Of a stretch of 64,000 bases of DNA, positions 1-64,000 are shown piece after piece. A model generated the notes under the pieces. That model saw only the letters and a list, made by a program, of their open reading frames with translations. It made no database searches and was not told where the DNA came from. This DNA is from an uncultured Chloroflexia bacterium (lineage in GTDB: Bacteria; Chloroflexota; Anaerolineae; CG2-30-64-16): contig CAWEMM010000002.1 in the NCBI GenBank assembly GCA_963810095.1, positions 224,001 to 288,000 of the forward strand. Direction: 5' to 3'. The position numbers were made by a program, and so were the translations under genes. Each line of letters begins with the position of its first letter. Positions within the stretch are counted from its first letter, which is position 1.

Positions 1-2
1 TC

Positions 3-386
3 GACGGCGACGAGATGCGCGCATACAAGGGCAATTACGAGGAATACCTGAAGCTGCGCGTGGCCGAAGCGGGCGGGGGGGTCAAGCCTAACGGCGACGA
101 AGACAAACAGCCCGCCATTGATGCCGACCGGGAGCGGGCCCTGGAGCGCGAGCGCTCGAAAGAAGAGCGCCGCCAGCGCAAGGCGGCCGAGAAGCGTGCC
201 GAAGCCGCTGCGGCAATGGAGCAGCGGATCCACGAGTTGGAGGCAAAGCTCGGCGGCCTAAGCAACCAGCTCGAGGCCGCGAGCCTCGCGGGCGATGTCA
301 CGAAGGTCCAGCGATTGGGCGTCGAATACCAGCAGACGGACGCGGAACTGCACCGCGTCATGTCAGAGTGGGCAGAGCTGGCATAA
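3..386 (+). CDS. ABC-F family ATP-binding protein, C-terminal fragment (5' truncated by window)
   Basis: 'YKGNYEEY' motif after the second NBD, then a charged coiled-coil tail ending 'W(A)EL', typical of the ABC-F/Uup C-terminal domain. Confidence 0.75.
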   Translation, partial: DGDEMRAYKGNYEEYLKLRVAEAGGGVKPNGDEDKQPAIDADRERALERERSKEERRQRKAAEKRAEAAAAMEQRIHELEAKLGGLSNQLEAASLAGDVTKVQRLGVEYQQTDAELHRVMSEWAELA

Positions 387-1018
387 TGACCCTGGTGATC
401 GGTCTTACCGGCGGAATCGGCTGCGGGAAGAGCCACGTACGCGAGACGCTCGTGGCGCTCGGTGCGGAAGGCATCGATGCGGACAAGGTCGCGCACGACG
501 TCATGGCGCCCGGTGCAGCCGCGTATGCGCCGTTGGTTGCGGCGTTCGGGCCGGAATTCGTGCAGCCCGACGGCGAGATTGACCGGGCGAAGCTGGGAGC
601 ACTCGTGTTCCGCGATACGGCAGCACTGGCGAAGCTCGAAGCGACCGTCCATCCTGCCGTCTACGAGGCGATCAGGACGCGGGTCGAGCGCAGCACCGCG
701 CCCGTCGTCGTCATCGAGGCGATCAAGCTGCTCGAGGCCGGGCTCAGCGTCACGCTGTGCGACCGGGTGTGGATCGTGGTCTGCAGCGAAGCGGCGCAGC
801 TGGAGCGTTTGGCGCGCAGCCGAGGGATGAGCGAGGCAGAAGTGGGCCGTCGGCGCGCGAACCAAATGCCTCCCGAACAGATGGCGCGGGAAGCGGACCT
901 GGTCATCGACACGAACGGGACGCTGGTCGAGACTGAAGAAAAAGTGCGGCGGGCCTGGCAGCAGTTGGGGCTGCCGCTGCCGTCGAAGGCAGGTGAGAAT
1001 GCGAAAACTGTGGAATAA
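386..1018 (+). CDS. coaE: dephospho-CoA kinase
   Basis: 'IGLTGGIGCGKS' P-loop, 'IDADKVAH', 'IDRAKLGALVF', 'ADLVIDTNG'; ATG overlaps the upstream TAA (TAATG). Confidence 0.95.
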   Translation: MTLVIGLTGGIGCGKSHVRETLVALGAEGIDADKVAHDVMAPGAAAYAPLVAAFGPEFVQPDGEIDRAKLGALVFRDTAALAKLEATVHPAVYEAIRTRVERSTAPVVVIEAIKLLEAGLSVTLCDRVWIVVCSEAAQLERLARSRGMSEAEVGRRRANQMPPEQMAREADLVIDTNGTLVETEEKVRRAWQQLGLPLPSKAGENAKTVE

Positions 1019-1286
1019 TCATCCTAATCTCATCTCGTGGGCCGTGCTGGCCATCGGCATGGTCATCATCGTCGTTTTTTCAGCCCGGAACGTGGGCTTT
1101 CAGCCGGCGCAGTGGGCTGCGGTCATCGTCGCAACTGTCCTGCTGGCCGGCTTGTGCGTGTGGATCGTTAGTTGGGAAGACTCGACCGACGAGCAGCAGG
1201 ATGCACCTGCGGTCGACGAGACATCATTGCCTGGTAAGGAGCAAGATTCTGCGCCCCGGCAACCGGCGCGCAGTGGGGATCTATGA
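999..1286 (+). CDS. small membrane protein (2 TM), hypothetical
   Basis: two hydrophobic helices then an acidic tail; overlaps the coaE stop and the dnaJ start. Confidence 0.65.
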
Positions 1287-2431
1287 GCAAGCGCGATTAT
1301 TACGAAGTATTGGGCGTGCCGCGCGATGCGGATGACAGCGCGATCAAGGGCGCTTATCGCCGCTTGGCGCGCCAGTATCATCCCGATGTGAACAAGGCGG
1401 CAGACGCCGAGGAACGCTTCAAGGAGATCAACGAAGCGTACGAGGTGTTGAGCGACGCAGACCGGCGGGCCGCCTACGACCGCTATGGCCATGCGGCGAC
1501 CCAGGGCTTCCCGGGGGCCGGTGGTGGCGGCTTTGGCGGTTCCGGATTCCCCGACCTGAACGACATCTTTGGCGAGTTCTTTGGTGGGTTCGGCGGCTCT
1601 CGTGGGGGCGCGGCGTCGCGCGGCCCCGCCCGCGGCGCTGACCTCCGCTACGACCTGGAGATCACCTTCCAGGAAGCAGTGTTCGGTGCGGAGAAGGAAA
1701 TCGAAATCCAGCGGCAGGAGCCCTGCCCGGTGTGCAACGGCTCGGGCGCAGAGCCGGGTACCAAGCCGGTCCGCTGCCCCCAGTGCAATGGCACCGGTGA
1801 GGTGCGCCGCGCCCAGCAGACCATTCTCGGCCAGTTCGTGAGCGTGACGACGTGCCCGCGCTGTAACGGCGAGCGTGAGATCGTCACGTCGCCTTGCTCG
1901 AATTGCCGGGGCGCCAAGCGGGTGCGCGTGAGCCGGAAGATCATGGTCAACATCCCCGCCGGCGTCGACGACGGGATGCGCGTCCGGCTGACGAACGAAG
2001 GCGAGCCGGGTGAGCGCGGCGGCCCCGCAGGTAGCCTCTTTATCGTCTTGAGTGTTAGGCCGCACGCGCTGTTCCAGCGGCAAGAGAACGACATCGTCCT
2101 CGAATTGCCCGTCAACATCGTGCAGGCCGCGCTCGGCGCCGAGATCGAAGCGCCCACTGTCGACGGGACCGAGAAGATCAACGTCAAGCCGGGCGCCCAA
2201 CACGGCGACGTGATTCGCTTGAAGGGCAAGGGCGTGCCGGTCTTGCACACCAACGGCCGCCGCGGCGACCAGTTGATCGTCGTCAAGGTGGTCGTCCCCG
2301 AGCGGCTGAATGAAAAGCAGAAGAAGCTGCTGATGGAGCTGGGCCAGTCGTTGGGCCTGGAGTCACTGGGGAAGGACAACCGCAACCTGTTTGAGCGGTT
2401 TGTGGACGCGGTCGGGGACGCGTTGGGGTAA
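1283..2431 (+). CDS. dnaJ: molecular chaperone DnaJ
   Basis: J-domain with HPD, G/F-rich region, four CxxCxGxG-type zinc-finger repeats. Confidence 0.98.
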
Positions 2432-2433
2432 GC

Positions 2434-3363
2434 ATGGACTGGATCGAGATCAGCGTTGCCGCGGATGGGGAAGCTGCCGAGGCAGTGAGCGAGCTTTTCA
2501 ACCGCCTCAATTCGCGGCCCGACGGCCAGGGCGGCGCCGTGACCGAGGTGGGCGGCTGGGACCCGGTCGGCGAGGACCATCACATAGCCGTCACGGTCAA
2601 GACTTACCTGGCCGCGGACGAGCCAACCACGGCCGATACGCAGCGCCAGATCGAAGAGGGCCTGTGGTTCCTGGGCCGCGTGTACCCGCTCGGCGAACCG
2701 CAAATCCGGCCGCTCAAGGAAGAGGACTGGGCCAATTCCTGGAAAGCCGGCTATAAGCCGCTGCAGGTGGGCCGGTTCCTGATCATTCCTTCGTGGGAGC
2801 GCGAGGATGTCGTCCCGCCCCCGGGCGTCCTGCCGCTTATTCTCGACCCCGGCATGGCCTTCGGCACCGGGCTGCATCCAAGCACGCAGTTGTGCCTGCT
2901 CGGCATGGATGGGGTTGTGGGCCCCGGCACGCGAGTGCTGGATGCCGGGTGCGGCTCGGGTATCCTGAGCATCGCGGCCGCGCGCCTGGGCGCGACGGAG
3001 ATCGACGGCTTCGACATCGACCCCATCGCCGTGCGCGCCACTGGCGAGAACGCCGCCCTTAACGATCTTCCCGGCCCCATCAACGTGGTCACCAGCAGCG
3101 GGCCGGACGAAGCTGCGTTCTGGTACGCCCCGGACGGTGCGGCGCGCACCTGGGACGTCCTGCTCGTGAACATCCTGCCCCACGTCATCACCGCGCTCCT
3201 GGATCAAGGGCTGGCGCAGCACATGGCGCCGGGCGGCAAGATGATCCTGGCCGGGATCATCGAGGAGCGCGAGCCCGACCTCCGCGCCTACCTGGCCGGT
3301 AAGGGCCTGCGTGTGGCACGGCGCCTGGTCCAGGGCGACTGGGTCTCCCTCACTGTCGCATGA
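2434..3363 (+). CDS. prmA: 50S ribosomal protein L11 methyltransferase
   Basis: 'EEDWANSWK', 'LDPGMAFGTGLHPST', 'VLDAGCGSGILSI'; canonical dnaJ-prmA synteny. Confidence 0.95.
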   Translation: MDWIEISVAADGEAAEAVSELFNRLNSRPDGQGGAVTEVGGWDPVGEDHHIAVTVKTYLAADEPTTADTQRQIEEGLWFLGRVYPLGEPQIRPLKEEDWANSWKAGYKPLQVGRFLIIPSWEREDVVPPPGVLPLILDPGMAFGTGLHPSTQLCLLGMDGVVGPGTRVLDAGCGSGILSIAAARLGATEIDGFDIDPIAVRATGENAALNDLPGPINVVTSSGPDEAAFWYAPDGAARTWDVLLVNILPHVITALLDQGLAQHMAPGGKMILAGIIEEREPDLRAYLAGKGLRVARRLVQGDWVSLTVA

Positions 3364-4136
3364 AGGCGGCCTACCCGATCCTGGAGTTTGATCCCTCGCC
3401 ACGTGCGGTCATCGAGCCGCACTGCCCCCTGCCGGTTGCTCCGCCGCCATTCGCTTGCGTCCTCTGCTTTTTCGGCGAGGTGATTCGCAAGCTGAACCGC
3501 CAGAAACGGCTGCGCCGCCTGATGACGCTGCGGAGCGAAATGGGCCCGCACCACCTGTATGAGATGGAGGTCGGCCGGCAGCGGCTGGGCCTGTTTCATG
3601 CCGCCGTCGGCGCGCCGTTGGCGGCCGGGCTCCTCGACGAAGTGATCGCTTACGGGTGTCGGGCGTTCATAGCGTGCGGCAGTGCGGGCGTGCTCGACCG
3701 CGAGATCGCCGTCGGGCACGTCGTCGTTCCCACCAGTGCAGTGCGCGATGAGGGCACCTCGTACCATTATGCACCACCGGGCCGGGAGATCGAGCCGAGC
3801 CCTGACGCGGTGGCGGCCATCGAACGGACTTTGCTCGACCGGGATGTGCCCTACATCCTGGCGAAGACCTGGACGACCGATGCGTTCTACCGCGAGACGC
3901 CCGCGAAGGTGGCGCTGCGCCGCGCCGAGGGCTGCCTGACGGTCGAAATGGAAGCCGCCGCGTTCTTTGCCGTCGCGCGGTTTCGCAACGTGACTTTCGG
4001 GCAGATGCTTTACGGGGGCGACGACGTGAGCGGCGAGGAGTGGGATACGCGCAGCTGGCATTCGCGGACCAGTGCGCGGGAGGCGCTGTTCTGGCTGGCG
4101 GTTGAGGCGGCGCAGCGCCTGGACCACGAGGGCTGA
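3360..4136 (+). CDS. nucleoside phosphorylase (PNP/UDP family)
   Basis: 'ACGSAG', 'AVRDEGTSYHY', 'TWTTDAFYRET', 'VEMEAAA'. Confidence 0.9.
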   Translation: MKAAYPILEFDPSPRAVIEPHCPLPVAPPPFACVLCFFGEVIRKLNRQKRLRRLMTLRSEMGPHHLYEMEVGRQRLGLFHAAVGAPLAAGLLDEVIAYGCRAFIACGSAGVLDREIAVGHVVVPTSAVRDEGTSYHYAPPGREIEPSPDAVAAIERTLLDRDVPYILAKTWTTDAFYRETPAKVALRRAEGCLTVEMEAAAFFAVARFRNVTFGQMLYGGDDVSGEEWDTRSWHSRTSAREALFWLAVEAAQRLDHEG

Positions 4137-4137
4137 G

Positions 4138-4882
4138 ATGCATCGCTTCTTTATCGCGCCCCACCTTCTGGCGCGCGAACCTGTGGTGCTCACGGGCGAG
4201 GTGGCCCACCAGATGCGGCGAGTGCTGCGGTTGGCGCCCGGCGACTGCGTCCTGCTGCTCGACGGCGAGGGCCTGAGCTGTGAGGCCGAAGTGCTGGCAA
4301 TCACAGGCAAGGACGTCCGGCTGACGGTCAGGAGCCGCGCCCTGGCTGGGGGCGAGCCGCGCGGTGCACATCACGCTGTACCAGGCGGTGCTGAAGGGCG
4401 AGCGTTTTGCGTGGGCGCTGCAGAAGGGCACGGAGGTCGGCGTTGCGGCATTCGTGCCGCTCATCACGGAGCGCAGCATTATCGACGACCTGCACGTCGT
4501 CGAGGCGAAGGCCGAGCGCTGGCAGCGCATCATCCAGGAGGCTGCCGAGCAGTGCGGCCGGGGCAAGGTGCCGCAGCTCTATCCGGGCCAGATGCTGCGC
4601 CAGGCCCTCAAGACGCCGGGTTGGCCGGGCGCGCGGCGGATCATCCCTTGGGAAGGGGAGCACGGCGTCGCCCTATCTGAGGCGCTGGCCGAGTGTAACC
4701 TTAACGAGGGCGCGCGCATCGAAGTGTTTGTAGGCCCCGAAGGGGGCTTCACCGCAGCGGAGATCGATTGGGCGCGGGGGCACGATGTGCTGCCTGTGAC
4801 GCTCGGGTCGCGCATTCTCCGCGCCGAAACCGCCGGGCTCGTCGCCGCGGTGGGGATCATGTATCAAGCGGGCGAGTTTTGA
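4138..4882 (+). CDS. rsmE: 16S rRNA m3U1498 methyltransferase RsmE (one +1 indel near 4363, probably sequencing error)
   Basis: N-terminus 'MHRFF...HQMRRVLRL' in one frame; 'KGTEVGV', 'EAAEQCGR', 'VGPEGGF', 'LGSRILRAETA' in the next frame. Confidence 0.9.
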
Positions 4883-4914
4883 GAAGCCTCCGGGGTTTTG
4901 AAACCCAGGGGCTT
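4883..4914. repeat. short imperfect intergenic palindrome (REP-like or terminator)
   Basis: AAGCCTCCGGGGTTT-TG-AAACCCAGGGGCTT directly after the rsmE stop. Confidence 0.5.
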
Positions 4915-4936
4915 GCTTTTTGGAGGACACCTCGAC

Positions 4937-6010
4937 ATGCAGGACGGACTGAACTTTAATCTGAACATGGGCGGCGCGGCCGGCGAGCGGCAGTTTGAAG
5001 AACTGGCAGCGCCAGAGCTGGATCAGGCGCCCCGGCCCGAGATTGAGAACGTGATCATCGTGGGCAGCGGGCCGGCCGGCTGGTCGGCCGCCATCTACAC
5101 TGCCCGCGCCAACCTGCGACCCCTGCTGATCACGGGGAACGAGTTGGGCGGTCAGATCGCGCTGACAACCGAGGTGGAGAACTTCCCCGGCTTTGAGCAG
5201 ATCCAGGGCCCGGAACTGGTCGAGCGGATGCAGAAGCAGGCCGAGCGTTTCGGCACGGAAGTGCTGATCGACTACGTGACGGAAATCGACGTCGACGGGC
5301 CGCCCTTCACGGTGCGCACGGCGTCCGGCCGCGAGTTCAAGACCAAGGGGATTATCGCTGCGACGGGCGCGGCGCCCCGGCGCATGGGCGTGCCCGGCGA
5401 AGACGAACTCATCGGCCGCGGCGTCAGCTACTGCGCCACCTGCGACGGCTTCTTCTTCCGCAACAAGGACGTGGTCGTCGTCGGCGGCGGCGACAGCGCG
5501 CTGCAGGAAGGGCTGTTCCTGACCAAGTTTGCCTCGCGCGTGCGCATCATCCATCGCCGGGATCAACTGCGGGCCGGCGCGGTGCTGCAGCGCCGGGCAA
5601 AGGAAAACCCGAAGATCGAGTTTGTCTGGAATACCGTCGTCGAGAAGGTCAGTGGCGCGGAGAAGGTGAACGGTCTCGCGCTGCGCAACCTCGTGACCGG
5701 CGAGGTCAGTGAGACCAAGACCGATGGCGTCTTCGTGTATATCGGCCACCTGCCGAACAACTCGCTGTTTGCGGATAAGCTGGCGATGGACGACGAAGGC
5801 TACCTGGTCACCGACAAGCTCATGCGGACGAGCGTACCGGGCATTTTCGCGGCCGGCGAGATCCAGGACCATCGTTTCAAGCAGGCGGCGACCTCCGCCG
5901 GTCAGGGCGTGTCGGCGGCGATGGAGGTCGAAAAGTACCTGGCCGACCTGGAAGACCGCACGTATCCGGGGCGGGAAGAGACCTATAAGGAAGTCGAGCT
6001 CGCAGCGTAG
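4937..6010 (+). CDS. trxB: thioredoxin-disulfide reductase
   Basis: 'IIVGSGPAG', '[12 protein letters not shown]' (CxxC), 'VVGGGDSA', '[10 protein letters not shown]'; RBS GGAGG upstream of ATG 4937. Confidence 0.95.
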
Positions 6011-6020
6011 GGCGAGATCA

Positions 6021-6092
6021 CACCACAAAGACACAAAGACACAAAGACACAAGGCTCGATTGCGCTCCTTCGTGTCTTTGTGTCTTTGTGTT
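6021..6092. repeat. intergenic palindrome built of 8-nt ACACAAAG / CTTTGTGT units
   Basis: CACCACAAAG-ACACAAAG-ACACAAAG-ACACAAGG ... CTTCGTGT-CTTTGTGT-CTTTGTGT. Confidence 0.85.
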
Positions 6093-6104
6093 TTAATACC
6101 CTGC

Positions 6105-6882
6105 ATGAACGAACTCATTCCATTGCTCCAGGCATACCTGCGGAAATCGGCCGGGCACACCCGCACGGTCGTCGCGCATCCGCCCTTCCATCTGTACATC
6201 CATCCAACCGACCGGTTCCGGTTCTTCAACTACGCGATTCCGGATTTGCCGGTCGAGGCGCTGAGCAGGTCCGAGCTCGAAGGCCTGGCCGCGGCGTTCG
6301 CCTCCCACAACCGCTCGCTGCGCTTCGAGTTTCTGCACGAATACGCGCCCCGGCTGGGCGGCCTGCTCGACGCGCTCGGCGTGCCGCAGGAGGGTGAGAA
6401 CCCGCTGCTGGTGGCCACGCCCGAGACCTTCAAGGAGGTGGCTCACCCCGACGGCCTGGTGATACGCCGCCTCACGCCCGGCTCGCCCGATGCAGAACTG
6501 GCCGCGCAAATCGATGTGGCGAGCCGGGGGTTCGGCGACGAAGGACGCGACGCGACGCCCGAGCGCATCGCGGACCTGCGGCGCCGGTTGGGGCTGGGGG
6601 GCGCGTACTTTGGGGCCTGGTTGGGCGCGCAGGCCGGCCGGCGTCGGCGCCTACACCGTGCCGCTGGATGGCTTCACCGAGTTGGTGGGGATTGCCACGC
6701 TGCCGGAATACCGCCGGCGGGGGATTGCGGGCGCCGTGACCGCGGAAATGACGCGGGCCGCGTTTGAGGAAGGCGTGCGGACCGCGTTTCTGACGGCCGA
6801 GGACGACGCTGCTAGCCGGGTGTACCAGCGAGCCGGGTTCTACAGGATCGGGACGGGCCTGGCGTACGGGGTCGAGGAATAG
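6105..6882 (+). CDS. GNAT family N-acetyltransferase (frameshift near 6630, probably sequencing error)
   Basis: C-terminal 'ELVGIATLPEYRRRGIA' acetyl-CoA motif and 'VYQRAGF'; N-terminal half in another frame. Confidence 0.8.
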
Positions 6883-6887
6883 AAGGC

Positions 6888-6962
6888 AGATTCGACTGAT
6901 TGAACTGATCTTGGTGATCTTGCGGGAAGACCAGGGTGATCAGTTCAATCAGTTCGATCAGC
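6888..6962. repeat. intergenic palindrome with 9-nt periodic ACTGATT / AATCAGT units between convergent genes
   Basis: GATTCGACTGATTGAACTGATC ... GATCAGTTCAATCAGTTCGATC. Confidence 0.75.
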
Positions 6963-6968
6963 GGGCCG

Positions 6969-8192
6969 TTAGCGCGCCTGTCTGCGCGTCGTCACGTCGA
7001 AGATCACGGCGAGCGCAAGCACGAGGCCGCGCACGATGTACTGCCACGAGATGTCGACGCCCATCAGGTTCATGCCGCTGGTCAGTGACATGTAAACCAG
7101 CGCGCCGATGAGCGAACCGATAATCGTCCCGATGCCGCCGGCCGGCGAAGCGCCGCCGATAAACGCGGCCGCGATGGCGTCAAGCTCGAACAGGTTGCCT
7201 GCTTGCGGTGTCGCCGAGCGCAGCCGGGACGCGAAGAGCATGCCGGCCAGCGCCGTCAGGAAGCCCATCGACATGAAGACGAAGAAGGTAATGCGCTTAA
7301 CGTTGACGCCGCTAAGCGCCGCGGCCTCGGGGTTGCCGCCCAAGGCGTAGATGTGCCGGCCGAGGACCGTCTTCGTGGTCATGAAATGGTACACGCCGAC
7401 CACGATCAGCATGATCACGACGGTCCATGAGAGGCCGTTATACCCCGCCAGGATCCAGGTAATCACGCCAAACAACAGCGACAGCAACACCAGCTTCAGA
7501 ATGAACAGGTTGGTCGACAGCACCTCGAAGCCATACGAGATCTTCGTCCGGCGGCTGCTAATCTGGCTGAAGATGAATAACACGATCGCGAGGAGCCCCA
7601 GCAACAGTGTCAAGATGTGCATGCTGGGCAGGAACGCTCTATCCTTGCCCAGAATATCCGGAATGTAGCTATTGCCCAGATCGTTGAAGAACTTGTTGTT
7701 GATGATCACCGTGCCGGTGCCCGCCAGGACGAGCAGGAGCACGCCGCGGTAGGCGAGCCAGCCGGCCAGGGTCGCGACGAAGGCAGGGATGCCGACCTTC
7801 GCCACCAGGAAGCCGGTGAGTGAGCCTGCGGCAATACCCACAAGGAACGTGATCGGCAGGACCACCCACGGCGACAGGCCATACGTGGTGAGGCCAATGG
7901 CGGCAATCGCGCCGCACAGGCCGGCCAGGAAGCCAACGGACAGGTCGATGTGCCGGATGATGATGACGAGCGTCATGCCGCAGGCCAGAACGGCGATGTA
8001 GCCGGTCTGATTCAGCAGGTTGCTGATATTGCGCGGGGTCAGGAAGAGGCCCTTCGTCGTGATCTGGAAGACGATCATGATGACGGCCAGGGCGATATAC
8101 ATGCCGTAGTCGCGGGCATTCTGTCGCATCATCTTGCCGAACGTCGTGGTCGAGGCTGGCGCTGCACCAGCCGGAGTAGAGGTAGCAGACAC
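6969..8192 (-). CDS. multiple-monosaccharide ABC transporter permease (GguB/MmsB/XylH-like)
   Basis: 'HIDLSVG', 'GIPAFVATLAG', 'GRHIYALGGNPEAAALSG', 'ELDAIAAAFIGGAS'. Confidence 0.92.
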   Translation of the reverse strand: MSATSTPAGAAPASTTTFGKMMRQNARDYGMYIALAVIMIVFQITTKGLFLTPRNISNLLNQTGYIAVLACGMTLVIIIRHIDLSVGFLAGLCGAIAAIGLTTYGLSPWVVLPITFLVGIAAGSLTGFLVAKVGIPAFVATLAGWLAYRGVLLLVLAGTGTVIINNKFFNDLGNSYIPDILGKDRAFLPSMHILTLLLGLLAIVLFIFSQISSRRTKISYGFEVLSTNLFILKLVLLSLLFGVITWILAGYNGLSWTVVIMLIVVGVYHFMTTKTVLGRHIYALGGNPEAAALSGVNVKRITFFVFMSMGFLTALAGMLFASRLRSATPQAGNLFELDAIAAAFIGGASPAGGIGTIIGSLIGALVYMSLTSGMNLMGVDISWQYIVRGLVLALAVIFDVTTRRQAR

Positions 8193-8203
8193 TGTGGGCC
8201 TCC

Positions 8204-9745
8204 TTAGTAGGTCGTTGCCAGAGCCATGATGTTTTCCTGCGTTGCCTGCTCGATGGGCAGTTCCCCTGCAATACGCCCCGCGGAGACAACGTAGACGCGA
8301 TCGCTCATGCCCAGCACCTCGGGCAACTCGGACGAGATCATGATGATGCTCATGCCCTGTTGAACCAGCCCGGCCATGATGGTGTAGATTTCGAACTTAG
8401 CGCCGACGTCGATGCCGCGGGTGGGTTCGTCAAGGATCAGCACGTCGGGGCCCACGAACAACCACTTCGCCACCGAGACCTTCTGCTGGTTGCCGCCGCT
8501 GAGGTTCACCACTTTTTGCTCGATACTCGGCGTCTTGATGTTGAGCGATTTCCGGTACTCCTCGGCGATCTTGATTTCTGCGTTGTTGTTCACGACCGCA
8601 TTGCTCGCGATCTTGCGCAGGTTTGCTAACGTGATGTTCTGCTTGACGTCCTGGATGAGGATTAGCCCGGCCGCTTTCCGGTCTTCGGTCGCATAAGCGA
8701 TGCCGGAACGAATGGCCGACTCGGGCAGGTTGAACTGCACCTTCTTCCCCTTGACGTACACGTCGCCGTGGATTTTGTACCCCTTCGAGTTGCCGAACAG
8801 GCTCAGCGCCAGCTCGGTGCGCCCCGACCCCATCAGCCCGGCAAAGCCGACAATCTCCCCCTTCTTGACGTTAAAGTTGACGTCTTGCAGGATCGTGCGG
8901 CCCAGTGCCGGATCGTAGGCGCCCCAGTTCTTCACCTCCAAGACCACTTCGTCGGTCACGACACGCTCGCGCGGCGGGTAGATGTTGGTGATCTCGCGCC
9001 CCACCATGTTTTTGATTAAGGCTGTCTCGGTGACCTGGCCCTTGGTTGCGTCAAGGGTGACGATGGTCTGTCCATCGCGCAATACGGTCACCTTGTCCGC
9101 GATGGCGATGACTTCGCGCAGCTTGTGGGAGATCAGGACGGAGGTTACCCCGTGTTCTTTGAGCTCGCGGATGAGCTGGAGCAGGTTCTCGCTGTCGTCT
9201 TCGTTCAGGGCCGCGGTCGGCTCGTCCAGGATCAGCAGCTTAACATCCTTGCTCAGCGCCTTGGCGATTTCCACGAGCTGCTGTTTGCCAACGCCCAGGT
9301 TCTTGACCTGCGTCGCGGGGTTGACGTTCAGCTTCACTTTGTGCAGGGCATCTACGGACCGCTTGATCGTCTCGTTCCAGTCGATCGTGATGCCCTTCTT
9401 GATCTCGTTGCCGAGGAAGATGTTCTCGTAGACGGTCAGCTCGGGAACCAGGGCCAACTCCTGGTAGATGATGGCGATGCCGGCCCGCTCGCTATCGCGA
9501 ATGCTCGCGAATTTTTGCTCCTGGCCGCTAAAAATGATTTCGCCGGAGTAGGAACCGTGTGGATAAACGCCGCTCAGCACCTTCATGAGCGTCGACTTGC
9601 CCGCGCCGTTCTCGCCGACCAGGCAATGGATCTCCCCCTGTTCCACCTGGAAGCTCACGTTGCTCAGAGCTTTCACGCCGGGGAAGGTCTTGGTGATGTT
9701 TTTCATCTCTAGGATGGGAGCCATCTTGAGGATGGGTTCGCTCAT
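8204..9745 (-). CDS. sugar ABC transporter ATP-binding protein, tandem NBDs (GguA/MmsA/XylG-like)
   Basis: '[10 protein letters not shown]', 'ILDEPT', 'ISHKL'; second NBD 'LSGGNQQK', '[12 protein letters not shown]'. Confidence 0.95.
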
Positions 9746-9791
9746 AGCCCTCTGCCTCCACTCAACGAACGGAGCGCCCTAGTGCAGACCC

Positions 9792-9886
9792 CGCGAAGCA
9801 CCGAGAGATGGTGCTTCGCGTGGGCCTGCCGTTGCAAGGGCTGCAGGAGTAGCTTGTTCTCGCAGGGCGGTTGGGCTACTCCTGCA
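9792..9886. terminator. two stem-loops between the binding-protein and ATPase genes (mRNA stabiliser or attenuator)
   Basis: CGCGAAGCACC..GGTGCTTCGCG and TGCAGGAGTAGC..GCTACTCCTGCA inverted repeats. Confidence 0.6.
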
Positions 9887-9902
9887 TGTCAGCTATACGC
9901 TC

Positions 9903-12158
9903 TTACTGCAGCCCGGTGAAGTCGCTGGCGGGCCAGTAGCCGGAGTCGATGACGGCTTCCTTGACGTTGTCCTTGGTAACGGTGACGATGGCGGACGGCT
10001 TGGCCGGCACGTCGATCTTGCCGTTGTTGTAGGTCGTGGTCTTCTCAGGCGTCTTGCCGGTCAGGAAGGCGACGGCGGCCGCGATGGCGTCGTCGGCCAG
10101 CGTGCGGGTGTCCTTGAGGACGGTCATCGACTGCTTGCCGTCGATGATGTACTGGATGGAGGCCTTTTCGGCGTCCTGGCCGGTGATCCAATACTTGGAG
10201 ACGTCCTTATCGGCGGCGAAGGCATCGGCGATCGAGCGGGCGGTGCCGTCGTTGGGGGCCAGGATGAAGACCTCGCCCTTGTCGGCCGCGGTGGTGGCGG
10301 TGAGGTTCGACTCGGCCAGGTTCTTGGCGACGTCGAACTTCCAGTCGGTGGTGGTCTGGCCGATGATCTTGGCCATCTCGTCGCGGGTCAGCTTGGCCTT
10401 GTCCTTGAGGGCGATGGCTTCCTGCGAGTTCTTGACGACGAAGGTGCCATCGGCGATCTTGGGCTGCAGCTTGTTCCAGGCGCCCTCGAAGAAGAGGAAG
10501 GCGTTGTTGTCAGACGCGGCGCCGGTGTAGAGGTACAGCGGGAGGCCGGTGCGGCCGGCGGCCTGCTTGATCAGGAAATCGCCCCAGGCTTCGCCGACGG
10601 CGACCGAGTCGAAGGTGACGTAGTAATCGACGGCGTCGGTCTCGCGGATCAGGCGGTCATAGGAGATGACCTTGATACCCGCATCGCGGGCTTCCTGAGC
10701 CGCCGCGGCAGCGGCCGTGGCATCCTGCGGGGTGATGACGATGACCTTGACGCCCTGGCTAATCAGCGCCTCGACGTTGGCCTTTTCCTTGGCCGAGTCG
10801 CCCTGGCTAAACAGGATCTGCGCATTGTAGCCGGCCTTCTTGAAGGCATCCTCAAAGCGGGCCTGGTCCTGCAACCAGCGGGGTTCGTCCTTGGTCGGCA
10901 GGATGATGCCAACCGAGCCACCGGCTGCAGCGGCCGGGGCGGTCGTCGCCGCAGGCGCCGTGCCGAGCGTATCGAGCCCGGTGAAGTCGCTGGCGGGCCA
11001 GTAGCCGGAGTCGATGACGGCTTCCTTGACGTTGTCCTTGGTGACGGTGACGATGGCGGACGGCTTGGCCGGCACGTCGATCTTGCCGTTGTTGTAGGTC
11101 GTGGTCTTCTCAGGCGTCTTGCCGGTCAGGTAAGCGACGGCAGCCGCGATGGCGTCGTCGGCCAGCGTGCGGGTGTCCTTGAGGACGGTCATCGACTGCT
11201 TGCCGTCGATGATGTACTGGATGGAGGCCTTTTCGGCGTCCTGGCCGGTGATCCAATACTTGGAGACGTCCTTATCGGCGGCGAAGGCATCGGCGATCGA
11301 GCGGGCGGTGCCGTCGTTGGGGGCCAGGATGAAGACCTCGCCCTTGTCAGCCGCGGTGGTGGCGGTGAGGTTCGACTCGGCCAGGTTCTTGGCGACGTCG
11401 AACTTCCAGTCGGTGGTGGTCTGGCCGATGATCTTGGCCATCTCGTCGCGGGTCAGCTTGGCCTTGTCCTTGAGGGCGATGGCTTCCTGCGAGTTCTTGA
11501 CGACGAAGGTGCCATCGGCGATCTTGGGCTGCAGCTTGTTCCAGGCGCCCTCGAAGAAGAGGAAGGCGTTGTTGTCAGACGCTGCGCCGGTGTAGAGGTA
11601 CAGCGGGAGGCCGGTGCGGCCGGCGGCCTGCTTGATCAGGAAGTCGCCCCAGGCTTCGCCGACGGCGACCGAGTCGAAGGTGACGTAGTAATCGACGGCG
11701 TCAGTCTCGCGGATCAGGCGGTCATAGGAGATGACCTTGATACCCGCATCGCGGGCTTCCTGAGCCGCCGCGGCAGCGGCCGTGGCATCCTGCGGGGTGA
11801 TGACGATGACCTTGACGCCCTGGCTAATCAGCGCCTCGACGTTGGCCTTTTCCTTGGCCGAGTCGCCCTGGCTGAACAGGATCTGCGCATTGTAGCCGGC
11901 CTTCTTGAAGGCATCCTCGAAGCGGGCCTGGTCCTGCAACCAGCGGGGTTCGTCCTTGGTCGGCAGGATGATGCCAACCGAGCCGGCAGCCGCGGCTACC
12001 GGGGCGGTCGTCGCCGCGGGCGCCGTCGTGGCTTGGGCTACCGGGGCGGTCGTCGCCGCGGGCGCGGCCGTGGGCTGGGCTGCCGGGGCGCCGCAGCCGA
12101 AGAGTACGCTGGCAACGGTTACCAGCAGCAGGGCGGTGAAGATCCAACGCTTGTTCAT
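9903..12158 (-). CDS. sugar ABC substrate-binding lipoprotein (ChvE-like) with two near-identical binding domains
   Basis: lipobox 'LFGC'; 'ILPTKDEPRW', 'ISYDRLI', 'TGQDAE', 'QSMTVLKD' each occur twice. Confidence 0.93.
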   Translation of the reverse strand: MNKRWIFTALLLVTVASVLFGCGAPAAQPTAAPAATTAPVAQATTAPAATTAPVAAAAGSVGIILPTKDEPRWLQDQARFEDAFKKAGYNAQILFSQGDSAKEKANVEALISQGVKVIVITPQDATAAAAAAQEARDAGIKVISYDRLIRETDAVDYYVTFDSVAVGEAWGDFLIKQAAGRTGLPLYLYTGAASDNNAFLFFEGAWNKLQPKIADGTFVVKNSQEAIALKDKAKLTRDEMAKIIGQTTTDWKFDVAKNLAESNLTATTAADKGEVFILAPNDGTARSIADAFAADKDVSKYWITGQDAEKASIQYIIDGKQSMTVLKDTRTLADDAIAAAVAYLTGKTPEKTTTYNNGKIDVPAKPSAIVTVTKDNVKEAVIDSGYWPASDFTGLDTLGTAPAATTAPAAAAGGSVGIILPTKDEPRWLQDQARFEDAFKKAGYNAQILFSQGDSAKEKANVEALISQGVKVIVITPQDATAAAAAAQEARDAGIKVISYDRLIRETDAVDYYVTFDSVAVGEAWGDFLIKQAAGRTGLPLYLYTGAASDNNAFLFFEGAWNKLQPKIADGTFVVKNSQEAIALKDKAKLTRDEMAKIIGQTTTDWKFDVAKNLAESNLTATTAADKGEVFILAPNDGTARSIADAFAADKDVSKYWITGQDAEKASIQYIIDGKQSMTVLKDTRTLADDAIAAAVAFLTGKTPEKTTTYNNGKIDVPAKPSAIVTVTKDNVKEAVIDSGYWPASDFTGLQ
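9910..11984. repeat. intragenic direct repeat, ~1010 bp x2 (9910-10919 and 10975-11984; period 1065 bp)
   Basis: direct comparison by eye shows about ten substitutions, only one changing the protein (AVAY/AVAF). Confidence 0.95.
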
Positions 12159-12296
12159 GCTTACTTCTCCTCTTGATTATGGAAATCGGCTTCGATCGTT
12201 TTGTCAGATCTGCGGTATGTTAGCGCCTGCTGGACCTCCTACTCTGACCGGCGAGAACGCAAGCGCGGTCGGCAGCGATTCCCGGGATCAAAGATG

Positions 12297-12384
12297 AATA
12301 TAGCACAGATGTCGAGCCACTGGTACGACCAACCGCAGCCCCCGCTATCGGATTCCCCATACTGGCGTTAGGGGGAAACCCTTA
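12297..12384 (-). promoter_or_regulatory. promoter of the sugar importer operon: extended -10 plus two 16-bp palindromic boxes
   Basis: minus-strand TGcTATATT (-10 at 12302-12297); boxes TATCGGATTCCCCATA (12346-12361) and TAGGGGGAAACCCTTA (12369-12384); same geometry as 16137-16224. Confidence 0.65.
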
Positions 12385-12391
12385 AGGCTAT

Positions 12392-13993
12392 CTAGAGTTC
12401 TTCTTTGGGTTCGCTGCGGCGATAGGGCACGTCGACCTGAATGAGGGCTCCGCCTTCCGGTCGATTCTGCAACCTCCATTGTCCGCCCAACAGGGCCACG
12501 CGCTCTGTAATTCCCAACACACCGTAGTGCCCCTGCTCTGATAGCTGCGCAAGGTCGAAGTCCTTGGGCAGGCCGCGACCATCGTCGGCGATGGACAGCA
12601 TGATCCGCCTTGGCGACCGGGACTCCAAGCGGACCTCGACCGACTTGGCGCCCGAGTGTTTCCGCACGTTGTTCAGCCCTTCCTGGACGATTCTGAAGAT
12701 GGAGAGCTCCGTCGACTCCGCCAACCTCCCCAGCGCCGGATCGAGGGTGAGCGTGACGCGTACGCCCGTGCGCTTGCTCCACTCGTATGTGTAGGACTGG
12801 AGCGCCGAACCGAGACCCAGGCTGTCGATGGTCGGCGGGCGGAGCGTGCCGCAGATCTGCCGCAAGTCGGTGATGGCGCCGTGCACGCTGCTGCGGATGG
12901 TCTGCAGCTCCGCTGCCACCGGCGACCCGGCGTCCGTGTCGGCCTGGAGCTCCTCCAACTGGTAACCCACCCCCAGCAGGTCCTGAATGACCTGGTCGTG
13001 GATCTCGCGCGCCAGCCGCTTGCGCTCTTGCTCCAGTTCGGTGAGGAGGCGCCGCTGCGCATCCTGGAGTGCCAGGTTGGCCCGATCGAGCGCATTGATC
13101 TGGTCCGCCAGCTGGTCGAAGAGCTGCTGTTCGATCCCGTTGCGCGACTGCAGCTCGCGCTCGAGCAGCGATTGGCGCTGGTAGAGCTTCTCGGCTCGCT
13201 CTCGGGCCCGGTAGTAGCTGTCGAGCGCCCAGATGATCGGGGTGAGCTGCTGTTGGTTCGTCGCGCCGACCATCGCCCCCAGGATCTCCTCGCGCGTGAC
13301 GGCGTCCGTCTGGTATTCGGCGGTGCAATTGCCGTGTCGCAGGACGAGGATGCGGTCCGTGACGCCCATGAGGTGGTCGACGTTGTCGCTGGCGAAGAGG
13401 ACGGCCGCGCCTTGCCGCTGCCACTCCTGCACCAGCGCAAGCAGTCGCTGCTGGTACGGGTAGCTGAGGACAACACCGGGATCGTCGATGACGATCAACC
13501 GGCGAGGATGGGTCATCGCCCGGGCGATCGCAATCAGTTGACGCTGTTCGATCGAGAGGTCGGACACGCCGGAGCGCAGCGAGGGATAGCGCATGCCTAG
13601 CTCTGCCAGGATCCGAGCGGCCTCGCGGTCCATCTCGTGCAGGTTGGGCACCCGCAGCCACCGACCCGCCACACTCCAGCCGAGCTCGCCCCCCAGGAAG
13701 ACGTTGTGCGTGATATCGAGGTTCTCGGCCATCTCCGGCTGCTGGCCCACGACTTCGATGCCCAGCCGTCGGGCCTGGAAGGGCCAGCGGACCTTGCGGC
13801 CCTCGAAGTACAGTTCCCCCGCGTCGGGTGCGTGGCTGCCCGCCAGCAGCGTGGCGACCGTGGTCTTGCCCGCGCCACTCTGCCCGGCCAGGCCGACGAC
13901 CTCGCCGGGGAGGATATCGAAGCTGAGATTCTGGATTCGCGAGAGCCGGCCCACATATTGGGACAGCTTAATCGCCCGCAGCAGTGGCTCCAC
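12392..13993 (-). CDS. fusion protein: degenerate ABC ATPase (NBD) + coiled coil + NarX-type (HisKA_3/HATPase) histidine kinase
   Basis: Walker A 'GQSGAGKTT'; altered signature 'LSIEQRQ', Walker B 'LIVIDDP' and switch 'ASDN'; then H-box 'ERKRLAREIHDQVIQ', N-box 'FRIVQEGLNNVRKHS', G1 'IADDGRG', G2 'GHYGVLGITER'; no TM segment. Confidence 0.9.
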   Translation of the reverse strand: MEPLLRAIKLSQYVGRLSRIQNLSFDILPGEVVGLAGQSGAGKTTVATLLAGSHAPDAGELYFEGRKVRWPFQARRLGIEVVGQQPEMAENLDITHNVFLGGELGWSVAGRWLRVPNLHEMDREAARILAELGMRYPSLRSGVSDLSIEQRQLIAIARAMTHPRRLIVIDDPGVVLSYPYQQRLLALVQEWQRQGAAVLFASDNVDHLMGVTDRILVLRHGNCTAEYQTDAVTREEILGAMVGATNQQQLTPIIWALDSYYRARERAEKLYQRQSLLERELQSRNGIEQQLFDQLADQINALDRANLALQDAQRRLLTELEQERKRLAREIHDQVIQDLLGVGYQLEELQADTDAGSPVAAELQTIRSSVHGAITDLRQICGTLRPPTIDSLGLGSALQSYTYEWSKRTGVRVTLTLDPALGRLAESTELSIFRIVQEGLNNVRKHSGAKSVEVRLESRSPRRIMLSIADDGRGLPKDFDLAQLSEQGHYGVLGITERVALLGGQWRLQNRPEGGALIQVDVPYRRSEPKEEL

Positions 13994-15068
13994 GGTGAGC
14001 TCCTCGCCGTTTCCGCCGCCAATAGTCCAGCAGGACGGCTACCAGGATTGCCGCGCCAATAATCGTGATCTGCCAATCCGAAGGGCCGCCGAGCAGCACC
14101 AGCCCGTTGTAGAGCATCTGGGTGATGCCCGCGCCGAGCAAGACGCCCAGGGCCGCGCCCACCCCGCCGAACAAGCTTGCGCCGCCAATCACCGAAGCGG
14201 CCACGACGTCGATCTCGTAGCCGATCGCAGCAGTTGGCTGCGCGACGCCCAGCCTGGCAGCGAAGACCAACCCGCCGAGCGCGGCCAGCAGCCCACACAA
14301 CGTGTACACCAGCACCTTCAGCCGCTTGACGTTGACGCCCGTAACCGTCAGCGCACGTTCGCCGCTGCTTACTGCGTAGATGTCGCCGCCCAGAACCGTG
14401 CGTGTGAGCAAGAGCTTGACCAGCAGGGCCACGAGCAGCGCGAGCACGAACGGCGCCGGCAGGATCCACGGGCCGAGCGCGAGGTCGGTCTGGCCGAGCC
14501 GGACAAACTGGGGGGGCAGGTTCGTCACCGGCCAGCCGCGGGTGAGGTTGTACGCAAAGCCCCGGGCGATGCTCATGGTCGCCAGCGTGACGACGAAGGC
14601 CGGCAGCCGGATGTGCGCGGTCAGCATCCCGTTCACCCAGCCAATGACCAGTCCGACGCTCAGGCCGATCGCAACGGCGAGCGGCACGGCTGCGCCCAAC
14701 TGCATCGAGCGCGATGCCATGAGTCCCGCCAAGGCCATGGTTGCACCGACCGACAGGTCGATGCCGCCGATGATGATGACCAGGCTTTCGCCCAACGCGA
14801 CGATGGCCAGCCAGGAGATATTGCGCAGCAGGCCGGCGATGTTCTGAGGCGTGAGAAACGTCTCGCTTTTGAGGCTCAGGAAGGTGAAGACCACGAAAAA
14901 GACAAGGCCGATCAGAAAGACCTCGCGGGCGAACACCAGCCGCCAGGCGCGGCGAAGCAACTCCCCCAGGCGGGCAGTCTCCAGGGTCCTCCGTTCGGCC
15001 GATGTCTTCGGAGCGATCGCCAATGACTCTCCCTGAAAGATTTCGGGTGGTGCTGCCGGTTCGGCCAC
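13968..15068 (-). CDS. sugar ABC transporter permease (RbsC-like), partner of the NBD-kinase
   Basis: 'GGIDLSVG', 'LPAFVVTLATM', 'GYEIDVVAASVIGGASLFGG'; overlaps the start of the NBD-kinase. Confidence 0.9.
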   Translation of the reverse strand: MAEPAAPPEIFQGESLAIAPKTSAERRTLETARLGELLRRAWRLVFAREVFLIGLVFFVVFTFLSLKSETFLTPQNIAGLLRNISWLAIVALGESLVIIIGGIDLSVGATMALAGLMASRSMQLGAAVPLAVAIGLSVGLVIGWVNGMLTAHIRLPAFVVTLATMSIARGFAYNLTRGWPVTNLPPQFVRLGQTDLALGPWILPAPFVLALLVALLVKLLLTRTVLGGDIYAVSSGERALTVTGVNVKRLKVLVYTLCGLLAALGGLVFAARLGVAQPTAAIGYEIDVVAASVIGGASLFGGVGAALGVLLGAGITQMLYNGLVLLGGPSDWQITIIGAAILVAVLLDYWRRKRRGAHRGATAAGD

Positions 15069-15089
15069 TGCGCCGGGCGTGGCCGGGCC

Positions 15090-16130
15090 TTACGCGAGCA
15101 CGTCGTCGATCATCAAGCGCAGGCTCGCAGCGTCCAGGTCTTTCTTGTCGAGCAGGGCAGATGCGCCCGCCGCGATGCCGAGGCGGCGAAACTCGCGGTC
15201 GGGGTAGGCCGTGATCAGGACGATGCGCGAGTGGGGCCACGAGGCCTTGATGCGCCGGGCGCATTGGATCCCGTCTTCTTCGCCCAAAATCACGTCGACC
15301 AGCACAAGCTTGGGCATGACCTCCTCGGTCAGGCGAATGGCTTCGCTCGTGTTGCCCGCTTCGTAGATGACCGCCTGCGGGTATGCCCGGCCCAACATGC
15401 GCCGCAGCTGGTTCCGATAACGCGGGTTATCGTCTACGAGCAGCGTCGCCAAGCCGCTGCGCGGGAGCAAATCCGCGACACTTAACCCCGCGGAAGGTTG
15501 GTTGAGCACCTCGGGGTGTTCCGTCACGTAACGCACGGCTTCGAGGCGGCTCTGCACATTCAGGTGCCGGTAGATGCGCGTGAGATGGTTCTCGATGGTC
15601 TTGACGCTCAGGCCCGTCTCGCGGGCGAGGCTCTGGTTATCATGACCCTGGCTCAGCAGGGCCAGGATTTCCCGCTGGCGTTCGGTGAGGGTCGACGAAG
15701 ACGAGGTGAACTCGGCATAGCTGAGCAGTTTGCCGATGAGATGGCTGCTGATCCAGCGCTCGCCGTCGAGCACCCGCTGCACCGCGAGGCGCAGGTCGCT
15801 CAGCGGCTGGTCCTTAAGGTGGTACCCGTCGACTCCCACGCCGAGCAGGCCCTGCACGTACGCGTCGTCGTCATATGCGCTGACGACGAGGATCTTGAGG
15901 GCCGGGTAGCGCCGGCGTATCTCGCGCATGGCCCCGATTGGTTCAAAGTGGGGCATGGTCACGTCGATGACCAGCAGGTCAGGTTGCAGGCGTTCGAGCG
16001 CCGGGGTCAGGGTTGGGCCGTCGCCCACTTCACCCACGACCTCCAGGTTGTCCAGTCCCTCCAGCGCATTCCGGATGCCCGACCGGACGACTGCGTGGTC
16101 ATCTGCTAACAGTACCCGCACGTTTTCCAT
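15090..16130 (-). CDS. response regulator, REC - LuxR HTH - REC architecture
   Basis: 'LLADDH...LVIDVTMP' REC; 'LTERQREIL...LSVKTIENHLTRIYRHL' HTH; second REC 'LLVDDN...VLVDVIL...LLDK'. Confidence 0.92.
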   Translation of the reverse strand: MENVRVLLADDHAVVRSGIRNALEGLDNLEVVGEVGDGPTLTPALERLQPDLLVIDVTMPHFEPIGAMREIRRRYPALKILVVSAYDDDAYVQGLLGVGVDGYHLKDQPLSDLRLAVQRVLDGERWISSHLIGKLLSYAEFTSSSSTLTERQREILALLSQGHDNQSLARETGLSVKTIENHLTRIYRHLNVQSRLEAVRYVTEHPEVLNQPSAGLSVADLLPRSGLATLLVDDNPRYRNQLRRMLGRAYPQAVIYEAGNTSEAIRLTEEVMPKLVLVDVILGEEDGIQCARRIKASWPHSRIVLITAYPDREFRRLGIAAGASALLDKKDLDAASLRLMIDDVLA

Positions 16131-16136
16131 AATGAT

Positions 16137-16224
16137 ATTCTAGCATCGGCATCGCCGTCTGCCAATGGGGCTTCGCTCTTCGCAGTGCGGCATTACCCAC
16201 GTGACCTTTGAGGGATTTCCCCCA
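16137..16224 (-). promoter_or_regulatory. promoter of the regulator-permease-kinase operon (probably leaderless) with two 16-bp boxes
   Basis: minus-strand TGcTAGAAT (-10 at 16142-16137) 7 nt from ATG 16130; boxes TGCGGCATTACCCACG (16186-16201) and TGAGGGATTTCCCCCA (16209-16224). Confidence 0.65.
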
Positions 16225-16238
16225 TGCTAGTGCCCGCC

Positions 16239-17252
16239 TCAGGGCGTCCAGCCGCTCGTAGTCCACTCGTGCGGAATGCGCCGGTTGTCCAGTTGGGCTT
16301 CATACTCGCGCAGGTTCTGGGCCGTCACCACATCCACCCCCGTGCTGATCACGCCATCCACGGCGCCCAATTCGTTCAGCGCCGCGTCCTTGCCCTTTCG
16401 GCGGATCAAGTCGATGATTTGCACGGATTGGTAGCCCATGTCGTACTCGCGCTGCGCGACGACCGCGTCGATGCTGCCTGTCTTGATGCCGCTAATGCTG
16501 TCGGACGTGGCGTCGAAGCACACCACTTTGATCTCGCCCGCCGCGTTCGCCTCGCCGATCGCTGTCGCCCATGCCGGCCCGTTATAGGCGTAGACGCCGA
16601 AAGCGCCGGCCAGGTCGGGGTGCGTCAGCAAGATTGAATTGGAGAGCTGCAGCGCCACCGCGGCGTCCTCGCGATCGTTGAGCGGGGGCAGCGCCTCGAT
16701 CCCACTGCCCGCCACCGCGGCCTTGAACCCATCCGTTCGCTGCAGCGCGTTGAGCGCCGTGTCTGAGCCGCGCACGATGCCGACCTTCCCGCCCTTCGGG
16801 AGCAGGCGCGCCATGGTCTCGCCTGCAATGCGGCCCGCTGCGAGGTTGTCCGTCCCGATGTAGGCGTTCGACACGCTTCCGTCGACGGGCGGGGTGTCCA
16901 GGGTAGTGACGATAATCCCGGCGCCGGTCGCCTTCCGCATCACCTGCTCCAGCGCTTCGGGGTTCGAGGGCGCGATGGCAATGCCCGTCACCCGCTGCGC
17001 GATGTACGTCTCCATTAGTTGGATCTGCGCGGCCACGTTTTCTTGCGGGGGCACGACAAGGGTCGCGTCGACGCCCAGGTCCCTGCCGGCTACCAGCACG
17101 CCCTTTTCGACGTTGGTCCAATAAGGGTTCATCGACTTGCCGATGACCACGATCTTGGGGCGCGGGGCCGCACTGGCCGGCGCGGGACCACTGCACGCCG
17201 CGGCCGCCGAGACGACCGTGAGGGTGAGAACCAGGATGAGGGCGTGCCGCAT
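16239..17252 (-). CDS. sugar-binding lipoprotein (RbsB / Peripla_BP_4 family)
   Basis: signal peptide with lipobox 'AAAC'; 'KSMNPYW', 'YIGTDN', 'NALQRTDGF', 'VVCFD', 'VAQREYDMG'. Confidence 0.9.
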
Positions 17253-17263
17253 TCCCCGGCGCC

Positions 17264-18121
17264 TTACGCGAACAGCGGGGTCATCTGCCGGCCAGCCGCC
17301 ATTCTCTGCATTTCTTCTTCGCTCGGCGCAGCTTGGAACCGGCTTGCGGCGTCCAGCACCTTCGGCAGCAAGTTCACGTCGCCTGCCGTGTTCAGAAACA
17401 CGCCGGGCTGCCCCAGCACGAACCACACGGCGCGGTCCAGGTCGGCCTGGTCCTCGAGCGTCTCGTACCAGGTCGTGCGCGTGTGGGGCTTCTCGCCCCA
17501 CGGTCCAACCGCCACCGATTTGATGATCTGCACGGCAACGTTCCGGGTCCGACAGGTGTCGAGCAGCGTCTCGAATTCCTGTTGATAGGCCGGGTTTTGG
17601 CTCAACGGGTAGTTGTAGGGCAGGAGCACGGCGTCGAAGTCGTGCCGCGCCAGGCTGCGCAGGTGCATGCGTGGGACAGCAAGCTCATGCCCCGTCACGC
17701 CAACGAAGCGCGTCAGCCCTTGCGCCTGCGCTTCCAGCACCGCCTCCAGTGCACCGTCGGCGCCCATCGCCGTTTGCCATTCACCCTCATCCACCAGGAA
17801 GTGCAGCTGCAGGAGGTCGACGTGGTCGGTCTGCAGCCGGTCGAGGGAGCGCCGGAACTCGTCCCAGGCCTTCGTCTTTGTCCGTTCGCCGGTCTTGGTC
17901 GCGAGGAAGAACTGGTCCCGGTGCCGCTTCATCCACGGGCCAATCCGGTCCTCCGCAGCGCCGTAAGAAGCCGCGGTGTCGATGTGGTTAACCCCGTACT
18001 CCAACAGCACGTCGAGCGTGCGGTCGGCCGTCTCCTGCGAGACGTCCCAAAACGCCGCCGCGCCGAACACGGCCCGCGTGCTTTCATGTCCCGTCCGACC
18101 AAACATCGCCTTCTCGATCAT
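17264..18121 (-). CDS. aldo/keto reductase
   Basis: 'FGRTG', '[12 protein letters not shown]', 'FLATKT', '[16 protein letters not shown]'. Confidence 0.92.
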
Positions 18122-18235
18122 CTGCCATCCTCTCTCCAAACGCAGTCTCTACGACCGCCGAGAAACCAGGTCACAAAGTTCCAGAAAGCTGTGCTGCAGT
18201 GTCTGGTCCTTCGTGGCTCACTCTGTGGAAGGCCC

Positions 18236-19094
18236 CTATTTCTTGCTGTAATCGTAGAAGCCCGCGGCCGCTCTTGCGGCCCAGCCAGCCCGCGCTCACC
18301 ATGCGGCGGAGCAGCGGCGGCGCGGCGAAGCGCGGATCCTTGGTCTCATCAAACACGGCGTCTGCCACAAACAACGTCGTGTCGAGCCCGACGAAGTCGA
18401 GCAGGGTGAAGGGGCCCATGGGGTGGTTCAATCCGAGCCGGATCGCCGTGTCAAAGTCTTCCTTGGTTGCAACGCCCTTTTCGAGCTCGGCGATGGCCTG
18501 CAGGAGATAGGGGATCAGCAGCAAGTTGACGATAAAGCCGGGCGTATCCTTGCTGACCACGATGGTCTTGCCCAGATTCTCGCCGAAAGCCTTGGCCGTC
18601 TGGAACGTCTCTTCGCTGGTGAGAAACGTGCGCACCATCTCCAGCAGGGGCATGACGGGCACGGGCTGCATGAAGTGCAGGCCCAGCACCTTGTCGGGGC
18701 GCTTGGTTGCTGCGGCCATGTCGGTGATGGCGAGCGAAGAGGTATTGGACGCGAGGATAGCATGGGGCGGCGTCACCGCATCCAGCTCGGCGAAGATCTT
18801 GCGTTTGAGGTCCAGGTTTTCGACGGCGGCCTCGATCACGAGGTCGCAGTCAGCGAAGGCATTGATGTCCGTCGTCCCGATGATGCGGAGCTGCGCCGCG
18901 TCCCGGTCTTCGGCGGCCAGCTTGCCCTTGGCAACCGCGCGGTCGAGAGAGTCTGTCAGGCGCTTCATCCCCGCGTTCAGCAGGTCGGGGGTTTGCTCAC
19001 GCACGATGACGGTGTAGCCGCCCTTGGCGACGACCTCCGCGATACCCGAACCCATCAGGCCGCAGCCCACCACGCCCACTCGTTCGATAGCCAT
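18236..19094 (-). CDS. 3-hydroxybutyryl-CoA / 3-hydroxyacyl-CoA dehydrogenase (extra G near 18262 shifts the last codons)
   Basis: 'VVGCGLMGSGIA', 'EAAVENL', 'ASNTSSL', 'GLHF', 'HPMGP', 'GRKSGRG'; removing one G restores 'GFYDYSKK*'. Confidence 0.92.
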
Positions 19095-19362
19095 GTTCAG
19101 CCCTCCTTGGCCAACAGATAGCGATCCACGACCGCGCCAGTATAGCGTCTTGCGGCGCGCATGACAAGCGTTTAGATTCCTCAGCGAATTCTTGACCGTC
19201 ATTAATCCAAAGCACGGCCTTTATTCGTACTTTGTTGAGGTTGCCGCTGCGCGCAGCAGCGGTCGGCAACGCTCGTTACAGTCGTTAGTGTGCCAAAGCG
19301 CGATCATGACGCTCGTTCTCGCGGCGTCCCCGCGCAAAACCCCCTTAGTAAGGAGAACTCGT

Positions 19363-19896
19363 ATGGTTCGTGTGCGTGATGGTAAGCGGATGGCGGGTAA
19401 GCTCGCGTTCGGTGTCGTGTTGGTGACACTGGCAGCCCTCCTGGGCGCTTGCGCGGCTCCCACCGGTTCGGGCTCTGCCGCCAGTGGCGGCCAACCCGCA
19501 GCCCCCACCGCGGCCCCGGCGGCCACGGCTGCCCCGGCTGCAACGGAAGCCCCGGCCCAGGCCCCGGCTGCGACGGAAGCGCCGGCTGCAACCGCAGCGC
19601 CGGCCGCGGCCGCAGGCGTAAGCTTCAGCAAGGACGTCATGCCGATCTTCGAGAAGACGTGCATCAAGTGCCACGGCGGGCCTGACGGCAGCAAGGGCGG
19701 CCTGAGCCTGAAGACGTACGACGACATGATGAAGGGCGGCGAGGACGGTGCGGTGATCGTTCCCGGCGACGCCAGCGGCAGCCTGCTCGTGAAGCAGATC
19801 CAAAACGGCAAGATGCCGAAGCGCGCCCCGAAGCTGCCGCAGGATCAGATCGACCTGATTGCCAAGTGGGTGACCGAAGGCGCGCAGAACAACTAG
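19363..19896 (+). CDS. c-type cytochrome lipoprotein (single haem; planctomycete-type cytochrome c domain)
   Basis: RBS AGGAGA; lipobox 'LGAC'; AP-rich linker; 'VSFSKDVMPIF..CIKCH', axial 'MP', 'WVTEGA'. Confidence 0.88.
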   Translation: MVRVRDGKRMAGKLAFGVVLVTLAALLGACAAPTGSGSAASGGQPAAPTAAPAATAAPAATEAPAQAPAATEAPAATAAPAAAAGVSFSKDVMPIFEKTCIKCHGGPDGSKGGLSLKTYDDMMKGGEDGAVIVPGDASGSLLVKQIQNGKMPKRAPKLPQDQIDLIAKWVTEGAQNN

Positions 19897-19916
19897 GCGC
19901 GTCGTGTTGGTGTGCG

Positions 19917-19967
19917 CTGGGGCCGGTCTCCGGCCGTGCCCCCCGGCCCGGTCACAACCGGCCCCAG
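19917..19967. terminator. GC-rich stem-loop downstream of the cytochrome gene
   Basis: CTGGGGCCGGT ... ACCGGCCCCAG inverted repeat. Confidence 0.5.
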
Positions 19968-20094
19968 CTGCTACATCCTGCGTGCGGCTTTAGGTGCCCC
20001 GTTCACTTCAAGCGATTTCCCGTTCCACCCTCCCCCGTTGTACAATCTCCATCGCAACTTGTACTTCCGTTAGTGGTTAACGTGGTTGGGCTCT

Positions 20095-21054
20095 ATGCAG
20101 GTCTCACTGGTCACGCGCATGCTCTTGCGGCGCTCCCTGATGCTACAGGCGGCCGGGGCTGCTCTGGCCGTAGGCGGCGCCGCCTACTACTTCACGCACC
20201 CCCAGCGTATCGTCGCCGAGCTTCCCGATTCGATCCAAGCCAACGCTCATAGCGTTACGCTGACCGCTGTCGACGGTGCGGCGCTCCATGGCACCTGGAT
20301 TCCTGGACGTGGCCCGCACGGCCGGCCGTTCGACCGCACCATCGTGCATCACCACGGCTTCAACAGCTGCGGCGGCGTGCTGCTTGCCCGGCGTGCGCTC
20401 TTTCAGCGGATGGCCGTGCCCTTGCCGTGGGCCGAGCAGCGCGACGCCCTCTGTGCCTGGCCGTTGGTGCAGGCCGGCCTGGCACGCGGGTACAACTTTC
20501 TCCTGCTCGATGCCCGGGCGCATGGCAAGTCGGGCGGCGCGTGGGATCCCTCGGGAATCCTCGCCGTTTCGGATGCTGCCCTCTGGGCCCGCTGGCTGCG
20601 GGATGAGCACCGGCAGCTCTGGGCCGGCTTTTGGGGCAACTCGTTCGGGGGCGGGGTCGGCCTGGCATTGGCCGTGCGCGCTTCGGGCGGCGGATACGAC
20701 GCGATGGTGCTCGACAGCCCGGTCGTGATGGCCGACGGCGTGTATTCGGGCGCAGTGCAGCCGGCGCTCTACGCCGCGATCCGCCCGGTCATCCAGCGGC
20801 TGGGCAACCGGGAGCTTTATCCCGCGCTGCAGACCCACCGGCCCTGGATGCCCATCCTGCTGATCCACGGCACGGCCGACGGCCATGTACCGCCGTGGCA
20901 GAGCGAACAAGTCTACGATCTGATTCGAGACCCCGCGCATCCCGAGCGGACGGACCTATGGTTGGTTCCCGGTGCGGAGCACCTCCAGTCGTTCGAGGTG
21001 GCGGAAGAGGAATATATCCGGCGCACGCTGGATTGGTTCGATAAGTGGTTGTAG
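20095..21054 (+). CDS. alpha/beta hydrolase
   Basis: 'HGF', 'DARAHGKS', nucleophile 'GNSFG', 'IHGTADGHVP', 'PGAEH' catalytic triad. Confidence 0.88.
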   Translation: MQVSLVTRMLLRRSLMLQAAGAALAVGGAAYYFTHPQRIVAELPDSIQANAHSVTLTAVDGAALHGTWIPGRGPHGRPFDRTIVHHHGFNSCGGVLLARRALFQRMAVPLPWAEQRDALCAWPLVQAGLARGYNFLLLDARAHGKSGGAWDPSGILAVSDAALWARWLRDEHRQLWAGFWGNSFGGGVGLALAVRASGGGYDAMVLDSPVVMADGVYSGAVQPALYAAIRPVIQRLGNRELYPALQTHRPWMPILLIHGTADGHVPPWQSEQVYDLIRDPAHPERTDLWLVPGAEHLQSFEVAEEEYIRRTLDWFDKWL

Positions 21055-21133
21055 CAGGCTGGTGTGTTCTTGGGGCGGGCCGTACCGGGCATAGAAGGTC
21101 ACCGCAAGAGCGAGAAGGTTCGGAGGCGATTTC

Positions 21134-21850
21134 TTGAGCAGACCCCTTGCCGGCATCGCACGTTGGCTGGTTGCGCTGGCCATGCCTGCGCTGATCGTGC
21201 TCCTGTGGGTGCGAATCATCTGGAATCCGTGGTTCGTCGTGTGGGAATACAGCCGGCCGGGATTTCCGCCCGACCAGTACGGCTTCACGAACCAGCAGCG
21301 GATCGAATACATCCTCCAGTGGATCGACTACTATAACGGCGACCAAAGCCCCGAAGAGGGTGCACAGTTCTTCGGCCAGCTGCGGCTGCCCGGCACCGAC
21401 CAGCCGGTCTACACTGAATACGACGTCAAGCACATGATCGACGTCCGGCACGTGCTCGACACGGCCTGGCGGGTGCTGGCCGTGTCCGCATTCATCGTGA
21501 TCGTTGGGTTGCTGGCGCTGCTCATTCCCAAGGCGACGCGCCGCGACGGGTACGCTGCGATCTTCATGGGCGGCCTGATAACGACACTGTTCCTGCTCGC
21601 GATGATCTTGTTTCTCGCGCTGTCGTGGCGCACCTTCTTCATCACATTCCACGAGGTGCTCTTCCCAGAAGGCGGCTGGACCTTTGACTGGACGAGCACC
21701 CTCATTCGCATTTTCCCCGACCGTTTCTGGTTCGATGGGTTCCTGCTAGGGGTGGGCGTTCCACTGGTCACGGGCGTGATTGTCGCACTGACGGGATGGC
21801 TGTTAGGCCGGCATGCGAGGCGTAAGGAGGCTTATGGGACACCAGGGTAA
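21134..21850 (+). CDS. integral membrane protein (TIGR01906/DUF1461-like)
   Basis: 'HMIDVR', '[10 protein letters not shown]', '[11 protein letters not shown]' motifs and TM helices. Confidence 0.8.
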
Positions 21851-23384
21851 GATCACGGCGCTGCGAGATTTGAAGTACGCCTCGGGGTTAGGGGGCGGGG
21901 AAGACCGCATCAAGGCCCAGCATGCCAAGGGCAAGCTGACCGCCCGCGAGCGACTCGAGCTGCTGCTGGACAAAGGGTCGTTCATGGAGCTCGATCGCTT
22001 CGTGATCCAGCGCGGGGGCGACGTCAGCAATCTGCCCGGCCAGGTGCTGGGCGATGGCGTAGTCACCGGGTATGGCACGATCGACCGCCGGCTCGTCTAC
22101 GTGTTTTCGCAGGACTTTACGGTCGTCGGCGGCTCGCTGGGCGAAGCGCACGCCGAGAAGATCTGCAAGATCATGGACCTGGCGATGAAGAACGGCGCCC
22201 CGGTCATCGGCCTCAACGACTCGGGCGGCGCCCGCATCCAGGAGGGCGTATTCTCCTTGGGCGGCTATGCCGACATCTTCCTGCGCAACACGCTGGCTTC
22301 CGGCGTCGTCCCGCAGATCAGCATGATCCTTGGCCCATCGGCCGGCGGCGCCGTCTACTCCCCGGCCCTGACCGACTTCATCGTGATGGTGAAGGACTCG
22401 TCCAACATGTTCGTGACCGGGCCAGACGTGGTCAAGGCCGTGACGCACGAGAGTGTGACGTTTGAGGAACTGGGCGGGGCGCTGACGCATGCGTCCACGT
22501 CGGGCGTCGCCCACTTCGCCGCCGACGGCGAAGAAGACGCCGTCTTCCTGGTGCAGCGCTTGCTCTCCTACCTGCCCTCGAACAACATGGAAGACCCGCC
22601 GACCGTTCGCTCGGAGGACGACCCGCTGCGCACCGACGAAAAGCTCAACGAGGTGATTCCCGACGAGCCGAACAAGCCCTACGACATGCACGACGTGATC
22701 TGCAAGGTCGTCGACAACGGCGAGTTTCTGGAGATCATGCAGAACTGGGCCGGCAACATCCTCATCGGTTACGCCCGGCTCGACGGGCGAGCGGTGGGCA
22801 TTGTGGCGAACCAGCCTGCTGTGCTGGCTGGAGTGCTCGATATCAACGCCAGCGTGAAGGCGGCGCGGTTCGTCCGTTTCTGCGACTGCTTCAACATCCC
22901 GATCGTGACGTTCGTCGACGTGCCCGGCTTCCTCCCCGGCACGGTGCAGGAGCACGGCGGCATCATCCGGCATGGCGCCAAGCTGATTTATGCCTATGCG
23001 GAGGCTACGGTGCCGAAGCTGACCGTGGTCACGCGCAAGGCATATGGCGGTGCTTACTGCGTCATGTCCTCCAAGCACATGCGCGGTGACATCAACCTGG
23101 CCTGGCCCACGGCAGAAATTGCCGTCATGGGACCGGAAGGCGCAGTCAACATCGTGCATCGCCGCGAAATCCAGGCTTCGACTACGCCTCAAGAGACCAA
23201 AGCCAACCTGGTCGCCGAGTATCGCGAGAAGTTCGCGAATCCCTACGTGGCCGCCTCGCGGGGGTACGTGGATGCGGTCATCGAGCCGAAGGAAACCCGG
23301 CCGCGCCTGATCAACGCGCTGGAAATGCTGCAGAACAAGCGGGACACGAACCCGCCCAAGAAGCATGGAAACATCCCGCTGTGA
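21834..23384 (+). CDS. pccB: acyl-CoA (propionyl-CoA) carboxylase carboxyltransferase beta subunit
   Basis: 'GKLTARER', '[10 protein letters not shown]', 'VDVPGFLPG', 'RKAYGGAY', '[10 protein letters not shown]'. Confidence 0.93.
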
Positions 23385-23394
23385 GCAGGTGTCT

Positions 23395-23464
23395 ACAGGA
23401 AGAACCGAAGAGCCGAAGGCTCGCCAAGCTTACCAGCCTTCGTGGCACTTTGTTCCTTCGGTCC
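23395..23464. repeat. degenerate 8-nt-period intergenic palindrome
   Basis: ACAGGAAG-AACCGAAG-AGCCGAAG ... CTTCGTGG-CACTTTGTT-CCTTCGGT. Confidence 0.55.
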
Positions 23465-23500
23465 TTATTGTATCCGTAGGGCTACAGTAGTGAGGCGAGT

Positions 23501-25033
<1,533 letters not shown>

Positions 25034-25041
25034 AGGCGCTT

Positions 25042-25125
25042 AACACAAAGACACAAGGGCACGAAGATTGCGGCCGCGGCCTTCGCAAGGCTTTTCAGCC
25101 CATTGTGCCGTGGTGCCTTTGTGTT
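25042..25125. repeat. 8-nt-period intergenic palindrome
   Basis: AACACAAAG-ACACAAGG-GCACGAAG ... CATTGTGC-CGTGGTGC-CTTTGTGTT. Confidence 0.75.
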
Positions 25126-25165
25126 TGAGCTCCGGCCGCGATGCGAGCGTACTCAGGAGAGCAGG

Positions 25166-25672
25166 ATGAAGTATTTTGCGACGGTGAACGACCAGACCTA
25201 CGAGATCGACATCGACCACCATGGCCGGGTGACGGTCGATGGCAACGAGCTTGCCGCCGATATGCGGCTGGTTGGCGGAAACAATCTCTATTCCCTGCTC
25301 GTGAACAGCGCCTCCTACGAGGTGGTGCTCGATCCCGAGAGCGACAGCCATTCCAGCTACCGGGTGATGACACGCGGGCTGCAGTATGTCGTGCGCGTGC
25401 AGGACGAGCGCTCGCGGCGCCTGGCGCTGGTCGATCGCAACTTGCGCCCGCCAGATGGCGAACTGCTCATCAAGGCCCCGATCCCCGGCCTGGTGGTGAA
25501 GACGCCTGTCCAGCCAGGGCAGGAGGTGGCCGAGGGTGACACGCTCGTGATCCTGGAGGCCATGAAGATGGAGAACGAGCTGCGCGCACCCCGGGCGGGC
25601 GTCGTCCACGACGTGAAAATTGCGCCCGGCGCCCAGGTGCAGCTGGGGCAGACCCTGCTGACGCTCAAATGA
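25166..25672 (+). CDS. biotin carboxyl carrier (biotinyl-domain) protein
   Basis: 'APIPG', 'ILEAMKMENE' biotinylation motif; RBS GGAG upstream of ATG 25166. Confidence 0.92.
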   Translation: MKYFATVNDQTYEIDIDHHGRVTVDGNELAADMRLVGGNNLYSLLVNSASYEVVLDPESDSHSSYRVMTRGLQYVVRVQDERSRRLALVDRNLRPPDGELLIKAPIPGLVVKTPVQPGQEVAEGDTLVILEAMKMENELRAPRAGVVHDVKIAPGAQVQLGQTLLTLK

Positions 25673-25739
25673 TTCGTATCAGCGGCCGGCCAAGTGCGCC
25701 GGCCCCTGACACCCATCCCATGCAAAGGAGTCCCACCTA

Positions 25740-26436
25740 ATGGCACAATCGGCCAAGGCCGAGCGCGGCAAAGCAGCCGCCCCGCACCCCACACACGGCA
25801 AATACTACCGAGATCAATCACTCGGACGTCCCCATCCGGCTGTTCAAGTCAGACTTTCTCGAGTTCTTCACGCACATCAGCCCGGTCGCGGTGTTGATCA
25901 TCTGGGTGCCTGTCATCATCTTCTTCCTCGCGCGCTCGGTCGTTCAGGCGTCAAGCTACGGGGGGTGGGTCTACATCCCCGTTGGCATCCTCGCCGGCAT
26001 ATTCCTCTGGACGTTCGCCGAGTACACGATCCATCGCTTCGTATTTCACTACGATCCAAAGTCGGAGCGCGTCGCCAAGATCTGGTTCATGTTCCACGGC
26101 GTACACCATGCCCAGCCCCAGCTCAAGACCCGGCTGGTGATGCCGCCGGCGCTGAGCATCCCGCTTGCCGTCGTCTTCTACTTCCTTTTCTACTTCGTGA
26201 TCGGCAAGGTGCTGGGCGCGCCGCAGTGGGTGGACCCCACGTTTGCCGGCTTCATGACCGGCTACCTGATCTACGACATGACGCACTATGCCACGCACCA
26301 CTGGCCGATGCGGTCGCCCGTCGCGAAGTATCTGAAGCGATACCACATGATTCACCACTTCAAGACGCCGCAGGCGCGTTTTGGGGTCAGCTCGCCCTTG
26401 TGGGATGTCGTGTTCCGGACCAAGCCGGCCGCCTAA
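25740..26436 (+). CDS. fatty acid hydroxylase / sterol desaturase family (Scs7/FA2H-like); +1 indel near 25809
   Basis: His boxes 'EYTIHRFVFH', 'HGVHH', 'YDMTHYATHH', 'HMIHHF', plus 'FGVSSPLWD'; 'IRLFKSDFLEFFT' upstream in frame. Confidence 0.88.
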
Positions 26437-26450
26437 CCGGTCAGGGGCCC

Positions 26451-26517
26451 CACCACGGAGGCACGAAGGCACCGAGGCTCACAATGCTTCTTCGTGTACC
26501 TTCGTGACTTCGTGGTG
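26451..26517. repeat. 8-nt-period intergenic palindrome
   Basis: CACCACGGAG-GCACGAAG-GCACCGAG ... CTTCGTGTAC-CTTCGTGA-CTTCGTGGTG. Confidence 0.75.
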
Positions 26518-26555
26518 AATCCCACGGCGCCACGGAGCTTTTCTGACTTGAATCA

Positions 26556-26584
26556 TTGACGCGATCCGGTATTGCGAGTATCCT
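26556..26584 (+). promoter_or_regulatory. sigma70-type promoter
   Basis: TTGACG-17 nt-TATCCT, followed by an 11-bp stem-loop (ATGACCGGCGC/GCGCCGGTCAT) and RBS AGGAG. Confidence 0.6.
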
Positions 26585-26649
26585 CGCTGCAGACCATGAT
26601 GACCGGCGCCCGTCGCAAGCGCCGGTCATTTAGCGCGTAGGAGAGTTGT

Positions 26650-27366
26650 GTGAACGTATTGGATAACCTGCCCTTCCAGATCGACGTCCCTGCACTGCTG
26701 CGGGAGATGCACGTCCGCCCTGGCAGCCGCCACGAACCCGAAATCCTGGAGCTGGTCAAGCAGGCCGAGGGCATCGCGCGGCCCAAGGCCGTTTTCAAGC
26801 TCGTCTTCATCGACGCTAAAGGCGCGGAGACGATCCAGGCCGAAGGCGTCGAGTTCAAAAGCCGGGTGATGCGGGTGCACCTGGACAAGCTGGAGCGGTT
26901 CTTCGCCTACGTCTGCACCTCCGGGGTCGAGCTCCAGGGCTGGGCCGACAGCTATGCCGACGACCTGTTGGCAGGATTCTATGCCGACGCGATTAACCAA
27001 GCCGTGCTCAAGAGCGCGTTCGGCGGGTTTGTCAATCACCTCGCGAACGCGTATAGCCTGGTAAACCCGTCTGCCATGAACCCGGGCTCGCTGGGCGATT
27101 GGCCGATTCAGCAGCAGCGGCCGTTGTTCGACTTGCTGGGCGACGTGGAGGGCACCATCGGCGTGTACCTCAAGGAGAGCTTCCTGATGGTGCCGACCAA
27201 GTCGGTCTCGGGCATCCTCTTCCCGGCTGAAGAATCCTTCGCCAGCTGCCAGCTTTGCCCGCGCGACAACTGTCCCAACCGACGCGCCCCTTACGACCCT
27301 GAGCTGTTCGAGCGCAAGTTCCGCACGCCCGTCGTCCAATCGGACACAGAGGTGCCGTTGTGTTAA
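26650..27366 (+). CDS. stand-alone protein resembling the B12-dependent methionine synthase activation domain
   Basis: 'YVCTSG', 'MNPGSLGDWPI..Q..LF', 'FLMVPTKSVSGI', C-terminal 'CQLCPRDNCPNRRA'. Confidence 0.78.
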   Translation: MNVLDNLPFQIDVPALLREMHVRPGSRHEPEILELVKQAEGIARPKAVFKLVFIDAKGAETIQAEGVEFKSRVMRVHLDKLERFFAYVCTSGVELQGWADSYADDLLAGFYADAINQAVLKSAFGGFVNHLANAYSLVNPSAMNPGSLGDWPIQQQRPLFDLLGDVEGTIGVYLKESFLMVPTKSVSGILFPAEESFASCQLCPRDNCPNRRAPYDPELFERKFRTPVVQSDTEVPLC

Positions 27367-27373
27367 GGGGCCG

Positions 27374-27450
27374 TTCACAGGAAGACGCAAAGGATCTAAG
27401 CCTCACAAAGCCTTTGTGCATCTTGGTGTCCTTTGTGTGCTTCTGTTGAA
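27374..27450. repeat. degenerate 8/9-nt-period intergenic palindrome
   Basis: TTCACAGGAAGACGCAAAGGA ... TCCTTTGTGTGCTTCTGTTGAA. Confidence 0.65.
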
Positions 27451-27489
27451 GAACCGGCTCGCCGTTGTGCAATTCTTCCGGAGTAGGAA

Positions 27490-29160
27490 ATGACATTAGC
27501 AGAGCGCAAAGCTGCTTGGGAGCAGAAGAGCATCGCCAAAGTCCTGGCGAAGGCGCCAGAGCGTTCGAGCAAGTTCGAGACGTCGTCGGAGATCCCCGTC
27601 GAGCGGGTCTACACGCCCGACCATGAAGCGGACCTGTGCCCGGCTTTGGGTGACGAATACCTCGAAAAGCTCGGTCTGCCCGGCGAGTACCCCTACACCC
27701 GGGGGGTCCAGCCCACGATGTACCGCGGCCGCTTCTGGACGATGCGGCAGTACGCCGGCTTCGGCACGGCCGCCGAGAGCAACCAGCGCTACCGCTACCT
27801 GCTGGCCCAAGGGCAAACGGGCCTGAGCGTTGCGTTCGATCTGCCCACGCAGATTGGGTACGATGCAGATGATCCGCTCGCGCTGGGCGAGGTGGGCAAG
27901 GTGGGCGTCGCGATCTCGTCGCTGGCCGACATGGAAGTGCTGCTCGACCAGATCCCGCTGGACAAGGTCTCGATTTCCATGACCATCAACGCGCCGGCAA
28001 GCATCTTGCTGGCAATGGTCATCGCGGTCGCACGCAAGCAGGGCGTGCCCGAGGCCGGCTTGCGCGGCACGGTGCAGAACGACATCCTGAAGGAATATAT
28101 CGCGCGCGGCACCTATATCTTTCCGCCCGCGCCCTCCATGCGCCTCATCACCGACCTGTTCCGCTACTGTGCGGCCAACGTACCCCATTGGAACACGATC
28201 AGCATCTCCGGCTACCACATCCGCGAGGCGGGCAGCACGGCCGCGCAGGAAATCGCGTTCACCCTGGCCGATGCGATCGAGTACGTGAAGGCTGCCATCG
28301 ACGCGGGCCAGAAGGTCGACGAATTCGGGCCACAGCTGGCGTTCTTCTTCAACGCGCACAACAACTTCCTGGAGGAAGTGGCCAAGTTCCGGGCGGCTCG
28401 GCGCATCTGGGCCAAGATCATGCGCGAGCGATTCGGCGCGCAGGACCCGAAAAGCTGGCAGCTCCGCTTCCACACGCAGACGGCGGGCTCGACACTGACG
28501 GCACAGCAGCCGGAGAACAATGTCGTGCGCGTGACGCTGCAAGCCCTGGCGGCGGTTCTCGGCGGCACGCAGTCGCTGCACACCAACTCGCGCGACGAGG
28601 CGCTGGCCTTGCCTTCGCAGAATGCGGTCGAGGTGGCGCTCCGCACGCAGCAGATTATCGCTTACGAGTCGGGCGTGGCCGACACGATTGATCCCCTGGC
28701 CGGCTCATTCTACGTCGAGGCCCTGACGGACGAGTTGGAGAAGCGCGCGCTGGCGTACATCGAACGGATCGACGCGATGGGCGGCGCGGCCAAGGCCATC
28801 GAGGCGGGTTACGTCCAGAACGAAATCCAGGACGCGGCCTACGGCGCACTGCGCGCGATCGAAGGCGGGGAGCAGGTCGTGGTCGGCGTGAACAAGTTCC
28901 AGCGCCAGCACGATGGGCTGCCGTCCGATCTCCTGCGGATCGACGAAAAGGTGCAGGCCGAGCAGATCGCAAATCTCCGTCAGGTCCGGGCAAGGCGGGA
29001 CCAGGCCGCAGTCGACACGCTCCTGTCGCGGATTCGTGCGGCCGCGCAAGACCCCGGCGCTCCACTGATGCCGCTTTTTGTCGAGGCCGTGTCTGCCTAC
29101 GCGACCCTTGGCGAGATCTGCAACACCTTGCGCGGAGTGTTCGGGGAATACCGGCCGTAA
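27490..29160 (+). CDS. methylmalonyl-CoA mutase, large (substrate-binding) subunit
   Basis: 'PGEYPYTRG', 'WTMRQYAGF', 'GLSVAFDL', '[11 protein letters not shown]', '[11 protein letters not shown]', 'GGTQSLHTN'; no DxHxxG B12 domain. Confidence 0.95.
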
Positions 29161-29164
29161 CGAG

Positions 29165-29680
29165 ATGAAAAAACAACCTACCAGTCGCATGTGTTTTATC
29201 TGTGGGGAACGCAACCCGGGCGGCGTGCATCTGCACTTCTACGAGCAGGACGACGGTACGATCCTGGGCAAGTTCACCGGGCAGGACATCCACCAGAGTT
29301 ACCCGGGCCGTATGCACGGGGGCGTGATTACTGCTGCGCTCGACGAAACGATTGGCCGCGCGATCATGATCCGCTACGGCGAAGCGATCTGGGGCGTGAC
29401 CGTCGAGCTCAACGTGCGCTTTCTGAAGCCCGTGCCGCTCGGCGTGCCCTTGACCATCCTGGGACGCGTCACGAGCGACAAATCGCGCATTTTCGAAGGC
29501 TCGGGCGAGCTGATCCTGCCGGACGGGTCGGTTGCCGCCGACTGCGTGGGCAAGTATGTCAAAATGGACATCACGAAGATCGCGGACTTTGACTACGAGC
29601 GCGAGGAATGGTACGTCCGGCCCGACCCGGAGCCGGCAGCCGGCGACGCGACAGCTACACCCGAAGAGGCAGCCTCATGA
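29165..29680 (+). CDS. PaaI/hotdog-fold thioesterase
   Basis: 'CFICGERNPGG', 'HQSYPGRMHGGV..AALDE', 'VRFLKPVP'. Confidence 0.88.
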   Translation: MKKQPTSRMCFICGERNPGGVHLHFYEQDDGTILGKFTGQDIHQSYPGRMHGGVITAALDETIGRAIMIRYGEAIWGVTVELNVRFLKPVPLGVPLTILGRVTSDKSRIFEGSGELILPDGSVAADCVGKYVKMDITKIADFDYEREEWYVRPDPEPAAGDATATPEEAAS

Positions 29681-30078
29681 CCATCAAGAAGATCGACCAC
29701 ATTGCCATTGTGGTGGAGAACCTGGAGAACGCACTGGGCGTCTATCGCGACGCGCTGGGCATGACCGTGACCGACGTGCGCGAGATGCCCGAGCAGGACG
29801 TCAAGATGGCGTTCCTGCCCGCGGGTGACAGCGAGATCGAGCTGCTCGAACCACTCCACGCGGACAGCGGGATCGGCAAGTACCTGGCGAAGCGGGGGGA
29901 AGGGCTGCACCACGTGTGCCTGGAGGTCGACGACATCGACGCGACCCTGGCCGACCTCAAGGCCAAGGGTGCGCAACTAATCGACGAGACCCCCAAGCAG
30001 GGCGCGTATGGCCGCATTGCCTTCATCCATCCGAAGGGCGCGCACGGCGTGCTCGTGGAACTGGTGCAGCGCGACTGA
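29677..30078 (+). CDS. mce: methylmalonyl-CoA epimerase
   Basis: 'IDHIAIVV', 'IELLEP', 'RGEGLHHVCLEV', 'FIHPK..HGVLVEL'; next to the mutase. Confidence 0.92.
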   Translation: MTIKKIDHIAIVVENLENALGVYRDALGMTVTDVREMPEQDVKMAFLPAGDSEIELLEPLHADSGIGKYLAKRGEGLHHVCLEVDDIDATLADLKAKGAQLIDETPKQGAYGRIAFIHPKGAHGVLVELVQRD

Positions 30079-30079
30079 G

Positions 30080-31390
30080 ATGAAAAGCGCTCCTCGCCGG
30101 CTGAGCCCGCTACGGGACAGCGTGCGCGCCATGCGGTGGCAAAGCTTACTGGCGCTCAACCGGCCGCCGGACCAAGCGCTGACGCCGGCCCAGGTTGAGG
30201 CCAACATCCGTCACCTCGTCGGCGACATCGCGTGGTTCGGTGTGGTGTGGGGCAGCATCGTGTCGTTTCTCCAGGTGTACACGGTGCGCCTCGGCGCGTC
30301 GTCGCTGCTCGTCGGCGCGATCACCTATGGCCCGGCGCTGATCGCCATCTTCTGGCAGATCCCTGCCGGCCGGCTCATCACCCGCCGCGGTCACCGGATG
30401 CGCTGGGTGCTGCTGAGCGGCCTCGCTTACCGCGGCATCTTCCTATCTGTCAGCCTGATCCCGTTCTTCGTCGCCAGCGTCACTGCCCAGGCCACCGCTA
30501 TGATCTGGGTGCTGTCGGCCTTCATCACAAGCATCAGCAACGTCTCCTTTCTTTCCATGATGGCCGACGCGGTCACTGCAGACCGCCTGGCGCGGATGGT
30601 CGCGCTGCGTTTTGCCGCGTTCGGGCTCACGAGCACCCTGACCGTCTTGCTGGCCGGCCCTCTGCTTGGGCGGCTGCCTTTCCCTCTCAACTACCAGGTG
30701 CTCTTTTTCCTCGGCTTTCTGGGCTCGATGGTGAGCTGGTGGCACGTCAACCAGATGCACGTGCCCGACCCCGCGCCGCAATCCGGCGTACAGCCGGCCT
30801 TCTGGCGCGAGTTCAGAGGCATCATCCGTTATCCGCGATTCCTCCGTTTTCTCGTGTCGGTGTTTGTCTTGCAGCTGGCTCTCGGTATGATCGCGCCGCT
30901 CTTGCCCTTGTATTGGGTGCGAACGCTAGGCGCGACGGATCAGCAGGTGAGCCTGGTGCTCAGCACCGCCACAGGGATGATGGTAGTGGGGTCCTTGTTG
31001 ATGCGGCGGGCGGTGAGCCGCGTCGGTCGGGAGGCGGCCCTGGGTTTCGGCGCGCTCGGCTACGCCTTCTATCCGCTGCTCACGTCGCTGACGACCTCGG
31101 TATGGATGTTGATTCCGTGGGCCGCGATCGCCGGGCTGTTCAGCGCGGCTATCAACGTCAACCTGTTCGACAACGTTGTGGCCGTGACGCCGGACGAGGA
31201 GCGGACGAACTATATGTCCGTTTACAACACGGCACAAAACAGCGGTCTGTTCGTGGGACCGCTGATTGCCGGCCTGCTTGCCCAAACGGCCGGCGGGCCG
31301 GCGCTCGGGCTGCAGGTTGCCGCGGGCGCGACGATTGCGGCTGCGGCGCTGCTGCTGTCCAGGGCGAAACGCGGCGAGATCGGCCGCTGA
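30080..31390 (+). CDS. MFS transporter
   Basis: about 12 hydrophobic segments in two halves; 'FPLNYQVLF'. Confidence 0.8.
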   Translation: MKSAPRRLSPLRDSVRAMRWQSLLALNRPPDQALTPAQVEANIRHLVGDIAWFGVVWGSIVSFLQVYTVRLGASSLLVGAITYGPALIAIFWQIPAGRLITRRGHRMRWVLLSGLAYRGIFLSVSLIPFFVASVTAQATAMIWVLSAFITSISNVSFLSMMADAVTADRLARMVALRFAAFGLTSTLTVLLAGPLLGRLPFPLNYQVLFFLGFLGSMVSWWHVNQMHVPDPAPQSGVQPAFWREFRGIIRYPRFLRFLVSVFVLQLALGMIAPLLPLYWVRTLGATDQQVSLVLSTATGMMVVGSLLMRRAVSRVGREAALGFGALGYAFYPLLTSLTTSVWMLIPWAAIAGLFSAAINVNLFDNVVAVTPDEERTNYMSVYNTAQNSGLFVGPLIAGLLAQTAGGPALGLQVAAGATIAAAALLLSRAKRGEIGR

Positions 31391-31392
31391 TG

Positions 31393-31461
31393 CAACTGAT
31401 CGCATTGATCTGCCCGATCTTCGTGGATATACCGGATATCAGCAGGTCGGTCACACCAGTT
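31393..31461. repeat. 9-nt-period intergenic palindrome between convergent genes
   Basis: CAACTGATCGCATTGATCTGCCCGAT ... ATCAGCAGGTCGGTCACACCAGTT. Confidence 0.55.
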
Positions 31462-32833
31462 AAATGGGCTGTCCATTCTTATCCACGGGCACGCTGAAGC
31501 GGAACGTGCTCCCCTTGCCGGGTTCGCTCTCCACCGTGATCGTCCCGCCGTGCGCCTGAACCAGCTGCTTCACGATGGCCAGCCCTAACCCGTAGCCGCC
31601 TGTTTGGCGGGCGCGTGACCGGTCGGCCCGGTAGAAGCGGTCGAACACGTGCGGCAGATCCTCGGGCGTGATGCCCTCACCCGTATCGCACACAGAAACC
31701 CACACGCTGCCGTTCTCACCGAGCGCTGAAACGCCGATTTCTCCGCCCCCGGGCGTGTGCGCCAGCGCGTTATTCAGCAGGTTGCGCAGCACCTGGCCGA
31801 TCCGTTCCCGATCAATGTCGACTTCAGGCAGGCCGGTCGGGACATCAACCGCCAGGGTGACACCCTTGGCGTCGGACTGGGGGCGCAGGATTTCGACCGC
31901 CTGCGCAACCACGTCGGACAGCGGCGTGGGAGTGCGCACGAGCGTGAGCTGCCCTGCCTCGGCCTGCGCCAGTTCATGGAGGTCGAGGACCAGGCGGTTG
32001 AGCAGCATGGTCTCTTCATACAGGTTGTCGACGAGCGCCGTGTCGGGCGCGATCAGGCCGTCTCGCACCGCCTCCAGATAGCCGCGCAGGTTGGTCAGGG
32101 GCGTCCGCAGCTCGTGCGCCACGTCTCCGACCATGTTGCGGCGCAGCTGTTCCTGCTGCTCGATGTTGCCCGCCATGCTGTTGAACGCGACGGCCAGCTG
32201 GCCCAGCTCATCCTGCGACTCGACGGGCACGCGGGCGGAGAGGTCGCCTTGCGCCATTCTCTCCGCGGCGGTCGTCAGGTGTCCGACCGGCCGCAAGATG
32301 CGCCCCGAAACAAACAGCGTAATGACGACGGCCGCCAGCCCGGCGACCAGTGCGCCGAACAAGACCGAGCGATTGACCGCCTCGATGAAGGCCGCGTCGG
32401 GATTGGGCGGGCCGCCGAGGGGATCGAGGTAGAGTGCGGCGATCGCCTGTCCCGAGTCCTCGATGACGGCTCGGGGCGGCGGCCACCGCGTGCCCACCAT
32501 TTTGCCGACCAGCTTGTTGTCGCTGTCGGCCAGCACCTGGCCCCCGGCATCGGCGAGCACCACACGCTGCCCTGCCAGCTGCGCCAGTTGCGTGATCTGG
32601 CCCTGGACGCCGCTCCAGCCGCCGTTTTCGTCGTAGAAGTGTGCCAGGACAGCGCCAATGCGCCGCCCATCGACGGGGCTCCGCCGCTCGACATAGCGCT
32701 GGAACTCGCCCTCCGTCCGCCGGGTCGCAACGTATGCGGTCACCCCGACGGCAATCAGCACGACGAGGATGGTCGCCACGAACAGCCGGACTCGCAGGCT
32801 ACGCAGTGTGCGCATCGTCCGTCCCGGCGTCAT
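31460..32833 (-). CDS. sensor histidine kinase (HAMP-HisKA-HATPase, BaeS-like)
   Basis: two TM, HAMP 'DELGQLAVAFN', 'VAHELRTPL', 'NLLNNAL', 'DTGEGI', 'GYGLGL'. Confidence 0.95.
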   Translation of the reverse strand: MTPGRTMRTLRSLRVRLFVATILVVLIAVGVTAYVATRRTEGEFQRYVERRSPVDGRRIGAVLAHFYDENGGWSGVQGQITQLAQLAGQRVVLADAGGQVLADSDNKLVGKMVGTRWPPPRAVIEDSGQAIAALYLDPLGGPPNPDAAFIEAVNRSVLFGALVAGLAAVVITLFVSGRILRPVGHLTTAAERMAQGDLSARVPVESQDELGQLAVAFNSMAGNIEQQEQLRRNMVGDVAHELRTPLTNLRGYLEAVRDGLIAPDTALVDNLYEETMLLNRLVLDLHELAQAEAGQLTLVRTPTPLSDVVAQAVEILRPQSDAKGVTLAVDVPTGLPEVDIDRERIGQVLRNLLNNALAHTPGGGEIGVSALGENGSVWVSVCDTGEGITPEDLPHVFDRFYRADRSRARQTGGYGLGLAIVKQLVQAHGGTITVESEPGKGSTFRFSVPVDKNGQPI

Positions 32834-33536
32834 CCGACGGCACTTGACCGGGCCGCGGCGTCTCGAAGCGGTATCCCAACCCCGGCACGGTCGCGATGTA
32901 GCGCCAGGAGGAGCCGCTCGGTTCGATCTTTCGCCGCAGGTTCATGATGTGTACGTCGACCGTGCGCTCCACGCCGTCGTAGTCATACCCGAAGGCCCGA
33001 TCGAGGAGCTCGGAGCGCGAAAACGCCCGGCCGGGTTCCCGCACCAGGGCTTCGAGCAGCCTAAACTCGGTCGGAGTCAGGTTCGCCGGCTTGCCGGCGC
33101 TGGTGACCTCGTGCCGTAAGAAGCTGATGACCAGGTCGCCATAACGCAAGTCGTCCCCCGGTGTTTCGTCCGGATAGGCTCTTCGCAGAACAGCACGGAC
33201 GCGCGCCACCAGTTCCCGGGGATTGAAGGGCTTGGTGACATAATCGTCCGCCCCGAGGTCCAGCCCCCGCAGCTTATCCTCGTCCGCAGCCCGTGCCGTC
33301 AGCATGACGATCGGCACGCGCGACTCTGCCCGCAGCAGCTTGCAGACGTCCAGACCGGAAAGCTCGGGCAGCATCAGGTCCAGCACGATCAGGTCGGGCC
33401 GGCGCCGCCGGGCCGCATCGAGTGCTTCCTGGCCATCGTACGCCGGCAGCACGCTGTAACCGTCGCGCTTGAGGTACAGGGCCACCAGGTCCACGATCTT
33501 TTTGTCGTCGTCGACGACAAGAATGCTTCGGTTCAT
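32799..33536 (-). CDS. OmpR-family response regulator
   Basis: 'LVVDDD', 'LDLMLP', 'GADDYVTKPF', winged helix 'RTVDVHIMNLRRKI', 'GLGYRF'. Confidence 0.95.
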   Translation of the reverse strand: MNRSILVVDDDKKIVDLVALYLKRDGYSVLPAYDGQEALDAARRRRPDLIVLDLMLPELSGLDVCKLLRAESRVPIVMLTARAADEDKLRGLDLGADDYVTKPFNPRELVARVRAVLRRAYPDETPGDDLRYGDLVISFLRHEVTSAGKPANLTPTEFRLLEALVREPGRAFSRSELLDRAFGYDYDGVERTVDVHIMNLRRKIEPSGSSWRYIATVPGLGYRFETPRPGQVPSDDAGTDDAHTA

Positions 33537-33603
33537 AGCTTTATCTTAGCCTGCCTGTCAAGCCCGCTTCTCGGCGCTCGGGATCTTCCGGGTCGTGATC
33601 TGA

Positions 33604-33698
33604 AGATGGGCCACTGACTGCACTGATGAAATCGATTCTCTTGAGCCGTCCACGAAGGACGGGGTAGATCAGTTCGATCCATTCAATCGGTGTCCCAT
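33604..33698. repeat. 9-nt-period intergenic palindrome
   Basis: AGATGGGCCACTGACTGCACTGATGAAATCGAT ... GATCAGTTCGATCCATTCAATCGGTGTCCCAT. Confidence 0.55.
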
Positions 33699-33757
33699 TT
33701 TCGTCCGCCGTTCTCTGGCTGGGCAAGGGAAATGTCTCTTTAAACCCCTGCCCGGGT

Positions 33758-35062
33758 TTATTGCACCGCTGTTGGCCGCGCGCCCAGGGTGATCGTCAGG
33801 TTGGCTTGCTTGCCCCCGGGTCGCAGCACGGTCACCGCGATCTTGTCGCCCGGCGACTTGTTGCTCTCCAGGTAGATCAGCAGATCGTCAAACTGCTTCA
33901 CGGGCTGACCGTCGACGGCCGTAATGAGGTCGCCGCCGCCCGGCAGATAGGCCACGCCGCTCTGGTCGACGCCCAGGACGACGTTAGTATCGCCGGCGCT
34001 GGCGCCGCTCAGGCCGGCTCTGTCCGACGGCCCGCCGCTGACCACGTCGATCACATACGCACCCCGTACATTCTTTGGTAGCCCGAGCGCCTCTGCCCAT
34101 GCGGGCGAGTAGGTCTGCCCCCGGATGCCGAGATACGCGTGCGTGTAGCCGCCGTCCTTGATCAGCGACGGCACTACCCGCTGTACGATGTTGACCGGGA
34201 TGGCGAACCCAACGCCCGAGTTGACCCCCGAGCTTGCGGCCGCGATCTGGAAGTTCACGCCAATCACCTGGCCCGCCTCGTTGAGCAGAGGCCCGCCCGA
34301 ATTGCCCGGATTGATCGCCGCGTCCGTCTGGATCACCTGCGGGATGCTGAAGCTACTCGAATTGGTCGGGTCAGAGTTCAGGCTGCGGCCCACCGCGCTG
34401 ATAATGCCCGTGGTCATCGTCCCGACGAGGCCGAAGGGGTTGCCGATGGCGATGGCCCGTGCGCCCACCTTGACGTCACTCATCTGGCCCCGCTCCGCGG
34501 GCACCAGGTCGACCAGCGATGGGTCCACCTGGATGACGGCCAGGTCGCTGCCGGGATCCGTCCCGACTACCTGGGCCGGCACTTCGACGCCGTCTGCAAA
34601 GGTGACGTTGAGTTGGTCAGCACCCTCCACCACGTGGTTATTCGTCACGATGTGGCCCTGCGCATCCCACACCCAGCCCGAGCCCGAGCTTTCGGGCACG
34701 GCTGCGCTCGAACCGAAGCGCGAGCGGGCCACGTTGGTCAGGTTTTCGATGTAGACCACCGAGGCGTTGACCTTGTTGTAGACGGCCTCGTTGATCTGCG
34801 TCTCTACGTCAGCGCCGGGCGCAATTGTGATGCTGGCCGGTTGGCCGGTCCGCATGGTCGTCGCTTGCGCCGTGGGCGCAGTGCCTTGGCGTCCGGAAGT
34901 AGTGGACGCTGCAGCAGATGCTGCAGCGGACGTTGAGGTCGTGCCCTGCCCCGACACGCCGGCAAGGAGTTCCACGGCCGGCGCCAGCGATGCGCAACCC
35001 GACATGATCACTGCCGCAATCATTACGATCAACAGCGAGCCACTTATCGATCTCTTTCCCAT
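33758..35062 (-). CDS. HtrA/DegP-family serine protease with PDZ (lipoprotein)
   Basis: lipobox 'MSGC'; 'SGSG', 'TNNHVV', 'SDLAVI', 'IQTDAAINPGNSGGPL'; C-terminal PDZ. Confidence 0.95.
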   Translation of the reverse strand: MGKRSISGSLLIVMIAAVIMSGCASLAPAVELLAGVSGQGTTSTSAAASAAASTTSGRQGTAPTAQATTMRTGQPASITIAPGADVETQINEAVYNKVNASVVYIENLTNVARSRFGSSAAVPESSGSGWVWDAQGHIVTNNHVVEGADQLNVTFADGVEVPAQVVGTDPGSDLAVIQVDPSLVDLVPAERGQMSDVKVGARAIAIGNPFGLVGTMTTGIISAVGRSLNSDPTNSSSFSIPQVIQTDAAINPGNSGGPLLNEAGQVIGVNFQIAAASSGVNSGVGFAIPVNIVQRVVPSLIKDGGYTHAYLGIRGQTYSPAWAEALGLPKNVRGAYVIDVVSGGPSDRAGLSGASAGDTNVVLGVDQSGVAYLPGGGDLITAVDGQPVKQFDDLLIYLESNKSPGDKIAVTVLRPGGKQANLTITLGARPTAVQ

Positions 35063-35153
35063 CGTATTCCTTCCTTGACTTTCAATTCGCGTTATGAGCG
35101 ACAGCTTGTGAGCGCACTAGCGCCCGCATCCTCTGATCCGCCGCGCTGTTCCT

Positions 35154-36390
35154 TCACTCGTATCTCAGCGCGTCGATCGGGTTCAACCGGGAGGCCCGGT
35201 TGGCTGGATAGAACCCGAAGAAGATGCCGATCCCCAGCGAGACGCCGAGAGCCAGTATCACGCTGCTCGGCAGTCACGAGGGTCCGCGAGTACCCGATCA
35301 GCGGACCGACGAAGCGCGCGCCGCCCACGCCGAGCGCGACGCCGATCAACCCCCCGGCCACGCTCAGCACGATCGCCTCGGCCAGAAACTGCATGAGGAT
35401 GTCGCCTCGCTTTGCGCCGACCGCCTTGCGAAGGCCGATCTCGCGCGTTCGTTCGGTGACCGACACCAACATGATGTTCATGATGCCGATGCCGCCGACG
35501 AGCAGCGAGATGGCGGCGATGCTGCCCAGCAGCGTCGTAAAGGTCCCCGTCGTCTGCTCCACGGTGCTGAGGATATCGGCCTGGTTCTGCACGGTAAAGT
35601 CGTTGTCGGCCCCGGTCGCCAGGCCATGCAGGCTGCGCAGGATCGCGATGACCTGTGCCTGGGCCAGGTCCATCTCCTCGGCCGACTTCACCTGCAAGTT
35701 GATGGTGCGGACCGTGTTCGTGCCCGCGCCGCCCAGCTTGATCTGAGCGGTCCGCAAGGGCAGGTAGATCACGTTGTCCTGGTTGTTGGGTCCGTTCTGG
35801 CCCTTCGCCTGCAGCGCGCCCACCACCGTGTAGTTCTGGCGGTTGATGCGGATCGTCTCGCCGACCGGATTAATGCTGCTCGACCCGAAGAGGTCCTCGA
35901 CCGCGGTTGGGCCCAACACTGCGACCATTGCCAGGTCGGCGTCATCTTCCGGCGCGATGAACCGCCCGTTCTTCAGCTTCACATTCCGCACCGTCGCATA
36001 GTCGGCCGTGACGCCGCTAATGCTTGGCGAAGCGGTCTTGCCGCTATAGGATACGGTCGTGCTGTTCGCGCCGTATTCGGGAGCGATCAGCTTGACTGCG
36101 GTAGCCAGGCCCCGGATCGCTTCGACGTCCTTGTCCGTCAGCTTGCGCTGGTTCTGCTGCAGCCCTTGCCGCGAGAAGCCGAAGTTCGTCTGCGAGCTGA
36201 CGGTCAGCAGATTGGAGCCGAGCGATTGGAACTGGTCGACCACCTGCGCCTGTGCACCCTGGCCCACCGCCACCAGCGCGATCACCGCGCCGACGCCGAT
36301 CACGACGCCGAGCATGGTCAGGAACGAGCGCATCTTGTGTGCGAAGAGCGAGGTGATGGAGACCCGCATGACCATGAGCAGTTTTCTCAC
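35154..36390 (-). CDS. MacB/FtsX-like ABC permease (indel near 35270)
   Basis: '[13 protein letters not shown]', '[28 protein letters not shown]'; true C-terminus '[22 protein letters not shown]' in a shifted frame. Confidence 0.92.
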
Positions 36391-36399
36391 ATCAACCTC

Positions 36400-38101
36400 C
36401 TAGCGCCCCAGGCCCGGCATACCCATGATCCCGCCGCCGACGCGGAAGTTTCGGTTGTTGCCCGTCCCGGTGCTTGACGACATTTCGACGACGACCTGGT
36501 CGCCCTCGTTGAGGCCGGAAGTGATCTGGGTATAGGTGCCGTCGGAGAGGCCGACCTGGACGGGCACGGCTTGCGGCTCGGCGGTGCGGGTTGAGTTGGT
36601 CGGCGACGAGCACCTGGTACATGCCGTTGGACTTGGTGAGGGCCATGGTGGGCACGAGCAGCGCGTTCTGGGCCTCGCCGGTGGCGATCTTGACGTTGGC
36701 GGTCATGCCGACGAGCAAGGCGCCCGTGAACGGGGCCTTATCCGCGCCTTGCAGGGAGATGGGGACCTCGTAGACGGTGACGCCGCCCTGGAGGGTGCCC
36801 TGCAGGGGCACGTCGCCGACAGACGCCGGTCAGGGTCTGGCCGGGCAGGGCGTCGAAGGTGATCTGGGCCTTCTGGTCCTTCTGGACCGGCGCGGACGGT
36901 GGTCTCGTCGACGGCGGCGAGCACCTCGAGGTTGGCGAGGTTGGCCAGGGTGAGGACGGTTGACGCCGCTGGCGACCAGGTCGCCCTGGTTGAGGTTGAC
37001 CTGGAGCACGGTGCCGTCGAAGGGCGCCTTGAGCTCGGTTGCGGCGAGTGCGGCCTCAGCATCGGCGACGGCGAGCTTCTTCTTGTCGCGGTCGGCCGTG
37101 GCCGCGGCCAGCTTCGTCGCATCCGGACCCTTGTCGAGCTCGGCGCGCCCGTCTTTGGCAACTGCCAGGGACACCTCGGCGTCTTTCACTGCCCGTTCGG
37201 CCTTGGCCTTTTCGAGCACGTCGCCGCCCTTCGCAGCATCTGCCAGGGCTTTCTGGGCCTTCGCCACGCCCTGCTCGGCCCTGCGCACGCCCATTTGTGC
37301 ATTCAGCAGGGCTGAGCTGCGTTTGCGTCTGAGCTGTGATGCGGGACTCCTTCGCATCCATCATCTTGCCATATAGGATCAGCAGGCGGTCTTGCGTCTT
37401 GGCGTCGGAGTACTTTTCAGCCGCCTTCTGGTTGTATTCTGTGGTCTGCCTTACCCTCGGCGTCCTGCAGCTTTTGGAGCGCGGTCGTGTCCTTGGCGTT
37501 TTGCTGCTGGTTCAGCAGATCCGCCTGGGCCTTCACCAGGGAGGTCTTTGCGTCGGCCAGGTTCTGGTTCAGCTGCTCCAGGTCCGGATGGATCAGGTCG
37601 TCGAGGCCGCTCTTGGCCGCTTCGAGCTGGTACTGCGCCTGGCTGATCGCCAGGTCGGCCTGCGCGAACTGCACCTCAGTAGGCGGCGTTTGCAGGTCGG
37701 TCAGCGTCTGTTCTGCCGACTGCAAGTCACTCTTGGCCTGGTCCAGCGCCTGCTGGTACTCCGCGGGATCCACGCTCGCCAGCACGTCTCCGGCCTTGAC
37801 CTTGGCGCCCGTCGTCGTGTTCAGCTTCTGCAGCTTGGTCGATCCCGACAGCTTCTCGAACTTCAGGTTTTCGCTTTGCACGGCCTCCAGGGAGCCCGAC
37901 GACCGTGAGCGCGGCGCTCAGGTCGCCGCGCTGGGCGGTCACGGTCTGGCGCTGGGCCGTGCCGGCGGTCGTGCTGCTGCTGCTCGTCTTCGCCAGACTG
38001 GGCAGCGTGCCGCCGTGCGCCTGCAGGTACAGGAACCCGCCGAGGGCCGACGCTCACGACCAGGAGGATCACCACCAGGATGCAATCACAAGCTGTTTCA
38101 C
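36400..38101 (-). CDS. MacA/HlyD-like periplasmic adaptor, copy 1 (multiple indels)
   Basis: fragments 'VTAQRGDLSAALTVVG', 'GAKVKAGDVLA', 'LKAPFDGTV', 'GMTANVKI', 'ALLVP' spread over several frames. Confidence 0.75.
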
Positions 38102-38863
38102 GACGTCATCCTCCCTGCCGAATGGTGCTGCGCTGCTGTTGTCCGCCACCCTGCGGTGGGCTGCCGCCCCCGTCGAAGAACATCGCCCCGCCCCGGAAGA
38201 AGTTGTTGTCGGTGCTTGACGACATTTCGACGACGACCTGGTCGCCGTCGTTGAGGCCGGAAGTGATCTGGGTGTAGGTGCCGTCGGAGAGGCCGACCTG
38301 GACGGGCACGGCCTGGGGCTCGGCGGTGGGGTTGAGTTGGTCGGCGACGAGCACCTGGTACATGCCGTTGGACTTGGTGAGGGCCATGGTGGGCACGAGG
38401 AGCGCGTTCTGGGCCTCGCCGGTGGCGATCTTGACGTTGGCGGTCATGCCGACGAGCAAGGCGCCGTGAACGGGGCCTTGTCGACGCCCTTGCAGGGAAA
38501 TGGGGACCTCGTAGACGGTGACGCCGCCCTGGAGGGTGCCCTGGAGGGGCACGTCGCCGACGATGCCGTTGAGGGTCTGGCCGGGCAGGGCGTCGAAGGT
38601 GATCTGGGCCTTCTGGTCCTTCTGGACGGCGCGGACGGTGGTCTCGTCGACGGCGGCGAGCACCTCGAGGTTGGCGAGGTTGGCCAGGGTGAGGACGTTG
38701 ACGCCGCTGGCGACCTGGTCGCCCGGGTTGAGGTTGACCTGGAGCACGGTGCCGTCGAAGGGCGCCTTGAGCTCGGTTGCGGCGAGTGCGGCCTCAGCAT
38801 CGGCGACGGCGAGCTTCTTCTTATCGCGGTCGGCCGTGGCTGCCGCCAGCTTCGTCGCATCCG
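36468..38863. repeat. ~655-bp near-identical direct repeat shared by the 3' ends of the two adaptor genes (36468-37125 and 38210-38863)
   Basis: direct sequence comparison; both copies encode 'DATKLAAATADRDKKKLA...MSSST'. Confidence 0.9.
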
Positions 38864-39817
38864 CACCCTCAGTGAGAGTCGTGCGATCGCTCTGCGCCTT
38901 GACGAGCGAAACTTCGGCGGTCTTGATCGCCAGTTCGGCCTTGGCCTGCGCCAGCGCGTCGCCGCCCTTCTGTGCGTCGGCCAGCGCCTTCTGGGCATCT
39001 GCTAGCGACGTGCGGGCAGCCGCAACCGCGGCGGCTGCGGTCTGCTGGGCCAACCGGCGCTCGGCCTGCGCCGTCGCCAGGTTCGCCTGCGCCTCGCCTA
39101 ACGCGTCCTGTTCGGTTGCAACCGCGTCTGACTGTTCCTTATTCGCCGTGCCCGCAGCCACCAACTGCGCCAATTCGTTCAGCTTCCGCTCGTGCCAGCC
39201 GACGGCATACTGCAAGTCGCGCTCGTTCTTCGCACTCACGCCGTTCTCGGTAAGCGTCTGCTGCAGCAGCGCGACCTGCAGGCCATCCTGCGCGTTCTGA
39301 CCGCGTACTTCAGGTCGGTCAGGTCCGGCGCCTTCAGGTCCGCCAGGTCCTGCTTGGCCTGTTCGACGTCCTGCTGCGCCTTGGTCACCGCCTGGTCGGC
39401 CTGGGCGATGTCAAGCTCGGTCGCGGGCGCCTGCAGGTCGCTCAGCGTGGCTTCGGCCGATTGCAGGTTGCTCTTGGCTTGATCCAGCGCCTGCTGGTAG
39501 GGGCTGGGATCGACGGTCGCAAGCACGTCGCCCGCCTTGACATTGGCACCCGTCGTCGCATTCAGCTTCTGCAGCTTGGTCGACCCCGACAGCTTCTGGA
39601 ATGCCAGGTCTGCGCGCTGCACCGCCTCAAGTTGGCCGACCACCGTCAGGGCCGAGCTCAGGTCACCTCGGGACGCGGCAACGATCTGCCTAAACGTTCC
39701 GCTGGCGCTCGAAGTGCCGGTCTGTGCGGTGACCGTTCGTTGCCGGACCATCCAGACGCCGCCTGCCACCAGTGCAACCAGCGCCAGCACCCCCAGCACC
39801 CGCCAGAATACTTTCAT
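38106..39817 (-). CDS. MacA/HlyD-like periplasmic adaptor, copy 2 (frameshift near 39240-39300)
   Basis: N-terminal TM, 'RGDLSSALTVVG', 'GANVKAGDVLA', coiled coil, 'ELKAPFDGTV', 'VQVGLSDG'. Confidence 0.85.
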
Positions 39818-39863
39818 TCGTCCCCTCCCCTGCTCCGCCTGCCGGCCGGTCCGCGCGGCGACA

Positions 39864-40388
39864 TCATTGCGCCGGCGTTGCCTGCGGATTCACGCCGTTC
39901 GCATCCCGGGGGCCGCCGAAACCGAACCGCCCTTGCGGGGCGACCTGGACGGAGCGGGCGGTCAGCGTACCATCGGCCGCGGCGCTGCCCGATACCATCA
40001 CCGTCTCGCCCTCCGACAGGTCTGCCAGCTTGACCGACTGGTTCTTCTCGATCAGAGTCGTGTCCGTGACCTTAACCTGCGTTTCCTTGCCGTTGTTATC
40101 CGTCAGCACGAGCGAGCCATCGCCAATCTGCTTGATCGTGCCGAGCACGAACCCGCCGCCCTGGCCGTTCCGCTGCCCGCGGACAAATGCGCCCGGCGTG
40201 CCGTTTGCGAGCGGTACCGCGCCCTGAGGCAGGTTGCCGCCCTGGAACCCAGCCGCGCCCGTGCGGAAGGCTGCTTGCACATTCGCCTGTGCCTGCGACT
40301 TCCCGTACACCATGCCGCCGTAAAAGCTGGCGCCCGCGATCGCGAGCACCAAGACGATGACCAGAACTGTGAAGATGCCCTTGTTCAT
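39864..40388 (-). CDS. secreted DUF5666-like (OB-fold) protein
   Basis: N-terminal TM 'ASFYGGM', Gly-rich region, 'GTIKQI...VKVTDTT...[12 protein letters not shown]...LTARSVQ'. Confidence 0.7.
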
Positions 40389-40403
40389 TCCTGTGTTCCC
40401 CTG

Positions 40404-41156
40404 TTATGCGTGCTGGGCCGCGGGCGCCGCCCAAGCCGAATTGGTCGTAGGCTGCGTTCCGGGCGGATTTACGGAGTCGCCGACGATCTCGCCGTCGTGG
40501 ATCCGTACGATGCGGCGGGTATGGGCCGCGATATCAAGCTCGTGCGTGACAAAGACCACCGTCATGCCTTTTTGCTCGTTGAGATCCTGGAACAGGCGGA
40601 TGACTTCTTCGCCTGCTTTTGAGTCGAGGTTGCCGGTGGGCTCGTCCGCCAGGATTAAGCTGGGCTCATTCACCAGGGCGCGTGCAATGGCGACCCGCTG
40701 CTGCTGGCCCCCCGAAAGCTCGTTGGGCCGGTGATGGATGCGGTCGCCGAGGCCGACGCTCTCCAGCGCTTTCACGCACTTGGCCCGCCCGCCGCCGATG
40801 CCGGCGTAGATCAACGGAAGCTCTACGTTAGCCAGCGCGGAGGTGCGGGGGAGCAGGTTGAAGCTCTGAAACACGAACCCGATTTTCCGGTTGCGGACGT
40901 CGGCCAACTGCCCATCGCTCATGCGGCTCACGTTCTGTCCGTCCAACAGGTACTCACCGCTCGTCGGAGTGTCCAGCGCGCCGAGAATATTCATCAGCGT
41001 CGACTTGCCCGACCCGGACGCGCCCATGATCGCCAGCATTTCCCCGCGCTCGACCCTCAGCGAAACGCCGCGCAGCGCGTGGACTTCCAAGTCGCCCATC
41101 CGGTAGACCTTGGTGACGTCCCGTATCTCGATCAGCGGAGTGTCGGCCACCACCAC
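40404..41156 (-). CDS. ABC ATP-binding protein (MacB/LolD-like)
   Basis: 'GASGSGKST', '[10 protein letters not shown]', 'LSGGQQQRV', '[10 protein letters not shown]', 'VTHE'. Confidence 0.95.
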
Positions 41157-41186
41157 CTTCCTTTCGTACCGGGCCTCATCGCCTAA

Positions 41187-41233
41187 GCGGGGAGCGAAAG
41201 GGGCCGGCTCTCCGGTCGCCTTTCGTTCCCCGC
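41187..41233. terminator. stem-loop downstream of the 41268-41843 gene
   Basis: GCGGGGAGCGAAAGG ... CCTTTCGTTCCCCGC inverted repeat. Confidence 0.6.
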
Positions 41234-41267
41234 ATCTATCAGGCGTCGTGCCCTCCGGCTATTCCGA

Positions 41268-41843
41268 TCAGCTAGAGGTTCCCAGGCCCGACGTGCTGGG
41301 CGCCGGCTGCTGCTGAGTCCCGTTGCCGCGCAGCCCCGGGAACATGCCGCCGTGACCGCGCCCTCGGCCGCCAAAGCCGAAGCCGTGGCCGCCCTGGAGA
41401 TACCCCTTATCCAAGCCCTGCAGGAGCCAGTCGGCCTGTTCCTGCGTGATCTTGCCGTCCTTGACGGCCTGGGCGATCTTGTCCTTCATCGCCTGGACCT
41501 TCGAGGCGTTCATGGCGGTCTGAACGTCGCTCAGGGTCTTGCCCTGGGCGGTTGCGATGTCGTTCAGCGTCTTGCCCGAGTGGAGTTGTTCGAACAACTG
41601 CGTCGGGGTCAGATTCAGCGCCTGTGCGACCGCGTCGAAGGTTGCCGTGTCGCCGCCGCGAAAGCCGAAGCCAAATCCAAAGCCGCGGCCCAACTTGCCC
41701 GTGTCCGGTTGACTCGGCGTCGTCGGCGCCGCCTGGCTCGGAGGGGTCCCGGTCTGCGCGAACGCAGCGCCGACCGACACTACCCCGAGGATCGTGACGA
41801 GTGCCAGCACGCCCATCACAAGCGCGAGTTTCCGCTTCGTCAT
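41268..41843 (-). CDS. secreted helical hypothetical protein
   Basis: signal peptide 'AAFAQ'; 'AQALNLTPTQL..GKTL..IA..QG', 'AVKDGKITQEQAD'; RBS AGGAGG. Confidence 0.75.
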   Translation of the reverse strand: MTKRKLALVMGVLALVTILGVVSVGAAFAQTGTPPSQAAPTTPSQPDTGKLGRGFGFGFGFRGGDTATFDAVAQALNLTPTQLFEQLHSGKTLNDIATAQGKTLSDVQTAMNASKVQAMKDKIAQAVKDGKITQEQADWLLQGLDKGYLQGGHGFGFGGRGRGHGGMFPGLRGNGTQQQPAPSTSGLGTSS

Positions 41844-41913
41844 CTATTACCCTCCTTTTCTGGTTTACCTATTAGGTGTGCCTGACCGGAGGTATGCCTC
41901 GCCTGTCGCTCCA

Positions 41914-41946
41914 AACTTAACAGAGGCATGTAAAGATTCGATAAAG
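41914..41946 (-). promoter_or_regulatory. OmpR-type tandem box plus -10 of the leftward (exporter/HtrA) operon
   Basis: minus strand CTTTATCGAATCTTTACA, 9 nt, then TAAGTT. Confidence 0.65.
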
Positions 41947-42049
41947 ACGGTGTTTGCTTCCCGTTGAGGATGCATGGTTTGGGTCGGATGAAGACAGAAC
42001 CCGGGTGCAGTTGCCGGCCGTAGCAAGCCTAATTCGAACCTAACATAAC

Positions 42050-42082
42050 CTTTATCACTTCTTTACAGCCGGGCGGTACGAT
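42050..42082 (+). promoter_or_regulatory. OmpR-type tandem box plus -10 of the rightward (apbE) operon
   Basis: CTTTATCACTTCTTTACA, 9 nt, then TACGAT; mirrors 41914-41946. Confidence 0.65.
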
Positions 42083-42139
42083 CGTCGTGTTGTTGCAAAC
42101 GATTGGCAATAAGTTCGGGCAGGGCCCTGTGGAGTGTGA

Positions 42140-42655
42140 ATGATGGTTGAACCAAGCGATCACGCAGCGAACGTCCAGGCGCGCAATCGCCGCCGCAAAC
42201 GCGCGGCATGGAAGTCGGGCCTGATCCTAACAGGTCTCGGGAGCGTCGTGCTGGGCGCCGGCTACCTCGCGGGGGTGAATGCGCCCGCCGTGGCTCAGTC
42301 CAGCACACCGCAGGCGGTGGCTCGGTCTGCCGGCGCCGCCGCACCGGCGCAGGAGAATCTCTCCGGCCAGCCGGCGCGGCCGCGTTCTGAGACGTCGGAA
42401 AGAGACAGCAACGAACGCGATGAGCTGCAGGCGCCCCAGGCGAGCGACAGCTCACAGCCGGGTCTGTTGGTGGGTTACGACGAAAATGGCAACGCGGTCT
42501 ACCTGACGAATGATGGGCGGCTGGTTATCGGCGGCAGCGCCAGCAGCGGCTCGAGCAGCCAGCCCAGCCAGCAGTTCGGCGGACGGTCGAGCGGCCGCGG
42601 CCTCGCCCAGCAGCCCGGCTTCAGCCGCCCGCTGACGCGCTCGCGGGGGTCGTGA
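42140..42655 (+). CDS. membrane-anchored low-complexity protein upstream of apbE
   Basis: basic N-terminus plus TM, Ser/Gln/Pro-rich body, C-terminal 'RPLTRSRGS'; stop overlaps the apbE start. Confidence 0.7.
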   Translation: MMVEPSDHAANVQARNRRRKRAAWKSGLILTGLGSVVLGAGYLAGVNAPAVAQSSTPQAVARSAGAAAPAQENLSGQPARPRSETSERDSNERDELQAPQASDSSQPGLLVGYDENGNAVYLTNDGRLVIGGSASSGSSSQPSQQFGGRSSGRGLAQQPGFSRPLTRSRGS

Positions 42656-43589
42656 CGGTGGCGCGGGGCTTGGCGGAGCGGCGCTTCCGGGCGATGAACA
42701 CGGACGTAGCCGCATGGCTGTGGGCCGAGCCCGGGCCGTCCGACATTTGGCTCCCGGAAGTGGAGGCGTTCTTCGCCGAGGTCGAAGCAGAGCTGAGCCG
42801 GTTTCGCCCCGATTCGGGGTTGAGTCGTCTCAACGCTTCGGCGGGGCTAGGGCCGCAGAAGGTCTCCGCGCTGCTGGCAGAGGTGCTCGGGCTTGCGCTG
42901 GACGCGCAACAGCACACCAATGGGATTTTCGATCCCGCAATCCTGGCCGCACTTGTCGCGGCAGGTTACGATCGGAGCTTTGAGTTGCTGGGTGTGAGCG
43001 ATGCGCACGACCTTTCCGCCGCCGGGCGTCTTGGCGGGGCCCCTCTATCGAGGTCGGGCATCGAGTTGAATCGCGTGCAGGGCACGGTGACACTGCCTCA
43101 GGGTGTGCAGATCGATCTGGGCGGCATCGCCAAGGGTTGGACCGTGGATCGTGCCGCGACGTTGCTGGGCGCGTGGGGGCCCGCCCTGGTCGATGCCGGC
43201 GGCGATATCCGCAGCACCGCGGCGCCGGGAGGCGAGCCGTGGCCGGTCGCAGTAGAGAACCCCTTGCGACCTGACGAGGACCTGGCAGTCGTGCATCTCG
43301 ACGGCAACGCGGTCGCCACCAGCAGCGTGATGCGGCGCAACTGGACCGCGGGGGGCAGGAAATGCACCACCTGATTGATCCGCGGACGGGCCGGCCCAGC
43401 GAGAGTGAACTGGCGAGCGTGACGGTGCTGGCGCCGACGACGATGAAGGCTGAACTGACGGCAAAGGTGGCGCTGATAGTGGGGCGTGACGAGGGACGGG
43501 CGTTTATCGAGCGTGAAGGATTGGACGCGCTGTTTGTGAGCAGGGACGGGCGCGTCGACAAGGTGGGGAGGAAACAGACATGGCAGTAG
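42652..43589 (+). CDS. apbE: FAD:protein FMN transferase ApbE (one base missing near 43361)
   Basis: 'FRAMNT', 'LSRFRPDS.LSRLN', 'IDLGGIAKGWTVD', 'DAGGDI', 'VATSS', then 'HHLIDPRTG' in the next frame. Confidence 0.92.
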
Positions 43590-44275
43590 CGGAGAAGGGT
43601 TCGGGTGGCATTCCGGCGGTGGACCCGTGGAGCATCGTCCTCGGCGGGCTGGTGACGTTCGGCCTGGCCGCGGCCGGGTTCATTCTGGGGGTCGGGTCGG
43701 CGGGGCGGGCAGGCGAGACCCAGTCATTCTGGTATCTGAGCCGCTCGGCCGGCTTCGTCGCCTACCTGCTCCTTTGGGGCTCGGTGGTGTGGGGCTTGCT
43801 GCTCAGCGCCAAGCCGGGCGGCCGGCTGCGCACCCGGCTGCAGGCGCCGGGGCTCTTCGACGCCCACCAGTTCCTGAGCAATGCTGCGCTGGGCTTCGCG
43901 TTCTTCCATGCGTTGGTCCTCATCGGAGATCGCTACGCCAGCTTCCCGCTCTCTGCCATTCTGGCGCCCTTCGCCGGGACCTATAAACCGGCCCTCGTCG
44001 CGCTGGGCCAGATCGCACTTTGGCTGTCGCTCTTCCTCAGCCTGAGCTGGGTCGTGCGCAGGCAGATTGGGCAGAAGCGCTGGCGAGCCTTCCACTATGT
44101 CAGCTTCCTGGTCTACTGGATCGCGCTCCTGCACTCGGTTGCGATGGGCAGCGACACGAAGCTGTTGTGGGCGAAGTGGCTGTACATCGGGACGGCGGCG
44201 GCAGTGGTGTTCCTAACGGGGTACCGGGTGATTCGCACCGGCAAGGACGCTCGAGCGATCCAAACGACCTCATAG
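43580..44275 (+). CDS. ferric-reductase-like (MsrQ-type) haem b membrane protein
   Basis: 'WYLSRSAG', conserved His in 'FDAHQ', 'FFHAL', 'WRAFHY', 'LLHS', then 'GSD'. Confidence 0.85.
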   Translation: MAVAEKGSGGIPAVDPWSIVLGGLVTFGLAAAGFILGVGSAGRAGETQSFWYLSRSAGFVAYLLLWGSVVWGLLLSAKPGGRLRTRLQAPGLFDAHQFLSNAALGFAFFHALVLIGDRYASFPLSAILAPFAGTYKPALVALGQIALWLSLFLSLSWVVRRQIGQKRWRAFHYVSFLVYWIALLHSVAMGSDTKLLWAKWLYIGTAAAVVFLTGYRVIRTGKDARAIQTTS

Positions 44276-44358
44276 ACCGGTCGAACTGGGATCTGCCGGC
44301 AACAGACCTCCCAGATCTCACCGTCGGCCACGCTGACGTCGAGTTGGGAGGTCTTTTT

Positions 44359-45948
44359 CTATCTGAGCAGGAGCGGCAGGTAGCGCCCGCAGTTTCCGGC
44401 CGGTGCTCCCGAGGACTTCAAACGCGCCGATGTCGCAGGCCGGCCCCTGCGGCCGCGCCGTGCCGCTTGGTCGGCTGGCGGGCAGCCTGCAGATCCGGCC
44501 GCGTCCATGGCAGGGCTGGTTGCGGCCCAGCGGCATGGGTCAAAGTCGGCCCGCCGTTGGCCGCCAGCCTCTCCAGCCCGCTGCTTGTATTGACGAGGTC
44601 GCCCGGCCCCGTGAGCCCGCAGCTGTTGCCCGTCTCCAGATTGTGGCCCAGCGAGGTAACCGTCCCTCCGCTGTTCGTGCAGTTGCCTGCAACGCCGTCG
44701 ATCAGCGTGGCCTTCAGCGAGAGCAAAGCCGTGTCGTTGAATAGCTGCGCACCGGTGCCCGGCCCGCTTGCGCTGTTGTCGGCAAAAGTGACGTATTCGA
44801 GCACCGCCGACGCACGGTTGTACAACCCTCCGCCGTCGTCGCTTGCGCGGTTGCCCGAGAACGTGTCATTGGCCAGGCGGAGGTTGCCGCTCGCGTGGTC
44901 GAGCCCGCCGCCGGTGCGCGCCGAGTTGCCCGCAAGCAGGCTGGCCGCGAGCCCCAAGGCCCCGTTGTTGTAGATAGCACCGCCCGCGCCGGTTGCGACG
45001 TTGCCCGCGAACGTCGTCGTGATCACCGATGCGAGCGCGCCGGTGCCCATGTTCGACAGCCCCGCACCCTGTTCCGCATGGTTGCCGGCCAGGGTCGAGA
45101 GGCTAAGGTCGAGCGACGTGAGGACCGCGCCCGCATTCAGGATGCCGCTTCCGCCATTATCCCGGATTTGCAGGCGCGTGAGGGTCGCCCTGGAGCCTTC
45201 GTTCGCCACACCGCCGGCCGCATTGTTGCGCACCGCACCCCCATCGTAGCTCAGGGTCGCCAGGTTGCGGCTGAGGATGCCAAAGCCGCCGGTATTGTCC
45301 GCAACCTTCACGTCCACCAGCGTTGCGGCGCCGCCATCGATCAGCAGGCCGCCCCCCGCGTTCCCGTCAAATGAGCTTCCCGTCGCGTGCAGTTGGCCCA
45401 AGACGACGGCGCCGCCTCCGATGTTTGCGGTGACCGCGACATTGGTGAGTGTCAGAGCAGCCGTCGGTCGCACCAGTACGCCGCCGCCCGCGTCTGGGCT
45501 CGCCGCACCCCCGCGCACGCCTGCGCCCGCGAGGGTCAGCCGAGCGCCGGGCCGCGCGTCAAACGCCCGGTCGCCGTACGCGCCGTCCACGACAATCAGG
45601 GCGGGGCCATCCCCGCTGATGGTCAATCCCCCCAGCACATCCAGGTCACCGGTCTGCGACGCGTCCTCGCCGGGCCCGGTGCGGTCGAGCACGAAGGTTG
45701 CCGGCCGAGGGATGGCCGGGCTGAATCCGATCACGTCGGCCCCGCTGCCCGCCGGGCAATCAAAGGTCGCCTGGTCGGTGTTCGCCGCAATGACGGCCTC
45801 GCGCAACGAGCACGCGCCGTCCGCGGCGATCGAATCGGTAGTCGTCGTCACGGTAATCCCCGCCGCAGCCGCACCGCTGGCCGCGCTCGAGGGCGAAAAC
45901 CAGGGCCAGCAAGATCGGAAATACGCCGAGTGAGGGGTTTCGGGTCAT
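44359..45948 (-). CDS. secreted CSLREA-domain / beta-helix (choice-of-anchor Q-like) protein, indels near both ends
   Basis: 'TTTTDS...CSLREAV', 'GDLDV', GG-rich beta-helix repeats, 'SLGHNL', 'NGGPTLTHA', 'ACDIGAFE'; last frame ends 'RYLPLLLR*'. Confidence 0.8.
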
Positions 45949-45979
45949 CTGCCTTCTCTCTGACAGCCCGCCGGAGAGT

Positions 45980-46012
45980 AGAGCCGAGGCACCCACAGGG
46001 CGCCTCGGCTCT
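45980..46012. terminator. stem-loop between the subtilase and CSLREA genes
   Basis: AGAGCCGAGGC ... GCCTCGGCTCT inverted repeat. Confidence 0.6.
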
Positions 46013-46043
46013 GACGCGATTTGCCGTCGTTGCTCACGGCGAG

Positions 46044-47987
46044 TTAGGGTTTCGCGACGGTGATCGTCGTACCGTTGCTGTCGCCGTCGGGATCATGGTT
46101 CGCGCCGGCCTGGTAGGCCGAGCCGCTCAGGTTGATGCCCGACACGCTGAACGCGACGGTGGTCGTTCGCTTCGCAAGCGTTCCGGTCGAGACCGCGCAG
46201 CGTCCGGTTAAATCGGTCGTGCAGGTGGTCGTCCCGCTCGCGCCCGACCAACTGCCGCTCACCCTGGCCCCGGAAACCGGCACGTGGCTTCCGCCGTGCA
46301 CCTCGATGCTCACTTTCGCCGTCCAACTGCTGCTGCCGGTCGTCGTGCTGCGATCGAGGTCGCCCGCGTGAACCGAGGGCGAGCCGGCCGGGGTGGTTGT
46401 CGGCGTCGCAGTACTTGCCGCTGTCGGCGTAGCCGTGCGGGTGGCCGTGGGCGTCGCTGTCGGCATGGCGGTTGCCGTGGCCGTAGGCGTCGTCAATGCT
46501 GCGGTAGCCGTGGCGGTAGGCACCGGCGTGTCGGTAGGCGCGGCGGTTGCAGTCGCGGTCGGAGCAGGCGTATCGGTCGGGAGGGTCGCGGGCGTCGGGC
46601 CGGGCGTGGGCGTGGCGCCCGCCTGCAGCCACCGGTACGCCGCCAGGGCGTCGATGCGCCCCGCGCCAAAGGTGTTGTCGGGCCCTGCCGCGCCGAGATC
46701 GACTGCGGACTGGATCAGCGCGGCGGCCTGCTGGTCGGCGGTGAGGTCGGGGTAGGCGCTGAGCAGCAGCGCCAGCACGCCGGCCGCATGGGGGGCCGAC
46801 AGCGACGTGCCACTGGCCGGCGTGTAATTTCCCAGCAGGTCCGCGGTGCGCACGTTCACGCCGGGCGCGACGACTTCGGGGTAGGTCACCGACGCTTCGC
46901 CGCACGCGGACGGTCCCCGGCTGCTCGCGGCGTAGATCAAGTCGCTGTTGTTGGCGGCGCCAACCGCAAACGCCTCCGGGTAGTTGGCCGGGCTCACGCT
47001 GGTGGAGCCGTAAGGCCCGTAGTTCCCCGCTGCAAACACGGGCAGGATGCCCGCCGCTCGCAGCGCTCGCAAATCGGGTTGGAAGGCCAGGTTGCAGCCG
47101 ACGCTCCCGTAAGCCCACGAGTTGTTCACGATGTCCGCGCCATCCGCAGTCGTGGGGTCGTCGTCCGGGTCGAGCACCCACTGGAGCGCCAGGTGGATGG
47201 CGGTGGCGGTGGCCGAACCGGCGTCGTTGAAGATTTTGGCGGCAATCCACTGCGCGTCGGGCGCGACGCCGATTGACGTGCCGCCCGCGTCACCCCCGAC
47301 TAGGATGCCCATCGTCCACGTGCCATGCCCGGTCTTGTCGTACGGCGTCGTGGCGTGCTGGCCGTACGGGTCGTACCAACTACTACTGCCGCCGCGCCAG
47401 CGACCGCTGAGGTCGGGGTGGGTTGCGTCCACACCGCTGTCCAGCGCCGCGACGACGATCCCCTGCCCGCGCACGTTCGCGTCCCACAGGCTCGGCGCGT
47501 GGATGAGGTTCACGTTGGCTTCGGGTGGCGCGTAAGCCGGCGCGGCCGCCGGCACGACGTCGATCGCGTCGGGGGTGATGGATACGACTTCGGGCCGCTC
47601 GGCCAACTGCCGGATGATGCCCGGTCTAGCCGTCACCGAGAGCCCGTTCTGCAGCCAGAATGGCACGACCGTCGACACTGAACCGTCGGCTTGGCGCTGG
47701 GTGAGCCACGCGCGCAGCGGCGCCTGGCTTCGCTCGGCGGCCTGGCGCAGTCGTTCGACGACTACCAACTGCCGGTCTTTGCGGCTTAAGCCGGGCGCCG
47801 GCGCGAGATCGGTCTGCTGCACCAGCGTCACGATCGCCGTGACCTGCGCGTCCGGCGCAGCAGCATCGAGCGCCGCCTGCAGCGCCGGGTCGATTTTAGC
47901 CCCGTCTGCCCGGCCGGCGCCTGCAGAGCCGGGCAGCAGAAGCACGAGAACGAGCAACACCGCGCTTACGCCTGCTTTTTTCATCAT
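46044..47987 (-). CDS. secreted S8 (subtilisin-like) serine peptidase with I9 propeptide, PT-rich linker and C-terminal Ig-like domain
   Basis: 'LDSGVD', 'HGTWTMG', 'FAAGN', 'GTSLSAPH'; PT/AT repeats. Confidence 0.95.
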   Translation of the reverse strand: MMKKAGVSAVLLVLVLLLPGSAGAGRADGAKIDPALQAALDAAAPDAQVTAIVTLVQQTDLAPAPGLSRKDRQLVVVERLRQAAERSQAPLRAWLTQRQADGSVSTVVPFWLQNGLSVTARPGIIRQLAERPEVVSITPDAIDVVPAAAPAYAPPEANVNLIHAPSLWDANVRGQGIVVAALDSGVDATHPDLSGRWRGGSSSWYDPYGQHATTPYDKTGHGTWTMGILVGGDAGGTSIGVAPDAQWIAAKIFNDAGSATATAIHLALQWVLDPDDDPTTADGADIVNNSWAYGSVGCNLAFQPDLRALRAAGILPVFAAGNYGPYGSTSVSPANYPEAFAVGAANNSDLIYAASSRGPSACGEASVTYPEVVAPGVNVRTADLLGNYTPASGTSLSAPHAAGVLALLLSAYPDLTADQQAAALIQSAVDLGAAGPDNTFGAGRIDALAAYRWLQAGATPTPGPTPATLPTDTPAPTATATAAPTDTPVPTATATAALTTPTATATAMPTATPTATRTATPTAASTATPTTTPAGSPSVHAGDLDRSTTTGSSSWTAKVSIEVHGGSHVPVSGARVSGSWSGASGTTTCTTDLTGRCAVSTGTLAKRTTTVAFSVSGINLSGSAYQAGANHDPDGDSNGTTITVAKP

Positions 47988-48056
47988 CTGGCGATTCTCC
48001 TGTCATTACGGTTCAATCCGGCGGCGCCTCGACCAACTGCTGCCGGGGCCGGGGGT

Positions 48057-48464
48057 TTACTTGACCACGAGCGTCCCGGTCATGCCCGCTTCAAGGTGCG
48101 CCGGCGTTCCGCAGACAACCGTGTAGGTCCCCGCCTCGGCCGGTGCGGCAAACTCCTCGGTCTTCGATTGTCCCGGTGCGGCTTCGATCTCCCAGAATAC
48201 TTTGGCTTCATCGTCATCGTCGAAGGGCGCGGTGACCTGTTCGCCCTGCTTGATGATCACCCACTCGTGCTCCAACTTGCCGTCGTTCTTGAGCGTCAGG
48301 GACACCGGCTGGCCCTTGTCCACCGTCCACGACGTCGGCGCGAACTTGAAGTCTGTCGTGGTTACGCTGATGGCGCTATTCTTTGCAGCGGCTCCCGCGC
48401 CGCATCCCACAAGGCTGACTGCCGCCGCAAGGACGACCAGCGCGGATGAAAGTCTCTTCAACAT
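48057..48464 (-). CDS. blue copper (cupredoxin; auracyanin/plastocyanin-like) lipoprotein
   Basis: lipobox 'LVGC'; type-1 Cu ligands 'EHEW' and 'CGTPAHLEAGM'. Confidence 0.9.
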   Translation of the reverse strand: MLKRLSSALVVLAAAVSLVGCGAGAAAKNSAISVTTTDFKFAPTSWTVDKGQPVSLTLKNDGKLEHEWVIIKQGEQVTAPFDDDDEAKVFWEIEAAPGQSKTEEFAAPAEAGTYTVVCGTPAHLEAGMTGTLVVK

Positions 48465-48544
48465 GAGTCAACTCCTTCTGATTAGGCGAGGGCCGCGGCG
48501 ACTCGGCGGTGCGGCCTGGGGGCACGTCAGAGTCGCAGCTCGCC

Positions 48545-49387
48545 TCATTGCACCGTCGTGGGCGGCAGGCGCAGCTCGCCGAACTGCAGGGCGACAGGCA
48601 TACCCGCGCGCACCACCTGGTCGGGGTTCGGATAGAACGCGTAGTAGGTGGCGCCGTTCTTCAGCTTACGCGCGTGCATGTGCTGGTTGGGTGGTGTGAG
48701 CACCGTCTTGCCGCCATCGACGATGATAACCGGCATCATCTCGTGGTTCGAGAGCAACGCCTCGGCCTTCGCTTTGTCCACCACCCGGAGTCGGATGTCG
48801 ACGATGCTGTCCATCATCGAAGGGGCCACCTGCAGCACCTCGACCCCGTACTGCTCGGCAAACGCCTGGACCGAAATGGGCTTGGCATTTTCCAGGGCCT
48901 CATGCGCCGGCTCGTGCCCTCCGCCCGCGGGCGCAAGCGCACCCCAGCCAAAGCCGGCCAGGCCAAAAGCAAGGACAAACCCGAGGGCCGCGCCCATCAC
49001 CAGCCGGGGATCCCAGCGCTTGGCCGGCCCGACCGACCGCCAGGGCTGGGCAGCCGCGAACAGAGCGACGAAGGCGCCCTCCAGCAGCATCGCCAGAAGT
49101 CCAACCGGGTACAGCCACTCTTCCACTTCCATGCCGGGGAGGCCCACCGTCCGCGTCACCACGTAGCCGGCGAGTGCGCCGGCCGCGACCCAGAAGCCCA
49201 GCACCCAGCCCCAGGTCGCGCCCCGGCGGATGCCGACCGCAGCCGCCAGGGCGGCGACGAAGTTGGCGACGAACAGGTAACCCAGGAGCGGCATTTCCTC
49301 GTACTCTGAGGGCGCCAGGAACAGGTGCAGTACCCCGATCAGTATGAGCAGGCCAATGCCCAGCCATTTCAGCTTTCGTGAGGTCAT
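48545..49387 (-). CDS. membrane protein (about 5 TM) fused to an extracellular His/Met-containing domain
   Basis: 'GVLHL' in TM1; C-terminal domain 'YGVEV..VA...IVDIRLRVVDKAKAEALL' shared with the neighbouring gene. Confidence 0.75.
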   Translation of the reverse strand: MTSRKLKWLGIGLLILIGVLHLFLAPSEYEEMPLLGYLFVANFVAALAAAVGIRRGATWGWVLGFWVAAGALAGYVVTRTVGLPGMEVEEWLYPVGLLAMLLEGAFVALFAAAQPWRSVGPAKRWDPRLVMGAALGFVLAFGLAGFGWGALAPAGGGHEPAHEALENAKPISVQAFAEQYGVEVLQVAPSMMDSIVDIRLRVVDKAKAEALLSNHEMMPVIIVDGGKTVLTPPNQHMHARKLKNGATYYAFYPNPDQVVRAGMPVALQFGELRLPPTTVQ

Positions 49388-49420
49388 GTTGTCAATCCTT
49401 GCTATCTTGTCTCAGCCGGT

Positions 49421-49876
49421 TCATTGGACCGGCAGCGGCTGCAAGCTGATGTCTCCGAAGGTCACGGCCACTTTCGTGCCGCGCTTAACGGCGTTCCCGC
49501 TGTTGGGGAACAGGCGGAAAAGGAGCTTCCCGTCCTCCGGCTTCTCCTGCGGCAAACCATCGTCCGGCGCGCGCAGCACCACTGCGGACCCGCTAACCCC
49601 CAGCGCGGGGGATAGGTTGCCCAGCAGCGCTGCGGCCTTCGCCGCGTCCGTCACTGTCAGGCGCAGGTCGACCATGCCGCCGGCCGCAGTGAGGGCCAGC
49701 AGGTTGACCCGCAGACCGTATTGCGCCTCCAACTGCTCGGCCGTGAGGGTCGTGCGAGCGGCGGGAGGTGGTGCGGCCGAAGCCGCGTTCGCCGCGCAAC
49801 CCCCCATCAGGGCTGCAACCAGCAGCAGGGATATGATGACGCCCGCCAGCCCGATCCGGCGCCTGTTTTCAACCAC
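49421..49876 (-). CDS. hypothetical lipoprotein, paralogous to the C-terminal domain of 48545-49387
   Basis: lipobox 'MGGC'; 'YGLRV..LA...MVDLRLTVTDAAKAAALL...FPNSG..VKRG..V.V.FG'. Confidence 0.75.
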   Translation of the reverse strand: MVENRRRIGLAGVIISLLLVAALMGGCAANAASAAPPPAARTTLTAEQLEAQYGLRVNLLALTAAGGMVDLRLTVTDAAKAAALLGNLSPALGVSGSAVVLRAPDDGLPQEKPEDGKLLFRLFPNSGNAVKRGTKVAVTFGDISLQPLPVQ

Positions 49877-49950
49877 GTTGCACTCCTTTGACGGGCCCCG
49901 AGGGACCCAGCCCTCTGTCGCCGTAACGCCTGTCGTTTAGGATGCGAGGA

Positions 49951-50002
49951 TGCCGCTCGGTGTACAATGACGACCCTGGGTCGCAGCCTGCACCGAGCGG
50001 CA
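49951..50002. terminator. long stem-loop after the third MCO gene
   Basis: TGCCGCTCGGTG ... CACCGAGCGGCA with internal CGACCC/GGGTCG. Confidence 0.6.
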
Positions 50003-50015
50003 CGCGCTATCTCCC

Positions 50016-52976
50016 TCAGGGTCCGGCGAGCGGCGACACAGAACGCTTCGACGTGAAAGCGTCGAAGTACATCAGCGTGTTCGTGCCGGTGTTCGTGACC
50101 GAGCCCATGCGTACGGCCCCAACCGCCCCCGTGCTGGTCATGGTCAGCGTCTGCGCCTGCACGCCGTTCACGTAGAGTCGCAGCGTGCCCGGGTTGGGCC
50201 CCCCGCTGCCCACGGCCTGCCACACGACTTCGAGGAAGTTGTTGCTTGTGCCGCCGAGCAGGTTCGTCCAGGTCGAGTTCGTGTTGCTCGTCCCAGCCTG
50301 GATCTGCACCTGCGGCGTCGTCCCCGATAGCCGGTAGCGCACCCGGAACAGCGTGGTGCCGAAGGTGTTCGAGGTCGCGGCGCTCAGGATGTCCTTGCCG
50401 GTCGAGCTGTTGCCGTTCGGCCGGAAGTACATGCGGGCGTCGTAGGTGGCCGATGCCGGATTCGTCGCCGTGCCCCAGTTGTACTGCACGTAATTCGTGT
50501 TGTTGCCCTGGGATTGCAAGCCGTAGGCGCCCACCAGCTTCGCCGTCGTCGTGACGTTCAAGCGGCTCGTGTTGGTGGTGGAGCGGCTGGACCAGGCGCT
50601 GAAGTTGCCGGATTCGAAGCCGTCCGAGAAGATGACGTCGGGCGGCGAGACCGCTAGGGTCGCGGTCCGGATGCCGCTGCTGCCGGTGCTCCAGTTGCCG
50701 GCCGCGTCGCGAATGCGTGCGCTGACGGTGTAGGAGCCCAACGCCAGCGAGCCGACCGGAATGGTGGCCGTCGAGCCGGTGAATTGGGTGCCGCCACCAG
50801 GCGCCGGATTCGTGCTCGTCGGCGGGTTGATCCAGTACTCGCCGCCGGCCACACCCGCACCGCCCGCATTGTCGGCGGCGCCGTTAATCGTGAGGGTGAC
50901 GTTCGTCGCACCCGCGGTCGGATTGGGCGACAGGCTGATGCCCGTGAAGGTCGGCGCGGTCTTGTCGACCAGCAGGACCGTGGTTGCCGTCGGGCCCCAG
51001 TTGCCGGCTGCGTCGCGCCCGTGCACATAGACCGTGTGGTTACCCTGGCTTAGCGCGTTGATCGTCGTCAGCGGCACGTCGGCCGTCGCGGCTTCGGTCT
51101 GGCTGTTGAAGCTGCCGTCGCTGGCCGCGAACGGGAAGCCGGCGCCGTCTGCTCCCAGTGTGTCGATGAACCCTTCGCCGCCTGCGATCGCCGAGGCGGT
51201 GTCGGCCAGGGTCGCGGTGACCCGGACTGCCGGCGTGCTAGAGTTGATGCCGAGCGTCCCGTTGTTCGGGTTCGGCGCCGCCGCAACGCCGCTCGTCGCA
51301 GGCCCGGTCTTGTCGACGATCAAGCTGATCGTCGCGGGCGCACCCACGTTGCCCAGCGCGTCCGTGCTTTGAACCGAAACCGTGTGCGTGCCCGCGCTCA
51401 GCGTCGTGGCGTCGATCGTGGCCGTCAGGCTGGCCACCGGCGCCGAGCTCGTGTTGAGCGTCATGGCGCTGGCGGCGCCGCCGTCAATCTTGTATTGCGC
51501 CGAGGCGATGCTGCTGCCGCCGCTGGCGCTGTCGTCCGCGGTGCCACTCAGCGTCGCGCTGCCCGTGCCGTTGCTCGGGTTCGGCGCCAGCGTCAAACCC
51601 TTCGTCGCCGGTCCCGTCTTGTCGAGGTTCAGCGTCGCAAAGTTGAACGGCCCCCAGTTTCCTGCCGCATCCTGGCCGCGGATGTAGATCGTGTGGTTGC
51701 CGGAAGCCAGCCCGGCGAGGGTGGCGGGGCTCAGACTTGCGGTCACGGCTTCGGCTGCCGAATTGAAGGCTCCGTCGCCGGCCACCATGGCCATCGCCGC
51801 GGCGCCCTGACTGTCGATCCGGTACTCGGCCGCAGTGACGTTCGAGCCGCCGCTGGCTGCGTCGCTTACCGACGCGCTGACGGTGACCGCAATCGAGCCG
51901 TTGGTCGGGTTCGGTGCGAGGCCCGTCGAGGTCGTCGCCGGGCCGGTCGTGTCATTTCCCGGTGGGGTCGCCGTGCCGACGGTCAGGAAGGCGAGCATGC
52001 CGCCGAAGCCGGCCGCACTACTGTTCCTGAGCATCAGATTGGCATCATAGAGCGCAAACTTGCTACCCGCCGTCGCCCCCCCAGGGACGGTCACGATGGC
52101 GTCGGCTGTCTGGCCGGGCCCCAACGTCTCGGCCACCAGCCCGCGGCTCATGGAGAACGGGCTGCCGTCCGTCGCCACCAGCACCTGGTGCAGACCCAGC
52201 ACGCTCATGGAGTGCGGCATGAGGCCCGCGTTGACGAATCGCAGCAGCACCTTGTTGCCCGCCGACGTGGCGATCGCTTCAGTCTGCGGGAACGCCTTCC
52301 CGTTGACCAGGAAGTACTTTGGTGCGAAGTTGCGGATGTCAAACGTGGTCGGGTTCGCATTCAGCGCCGGATCGATCTCGCCCAGCACGACTTGTGCTTC
52401 GTCCGTATAAGCCGTTGACGGGTCCGCGTAAGCCTGGCCCGCACTGGCAGGTCGCACGACGAGGGTCCCGTACAGACCCATCGCCACCTGCCGCGGCTCG
52501 CCGGCCGACAAACCCGCCTCATAGAGGAACGTGCCGGGATTGCTCGCAGTGAAGGAGTAGGTCTTCGACCCGCCCGGCGCCACGCCTGCGGTGTCGGGGA
52601 CCATTTGCTGTCCCTTGAAGAGCAAGCTGGACGGCTCGGCCAAGTTGTTCGTGAGATTGACGGTCACCACGTCACCCTGGTTGACGATGAGCACCGGGCC
52701 CGGCACGCTCGCCGCACTGCCCGCGCTGGAGGCATAGGCCCACACGTTGACGGTTGCCCCGCCCGGCAGAGTCAGCGTGCCCGGCTTCGACCACAAGTTG
52801 CAGGTGGCCGCCCCGCCGGCTGACGTGCAGGGTGTCGCCGGCAGGCCCGCGGCCTCTGAGACGGCGGCCGGCACGGCCGCTAACAACGCGGTTGCCAGCA
52901 ACGCGGCCACCAACAGCAGGAGGCGCGCCGGGAGGCCAGCTCCCATCCCATGCTTGGTACTTGCTAATGCATGCAT
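50016..52976 (-). CDS. MCO paralogue C: two cupredoxin-like domains without copper motifs, Ig-like repeats and a C-terminal beta domain
   Basis: 'PGPVLIVNQGD', 'PGTFLYEAG', 'MGLYGTLVVRP', 'LVNGKAFP'; HxH motifs replaced by 'SLLFKG' and 'LYEAG'; repeated 'DxTGPAT..PNP' Ig-like units; 'DVIFSDGFESG'. Confidence 0.85.
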   Translation of the reverse strand: MHALASTKHGMGAGLPARLLLLVAALLATALLAAVPAAVSEAAGLPATPCTSAGGAATCNLWSKPGTLTLPGGATVNVWAYASSAGSAASVPGPVLIVNQGDVVTVNLTNNLAEPSSLLFKGQQMVPDTAGVAPGGSKTYSFTASNPGTFLYEAGLSAGEPRQVAMGLYGTLVVRPASAGQAYADPSTAYTDEAQVVLGEIDPALNANPTTFDIRNFAPKYFLVNGKAFPQTEAIATSAGNKVLLRFVNAGLMPHSMSVLGLHQVLVATDGSPFSMSRGLVAETLGPGQTADAIVTVPGGATAGSKFALYDANLMLRNSSAAGFGGMLAFLTVGTATPPGNDTTGPATTSTGLAPNPTNGSIAVTVSASVSDAASGGSNVTAAEYRIDSQGAAAMAMVAGDGAFNSAAEAVTASLSPATLAGLASGNHTIYIRGQDAAGNWGPFNFATLNLDKTGPATKGLTLAPNPSNGTGSATLSGTADDSASGGSSIASAQYKIDGGAASAMTLNTSSAPVASLTATIDATTLSAGTHTVSVQSTDALGNVGAPATISLIVDKTGPATSGVAAAPNPNNGTLGINSSTPAVRVTATLADTASAIAGGEGFIDTLGADGAGFPFAASDGSFNSQTEAATADVPLTTINALSQGNHTVYVHGRDAAGNWGPTATTVLLVDKTAPTFTGISLSPNPTAGATNVTLTINGAADNAGGAGVAGGEYWINPPTSTNPAPGGGTQFTGSTATIPVGSLALGSYTVSARIRDAAGNWSTGSSGIRTATLAVSPPDVIFSDGFESGNFSAWSSRSTTNTSRLNVTTTAKLVGAYGLQSQGNNTNYVQYNWGTATNPASATYDARMYFRPNGNSSTGKDILSAATSNTFGTTLFRVRYRLSGTTPQVQIQAGTSNTNSTWTNLLGGTSNNFLEVVWQAVGSGGPNPGTLRLYVNGVQAQTLTMTSTGAVGAVRMGSVTNTGTNTLMYFDAFTSKRSVSPLAGP

Positions 52977-53009
52977 GTCATTCTCCTTGTTTCCTGCTTG
53001 TCAGGCCGC

Positions 53010-54314
53010 TCAGGGGCAATTGTTGGGCGCGGGCGGGTCGATACGCAGGTATGTGATCGGCCCGGTCATCGTCACGCCCCATGATGTGATCTGATACAGC
53101 GCATGGTTGTGCGCGATGATGTAGTATTCGCCGCACTGGTTCAACGTCGATTGGCCGGGCGGCATGGGCCCCGTCTTTCCGAGATACGGACTGCCCCCGT
53201 AGAACATGCCATAGACCATGTTGGCCATGTTGGGCACCGTCACCGGAACCGGATTGGTCGCCTCGTCGTAACGCTCCGCGTCATACCACTTGAAGACGAC
53301 GTCCCAGGTCTGGCCCGGCCCGATGTTGATGGCAAACTTCTCGAACGACATATCCTGGCCGGTCGGGCCGGCCAGCGGCTGCCCGTCGCGGCCGATGACC
53401 AGGCCGTTGTTGCCGTGCGGGTGGAACGGGTATTCCTCCGTGCCGACGTTCAGGTAGCGGATGGCGCCGGGCAGGGGATGCGTCGTCGCGTCAAAACCCT
53501 TGACGCGTGCCAGCGCTCCGTACGGCTGGGCCGGCAGCCAGTCGGCGTAGTTGTCCGCAATGCTATCGGGGAAGCCGCGGCCGTTGATGAGCCAGTAGCG
53601 AGGCTTGTAATTGTTGAGGTTGAAGCTCTTGCCCTGCTCCGCGGCCTGGTGCTGGTACGGGTCGATTTCGGACAGGAGAACGAGGAACTCCTCGCCCGGC
53701 GTAAACTGGCTGTCCGCCCGGTTGTACATGAAGTTCGCGCCCATGCTGGGCCGCACGATCAACGCGCCGAACAGCCCCATGCCCACCTGCTTGCGAGGGT
53801 TGGTGCCGCTCTCGTAGATGTACGTGCCGGGATTGGCGGCGACAAAGCTATACGTGATGCTCCCGCCGTTCTTGGCCGCCACGTTGGTCAGCGAGGTCAG
53901 CGCGCCGCCCGCATCAAACTGCGGCTGGGCGGCCGCGCCGTTGGCCTGCACGTTCTCCTGGCCAGGGAACATGATCGAAGCATCTTCCGAAAGGTTGTTT
54001 TGCAACGTCACCGTCACCGTATCGCCCTGGTTGACGCAGAGCACCGGTCCGGGGTGTTGGAAGGGCTTGCCGCCCTCCGAGTAACCCCACATGAACATGG
54101 TATTGCCGTCGGGCAGGCTGATATAGCCGGTCTGTGCGCTGAGCGTGAAGGTCGGATTCGGGCTCGCGCCTGTCGTGCAGGCGATCCCGACGGTCGGACC
54201 GAGCGCCTGGGCCTGCACGGGCTGCGTCTGCGCCAACGGCGCAATGGACGCCAGCACGGCCACCACCAGCAAGACCGAGCCTCTTCCCATCCATCTGATC
54301 AAAGAGTTTCGCAT
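53010..54314 (-). CDS. MCO paralogue B: two-domain MCO with His pairs only in domain 2
   Basis: Sec-type signal; domain 1 'SIMFPG' and 'YIYESG' (no His); domain 2 'YPFHPHG' and 'IAHNHAL'. Confidence 0.88.
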   Translation of the reverse strand: MRNSLIRWMGRGSVLLVVAVLASIAPLAQTQPVQAQALGPTVGIACTTGASPNPTFTLSAQTGYISLPDGNTMFMWGYSEGGKPFQHPGPVLCVNQGDTVTVTLQNNLSEDASIMFPGQENVQANGAAAQPQFDAGGALTSLTNVAAKNGGSITYSFVAANPGTYIYESGTNPRKQVGMGLFGALIVRPSMGANFMYNRADSQFTPGEEFLVLLSEIDPYQHQAAEQGKSFNLNNYKPRYWLINGRGFPDSIADNYADWLPAQPYGALARVKGFDATTHPLPGAIRYLNVGTEEYPFHPHGNNGLVIGRDGQPLAGPTGQDMSFEKFAINIGPGQTWDVVFKWYDAERYDEATNPVPVTVPNMANMVYGMFYGGSPYLGKTGPMPPGQSTLNQCGEYYIIAHNHALYQITSWGVTMTGPITYLRIDPPAPNNCP

Positions 54315-54349
54315 CGTGTCGCTCCTTATGCCATGACCCGCACGCCCGG

Positions 54350-55714
54350 TTACGTGTTGGGAATCGACTGCTGCGCCAGCGCGCCGGACGGATATACCCG
54401 CACCTCTGTGCGCTGCCCGCCAAACCCGCCGTCGGCAAGGTTGTTCGAGCGGGTGAGCTGGCGGTTGTAGAGCACGTAGGTATCGAAGGCGCCCGGCCCG
54501 CGGTAGGGCGGCGCATCGAAAATCACGTCGAAGCTCTCACCCGCGCCCATCGTGATAGTGTCGGTCAGGTACTGCGTGTTCGTGCCGTCGCGGCCGCGCA
54601 TCAGCGTGGCGTCCCGCCCCACGACCCGCATCTTGATCCCCGGCAGCGTCATGCTGGCTTCCTTGAAGCCCAGGTTGGCAAACCGGAGCAGCACCCGCTC
54701 GCCGGCATTGCAGTTGACCAGCGCCGAGAGCGGCTGATATTTCAACCGGTCGTACCCGGCCGGCGGAATGAGGTCGCCGTCGGCATCGCGCACGGGGTTG
54801 AAAGGATCGATCGAGCCGTTGGGTGCCAGCGTGTCGGGATAGACTCGACCGTTCAGCATCGCGAAGTCGGCCCGGTAGTCGCTCCATTCGGGCAACTGGA
54901 TGTGTGCGTCGGCCCAGTGCGCCTCGGCCCACACCTCGCTCAGGAACATCGCGAACTCGCGATCAAACCCGGTCGACCCGTCCCCGTCGTTGTACGCATA
55001 CTTGCCGCTCGGATAGAACGCCGTGTTCCCGTCCTGCAGCGGCCGCACGAATACCAGGCCGGTCATGCCCATGTGCACATGCTCCACGTCCTCGACGTGG
55101 CAGTGATACATGTACGTCCCCGGGTCGCGCGGCCGGTAGACATAGGTGAACTCGGTGCCCGCGGGCACCGACACGGAGCCCGTCGGTTCGCCATCGAAGA
55201 ACGGGATGACGTTGCGGAAACCATGCCAGTGCAGCGTATGCGCATCGAACAGGTCGGGGCGCTGCGCCAACCCCAGGTTGGTGATCTTGACCCGAAAGTC
55301 CTTCGGCGCGGCCGGATCGAACTGCTTGGCCCAGAAGATCGGCGCGTTGTGCTGCGCCTTGTTCTTCTGGTTCGACCGCTGCTGATCGGTCAGCCCGGTG
55401 ATGTTCCGGAAGCCGAAGATATAGGTCGTGAACGGCGGGGGCGCATACGGGTCGGGATGAACGACTTTGCCGTCCCACGTGATTTGCGGCGTCGGCGGCA
55501 GGTAAATCCAGCCGTCGGTGCCGCCGAAGAACAAGTCAGGCGGCGCATCCTGCGCCTGGGCCACGCCTTCGGGCAGCAGCACCCGGCGCAGCGCCGGCGA
55601 GGCGAGCGCCCGCGGGGCCAGCGCCGCACCAGCAGTCAGCGCGGCCGCGCCCCCTGCGAGCTTCAGGAAGTCCCGGCGGCCGAGACGACGAGAGAACGAT
55701 TCCCTGCTCATCAA
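54350..55714 (-). CDS. MCO paralogue A: Tat-exported two-domain MCO with type-1 site and His pairs only in domain 1
   Basis: Tat motif 'GRRDFLK'; 'HTLHWHG' and 'YHCHVEDVEHVHMGM'; domain 2 'SMTLPG' and 'LYNRQ' (no His). Confidence 0.9.
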   Translation of the reverse strand: MMSRESFSRRLGRRDFLKLAGGAAALTAGAALAPRALASPALRRVLLPEGVAQAQDAPPDLFFGGTDGWIYLPPTPQITWDGKVVHPDPYAPPPFTTYIFGFRNITGLTDQQRSNQKNKAQHNAPIFWAKQFDPAAPKDFRVKITNLGLAQRPDLFDAHTLHWHGFRNVIPFFDGEPTGSVSVPAGTEFTYVYRPRDPGTYMYHCHVEDVEHVHMGMTGLVFVRPLQDGNTAFYPSGKYAYNDGDGSTGFDREFAMFLSEVWAEAHWADAHIQLPEWSDYRADFAMLNGRVYPDTLAPNGSIDPFNPVRDADGDLIPPAGYDRLKYQPLSALVNCNAGERVLLRFANLGFKEASMTLPGIKMRVVGRDATLMRGRDGTNTQYLTDTITMGAGESFDVIFDAPPYRGPGAFDTYVLYNRQLTRSNNLADGGFGGQRTEVRVYPSGALAQQSIPNT

Positions 55715-55745
55715 TACATCTCCTTGAACTGCGCTCCAGAGTAGG

Positions 55746-55769
55746 GGGGCCGGCCCGCGGGCCGGCCCC
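55746..55769. terminator. GC-rich stem-loop after the giant gene
   Basis: GGGGCCGGCCC-GC-GGGCCGGCCCC. Confidence 0.55.
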
Positions 55770-55787
55770 GACTAGTTCCTACGATTG

Positions 55788-58700
55788 TCAGGGCAGCAGC
55801 GTGTCGCCGCGGAAGTCGTCGACCCGTGCATTCGCCGGCAGCTGGATGCCGATCCGGCCGGTGCCAGTGAAGCCGGTGCCTGCGGCCCGGCCGACAAACG
55901 CGCCGTTCTTGAAGACGGCCACGCTACCATCGGCGTAGGCGGCTGCAGCCAGCGTATCGCCTGTCACGAAGGCCGCGGTCATCGTTTGGCCACGTGTCGT
56001 GTAGCTCAGCCCTCCGTTCGTTGTCGTCGCAACAGTGAGCTGACCGCCGCCGGTGGTCTGGTACTGCACCCGGATGAAGTTGGTCGGCAGCGTCGCGCTG
56101 CTGCCAGTCACCTTGAGCACCAGGCCAGAGCCGCCGGCCGGCGCGTTGGCGAACGTGAACGCGACCGCTTGCCCTGCGCCAAACCCGGTGGTCGGCACGT
56201 TCCAGAACGCGGCGCCGAGGACGCTGGCGAACGCCTGGTTGCTGTTCACGCGGATCGCCGCCGAGCCGAACGCGGTCACCTGGCTCCAGTTGTTGCCCAG
56301 CGTGTTCGCGTTGGTCCGGTTGAAGTTGTCACGGACCGTCAGCGCCGGCAGCGTGGGCGTGGTCAGCGCCAACGTGTCGGTGGCGCTGTTGTTCGCCGTG
56401 TTCGGGTCGATCGCGTTCGCCGGCAGCGTCACGGTCGCAGTGTTCACCACTGAGCCGCTGGCGTTATAGGCCAGGGTGGCGTTGGCGGTGAAGGTAACCG
56501 AGCCGCCCGCGGGCAGGTTCACGCTGCTGTTGATCGAAGCCGAGCCGCTAGCCGCGCTGCACGCAGCGCCCCCGGCGGCCGTGCAGGTCCAGCTCACGCC
56601 CGTCACCGCCGCGGGGAAGCCGTCCGTGACCGTCGCCCCGTTGATCGCGTTCGGCCCCGCGTTGGCTGCCCGGATGGTGTAGATCACCGTGTCGCCCGGC
56701 TGCGCGGTCGAGGGGCTGTGCGTCTTGGTGATGCTCAGGTCGCCCGAAGCGAGTTGCGGCAACTCGTCCGCACCCGAGTCGTAGCCGGCGCCGGCGGGCC
56801 GCAAGTCGTTGTCGAAGTCAAACGCCGGCGCGTTCACCCCCGTCTTCGAGGCCGCGCCCGCGTCCTTCGCCGGTGACGTGTTGGTCAGGTGGTAGTTGCC
56901 CAGCAGGGTCGGCGGCAGGTCGGCCGCAACCATGATCGGGGCCACGAAGTTCGGGTTGTTGCGCCAGACGTTGAACGCGACCGAGAGGTCGAAAGTGGTC
57001 TGCACGGCCGGGTCGACGATCTGGTTCGTGGGCGACGCGATCGTGCCTGTGGTGGTCTGCAGCAGCGAATTGGTCGGCGACACCTGGCCGAAGCCATCCG
57101 CGACGCCCAGATCCCAGTTGTAGATGTCGCCCGCGCCGCCAATGCCTAGCCCGGTCACCGAGCCCCCGGCACGCGTGCCGGCCCGGTTGTCCCAGAAGAT
57201 GTTGTTGAACAGCAGCGGGTTGCTGAAGGCGGGCGAGCCCGCAGGCAGGGTGGCCTGCAACTGGTCGCTGTTCAGCGAGGTGGACAGGCCCGCAGGCGCC
57301 GGTTGTCCGTTGCTGGTGACCGCGGTCGCCGTGGTCAGGTTCTTCATGAACGTGTTGTTGTAGACTCGCACCTGGGGTGCATCGTTGATGCCGATGCCGC
57401 CGCCTTCGTGGGTGGAGACGTTGTTCACGATCATGTTGTTGTACACGTTCATCGGGAAGTTGCCGGCCATCAGGAAGCGCAGGCCGCCGCCGTCGTCGTT
57501 GCCCAGGTTCGCCTGGATCAGGTTGTTGTAGATGTCCACCGGGCCAGAGCCGGGCGACAGGGTGGCCGGATTCGCGGGGAGTTGACCCGCGATCATGATC
57601 CCGCCGCCTTCGTCGTAGGACTGGTTGAAGTAGATCCGGTTGTGGTGGATCTTGCCGCTTGGGCTGTAGCCATAGACGCTCAGCGCGCCGCCGTACTCGG
57701 CCGAGAAGTTGCCGCACAGGTCGTTGTTCGCGACCTCGTAGTTGTCGGCCCCCGCAAAGAGCCCGATACCGCCGGCCAGGTTCGTGCCGCCGTTGTGGAT
57801 GATCCGGTTGTTGGCGATGCGGACGTTCTCGTTGTGCTGGTTTGTATCCGGCGCAGGCAGGTCAGGCGTGCCGAGGCGGATGGTGCCATAGGCGCCGCCG
57901 TTGTTCTCGATCACGTTGTTCGTGATCTGCAGGTACCTGACGTATGCGTTGGCAAAGATCGCACCGCCCTGGGTCTCCACCGCCGGAGGCTGACCGGTTG
58001 CGCCGCCGCCAATCTGGTTGATGTTGTTCGGGAAGCCCATCTGATCGCCGCCGCGGATGTCAAACCCGTCGATGGAGGCCCTGAACGAGTTGCCGAACTG
58101 GTTGACGTTCGCCAGCAGATAGATCCCTGCGCCTTCGTACACGTTCTGGTTGCCGGCCCACGACAGCGTGGCGATCTTCGCACGCCACGCGTCGGCCAAT
58201 GCCGTGTCGCCGCCGAAGGCGCCCGCGTCGATGATCGAGCCGGGGACGAAGGTCGTGCCCTGGAAGCCGCCGGGACCCACGCCCTGCAGCTTGATTGGGT
58301 TCGAGACGATCAGGTTCTCGTAGTACGCGCCGCGTGGGTTATTGCGCGGATTCGTCAGGTCCGGCTGGCCGGGATAGACGACCACCAGGCCGCCCCGGTA
58401 GTTGCCGGGCGCCGCGTCATCGGCTGCACTCTTGTCGATCGCGGCCTGGATCGTGGCGAAGGCCTTGCCCGGCCCCACCTCGTAGACCACCGGGTTGTAG
58501 GTGCCGGCGATGATGTGCATGGTCAAGCCGTTGACGGTGCTCTGGCCGTTGTTGGCCGTGACGGCCAGTTGATGCGGGCCGCCGAAGTTGCCGGGAATGC
58601 TCGACGGCACCCGGACGACGATCTGCGTGTCCGACCAACTGGTGACGGACAGCGCCGTGTTTCCGTCCAGCGTCACCTTGCTCTTGCTGCCCTGGGCTCC

Positions 58701-61700
58701 AAAGCCCGTGCCCGTGATCGTGAACGAAGTGTTCGGGCTCACGTTGGGCTTGGAGACCCGGAGCAACTGCGGTGTGGCTGCATCCAGCGTGCAGCTGACC
58801 TGGTTCACCTGGCCGCCGGGAAGCTGGACGGTGACGCCGACCTGGGTCGGCGCGAGGTCGGCCGGCACCAACAGCCCCGGAATCGTCTCGAATTCGGCTG
58901 CGATCGTCCGGAACTGCGGCTTGTAGTTCGGGTTGAGCACGCCCGGCGTGCCCGGGTCGTTGCCTACAAAGCGGTACAGGTTGGCGCACACGCCCGAGGG
59001 CGTCGGGCAACTGATGCGGTTGCTCGACGGCAAGAGCACGTCCCAGAGACCGTTGAAGTCGGATTCGACCGTCTGCACCAGCCGGTTGGTCCAATCATAG
59101 ATGCCTACCGGCGCGAACGGCACGCCCGCCTTCTCGCCGAAGAGCAGCGAGCGGGGATCGCCCGAGAAGTTCAGGTCGTCGACGACAAGGCCCCAGATGC
59201 GTGTGGGCAGCGGGACGTCGGTGAAGACGTTGAAGGTCGGGACGATCGACTTGCCGTTGTTGAGTTGCACCAGCTTCGTGTCGCAGTACGGCCGGGCTTG
59301 GCCCTCGTACGGCGACGCGCCGATGTCGAGGAACGTGGGGTTGTCCACGGGCGTCGAGGCCGGCACGGTCACACCGAGGGGCACCGTATTGCCGTCGCCT
59401 GCCTGCGGGGCATAGCCATCCGTGCCAAAGTTCAGCACGTCGACCGTGTGCAGGGGGCCTGCGCATGCGGGCGGCGGCACCTGCGGGACGAACTGGTCGC
59501 CGTTGGCGATGTTGATGTCCTCTTCGCGCGTGAACTGGTAGGTGGGCTGACCCCGGACGTCCGCGGGCACCTCGACATGGACGAGGTAATCACGGCCGCC
59601 GGGCAGCGGATCGAAGGTCCCACCCACGCACACCGGGTTCTCTGGGTCAGTCGCGTCGAGCGTGCCGTTGAAGCAGCCGTCGCCGAAGCCGTAGTTCCCG
59701 TCGACCGCCGCGCCGAAATTGGCATCCGGCGTGCCCTGGTCGGTCGCGTACGGCCCGAACTGCACGCCCATCAGCGGCCCCTCCAGACAGTCGGTGCTCG
59801 CCGCGGTCACCTTTTGGTCGTTCGGATACGCCAGCGGGTTGCCGTCCACGTCGCGCGCGATGCAGTTGTCGCTGGGCCGCTGCCAAGATTCGGTCACGTA
59901 GGTGTTCAGCAGCTTGCCGCGGGAATAGGAGCCGTCCGGCTCCAACTGGTACCAGCCGTCGGCGTCGCAGGGCTTGCTGCCGTCGACGGGGCAGTCGACC
60001 GGCTCATACAGGTCGACGGTGAGCCCCGATACCCCGGGTTGCCAGTCTTCGACGGCCGCATAGCGCGGGTCCAGCTCGTTGCGGGTGGTGTCGTAGCTGA
60101 CCGTGCCGACGATGCCGCCGTTGCGCGGGTCGATCCCGTTCGTGCCGGCCGCATCATAGGCGTGCAGGCCCCAATCGAGGCGCCCGCTCAGACCGATAAT
60201 CGGCAGCACGCTCACGTCGACGCCCGATCCGAGCACCGTGGTGGGCGCGGCCTGATTGTCGGCCTGGTAGGTGATGCCGGTCGTGTAGTAGAGGTCGCTG
60301 TACGCTTCTTCGACCAGCCACTGCGTCATCGGGTAGGCGTTCTCCATGACGTAGTAGCCGTTGGCGTCGGTCGTCACGGCCGTCGCGCCGCGATCCATCA
60401 GCGAGTTTTCGCGCTTGCGCATGGTCAGCGTGAAGTTCGGAATGCCCGGCTCGCCGGGGTCTTTGATGCCGTTGCGGTTCGTGTCGTTGAAGACGTAACC
60501 GTCGATCTGGGTCCACCAGCCGGTCAGCGGCAGGATGCCCATGTCGACCAGTTCGCCGTTGCGCACGGTGACGTTGAGCAGGTCGAAGATGTAATCCTGC
60601 GGCTCGTCCCACCATGAGAGGGTGTAATTACCGTCCGGCACGTTCTTGATGTCGAACGCGCCGTTGGCGTCGCCCTGGCCGACATATACGACGGAGTCGC
60701 CGTTGGTCAGGTCCGTAAGTGCGACCCACGGCTCGGGAATCGGCTTGTCGATTTTCGCGCCCGTCATGCCACCCCAGATGGTGCCGGGCAGGCCGAGCCC
60801 GCCCTTGGCCGGGACGTAGACCTTGGCCGCGTCGATCACGCCCTTGATCTCGCCGCTGCCGCCGGCCAGCGAATTGCCCGGATTAACAAAACCAAAGAAG
60901 GTCGCCGGGAACGGCTCGCCCGCGACGACAAATTCCGTATCGTAGCCGGTCGCGCCTTCCATGACCCAGGCGTCCCAGTCGTGATTGCCTTCGAGCGTCG
61001 TCGTCTGAATCCACGTCTGACCGTCAGGCGGGGTCACAGATAAGGCATAGCGGTTGGGGCCCATGTGCGGGATTGCCAGGTCCCCGTTCGCGTCGCTGAG
61101 GCACTTCCCGCCGGTGCCCGGAAGCGGGATAGGGAGTTGGTCGGCGTCCAGCGCGCTCGTCGGGATCTCGAACGTCGCGGGATCCTCGCCCTGGTATTTC
61201 GTGCACAGCGGGTTGCCGTAGATGTCAGTGGTGACTTCGCCGAGGTAATCGGCGATGTGCCCCTGGAAGCCGGCCAGCCCGTGCTCGGCCGGAGCGTCAG
61301 GCGCGCTGTTCACGGGCGATGAGTCCTCGAACACCCAGGTGCGGATGGTCGCATCGGGCACCGGCCATGGCTGGAGCTCGACGGTGAGTGGGCCGGCCGT
61401 CGGCATCGTGAAGTGCGCGCCGTCCAACTTATAGCCATCGGCCAGTACCGAGATCAGGTAGCGGCCGTCGGGCAGCGAGAGACCGCTCGCGAAGTCGTCC
61501 TGGTCGCCCTGCGTGACGATGGGGCTCGAGCCCGGGACGCCGGCGATCGAGGTCCACTTGCAGGTGCCCGGGTAGCCCGGATCGTTGGGCGTACATGCGC
61601 CCGGTAGCGCACCCGTTGTCGGGTCAGGCCGCTGGTCGGTCGTGCCGGTATTGTCCAAGTTGATGATGTACTTGTACGTGGTAATCTTGTCACCCTGGTT

Positions 61701-61937
61701 CACATGGCCGCCCGGGTGCCGGGGTTCGGTTCTGGCACTTACCACGTCGAGCTGCAGGATACTCGCAGCAGCGAGCAGGCTGCGGGCTTCTTTCTTCACC
61801 GGTGCCTCGGCCGCCGCAGGCTGCGCCAGCGCCGGCAGTGAGGTCGTGATCAGAATCGCCAGCAACAGGAGATGCCAGCTCACGCGAAATGACGTCCGGT
61901 TTCTTCCCATCGAAGGACCTCCTTGGTTGTACGCCAC
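55788..61937 (-). CDS. giant secreted multidomain protein (SdrD-B/Cna-B-like, IPT/TIG, right-handed beta-helix, DUF11)
   Basis: signal peptide; 'GYVFNDTNRNGIKDPGEPGI' (SdrD-B); 'TITGTGFG...SWSDTQIVV' (IPT); 'FATIQAAID' plus Asn/Gly beta-helix; 'DLSITKT..PGDTVIYTIRAANAGP' (DUF11); start codon uncertain (61937 or 61910). Confidence 0.88.
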   Translation of the reverse strand: MAYNQGGPSMGRNRTSFRVSWHLLLLAILITTSLPALAQPAAAEAPVKKEARSLLAAASILQLDVVSARTEPRHPGGHVNQGDKITTYKYIINLDNTGTTDQRPDPTTGALPGACTPNDPGYPGTCKWTSIAGVPGSSPIVTQGDQDDFASGLSLPDGRYLISVLADGYKLDGAHFTMPTAGPLTVELQPWPVPDATIRTWVFEDSSPVNSAPDAPAEHGLAGFQGHIADYLGEVTTDIYGNPLCTKYQGEDPATFEIPTSALDADQLPIPLPGTGGKCLSDANGDLAIPHMGPNRYALSVTPPDGQTWIQTTTLEGNHDWDAWVMEGATGYDTEFVVAGEPFPATFFGFVNPGNSLAGGSGEIKGVIDAAKVYVPAKGGLGLPGTIWGGMTGAKIDKPIPEPWVALTDLTNGDSVVYVGQGDANGAFDIKNVPDGNYTLSWWDEPQDYIFDLLNVTVRNGELVDMGILPLTGWWTQIDGYVFNDTNRNGIKDPGEPGIPNFTLTMRKRENSLMDRGATAVTTDANGYYVMENAYPMTQWLVEEAYSDLYYTTGITYQADNQAAPTTVLGSGVDVSVLPIIGLSGRLDWGLHAYDAAGTNGIDPRNGGIVGTVSYDTTRNELDPRYAAVEDWQPGVSGLTVDLYEPVDCPVDGSKPCDADGWYQLEPDGSYSRGKLLNTYVTESWQRPSDNCIARDVDGNPLAYPNDQKVTAASTDCLEGPLMGVQFGPYATDQGTPDANFGAAVDGNYGFGDGCFNGTLDATDPENPVCVGGTFDPLPGGRDYLVHVEVPADVRGQPTYQFTREEDINIANGDQFVPQVPPPACAGPLHTVDVLNFGTDGYAPQAGDGNTVPLGVTVPASTPVDNPTFLDIGASPYEGQARPYCDTKLVQLNNGKSIVPTFNVFTDVPLPTRIWGLVVDDLNFSGDPRSLLFGEKAGVPFAPVGIYDWTNRLVQTVESDFNGLWDVLLPSSNRISCPTPSGVCANLYRFVGNDPGTPGVLNPNYKPQFRTIAAEFETIPGLLVPADLAPTQVGVTVQLPGGQVNQVSCTLDAATPQLLRVSKPNVSPNTSFTITGTGFGAQGSKSKVTLDGNTALSVTSWSDTQIVVRVPSSIPGNFGGPHQLAVTANNGQSTVNGLTMHIIAGTYNPVVYEVGPGKAFATIQAAIDKSAADDAAPGNYRGGLVVVYPGQPDLTNPRNNPRGAYYENLIVSNPIKLQGVGPGGFQGTTFVPGSIIDAGAFGGDTALADAWRAKIATLSWAGNQNVYEGAGIYLLANVNQFGNSFRASIDGFDIRGGDQMGFPNNINQIGGGATGQPPAVETQGGAIFANAYVRYLQITNNVIENNGGAYGTIRLGTPDLPAPDTNQHNENVRIANNRIIHNGGTNLAGGIGLFAGADNYEVANNDLCGNFSAEYGGALSVYGYSPSGKIHHNRIYFNQSYDEGGGIMIAGQLPANPATLSPGSGPVDIYNNLIQANLGNDDGGGLRFLMAGNFPMNVYNNMIVNNVSTHEGGGIGINDAPQVRVYNNTFMKNLTTATAVTSNGQPAPAGLSTSLNSDQLQATLPAGSPAFSNPLLFNNIFWDNRAGTRAGGSVTGLGIGGAGDIYNWDLGVADGFGQVSPTNSLLQTTTGTIASPTNQIVDPAVQTTFDLSVAFNVWRNNPNFVAPIMVAADLPPTLLGNYHLTNTSPAKDAGAASKTGVNAPAFDFDNDLRPAGAGYDSGADELPQLASGDLSITKTHSPSTAQPGDTVIYTIRAANAGPNAINGATVTDGFPAAVTGVSWTCTAAGGAACSAASGSASINSSVNLPAGGSVTFTANATLAYNASGSVVNTATVTLPANAIDPNTANNSATDTLALTTPTLPALTVRDNFNRTNANTLGNNWSQVTAFGSAAIRVNSNQAFASVLGAAFWNVPTTGFGAGQAVAFTFANAPAGGSGLVLKVTGSSATLPTNFIRVQYQTTGGGQLTVATTTNGGLSYTTRGQTMTAAFVTGDTLAAAAYADGSVAVFKNGAFVGRAAGTGFTGTGRIGIQLPANARVDDFRGDTLLP

Positions 61938-62008
61938 TTGTCTAACTTTCGAGAAAGGATTGGGCGCTGCGTGTAACGGGAGGGTGGAGCGCCGCTGAGA
62001 CGCAGAAG

Positions 62009-62075
62009 AGTGTAGTGGAGCGGTAGGCGGGTTACATCACGCGGTAGCAGGAAAGCGTACCCTCCTTTGGTAGGA
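62009..62075 (-). promoter_or_regulatory. putative promoter of the giant/MCO operon with a NarL-type box
   Basis: minus-strand TACACT (62014-62009); 16-bp box CCCTCCTTTGGTAGGA (62060-62075) matching 62615-62630. Confidence 0.45.
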
Positions 62076-62123
62076 GGCCATTTCGTGCGTTTTAGCTGAT
62101 TCGTCGGCTGACGTGCGAGGCTA

Positions 62124-62525
62124 CTATGAGAATGACGATCGCGGGCGGATGTCGCGGAAGGCCCTCAACAGGTTTTCAGGCCGGTCTTTCTCGACTCATA
62201 CGGCGGCGCCCGCGGCCACGAGTGCTGCTTGGGTTACCGGATCAACGAACAGGGCGAGCAATATCAGAACACAGGTTGGACACCGGGCAACGATCTGGCA
62301 AACCGCCGACGCGGCGTCTCTGCTGACCAGTTCCAGGAGGACGACCTGGGGCTGGTGGTCGTGGGCGATCCGCAACGCATCCCTCAACGTACCCGCTTCG
62401 CCGACCACACTCACGCCAGGCTCAGTCTCGAGCACCATGCGCAGGCCGATCCGGTTCTGCGGACGGCCGTCGATGATCAGGACAGTCAGGCGTGTGGAGG
62501 GATCGCTCGTGGGCCGCGTCATCAT
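62124..62525 (-). pseudogene. stand-alone atypical receiver domain interrupted by an in-frame TGA at 62196-62198
   Basis: REC fold 'VLIIDG...VVGEA...PQVVLLE' (phosphoacceptor D replaced by E); frame continues past TGA as 'VEKDRPENLLRAFR', containing the conserved REC Lys. Confidence 0.55.
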
Positions 62526-62610
62526 CCTTGTCCCGTCTCCGGAAATTGCGTTCCGAAATTACGCCGTCATGGTGCAATAGTATTATAGCTTAGTGTCCCT
62601 GTCCGTTCGT

Positions 62611-62634
62611 CGCATCCTACCCTGGTAGGATGCG
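62611..62634. promoter_or_regulatory. perfect palindrome (candidate NarL-family operator) in the divergent promoter region
   Basis: CGCATCCTACC-CT-GGTAGGATGCG; minus-strand TATAAT at 62587-62582. Confidence 0.55.
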
Positions 62635-62676
62635 TGTTTCCTCACTTCGTGTGCCGGTGAAGGAGCGACCAGTTCA

Positions 62677-63330
62677 ATGCCCATCCAGGTTCTGATCGTC
62701 GACGACCACTCGGTCGTCCGCCAGGGTTTGCGCATCTTTCTTGACATGGACCCCAATATCCGCATCGTCGGCGAAGCGACGAGTGGCACGAGCGCAGTCC
62801 AGATGGCGCGGGACTTGCGGCCCGATGTGGTGCTGATGGACTTATTGATGCCGGGCGTAGACGGCATTACTGCCACACGCGTGATCCGCCGCGAACTGCC
62901 CGATGTCGAAGTCATCGCGCTGACCAGCGTACTGAAAAACGAGCTCGTCGTGCAAGCCGTCCAGGCCGGCGCAATCGGCTACCTGCTCAAAGACACCGAT
63001 GCCCCCAAGCTGCGCCAGGCCATCCACGCAGCGGCGGCGGGCGAGGTGCAGTTATCCCCTGAGGTTGCCGCTATGCTCCTCAAGGAGGTGCGGGCGCCGC
63101 ACGAGATGGAGCACCTGACCGACCGCGAGATGGACGTGCTGCGGCTGGTGGCCCGCGGTCTGGCCAACAAGGAGATCGGCCGCGAGCTTTTCATCAGTGA
63201 GACGACGGTGAAAAGCCACGTGAAGAGCATCATGGACAAACTCGAGCTCCCCAGCCGCATTCACCTGGCGCTTTACGCCGTGCGCATGGGCCTGGCGTCG
63301 CTCGACCCGAAGGCGCCCTTGCTGAAATGA
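62677..63330 (+). CDS. NarL/LuxR-family response regulator
   Basis: 'LIVDDH', 'VLMDLLMP', 'GYLLK', 'LTDREMDVL...NKEIG..LFISETTVKSHV'. Confidence 0.95.
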   Translation: MPIQVLIVDDHSVVRQGLRIFLDMDPNIRIVGEATSGTSAVQMARDLRPDVVLMDLLMPGVDGITATRVIRRELPDVEVIALTSVLKNELVVQAVQAGAIGYLLKDTDAPKLRQAIHAAAAGEVQLSPEVAAMLLKEVRAPHEMEHLTDREMDVLRLVARGLANKEIGRELFISETTVKSHVKSIMDKLELPSRIHLALYAVRMGLASLDPKAPLLK

Positions 63331-64000
63331 GCAGTTCCGACCCCGGGCGCGAGCCTGCGGCCAGGCGCCTGGACACGCGTTCGGCCGTGTCGATCTCGGT
63401 GACCTTCACCCTGCTCGTGGGCGTCCTCGCCCTCCTCGTGAACCTGGTGTTGGTCAGGCTGGAGCCCCCGGGCGCATACGCGCTCAGATACGATCTGACC
63501 GCGGACATTATGCTGGCAGCCATTGCCGGCTTGGTCCTGTACGACCTGCTCCGCCGGGAAGCGTTGGCGAAGCGCCGTGCGGCCGCCCTGCTCCAGCGTG
63601 AGCAGGCGGCGCAACAGGAGATCGCGCAGGTACGGGCCAATGAAGATGAGCGGCGCCGGCTCATCCAGATCATGGACACGATCCCCGAAGGTGTCTGCAT
63701 CATCAGCGAAGACTTCGACATGGACTATGTGAACCCCGTGCTCGAGCGAACGTTTGGCGCGCCGGGGGGCCGGAAGTGCTACGACTACCTCAACGGCTTC
63801 GCCGAGCCGTGTGCCCAGTGCCCCAATGACGACGTCTTCGCGGGCAGCACCGTGCGCCGTGAGTGGGTGGATCAGCGGAGCGGGCGGACGTACGAGCTGG
63901 TCGACACGCCCATGCCTGCGCTCGCGGGCAAGAGGATGAAGCTGGAGCTGCTCACCGACGTCACCGAGGACGTCGAGGCCCGTAAGCGGACTGAGGAACT
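63327..64000 (+). CDS. membrane sensor with PAS domain, probably a histidine kinase (3' truncated by window)
   Basis: ATG overlaps the regulator stop; two TM, coiled coil, PAS 'IMDTIPEGVCII...YVNP...KCYDYLNGFAEPCAQCP...DVTE'; frame open to the window end. Confidence 0.75.
   Translation, partial: MSSSDPGREPAARRLDTRSAVSISVTFTLLVGVLALLVNLVLVRLEPPGAYALRYDLTADIMLAAIAGLVLYDLLRREALAKRRAAALLQREQAAQQEIAQVRANEDERRRLIQIMDTIPEGVCIISEDFDMDYVNPVLERTFGAPGGRKCYDYLNGFAEPCAQCPNDDVFAGSTVRREWVDQRSGRTYELVDTPMPALAGKRMKLELLTDVTEDVEARKRTEE

Follow-up and report, generated by a model that had tools for sequence, protein, structure and literature searches.

Can the ATPase domain of a sugar importer serve as the input of a sensor kinase? 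The question is raised by a locus in the window (the whole stretch of DNA analysed, 64,000 nucleotides from an uncultured Chloroflexota bacterium), where the original prediction had placed a catalytically degenerate ABC nucleotide-binding domain (NBD) fused to a histidine kinase and had proposed that the surrounding importer has become a receptor. We found that the fusion is real and belongs to a conserved family; the interpretation built on it is partly supported.

A nucleotide-binding domain joined to a complete kinase

Pfam recognises three domains in the fusion: ABC_tran (PF00005) at residues 21-172 (84 bits for a cutoff of 25), HisKA_3 (PF07730) at residues 323-387 (55 bits) and HATPase_c (PF02518) at residues 429-525 (37.7 bits). 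An AF2 model of the fusion shows the NBD (1-242), two linker helices (247-281 and 289-352), the second of which carries His332, and a CA domain (412-523). Neither a further Pfam domain nor a membrane-anchored sensor region of the kind found in NarX, UhpB and LiaS was detected in the fusion, and it has no hydrophobic segment, the highest Kyte-Doolittle mean over 19 residues being 0.92 versus 2.56 for the neighbouring permease. The fusion product is thus, as had been predicted, a soluble protein in which a long helical linker connects a single CUT2-type NBD to a complete HisKA_3/HATPase_c kinase.

The motifs quoted in the original prediction are all present in the translation: Walker A GQSGAGKTT, signature LSIEQ, Walker B IDDP and H-loop ASDN in the NBD, and the H, N, G1 and G2 boxes in the kinase half. 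The window protein has the GxxGxGK[ST] Walker A of ABC_tran (GQSGAGKT) and the Walker B Asp (LIVID), while the catalytic Glu, the switch His and LSGGQ are replaced by Asp171, Asp203 and LSIEQ. It has a single NBD and not the tandem NBDs of the CUT2 ATPases (RbsA, AraG, XylG, GguA; about 500 residues), and its NBD scores 98-119 bits against the NCBIfam CUT2 ATPase equivalogs, whose cutoffs are 689-850. The alignment covers the N-terminal half of these profiles (for example RbsA positions 17-246 of 501), and among the tandem ATPases listed the best-matching stretch is the N-half in nearly all. In the window's own GguA the canonical signature LSGGNQQ is in the C-half; Walker A, DEP and SH are canonical in the N-half, whose signature reads LGVGKQQ. 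The predicted change from LSGGQ to LSIEQ is therefore there, but in an NBD that resembles a half in which the signature is already non-canonical. The kinase has the phospho-His DHp and the HATPase_c N, G1 and G2 boxes of the NarX/DesK/LiaS type, and scores far under the cutoffs of the NCBIfam kinase equivalogs.

Conservation of the fusion and of its motifs

Homologues with the three-domain architecture, which the prediction had proposed as a check, exist: of the 120 best database relatives (60-100% identity), 118 have all three domains at a length of about 530 residues, and the architecture occurs in 39 species-level Chloroflexota genomes. Of 401 genomes sampled from the phylum, 26 have a full-length match, and the genome contigs searched gave 29 full-length fusion loci, all titled as Chloroflexota lineages and including one cultured carrier, Ornatilinea apprima P3M-1 (L019). 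The window's own genome holds a single copy.

The motifs fall into distinct classes of conservation. The Walker A Lys is kept in 120/120 close relatives and 37/39 genomes, the Walker B Asp in 39/39 genomes and the Q-loop Gln in 118/120 and 35/39; in the kinase, His332 is found in 120/120 and 39/39 and Asn442 in 119/120 and 39/39. The signature takes the form LSxEQ, its Glu being present in 118/120 close relatives and invariant among the genomes (39/39), and the H-loop switch His is found in none of the 120 close relatives (Asp 68, Asn 46, other 6) and none of the 39 genomes. These two predicted changes are thus family-wide, but the predicted Glu-to-Asp change after Walker B is not a family trait, since this position is Glu in 18 genomes, Asp in 17 and another residue in 4. 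Linker and junction rank among the best-conserved segments of the fusion, with P252, W255 and Y260 invariant in a 56-row alignment. This sequence record indicates that the motifs are kept by selection and are not decaying. Two lineages (P0131 and L016) have lost Walker A altogether, implying that ATP binding is dispensable in some lineages and that ATP-driven NBD closure, the switch originally proposed, cannot be universal; conversely, the catalytic Glu kept in 18 genomes means that some members may hydrolyse ATP.

Gene neighbourhood

The fusion, sensor-operon and importer genes all lie on the minus strand (Table 1).

Table 1. Features of the fusion locus, in window coordinates
Feature	Position (nt)	Strand	Basis or remark
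NBD-kinase fusion, 533 aa	12392-13993	-	Translation, Pfam, AF2 model, motif conservation
Fusion NBD, aa 1-242	13268-13993	-	AF2 model
Fusion junction TPIIWALDSYY and linker helices, aa 247-322	13028-13255	-	Conserved
Fusion DHp with His332, aa 323-387	12833-13027	-	
Fusion CA domain, aa 412-525	12419-12760	-	
Dedicated CUT2-type permease (BPD_transp_2, RbsC/AraH/GguB-like)	13968-15068	-	Pfam; about 10 hydrophobic segments
Response regulator REC-GerE(LuxR HTH)-REC, 346 aa	15090-16130	-	Pfam
RbsB-like sugar-binding lipoprotein (Peripla_BP_4)	16239-17252	-	Pfam; signal-peptide hydrophobic segment
Importer binding protein, 751 aa: lipoprotein signal and two ChvE-like Peripla_BP_4 modules	9903-12158	-	
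GguA-like tandem-NBD ATPase, 513 aa	8204-9745	-	
GguB-like importer permease, 407 aa (BPD_transp_2)	6969-8192	-	
Palindrome TAGGGGGAAACCCTTA, pattern TAGGGG-N3-5-CCCCTA	12369-12384		Between fusion stop (12392) and importer binding-protein start (12158)
Degenerate palindrome copy, core GGGGGAAATCCC	16209-16226		About 80 nt upstream of regulator start codon; read by eye

The stop of the permease gene and the start of the fusion gene overlap by 26 nt. In the database this permease is recorded with a start 15 codons further on (351 aa). The regulator (Response_reg 127.5 bits across two stretches, GerE 57.7 bits) has the N-terminal receiver and GerE/LuxR HTH of the NarL/FixJ family, with a C-terminal receiver beyond the usual form. 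Acceptor residues are in place in the first receiver (D10, D11, D56, S84, K106) and in the second (D233, D234, D279, T307, K329), and are intact in both in 29-30 of 30 orthologues. The lipoprotein likely starts at the ATG at 17252, which gives MRHALILV... and a lipobox Cys, and the longer open reading frame reaching 17501 is probably not translated. A Peripla_BP_4 protein, a BPD_transp_2 permease and the fusion NBD are thus co-encoded, as in the gene set of a binding-protein-dependent CUT2 importer. Downstream of the fusion lie ChvE/GguAB-type importer genes (6969-12158). The layout agrees with the prediction for the permease overlap, the regulator, the lipoprotein and the importer, except that this importer, described as conventional, has a double binding protein whose two modules share 99% identity.

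Among the 39 loci, the REC-LuxR-REC regulator neighbours the fusion in 30 and an orthologous ChvE/GguAB-type importer in 21, and a CUT2 permease or importer gene set is held in 34. The arrangements differ: 10 loci, the window not counted, have a dedicated permease as in the window; in 7 the fusion comes after the genes of a complete transporter whose single NBD is canonical (LSGGQ, DEP, SH); 17 have no permease of their own and the ChvE/GguAB importer alongside; and 5 have neither near the fusion, with no permease within 8 kb on either side in L093 and L096. The order binding protein, regulator, permease, fusion, on which the idea of a whole importer turned receptor was founded, is therefore not general. 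In all 10 loci with their own permease the fusion begins at most 40 nt behind a permease or binding-protein gene; it directly follows the permease in L003, L004, L098 and L099 and GguB in L022 and L023.

The degenerate NBD and its junction motif are also found fused to GAF-HisKA (P0154) and to a MalT-type TPR and LuxR HTH (P0158). Fusion to several outputs is the behaviour expected of a sensory input module. A lead from the Atlas (scores 0.86) suggests that Bacillota may have analogous ABC_tran + HisKA_2 kinases.

A recurrent palindrome beside the importer genes

The palindrome ahead of the importer genes is a putative operator of the LuxR-type regulator. Its pattern has one match in the window versus 0.02 expected, and one match in the 6.13-Mb genome versus three for a reversed-pattern control, so that its weight comes from its position and its recurrence across genomes and not from its count. 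It lies at equivalent sites in 17 of 30 related loci and recurs in 8 of another 10 loci, which belong to other classes; the recurrent sites precede importer and regulator genes. With at most one mismatch, the 30 loci (400,846 nt) contain 22 matches, whereas 50 shuffles gave 3.64 on average and never more than 9. Nearly all of the 22 are intergenic and lie beside regulator, fusion or importer binding-protein genes. Its conservation before importer genes speaks, at the level of sequence, for the neighbouring importer being induced by this system. The degenerate copy upstream of the regulator gene, which has three mismatches and falls below the detection of a scan allowing two, is a possible autoregulatory site.

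A proposed transporter-coupled sensor and its alternatives

We modelled the NBD (residues 1-262) with the permease (residues 46-366), using alignments made in this analysis, and obtained a score of 0.47 (runs 0.46, 0.47 and 0.47), the best of three controls scoring 0.00; the runs share at least 90% of contacts, with a partner pLDDT of at least 78. Among solved complexes, 58 of 80 reach the docking mark; among mismatched pairs, 2 of 110 do. Passing scores of up to 0.60 belong to 7 of the 80 solved complexes and to both of these mismatched pairs. The permease has no solved homologue at E<1e-5, and a score like 0.47 is also expected for any ABC NBD with a cognate-type permease. The model hints that the NBD docks on the permease.

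With slightly better than even confidence, we favour a transporter-coupled sugar sensor, in which a permease-docked, poorly hydrolysing NBD would relay the occupancy of the binding protein to the kinase and so induce the importer. The soluble kinase, devoid of a sensor domain of its own, would reach the membrane through its N-terminal NBD, which would sit where the transport ATPase otherwise binds, on the cytoplasmic side of a CUT2-type sugar permease: the RbsC-like one in the window, the importer's GguB-type one where a dedicated permease is missing. The kinase dimer, through its DHp and linker helices, would pair two identical NBDs, each predicted to bind ATP through the retained Walker A, and both sites should hydrolyse it poorly given the missing switch His and the signature Glu. 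Sugar-loaded binding protein on the permease would alter NBD spacing or closure; the junction TP-x-x-W-A-L-D-S-Y-Y and the linker helices would carry this change to the DHp and shift autophosphorylation at His332; phosphate would then pass to the REC-LuxR-REC regulator, which may bind TAGGGG-N3-5-CCCCTA and control the neighbouring ChvE/GguAB-type importer as well as, probably, its own operon. Against this sensor stand the 17 loci that depend on an importer already holding a tandem ATPase, with which the fusion NBD would compete for GguB, and the 5 without a partner permease close by.

An assembly or frameshift artefact joining an ATPase gene to a kinase gene, the origin that would have undone the prediction, has a negligible probability: a single open reading frame of this length recurs in the relatives and genomes described above, with linker and junction strongly conserved. 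In four public runs, all from a single study, contigs agree with the window without differences across the linker (13038-13328 and 13049-13258) and across the gene overlap (13877-14046), and no indel is listed; these runs may include the source sample and hence are not independent evidence. Conservation rules an artefact out.

The fusion could instead be the real, slow ATPase of a working RbsB/RbsC-like transporter, whose kinase senses transport as Bce-type systems are thought to do. Window-type sensor operons have no other ATPase gene, the Walker A Lys (37/39), Q-loop Gln (35/39) and, in 18/39 genomes, catalytic Glu are kept, and Asp at the catalytic position might permit slow hydrolysis; yet the switch His is missing and the signature Glu present in every genome, two lineages lack Walker A, and a fully canonical single NBD (7 loci) or a complete tandem ATPase (17 loci) stands beside the fusion, so that transport there does not need it. 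We therefore consider flux sensing unlikely. Still less credit goes to a sensor that stays in the cytoplasm, away from any permease, and reads ATP or energy state, or binds GguA or the single NBD to sense an idle importer, much as MalK restrains MalT. Such a sensor would fit the 22 of 39 loci that lack a dedicated permease, the two orphan loci, the NBD joined to a MalT-type output and the faintness of the modelled docking. It would, however, leave the binding-protein and permease paralogues without a role, and it is at odds with the way the fusion overlaps or closely follows a permease or binding-protein gene in the window and 10 other loci, and with retention of the Q-loop Gln (118/120 relatives, 35/39 genomes), the Q-loop being a permease-contacting loop in ABC transporters generally.

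Returning to the transporter-coupled sensor, we tentatively extend it to a broader proposal, which we put a little short of even chances: the degenerate single NBD would be a new signalling input module, shuffled onto at least three outputs (HisKA_3, GAF-HisKA and MalT-TPR-LuxR); its docking would make an ABC importer a transmembrane receptor, with ATP-bound, non-hydrolysing closure (or NBD spacing) replacing the TM-helix piston/HAMP relay; and, where no permease is dedicated, one permease dimer would alternate between transporter (with GguA) and receptor (with the fusion). If true, the ABC NBD would join the short list of two-component input domains, and sugar-uptake regulation in abundant environmental Chloroflexota (sediment, soil, activated sludge) would be explained. 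Ornatilinea apprima P3M-1 and the compact four-gene sets make the system open to experiment.

Comparison with known systems

Our full-text literature search found no description of an NBD-kinase fusion, in line with the original prediction. Transporter-assisted kinase sensing is known from Bce, Pst-PhoU-PhoR and DctA-DcuS, and debate persists over how transporter state is passed to the kinase, since the partners are separate proteins that touch only transiently; with a covalent link and a rebuilt ATPase site, NBD closure or permease conformation could be followed directly as the signal. In Bce systems the kinase is a membrane protein in its own right, with two TM helices; the transporter, an FtsX-type exporter, has an active ATPase and uses no binding protein. 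Two reports describe the ABC transporter of BceAB-BceS modules as a co-sensor for the kinase (PMC9169098, PMC3023708). As in Bce, an ABC transporter would perceive the stimulus for a kinase without an extracellular sensor, and the output would induce a transporter; unlike in Bce, the kinase is soluble and covalently tied to an NBD without the switch His, and the transporter is of the binding-protein-dependent CUT2 sugar type. Bce-type modules pair an intramembrane-sensing kinase with an FtsX-type permease that has a large extracellular domain; the window has a BPD_transp_2 permease and a kinase without TM helices.

CbrA and CrbS combine an SLC5 solute symporter domain, a STAC domain and a histidine kinase (PMC7096432, PMC5715377). 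They too join a transporter module and a kinase in a single polypeptide, but they carry the membrane domain of a secondary transporter, whereas the fusion carries the cytoplasmic motor of an ABC system, its membrane and periplasmic parts being separate. Pfam finds neither SLC5 nor STAC in the fusion.

In ChvE-VirA, XylFII-LytS and AraP-AraS-AraT, a binding protein signals to a membrane kinase. CuaD with CuaSR is a related system (PMC5663094). The resemblance lies in a periplasmic or lipoprotein sugar-binding protein as primary receptor and a two-component system that induces a sugar ABC importer; in those sensors, however, the binding protein touches the periplasmic or membrane domain of the kinase, which the fusion lacks, and permease and NBD would act as the relay.

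The NBD of the idle maltose transporter, MalK, restrains the regulator MalT. Here too an ABC NBD would signal the state of a transporter to a LuxR-family regulator, and P0158 is an NBD fused to a MalT-type TPR-LuxR; but MalK is a fully active ATPase in non-covalent contact with its target, whereas the window NBD is degenerate and fused to a kinase. Finally, degenerate ABC sites, in which catalytic Glu, switch His and signature residues are replaced, bind ATP, hardly hydrolyse it and serve regulation in the heterodimeric TAP1/2, CFTR and TM287/288 and in the regulatory ABC protein SUR. The fusion NBD has the same kinds of change (catalytic position, switch His, signature), but those proteins keep one consensus site, whereas in a fusion homodimer both sites would be degenerate, and the output would be a kinase instead of a pore or channel.

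Architecture of the NBD-kinase fusion and its gene set

All genes of the system lie on the minus strand, and every sequence detail that the original prediction gave for the fusion and its neighbours proved right. Pfam recognizes ABC_tran (residues 21-172), HisKA_3 (323-387) and HATPase_c (429-525) in the fusion protein. In NCBIfam, residues 1-250 correspond, far under the cutoffs, to the N-terminal half of RbsA, YtfR, AraG, XylG and GguA, and the last 220 residues match kinases of the NarX, UhpB, LiaS and MctS type; no hydrophobic segment was found in the protein. We modelled the fusion as a monomer with AF2 from a 56-row alignment. The nucleotide-binding domain (NBD, 1-242) and the CA domain are confident, and between them the model places long helices at 247-281 and 289-352, the latter carrying the kinase phospho-histidine His332, followed by the second DHp helix. 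The linker (246-306) has a pLDDT below 50, as expected when a dimeric helix bundle is modelled as a monomer; its helical prediction and its conservation suggest a coiled coil. Few parts of the protein are as well conserved as the segment that follows the NBD (L250, T251, P252, W255, A256, L257, D258, S259, Y260 and Y261). Upstream of the sensor genes lies an aldo/keto reductase gene, which may be co-transcribed with them.

Coordinates of the features in the window and in related loci (L numbers, genome loci carrying the fusion)
Locus	Feature	Position	Strand	Remarks
Window	Aldo/keto reductase gene	17264-18139	-	Followed after 11 nt by the start codon of the binding-protein gene
Window	RbsB-like Peripla_BP_4 lipoprotein	16239-17252	-	ATG at 17252, MRHALILV... 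and lipobox; most upstream
Window	Palindrome copy, three mismatches	16209-16226		Upstream of the regulator gene
Window	REC-GerE-REC response regulator, 346 aa	15090-16130	-	Pfam
Window	BPD_transp_2 permease	13968-15068	-	Pfam
Window	NBD-kinase fusion, 533 aa	12392-13993	-	GTG start; 26-nt overlap with the permease stop
Window	Palindrome	12369-12384		Between the fusion stop and the first importer gene
Window	ChvE-like importer binding protein, 751 aa	9903-12158	-	Downstream of the fusion; tandem of two ChvE-like modules
Window	GguA-like tandem ATPase			Next downstream set, with the ChvE-like protein and the GguB-like permease
Window	GguB-like permease			Downstream set of three importer genes
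L002	Palindrome	640-655		At a second RbsABC-like operon
L003	Stand-alone single NBD	1563-2333
L006	Stand-alone single NBD	5608-6474
L006	Double binding protein	3300-5576
L009	Palindrome	9616-9631		By the single NBD and permease that follow the fusion
L009	Single NBD and permease	9739-11627		Following the fusion
L016	Double binding protein	1614-3821
L016	NBD-kinase, Walker A destroyed	7935-9566
L019	Double binding protein	10960-13191
L023	Double binding protein	2900-5101
L027	Fusion split over two frames	7995-9704		MAG contig
L029	Fusion split over two frames	3425-5006		MAG contig

Conservation and distribution of the fusion

In a set of 5.8 billion clustered proteins, the best 120 matches to the fusion share 60-100% identity with it and are about 530 aa long; 118 of them carry all three Pfam domains and the remaining two are shorter. 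With these relatives and 39 genomes sharing the architecture, the fusion is genuine, as had been predicted. An assembly or frameshift artefact joining an ATPase gene to a kinase gene is ruled out by this conservation, leaving it a vanishingly small probability. The names given to the relatives in the source databases are purely automatic ('ATP-binding cassette domain-containing protein', 'histidine kinase'), and their sources are Anaerolineae or Chloroflexi MAGs. Clustering at 50% identity leaves about five full-length clusters (P0129, P0131, P0132, P0133 and the distant P0175). When one genome per species was scanned, 29 full-length loci emerged, every one titled as a Chloroflexota lineage, with carriers in Caldilineaceae, Ardenticatenaceae, Anaerolineaceae, Pelolinea, Ca. 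Brachythrix and Thermoflexales and in the cultured Ornatilinea apprima P3M-1. Among 401 sampled genomes of the phylum, 26 have a full-length match, and these include members of other classes; the fusion is present once in the genome of the window. The linker and the gene overlap are spanned, with no differences or indels, by short contigs from four public runs of one study; this is minor evidence, since the contigs possibly stem from the source sample. They are low-depth DNA and leave some bins uncovered, and no public run with RNA is listed for 12300-15100, which carries no information on expression. Among proteins of 934-2665 aa, an NBD search gave generic ABC fusions only and no longer form belonging to this family. 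In two MAG contigs the fusion is split over two frames, whether through a frameshift or through an error in sequencing.

An altered but conserved nucleotide site

As a baseline we took the N-half of the tandem ATPases of CUT2 sugar transporters, in which the signature is already non-canonical: the window's GguA reads LGVGKQQ in its N-half and LSGGNQQ in its C-half, where Walker A is degenerate and the switch His is replaced by Ser. Motifs were counted in two sets, the 120 close relatives and 39 species-level genomes.

Residues at the nucleotide site and in the kinase of the fusion family
Position	120 close relatives	39 genomes
Walker A Lys	120/120	37/39
Q-loop Gln	118/120	35/39
Glu as fourth signature residue	118/120	39/39
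Position following Walker B (catalytic)	D 104, E 10, N 5, G 1	E 18, D 17, other 4
Switch His	Replaced: D 68, N 46, other 6	His 0/39: D 19, N 13, Q 3, K 2, S 2
Kinase His	120/120	39/39
N-box Asn of the kinase	119/120	39/39

In both sets the traits that define the family are an LSxEQ signature and the lack of a switch His. Two of the substitutions singled out in the original prediction are thus family-wide, and the third, Glu to Asp after Walker B, belongs to only part of the family. The conservation of the substituted residues points to a nucleotide site that has been altered under selection and is not decaying. Walker A is wholly absent in two lineages, locus L016 and cluster P0131 (DQEGQAILE, DHESQAIFE, with D-H at Walker B). 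In these members the kinase is intact and still adjoins the regulator and the importer; the loss speaks against a general need for ATP.

The same degenerate NBD and junction motif are joined to other outputs in two database proteins. P0154 combines the NBD (LDDV, VTEN) with GAF-HisKA-HATPase_c, and P0158 (LSAEQRQ, LLDN, SSDD) combines it with a MalT-type TPR region and a LuxR HTH, a layout reminiscent of the MalK-MalT contact. This last form is rare, since no full-length match to P0158 was present in 301 genomes of the class; the matches there were confined to its NBD part and belonged to ordinary NBD-kinase fusions. Two PAS-PAS-HisKA_3 kinases (P0152 and P0204) have partly degenerate NBDs, and the NBD-HisKA_3 kinase P0175 has fully canonical ATPase motifs. 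The NBD is single and CUT2-like in all five of these proteins. The protein Atlas further holds, as leads only, clusters of about 600 aa with ABC_tran, HisKA_2 and HATPase_c, mostly from Bacillota (feature scores 0.86), which may represent an independent NBD-kinase family.

Gene neighbourhoods

Using the window's seven proteins as BLAST queries, we annotated 39 loci, the 29 of the species scan and a further 10 from other classes. In 30 of them the REC-LuxR-REC regulator lies near the fusion, and in all 30 aligned orthologues, give or take one row, both receivers have the acidic pair, the acceptor Asp, the Ser/Thr and the Lys. An importer orthologous to that of the window is found in 21/39 loci (binding protein 65-78% and GguA 66-82% identical).

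Arrangements around the fusion in 39 loci (SBP, binding protein)
Type	Loci	Members	Gene arrangement
A	10	L001, L002, L005, L007, L009, L015, L024, L091, L092, L097	Window-like: dedicated RbsC-like permease, mostly own SBP too; fusion at most 40 nt on, no intervening ATPase gene
B	7	L003, L004, L006, L011, L021, L098, L099	SBP, single NBD of 254-288 aa, permease, then fusion
C	17	All others	Own permease absent; fusion adjoins ChvE/GguAB importer, directly after GguB in L022 and L023
Neither	5	L012, L025, L031, L093, L096	Contig ends cut L025 and L031

The general rule is that a CUT2 permease gene set accompanies the fusion (34/39). The claim that a whole importer has become a receptor therefore suits a subset of loci and fails as a general arrangement, because the partner varies. 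The single NBD of type B is fully canonical (LSGGQRQ, LDEPT, SHN) in L003 and L006, the two that were aligned. In these loci and in L004, L011, L098 and L099, the stand-alone single NBD replaces the usual tandem ATPase of CUT2 systems, and the fusion lies immediately downstream of this single-NBD sugar system. In a quick tree of 29 fusions with the distant P0175 as outgroup, each of the two main clades contains a mixture of the three neighbourhood types and has members with a permease at its base. With a very long outgroup branch (5.73) and stars on only 7 of the 27 inner branches, the root is unsafe, and we draw from the tree no firm sequence in which the arrangements arose.

The two halves of the window's importer binding protein are 99% identical, and their DNA copies, 1065 nt apart, 99-100% identical. 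The double proteins of L019, L023, L016 and L006 have halves 94-97% identical, and the orthologues of different genomes share only 34-78% identity, which suggests concerted evolution or repeated duplication. The binding protein has a single module in L008, L014, L020 and L028.

A palindrome at importer and regulator genes

Upstream of the importers' binding-protein genes we read a shared palindrome, TAGGGG-N3-5-CCCCTA. It occurs once in the window, against a chance expectation of 0.02. This is also the single copy in the 6.13-Mb genome, where a reversed control pattern gave three, so that the count alone proves nothing; with one site only, no regulon is definable in that genome. Across 30 related loci, 22 matches with at most one mismatch are spread over 17 loci, whereas fifty local shuffles averaged 3.64 matches and never gave more than 9. 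Nearly all are intergenic: they precede the importer binding-protein gene or the operon of the regulator, occupy the divergent gap between regulator and importer, or closely follow the fusion. The palindrome stands at the same kinds of place in 8 of the 10 loci from other classes. The obvious inference from these sequences is that a dimeric LuxR-type regulator would bind the inverted repeat as a putative operator. Induction of the importer by the system, as originally proposed, is supported by this recurrence at importer and regulator genes, the binding itself being predicted. In L009 and L002 the palindrome also stands before or beside further CUT2 operons; the regulator may control more than one transporter in some genomes.

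Predicted docking of the NBD on the permease

We predicted the complex of permease residues 46-366 with NBD residues 1-262 from our own 56-row alignments. The pair scored 0.47 (runs 0.46, 0.47 and 0.47), the best of three controls 0.00; at least 90% of contacts agree between runs and partner pLDDT is at least 78. In calibration, solved complexes reached the mark in 58 of 80 cases and mismatched pairs in 2 of 110; only 7 of the 80 solved complexes, as against both passing mismatches, did so with a score of 0.60 or below. No solved structure resembles the window permease at E<1e-5, which makes close memory of a solved complex unlikely. The prediction lends weak support to docking of the NBD on the permease, and says little beyond that the NBD looks like one fitting such a permease.

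Discussion

We lean, by a modest margin of belief, towards a sensor docked on the permease. The kinase dimer would place two ATP-binding, poorly hydrolysing NBDs beneath the permease dimer; once docked, the liganded binding protein would alter NBD closure; the conserved junction and the linker helices would relay this change to the DHp, and the regulator would then act at the palindrome. Retention of the catalytic Glu in 18/39 genomes and the type A operons without any other ATPase speak instead for a slow but genuine transporter that reports its own flux, which we consider improbable. Somewhat less probable still is a cytoplasmic sensor reading ATP or the transport ATPase and not the permease, to which the absence of a dedicated permease from 22/39 loci lends weight.

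A full-text literature search, with most subscription papers outside its reach, found no description of an ABC NBD-histidine kinase fusion. Among the closest known systems, the degenerate sites of heterodimeric ABC proteins share the site chemistry of the fusion NBD, which lacks the features that define those proteins. The logic of the NBD-kinase system is that of the Bce-type transporter/kinase pairs, of the SLC5-kinase fusions CbrA and CrbS, of the sugar sensors in which a binding protein signals to a kinase, and of MalK-MalT, but it lacks the features that define each of these four. The system belongs to transporter-coupled two-component sensing, and within it there is a fair chance that it represents a distinct principle of transmembrane signalling.

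Follow-up and report, generated by a model that had tools for sequence, protein, structure and literature searches.

Copper ligands divided between two neighbouring two-cupredoxin-domain proteins: a candidate split multicopper oxidase

Three adjacent genes within the window, the 64,000-nucleotide stretch of DNA analysed here, encode paralogous two-cupredoxin-domain proteins (A, B and C), and they raise the question of whether their copper motifs belong to separate enzymes or to one. We consider A and B to be probably obligate partners in a single extracytoplasmic multicopper oxidase with copper sites split over two polypeptides, and C likely to occupy the third position of a ring. An earlier reading of this DNA, made without database searches (the sequence-only reading), had seen the motifs divided over the three proteins and proposed a heterotrimeric oxidase; the observation is confirmed, and the interpretation is partly supported overall. 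No heteromeric two-domain multicopper oxidase was found in the literature searched, and the ligand-partitioned arrangement described here is unstudied so far.

All three ORFs lie on the minus strand, encoding 454 aa (A), 434 aa (B) and 986 aa (C, 50016-52976). Pfam finds multicopper-oxidase cupredoxin domains in A, B and C and Big_13/Y_Y_Y Ig-like repeats in C, which, with the profile paralogy given below, bears out the reading of three neighbouring two-cupredoxin-domain proteins. Their features are as follows.

54350-55714, minus strand: A, two-cupredoxin-domain subunit, Tat-exported (ORF, Pfam, NCBIfam, solved-relative search)
55661-55681, minus strand: twin-arginine (Tat) motif GRRDFLK of A (coordinates calculated from residue numbers)
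55220-55240, minus strand: HTLHWHG of A, residues 159-165, with type-1 His159 and cluster pair H162/H164 (translation; invariant)
55064-55105, minus strand: HCHVEDVEHVHMGM of A, residues 204-217, with cluster His204/His206, type-1 Cys205, type-1 His212 and axial Met217 (translation)
53010-54314, minus strand: B, two-cupredoxin-domain subunit, Sec-type signal (ORF, Pfam, solved-relative search)
53415-53423, minus strand: HPH of B, residues 298-300, first cluster His pair of domain 2 (translation; conservation; predicted interface)
53103-53111, minus strand: HNH of B, residues 402-404, second cluster His pair of domain 2 (translation; conservation; predicted interface)
51942-52976, minus strand: N-terminal module of C, residues 1-345, signal peptide and two ligand-free cupredoxin domains (Pfam, hhalign)
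50016-51941, minus strand: C-terminal part of C, residues 346-986, Ig-like repeats (Big_13, Y_Y_Y-like) and a C-terminal domain of ~200 aa (Pfam, NCBIfam)

Domain 1 of A contains a full type-1 site (H159, C205, H212, M217) and four trinuclear-cluster histidines (H162, H164, H204, H206), as the sequence-only reading had it. The segment HCHVEDVEHVHMGM aligns with YHCHVNVNEHVTM of 3g5w, and the best solved relatives of A, 3g5w_A (E 3.2e-10) and 2zwn_A (E 3.8e-9), were both aligned over domain 1. Domain 2 had been described as having no copper ligands; this stands for cluster ligands, with the small correction that domain 2 does have the conserved histidines H266 (invariant) and H271. The claim of Tat export is borne out by NCBIfam TIGR01409 (16.8 bits against a cut-off of 16.7) and by a twin-arginine motif kept in 78/78 A orthologues. 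In B, every ligand of domain 1 is lost and domain 2 has two HxH pairs, H298/H300 and H402/H404, so that translation and residue mapping agree with what had been read there; against domain 2 of 2zwn, HPHGN is aligned to HSHGH and HNH to HDH. In neither the near-clade nor the metagenome alignment of C is any His or Cys conserved, the near-clade threshold being 95%; H255 is present there in 63/73 rows. The Big_13/Y_Y_Y hits recover the Ig-like repeats that had been noted together with the lack of copper motifs. The C-terminal part of C is partly conserved at other loci.

Profile alignments place the three proteins in one family, with a probability of 99.7 and 29% identity for A against B and a probability of 100 and 39% identity for B against C (hhalign). 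Opposite H159, H162, H164, H204, C205, H206, H212 and M217 of A stand A, M, P, E, S, G, Q and L in B and S, L, K, E, A, G, Q and L in C. H298 and H300 of B are opposite T356 and P358 of A and S258 and L260 of C, whereas H402 and H404 fall in gaps of both profile alignments; matched by eye, they face Y-N-R of A and Y-D-A of C. Wherever one paralogue has a ligand, the others have a non-ligand residue (for H402/H404 as placed by eye only), and the half-sets of A and B are complementary, with no redundancy. No single paralogue has the full ligand set, and judging by these residues domain 1 of A and domain 2 of B would between them make up exactly one type-1 site and a single trinuclear centre of eight His; both points held on every test run.

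The partition was followed through three locus sets: 80 near-clade loci from genomes, a second set from 9 genomes that are more divergent, and a metagenome set of about 50-76 loci. All eight ligands of A are kept in 81/81 rows, 9/9 divergent genomes and 76/76 metagenome rows, and those of B in 76-79/80, 9/9 and 51-53/53, respectively. These 12 residues are near-invariant while the proteins diverge to 35-42% identity. Since the partition is kept in all three sets and down to such identities, its conservation, which the earlier reading had proposed to check, is far more than chance would give.

In two-domain oxidases, which are trimers, two protomers contribute the residues that coordinate the cluster, and those of type C have their type-1 copper in the N-terminal domain, as given in the available portions of PMC13151041 and PMC11761707. 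The closest solved systems by sequence and fold are of this type, namely the blue copper oxidase of Nitrosomonas europaea (3G5W) and the metagenomic laccase mgLAC (2ZWN). With these the locus shares the two-cupredoxin-domain protomer with an N-terminal type-1 site, the HxxHxHG motif, the HCH-x5-H-x4-M spacing, a Glu before the type-1 His, two HxH pairs in domain 2 as the other four cluster histidines, and a cluster (here predicted) at the protomer interface. However, 3G5W and 2ZWN have both half-sets in one polypeptide, which forms a homotrimer with three clusters, whereas here the half-sets lie on two paralogues and the third has none; an assembly could therefore hold at most one cluster. A and B also exceed these oxidases in length by about 100 residues, and the NCBIfam named-oxidase models all score far below their cut-offs for A, B and C.

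The six-domain oxidases (ceruloplasmin, hephaestin, the factor VIII-type fold and MnxG) would be similar only if C closes the ring. In ceruloplasmin the six cupredoxin domains form a pseudo-threefold ring whose single trinuclear cluster sits at one of the interfaces; it also keeps several type-1 sites, where A, B and C together have one. The Mnx complex of Bacillus, in which MnxG is joined by MnxE and MnxF, works only as a multi-protein complex encoded by one operon; unlike the proteins here, MnxE and MnxF are not known to be oxidase paralogues or to give cluster ligands. Six-domain multicopper oxidases are described as single-chain monomers in the part of PMC13151041 available, whereas A, B and C are three genes. 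According to the accessible text of PMC11761707, Nmar_1354 of Nitrosopumilus maritimus (PDB 9CCK) is a two-domain oxidase called a heterotrimer, in which the cluster sits where protomers meet. All three chains are products of a single gene, distinguished by no more than an extra dangling cupredoxin domain. Because of this common origin all its interfaces have full clusters, and it is not a ligand-partitioned heteromer.

The pair A(56-454) and B(38-434) was modelled in three runs with 3 controls. An ipSAE of 0.88, which may in part reflect the model's memory of solved homotrimeric two-domain oxidases, was obtained in all three runs against 0.00 for the best control. Partner pLDDT is at least 93, and at least 97% of contacts are common to the runs. 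The mark set for the tool is reached by 58/80 solved complexes and 2/110 mismatched pairs, counts that are only rough here because our own alignments were supplied. The predicted interface comprises A residues 162, 164 and 208-214 and B residues 298, 300 and 403-407, which include H162/H164 of A and H298/H300/H404 of B; residues 208-211 and 213-214 of A come from HCHVEDVEHVHMGM. In both proteins conservation is higher at the predicted interface than elsewhere (A 0.913 against 0.829; B 0.868 against 0.792). The model thus uses the face between domain 1 of A and domain 2 of B, where the sequence-only reading had placed the His sets, and its pass may express likeness to the homotrimers, short of binding.

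The unit itself had been drawn too small, as the conserved cluster adds G, the D/E-type membrane proteins, S8 and often CopC-CopD. In this genome the genes around A, B and C, the accessory gene F included, are the following.

55788-61937, minus strand: G, giant secreted protein of 2049 aa, directly upstream of A (ORF, Pfam, NCBIfam)
49421-49876, minus strand: D, 151 aa, one N-terminal membrane helix and a small beta-sandwich domain (model pLDDT 90.4)
48545-49387, minus strand: E, polytopic membrane protein of 280 aa, C-terminal domain homologous to D, with an HMH loop (alignment)
48057-48464, minus strand: F, plastocyanin/CopI-like single cupredoxin of 135 aa (Pfam Cupredoxin_1, Copper-bind)
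46044-47987, minus strand: S8, secreted subtilase, last conserved gene of the cluster (Pfam Peptidase_S8 3.6e-49)

Gene order was counted at loci whose contig has room, and the counts are given in the order of the three locus sets. B follows A in 76/76, 9/9 and 50/50, so that the two never occur apart, as had been expected of partners; G is directly upstream of A in 74/74, 8/8 and 40/41. In the near-clade loci the gene after C is of D/E type in 63/64 and S8 lies downstream in 62/64, with a CopC-CopD gene between the D-type gene and S8 in 37/80. The A/B/C arrangement beside a giant surface protein is kept in hundreds of bacteria from soil and sediment. G is composed of SdrD-B/CarboxypepD_reg-like beta-sandwich, TIG, right-handed beta-helix, DUF11 and C-terminal domains, the beta-helix call being a reading of the repeat pattern, as Pfam matched only the choice-of-anchor Q/DUF11 end. 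G is fused in one ORF to an A-like protein in 15 of 24 representatives of at least 600 aa, and in frame to A at 6/51 metagenome loci. D and E have no Pfam family; none of 918 PDB matches of the D model reaches E 1e-3, and the Atlas matches of E are hypothetical proteins only. F, a partial match to NCBIfam CopI (38.8 bits, under the cut-off of 280), was found in only 1/80 other loci (L002) and is an accessory gene of this genome, outside the conserved cluster.

The place of C bears on a less probable explanation, though one to be taken seriously, in which A and B form a composite-site oxidase, as a heterodimer or an A-B-B or A-A-B ring, and C is a separate surface protein, a degenerate oxidase module reused as a binding or scaffold domain. 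It would account for the faces that a ring would require, which are conserved below the rest at both the B/C interface (B donor 0.743 against 0.814, C acceptor 0.653 against 0.705) and the C/A interface (C donor 0.677 against 0.702, A acceptor 0.768 against 0.851). C is also far less constrained, with 39/345 positions conserved at 95% or above against 167/454 in A and 122/434 in B. Natural B~C fusions exist (P0271 and P0272) and speak for C as a partner, but the spacer of about 460 aa between their modules counts against it, and no superposition of the P0271 model (pTM 0.45) on either ceruloplasmin or factor VIII was obtained (rmsd 28-30 A), which leaves ring packing of B and C unsupported. 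Against a separate C, it follows B in 71/71, 8/8 and 30/30 loci, 109 in total, and appears to keep the two-domain oxidase fold, the C-like module of P0271 being predicted at pLDDT >90 with a match to 3g5w_A at TM 0.75. Solved two-domain oxidases, moreover, are trimers in the sections available of PMC13151041, and a ring of A and B only would leave odd interfaces with His half-sets. The earlier proposal of C as third structural subunit thus stands as to co-encoding, fold and fusions, but not as to conserved faces or certain packing, and a role for C as the third subunit of the ring and as a stalk is plausible.

That A and B are separate homo-oligomers with non-canonical copper sites, for example a type-1 site and partial cluster in A and a mononuclear or binuclear His site in B, adjacent through a shared pathway with no shared active site, seems to us improbable. 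Copper nitrite reductases, weaker matches of A and B, do host other interface sites on the same fold, but the half-sets correspond exactly to the two halves of the canonical eight-His cluster, neither overlapping nor leaving a position empty, and both are invariant together in three clades; B has no type-1 site to receive electrons, and the predicted heteromeric interface would bring both sets together. We find it very improbable that all three are catalytically dead relics with vestigial copper motifs, with only a structural or adhesive role in a surface layer around G. C is clearly a pseudo-enzyme module, and both G and the tail of C resemble components of adhesins or S-layers; vestigial ligands, however, would not stay invariant (A 81/81 and 76/76, B 51-53/53) at 35-40% overall identity, Tat export of A is kept in 78/78 orthologues, and copper-handling genes lie within the cluster.

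Paralogy, the ligand partition and its conservation, strict gene linkage, the fusions and the predicted A/B interface are established by computation; we infer actual A/B binding, copper content, ring closure by C and the roles of G, D, E and S8. In the split oxidase of A and B, A would be exported folded through the Tat pathway, its domain 1 carrying the blue type-1 copper, the entry for substrate electrons, and half of the trinuclear cluster. B would leave by its Sec-type signal, and its domain 2 would give the other half (H298, H300, H402, H404). The eight-His cluster, reducing O2 to water, would form only where these domains meet. C, ligand-free, would most likely take the third position of a pseudo-threefold ring, so that six domains on separate chains would form a ring like that of ceruloplasmin, with only one cluster, and the Ig-like repeats of C would tie the oxidase to the cell surface. 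There the oxidase would belong, together with G, to a larger conserved assembly. Copper would probably reach it outside the cytoplasm through CopC-CopD, which many of the genomes have in the cluster, and through the D/E-type proteins.

Because A takes the Tat route whereas B and C appear to take the Sec route, assembly and metallation would have to occur outside the cell; this is unusual for multicopper oxidases, and we counted it against the split-oxidase explanation.

Candidate substrates are phenolic compounds, polymeric compounds and metal ions, among which the data do not discriminate. With its cluster only between domain 1 of A and domain 2 of B, the assembly would have one catalytic site; if the split over A and B is true, there would be one such site where a homotrimeric two-domain oxidase has three.

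The genes G-A-B-C-D-E-F-S8 form a tight run on the minus strand of the window, with intergenic gaps of 33-139 bp. Their coordinates and products are as follows.

G, 55788-61937, minus strand: giant secreted protein, 2049 aa
A, 54350-55714, minus strand: 454 aa, Pfam multicopper-oxidase cupredoxin domains
B, 53010-54314, minus strand: 434 aa, Pfam multicopper-oxidase cupredoxin domains
C, 50016-52976, minus strand: 986 aa, Pfam oxidase cupredoxin domains in the first ~300 residues, Ig-like repeats in the remainder
D, 49421-49876, minus strand: small membrane protein, 151 aa
E, 48545-49387, minus strand: small membrane protein, 280 aa
F, 48057-48464, minus strand: small cupredoxin, 135 aa, Pfam plastocyanin-type
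S8, 46044-47987, minus strand: subtilase, 647 aa, Pfam Peptidase_S8

A, B and C, three neighbouring two-cupredoxin-domain genes, surpass the gathering scores of PF07732 and/or PF07731 and belong by their domains to the multicopper oxidase superfamily. The NCBIfam models of named oxidases (CueO, CopA, laccase, ascorbate oxidase, nitrite reductase) all stayed far below their cut-offs in the gene run. F is plastocyanin/CopI-like and is present in one of 80 related loci (L002), making it a lineage-specific addition. Divergent from G on the plus strand lie a NarL/LuxR-type response regulator gene (62677-63330) and the start of a sensor-kinase-like gene (63327-63998), both assigned to family by reading the translation and both possible regulators of the cluster.

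The characteristic motif set of multicopper oxidases is described as HxHG, HxH, HxxHxH and HCHxxxHxxxxM (PMC7036934). The translated sequences confirm the partition of these motifs observed in the sequence-only reading: A has only HxxHxH and HCH...H...M, present as HTLHWHG at residues 159-165 and HCHVEDVEHVHMGM at residues 204-217; B has only two HxH motifs, HPH at residues 298-300 and HNH at residues 402-404; and C has none, so that the full four-motif set is found in A plus B and in no single polypeptide. Among solved structures, the type-C two-domain oxidases 3G5W and 2ZWN are the best sequence matches. A domain 1 was aligned to domain 1 of both structures, T1 and cluster motifs included, and its T1 ligands H159, C205, H212 and M217 match domain 1 of 3g5w, in keeping with the N-terminal position of the T1 copper described for type C enzymes (PMC13151041). 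B domain 2 was aligned to both HxH pairs of 2ZWN domain 2. The corresponding positions of A domain 2 are occupied by T356/P358 and Y-N-R, and B domain 1 and both C domains are without ligands there. Acidic residues beside the T1 His were considered as a metal-oxidase signature and rejected, since 3g5w shares the N-E-H context and the x5 spacing, which marks them as a general type-C feature.

Profile comparison established the paralogy of the three proteins (A/B probability 99.7 at 29% identity; B/C probability 100 at 39% identity) and placed C nearer to B than A is. In the position-by-position alignment of the paralogues, every ligand position of one is a non-ligand residue in the other two; A domain 1 and B domain 2 are complementary, and no paralogue is complete alone, as had been proposed. 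Counted together, the ligands of A domain 1 and B domain 2 make up exactly one set, a single T1 site plus the eight His of a cluster.

Relatives of A numbered 3429 at E <= 1e-3 among 8000 scored candidates, the best 120 being 68-79% identical. On one-genome-per-species contigs, an A relative is encoded in 497 of 597 candidate stretches, and the best 80 of the 497 come from Chloroflexota, Actinomycetota and Anaeromyxobacteraceae. Isolates of Cellulomonas, Xylanimonas, Nocardioides, Humibacillus and Terrabacter are among the genomes with the cluster. A phylum-wide sample yielded an A orthologue in 10 of 301 genomes (source genome counted), with identity down to 45%, and a distant clade, 35-40% identical to A, was found in 553 metagenome stretches, 80 of which make up the far-clade set. 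Gene order was counted in the near clade (80 genome loci), the phylum sample and the far clade, in that sequence below, using only loci whose contig has room. B lies immediately 3' of A in 76/76, 9/9 and 50/50 loci, C follows B in 71/71, 8/8 and 30/30, and G precedes A in 74/74, 8/8 and 40/41. A D/E-type gene is found downstream in 63/64, 7/7 and 10/12, and S8 in 62/64, 4/7 and 9/12.

The ligands are retained along with the gene order. All eight A ligands are kept in 81/81 near-clade, 9/9 phylum-sample and 76/76 far-clade sequences; the four B His are kept in 76-79 of 80 near-clade sequences (the misses being mostly gaps or broken rows), 9/9 of the phylum sample and 51-53 of 53 in the far clade. 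No His or Cys column of C is conserved at >=90% in the near clade or in the far clade, the latter counted on 38 rows after removal of A-like and B-like rows. The gene order and the ligand partition posited by the sequence-only reading are thus conserved across genomes. Constraint drops from A to C: conservation of at least 95% is reached by 167 of 454 positions in A, 122 of 434 in B and 39 of 345 in C. Across three phyla A is 64-79% identical, and in the near clade, other phyla included, G is 47-77% identical along most of its length, levels that suggest a strongly selected extracellular function.

Some conserved residues lie outside the canonical ligand set. A H266 (window about 54917-54919), at the start of domain 2, is invariant (81/81 and 76/76) and is not among the canonical copper ligands; it aligns with B H222, a conserved His in 67/80 and 51/53 B sequences, and with a His in C of the far clade only (28/38; C-like far-clade column at window position 206). 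B residues C46, C93, C394 and C433 are conserved in the near clade (75-79/80) and absent in the far clade, and probably form lineage-specific disulfides.

A complex of A (residues 56-454) and B (residues 38-434) was predicted in three runs with a 69-row alignment for each. Each run gave an ipSAE of 0.88, against 0.00 for the top-scoring of three controls; partner pLDDT was >=93 and at least 97% of contacts were common to the runs. Of 80 solved complexes 58 reach the ipSAE mark, as do 2 of 110 mismatched pairs, counts that are a rough guide here because custom alignments were used. The predicted interface comprises A residues 162, 164 and 208-214 and B residues 298, 300 and 403-407, including A H162/H164 and B H298/H300/H404. 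The modelled pairing is that of the His-bearing faces of A domain 1 and B domain 2, not of B domain 1 and A domain 2. Interface positions are more conserved than the remainder (A 0.913 vs 0.829; B 0.868 vs 0.792). Homotrimeric two-domain oxidases are present in the PDB, so the score may in part reflect the predictor's familiarity with such structures. What the model offers is a likeness to neighbouring protomers of a homotrimeric two-domain oxidase, which is not the same as binding. Two-domain oxidases are described as trimers with a cluster coordinated by residues of two protomers (PMC13151041; PMC11761707). We consider a composite A/B copper site strongly supported overall, and likely.

The sequence-only reading had also cast C as a structural third subunit. 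Counted in favour of this are the strict co-occurrence of C with A and B, its likeness to B, its two-domain fold and natural B~C fusions. Two independent fusions were found, P0271 (1177 aa) and P0272 (1167 aa); in both, a B module is followed after ~460 aa of spacer by a C-like one. In P0271 this C-like module was modelled at pLDDT >90 and matches 3G5W at TM 0.75 (rmsd 2.7 A, 302 columns). The alignment for this fold left out the B-only rows, because C-module rows were misaligned onto the B module when they were included, and the B module was just 7 rows deep. The whole P0271 model has mean pLDDT 64.6 and pTM 0.45, and pLDDT falls below 50 in the spacer and at the end of the B module; superposed on ceruloplasmin and factor VIII it gave rmsd 28-30 A, a poor model that is uninformative on ring packing. 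In a face-conservation test, the predicted A/B contacts were transferred by homology to the corresponding faces in B, C and A, and the would-be B/C and C/A faces proved less conserved than the rest of each protein. This test is weak, its background including buried core positions, and its result gives no support to the placement of C without refuting it.

No A~B~C single-chain relative was found among the 150 representatives or the 75 longer B relatives, and A, B and C are separate ORFs with gaps of 33-35 bp, so the six domains do not lie in one chain. The ligand count permits exactly one trinuclear cluster per A+B+C. C would most likely close a six-domain ring with A and B; the two tests lent this part of the original proposal no support, and it stands as an inference beside the strongly supported A/B site.

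Several other long relatives were examined. P0274-P0278 (772-798 aa) are B-like proteins with a C-terminal extension of ~350 aa that has no detectable similarity to C; the extensions of P0274 and P0276, the two scanned, matched no Pfam family. A hidden C module in the P0274 extension was rejected when hhalign gave the single expected module only, and P0223 and P0238 were likewise rejected as A~B fusions, with a single expected module in each. Eight loci (L011, L014, L016, L031, L038, L047, L063 and L080) have an extra ~0.6-2.1 kb between B and the oxidase module of C, so that C there has an N-terminal extension or an added gene is present; in L038 and L047 part of this sequence is DUF11-like and resembles G residues 1730-1890.

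The export signals differ among the subunits. A alone scored above the twin-arginine model TIGR01409 (16.8 bits vs a cut-off of 16.7), and an S/T-RR-x-F-L motif is present in 78/78 A orthologues. The N-termini of B and C look Sec-type in the examples printed; a loose twin-arginine regular expression matched 26/77 B and 12/68 C upstream stretches, counts that include untranslated sequence. With a Tat-type signal on A and apparently Sec-type signals on B and C, a cluster at the A/B interface would have to form and acquire its copper outside the cytoplasm, and the copper-handling genes of the cluster fit such extracytoplasmic loading. A CopC-CopD fusion gene (PF04234 + PF05425) lies between the D-type gene and S8 in 37/80 near-clade loci, for example at L012:15112-16980 (plus strand) in Xylanimonas, Actinomycetota, and was also found in two Chloroflexota loci of the phylum sample (L089, L091). 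The window is without it, and E and the cupredoxin F occupy that place. D spans the membrane once and has a small beta-sandwich domain (model pLDDT 90.4); no PDB match to it reached E 1e-3. E is homologous to D in its C-terminal domain, and a His-rich loop is present in many homologues. Neither D nor E matched a Pfam family, and their Atlas look-alikes are hypothetical proteins only.

Many long proteins came up when A was searched against 1.84 billion representatives. Of the 24 that have >=600 aa, 15 join a G-like part at the N-terminus to an A-like module at the C-terminus, and all 24 keep HxxHxHG and HCH...H...M. In the far clade, the A frame continues in frame into G in 6/51 testable loci. 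The existence of G~A fusions in some lineages argues that G and A act together physically. Distant-clade G fused to an A-like module occurs as single ORFs of 2000-2800 aa in P0189, P0206, P0231, P0232, P0234, P0246, P0249, P0250 and P0265. G itself contains beta-sandwich adhesin-type, TIG and DUF11 domains, with beta-helix repeats recognised by reading of the sequence. Its sole solved relative by sequence is an SdrD B-domain, and its first 1100 residues matched only beta-sandwich adhesin-type clusters in the Atlas search. In many loci, L001, L003, L005, L007, L008 and L013 among them, G has an extra internal copy of its own ~190-aa C-terminal domain at about 5700-6600 (locus coordinates), between the parts matching window-G residues 1149 and 1145; window G is without it. 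The window proteins C, G and S8 were also compared for a common C-terminal domain, and no significant similarity was found.

In the mechanism that we propose, the T1 copper in A domain 1 would take up substrate electrons and hand them on, by way of the Cys-His bridges (H204-C205-H206), to a trinuclear cluster with four His ligands from A and four from B, at which O2 would be reduced to water. Each assembly would have one catalytic site. C most likely completes a pseudo-threefold ring of six domains and, with G, may anchor or position the enzyme at the cell surface. We regard as probable, with less assurance than the composite site by itself, the full statement of an A/B split-site oxidase with C most likely closing the ring, within a larger surface assembly. 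A wider reading, which we put forward tentatively and rate slightly below an even chance, is that this is an extant split six-domain oxidase, an asymmetric A-B-C ring with one T1 site and one cluster, representing a heteromeric stage between homotrimeric two-domain oxidases and ceruloplasmin-type chains. The ring would be the catalytic head of an extracellular machine, so far unrecognised, with the ~2000-residue beta-helix protein G as its base. Copper-delivery genes of the cluster would serve to metallate it outside the cell, gene transfer would have carried the module through Chloroflexota, Actinomycetota and Myxococcota of soils and sediments, and its substrate would belong to a class new to multicopper oxidases, e.g. 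a polymer or mineral held by G.

To our knowledge, the multicopper oxidases characterised so far all either hold their full copper-ligand set in one chain or are homotrimers. In protomer fold and arrangement of motifs, A, B and C follow the type-C two-domain oxidases, but there one protomer brings both cluster halves, whereas none of A, B or C does so. Ceruloplasmin is a six-domain oxidase with a single cluster. Such six-domain oxidases are single chains, unlike the three ORFs here; the architecture predicted for A, B and C would resemble them in its single cluster. The Nmar_1354 heterotrimer, as described in PMC11761707, is built from chains of a single gene that differ in whether an additional domain is present, unlike the three-gene A/B/C. 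No heteromeric, split or ligand-partitioned two-domain oxidase was found by full-text searches of literature drawn largely from outside the subscription journals.

If true, an O2-reducing cluster that needs two different gene products in order to form would be a quaternary arrangement new to these enzymes, and A/B/C would provide a direct, testable model for how trimeric two-domain oxidases gave rise to asymmetric enzymes with one site, ceruloplasmin being an example. In at least 497 species-level genomes and 553 metagenome stretches these genes are annotated only as multicopper oxidase domain proteins, so that genome-based predictions of laccase activity or of manganese or iron oxidation either count three enzymes where there may be at most one, or count none.
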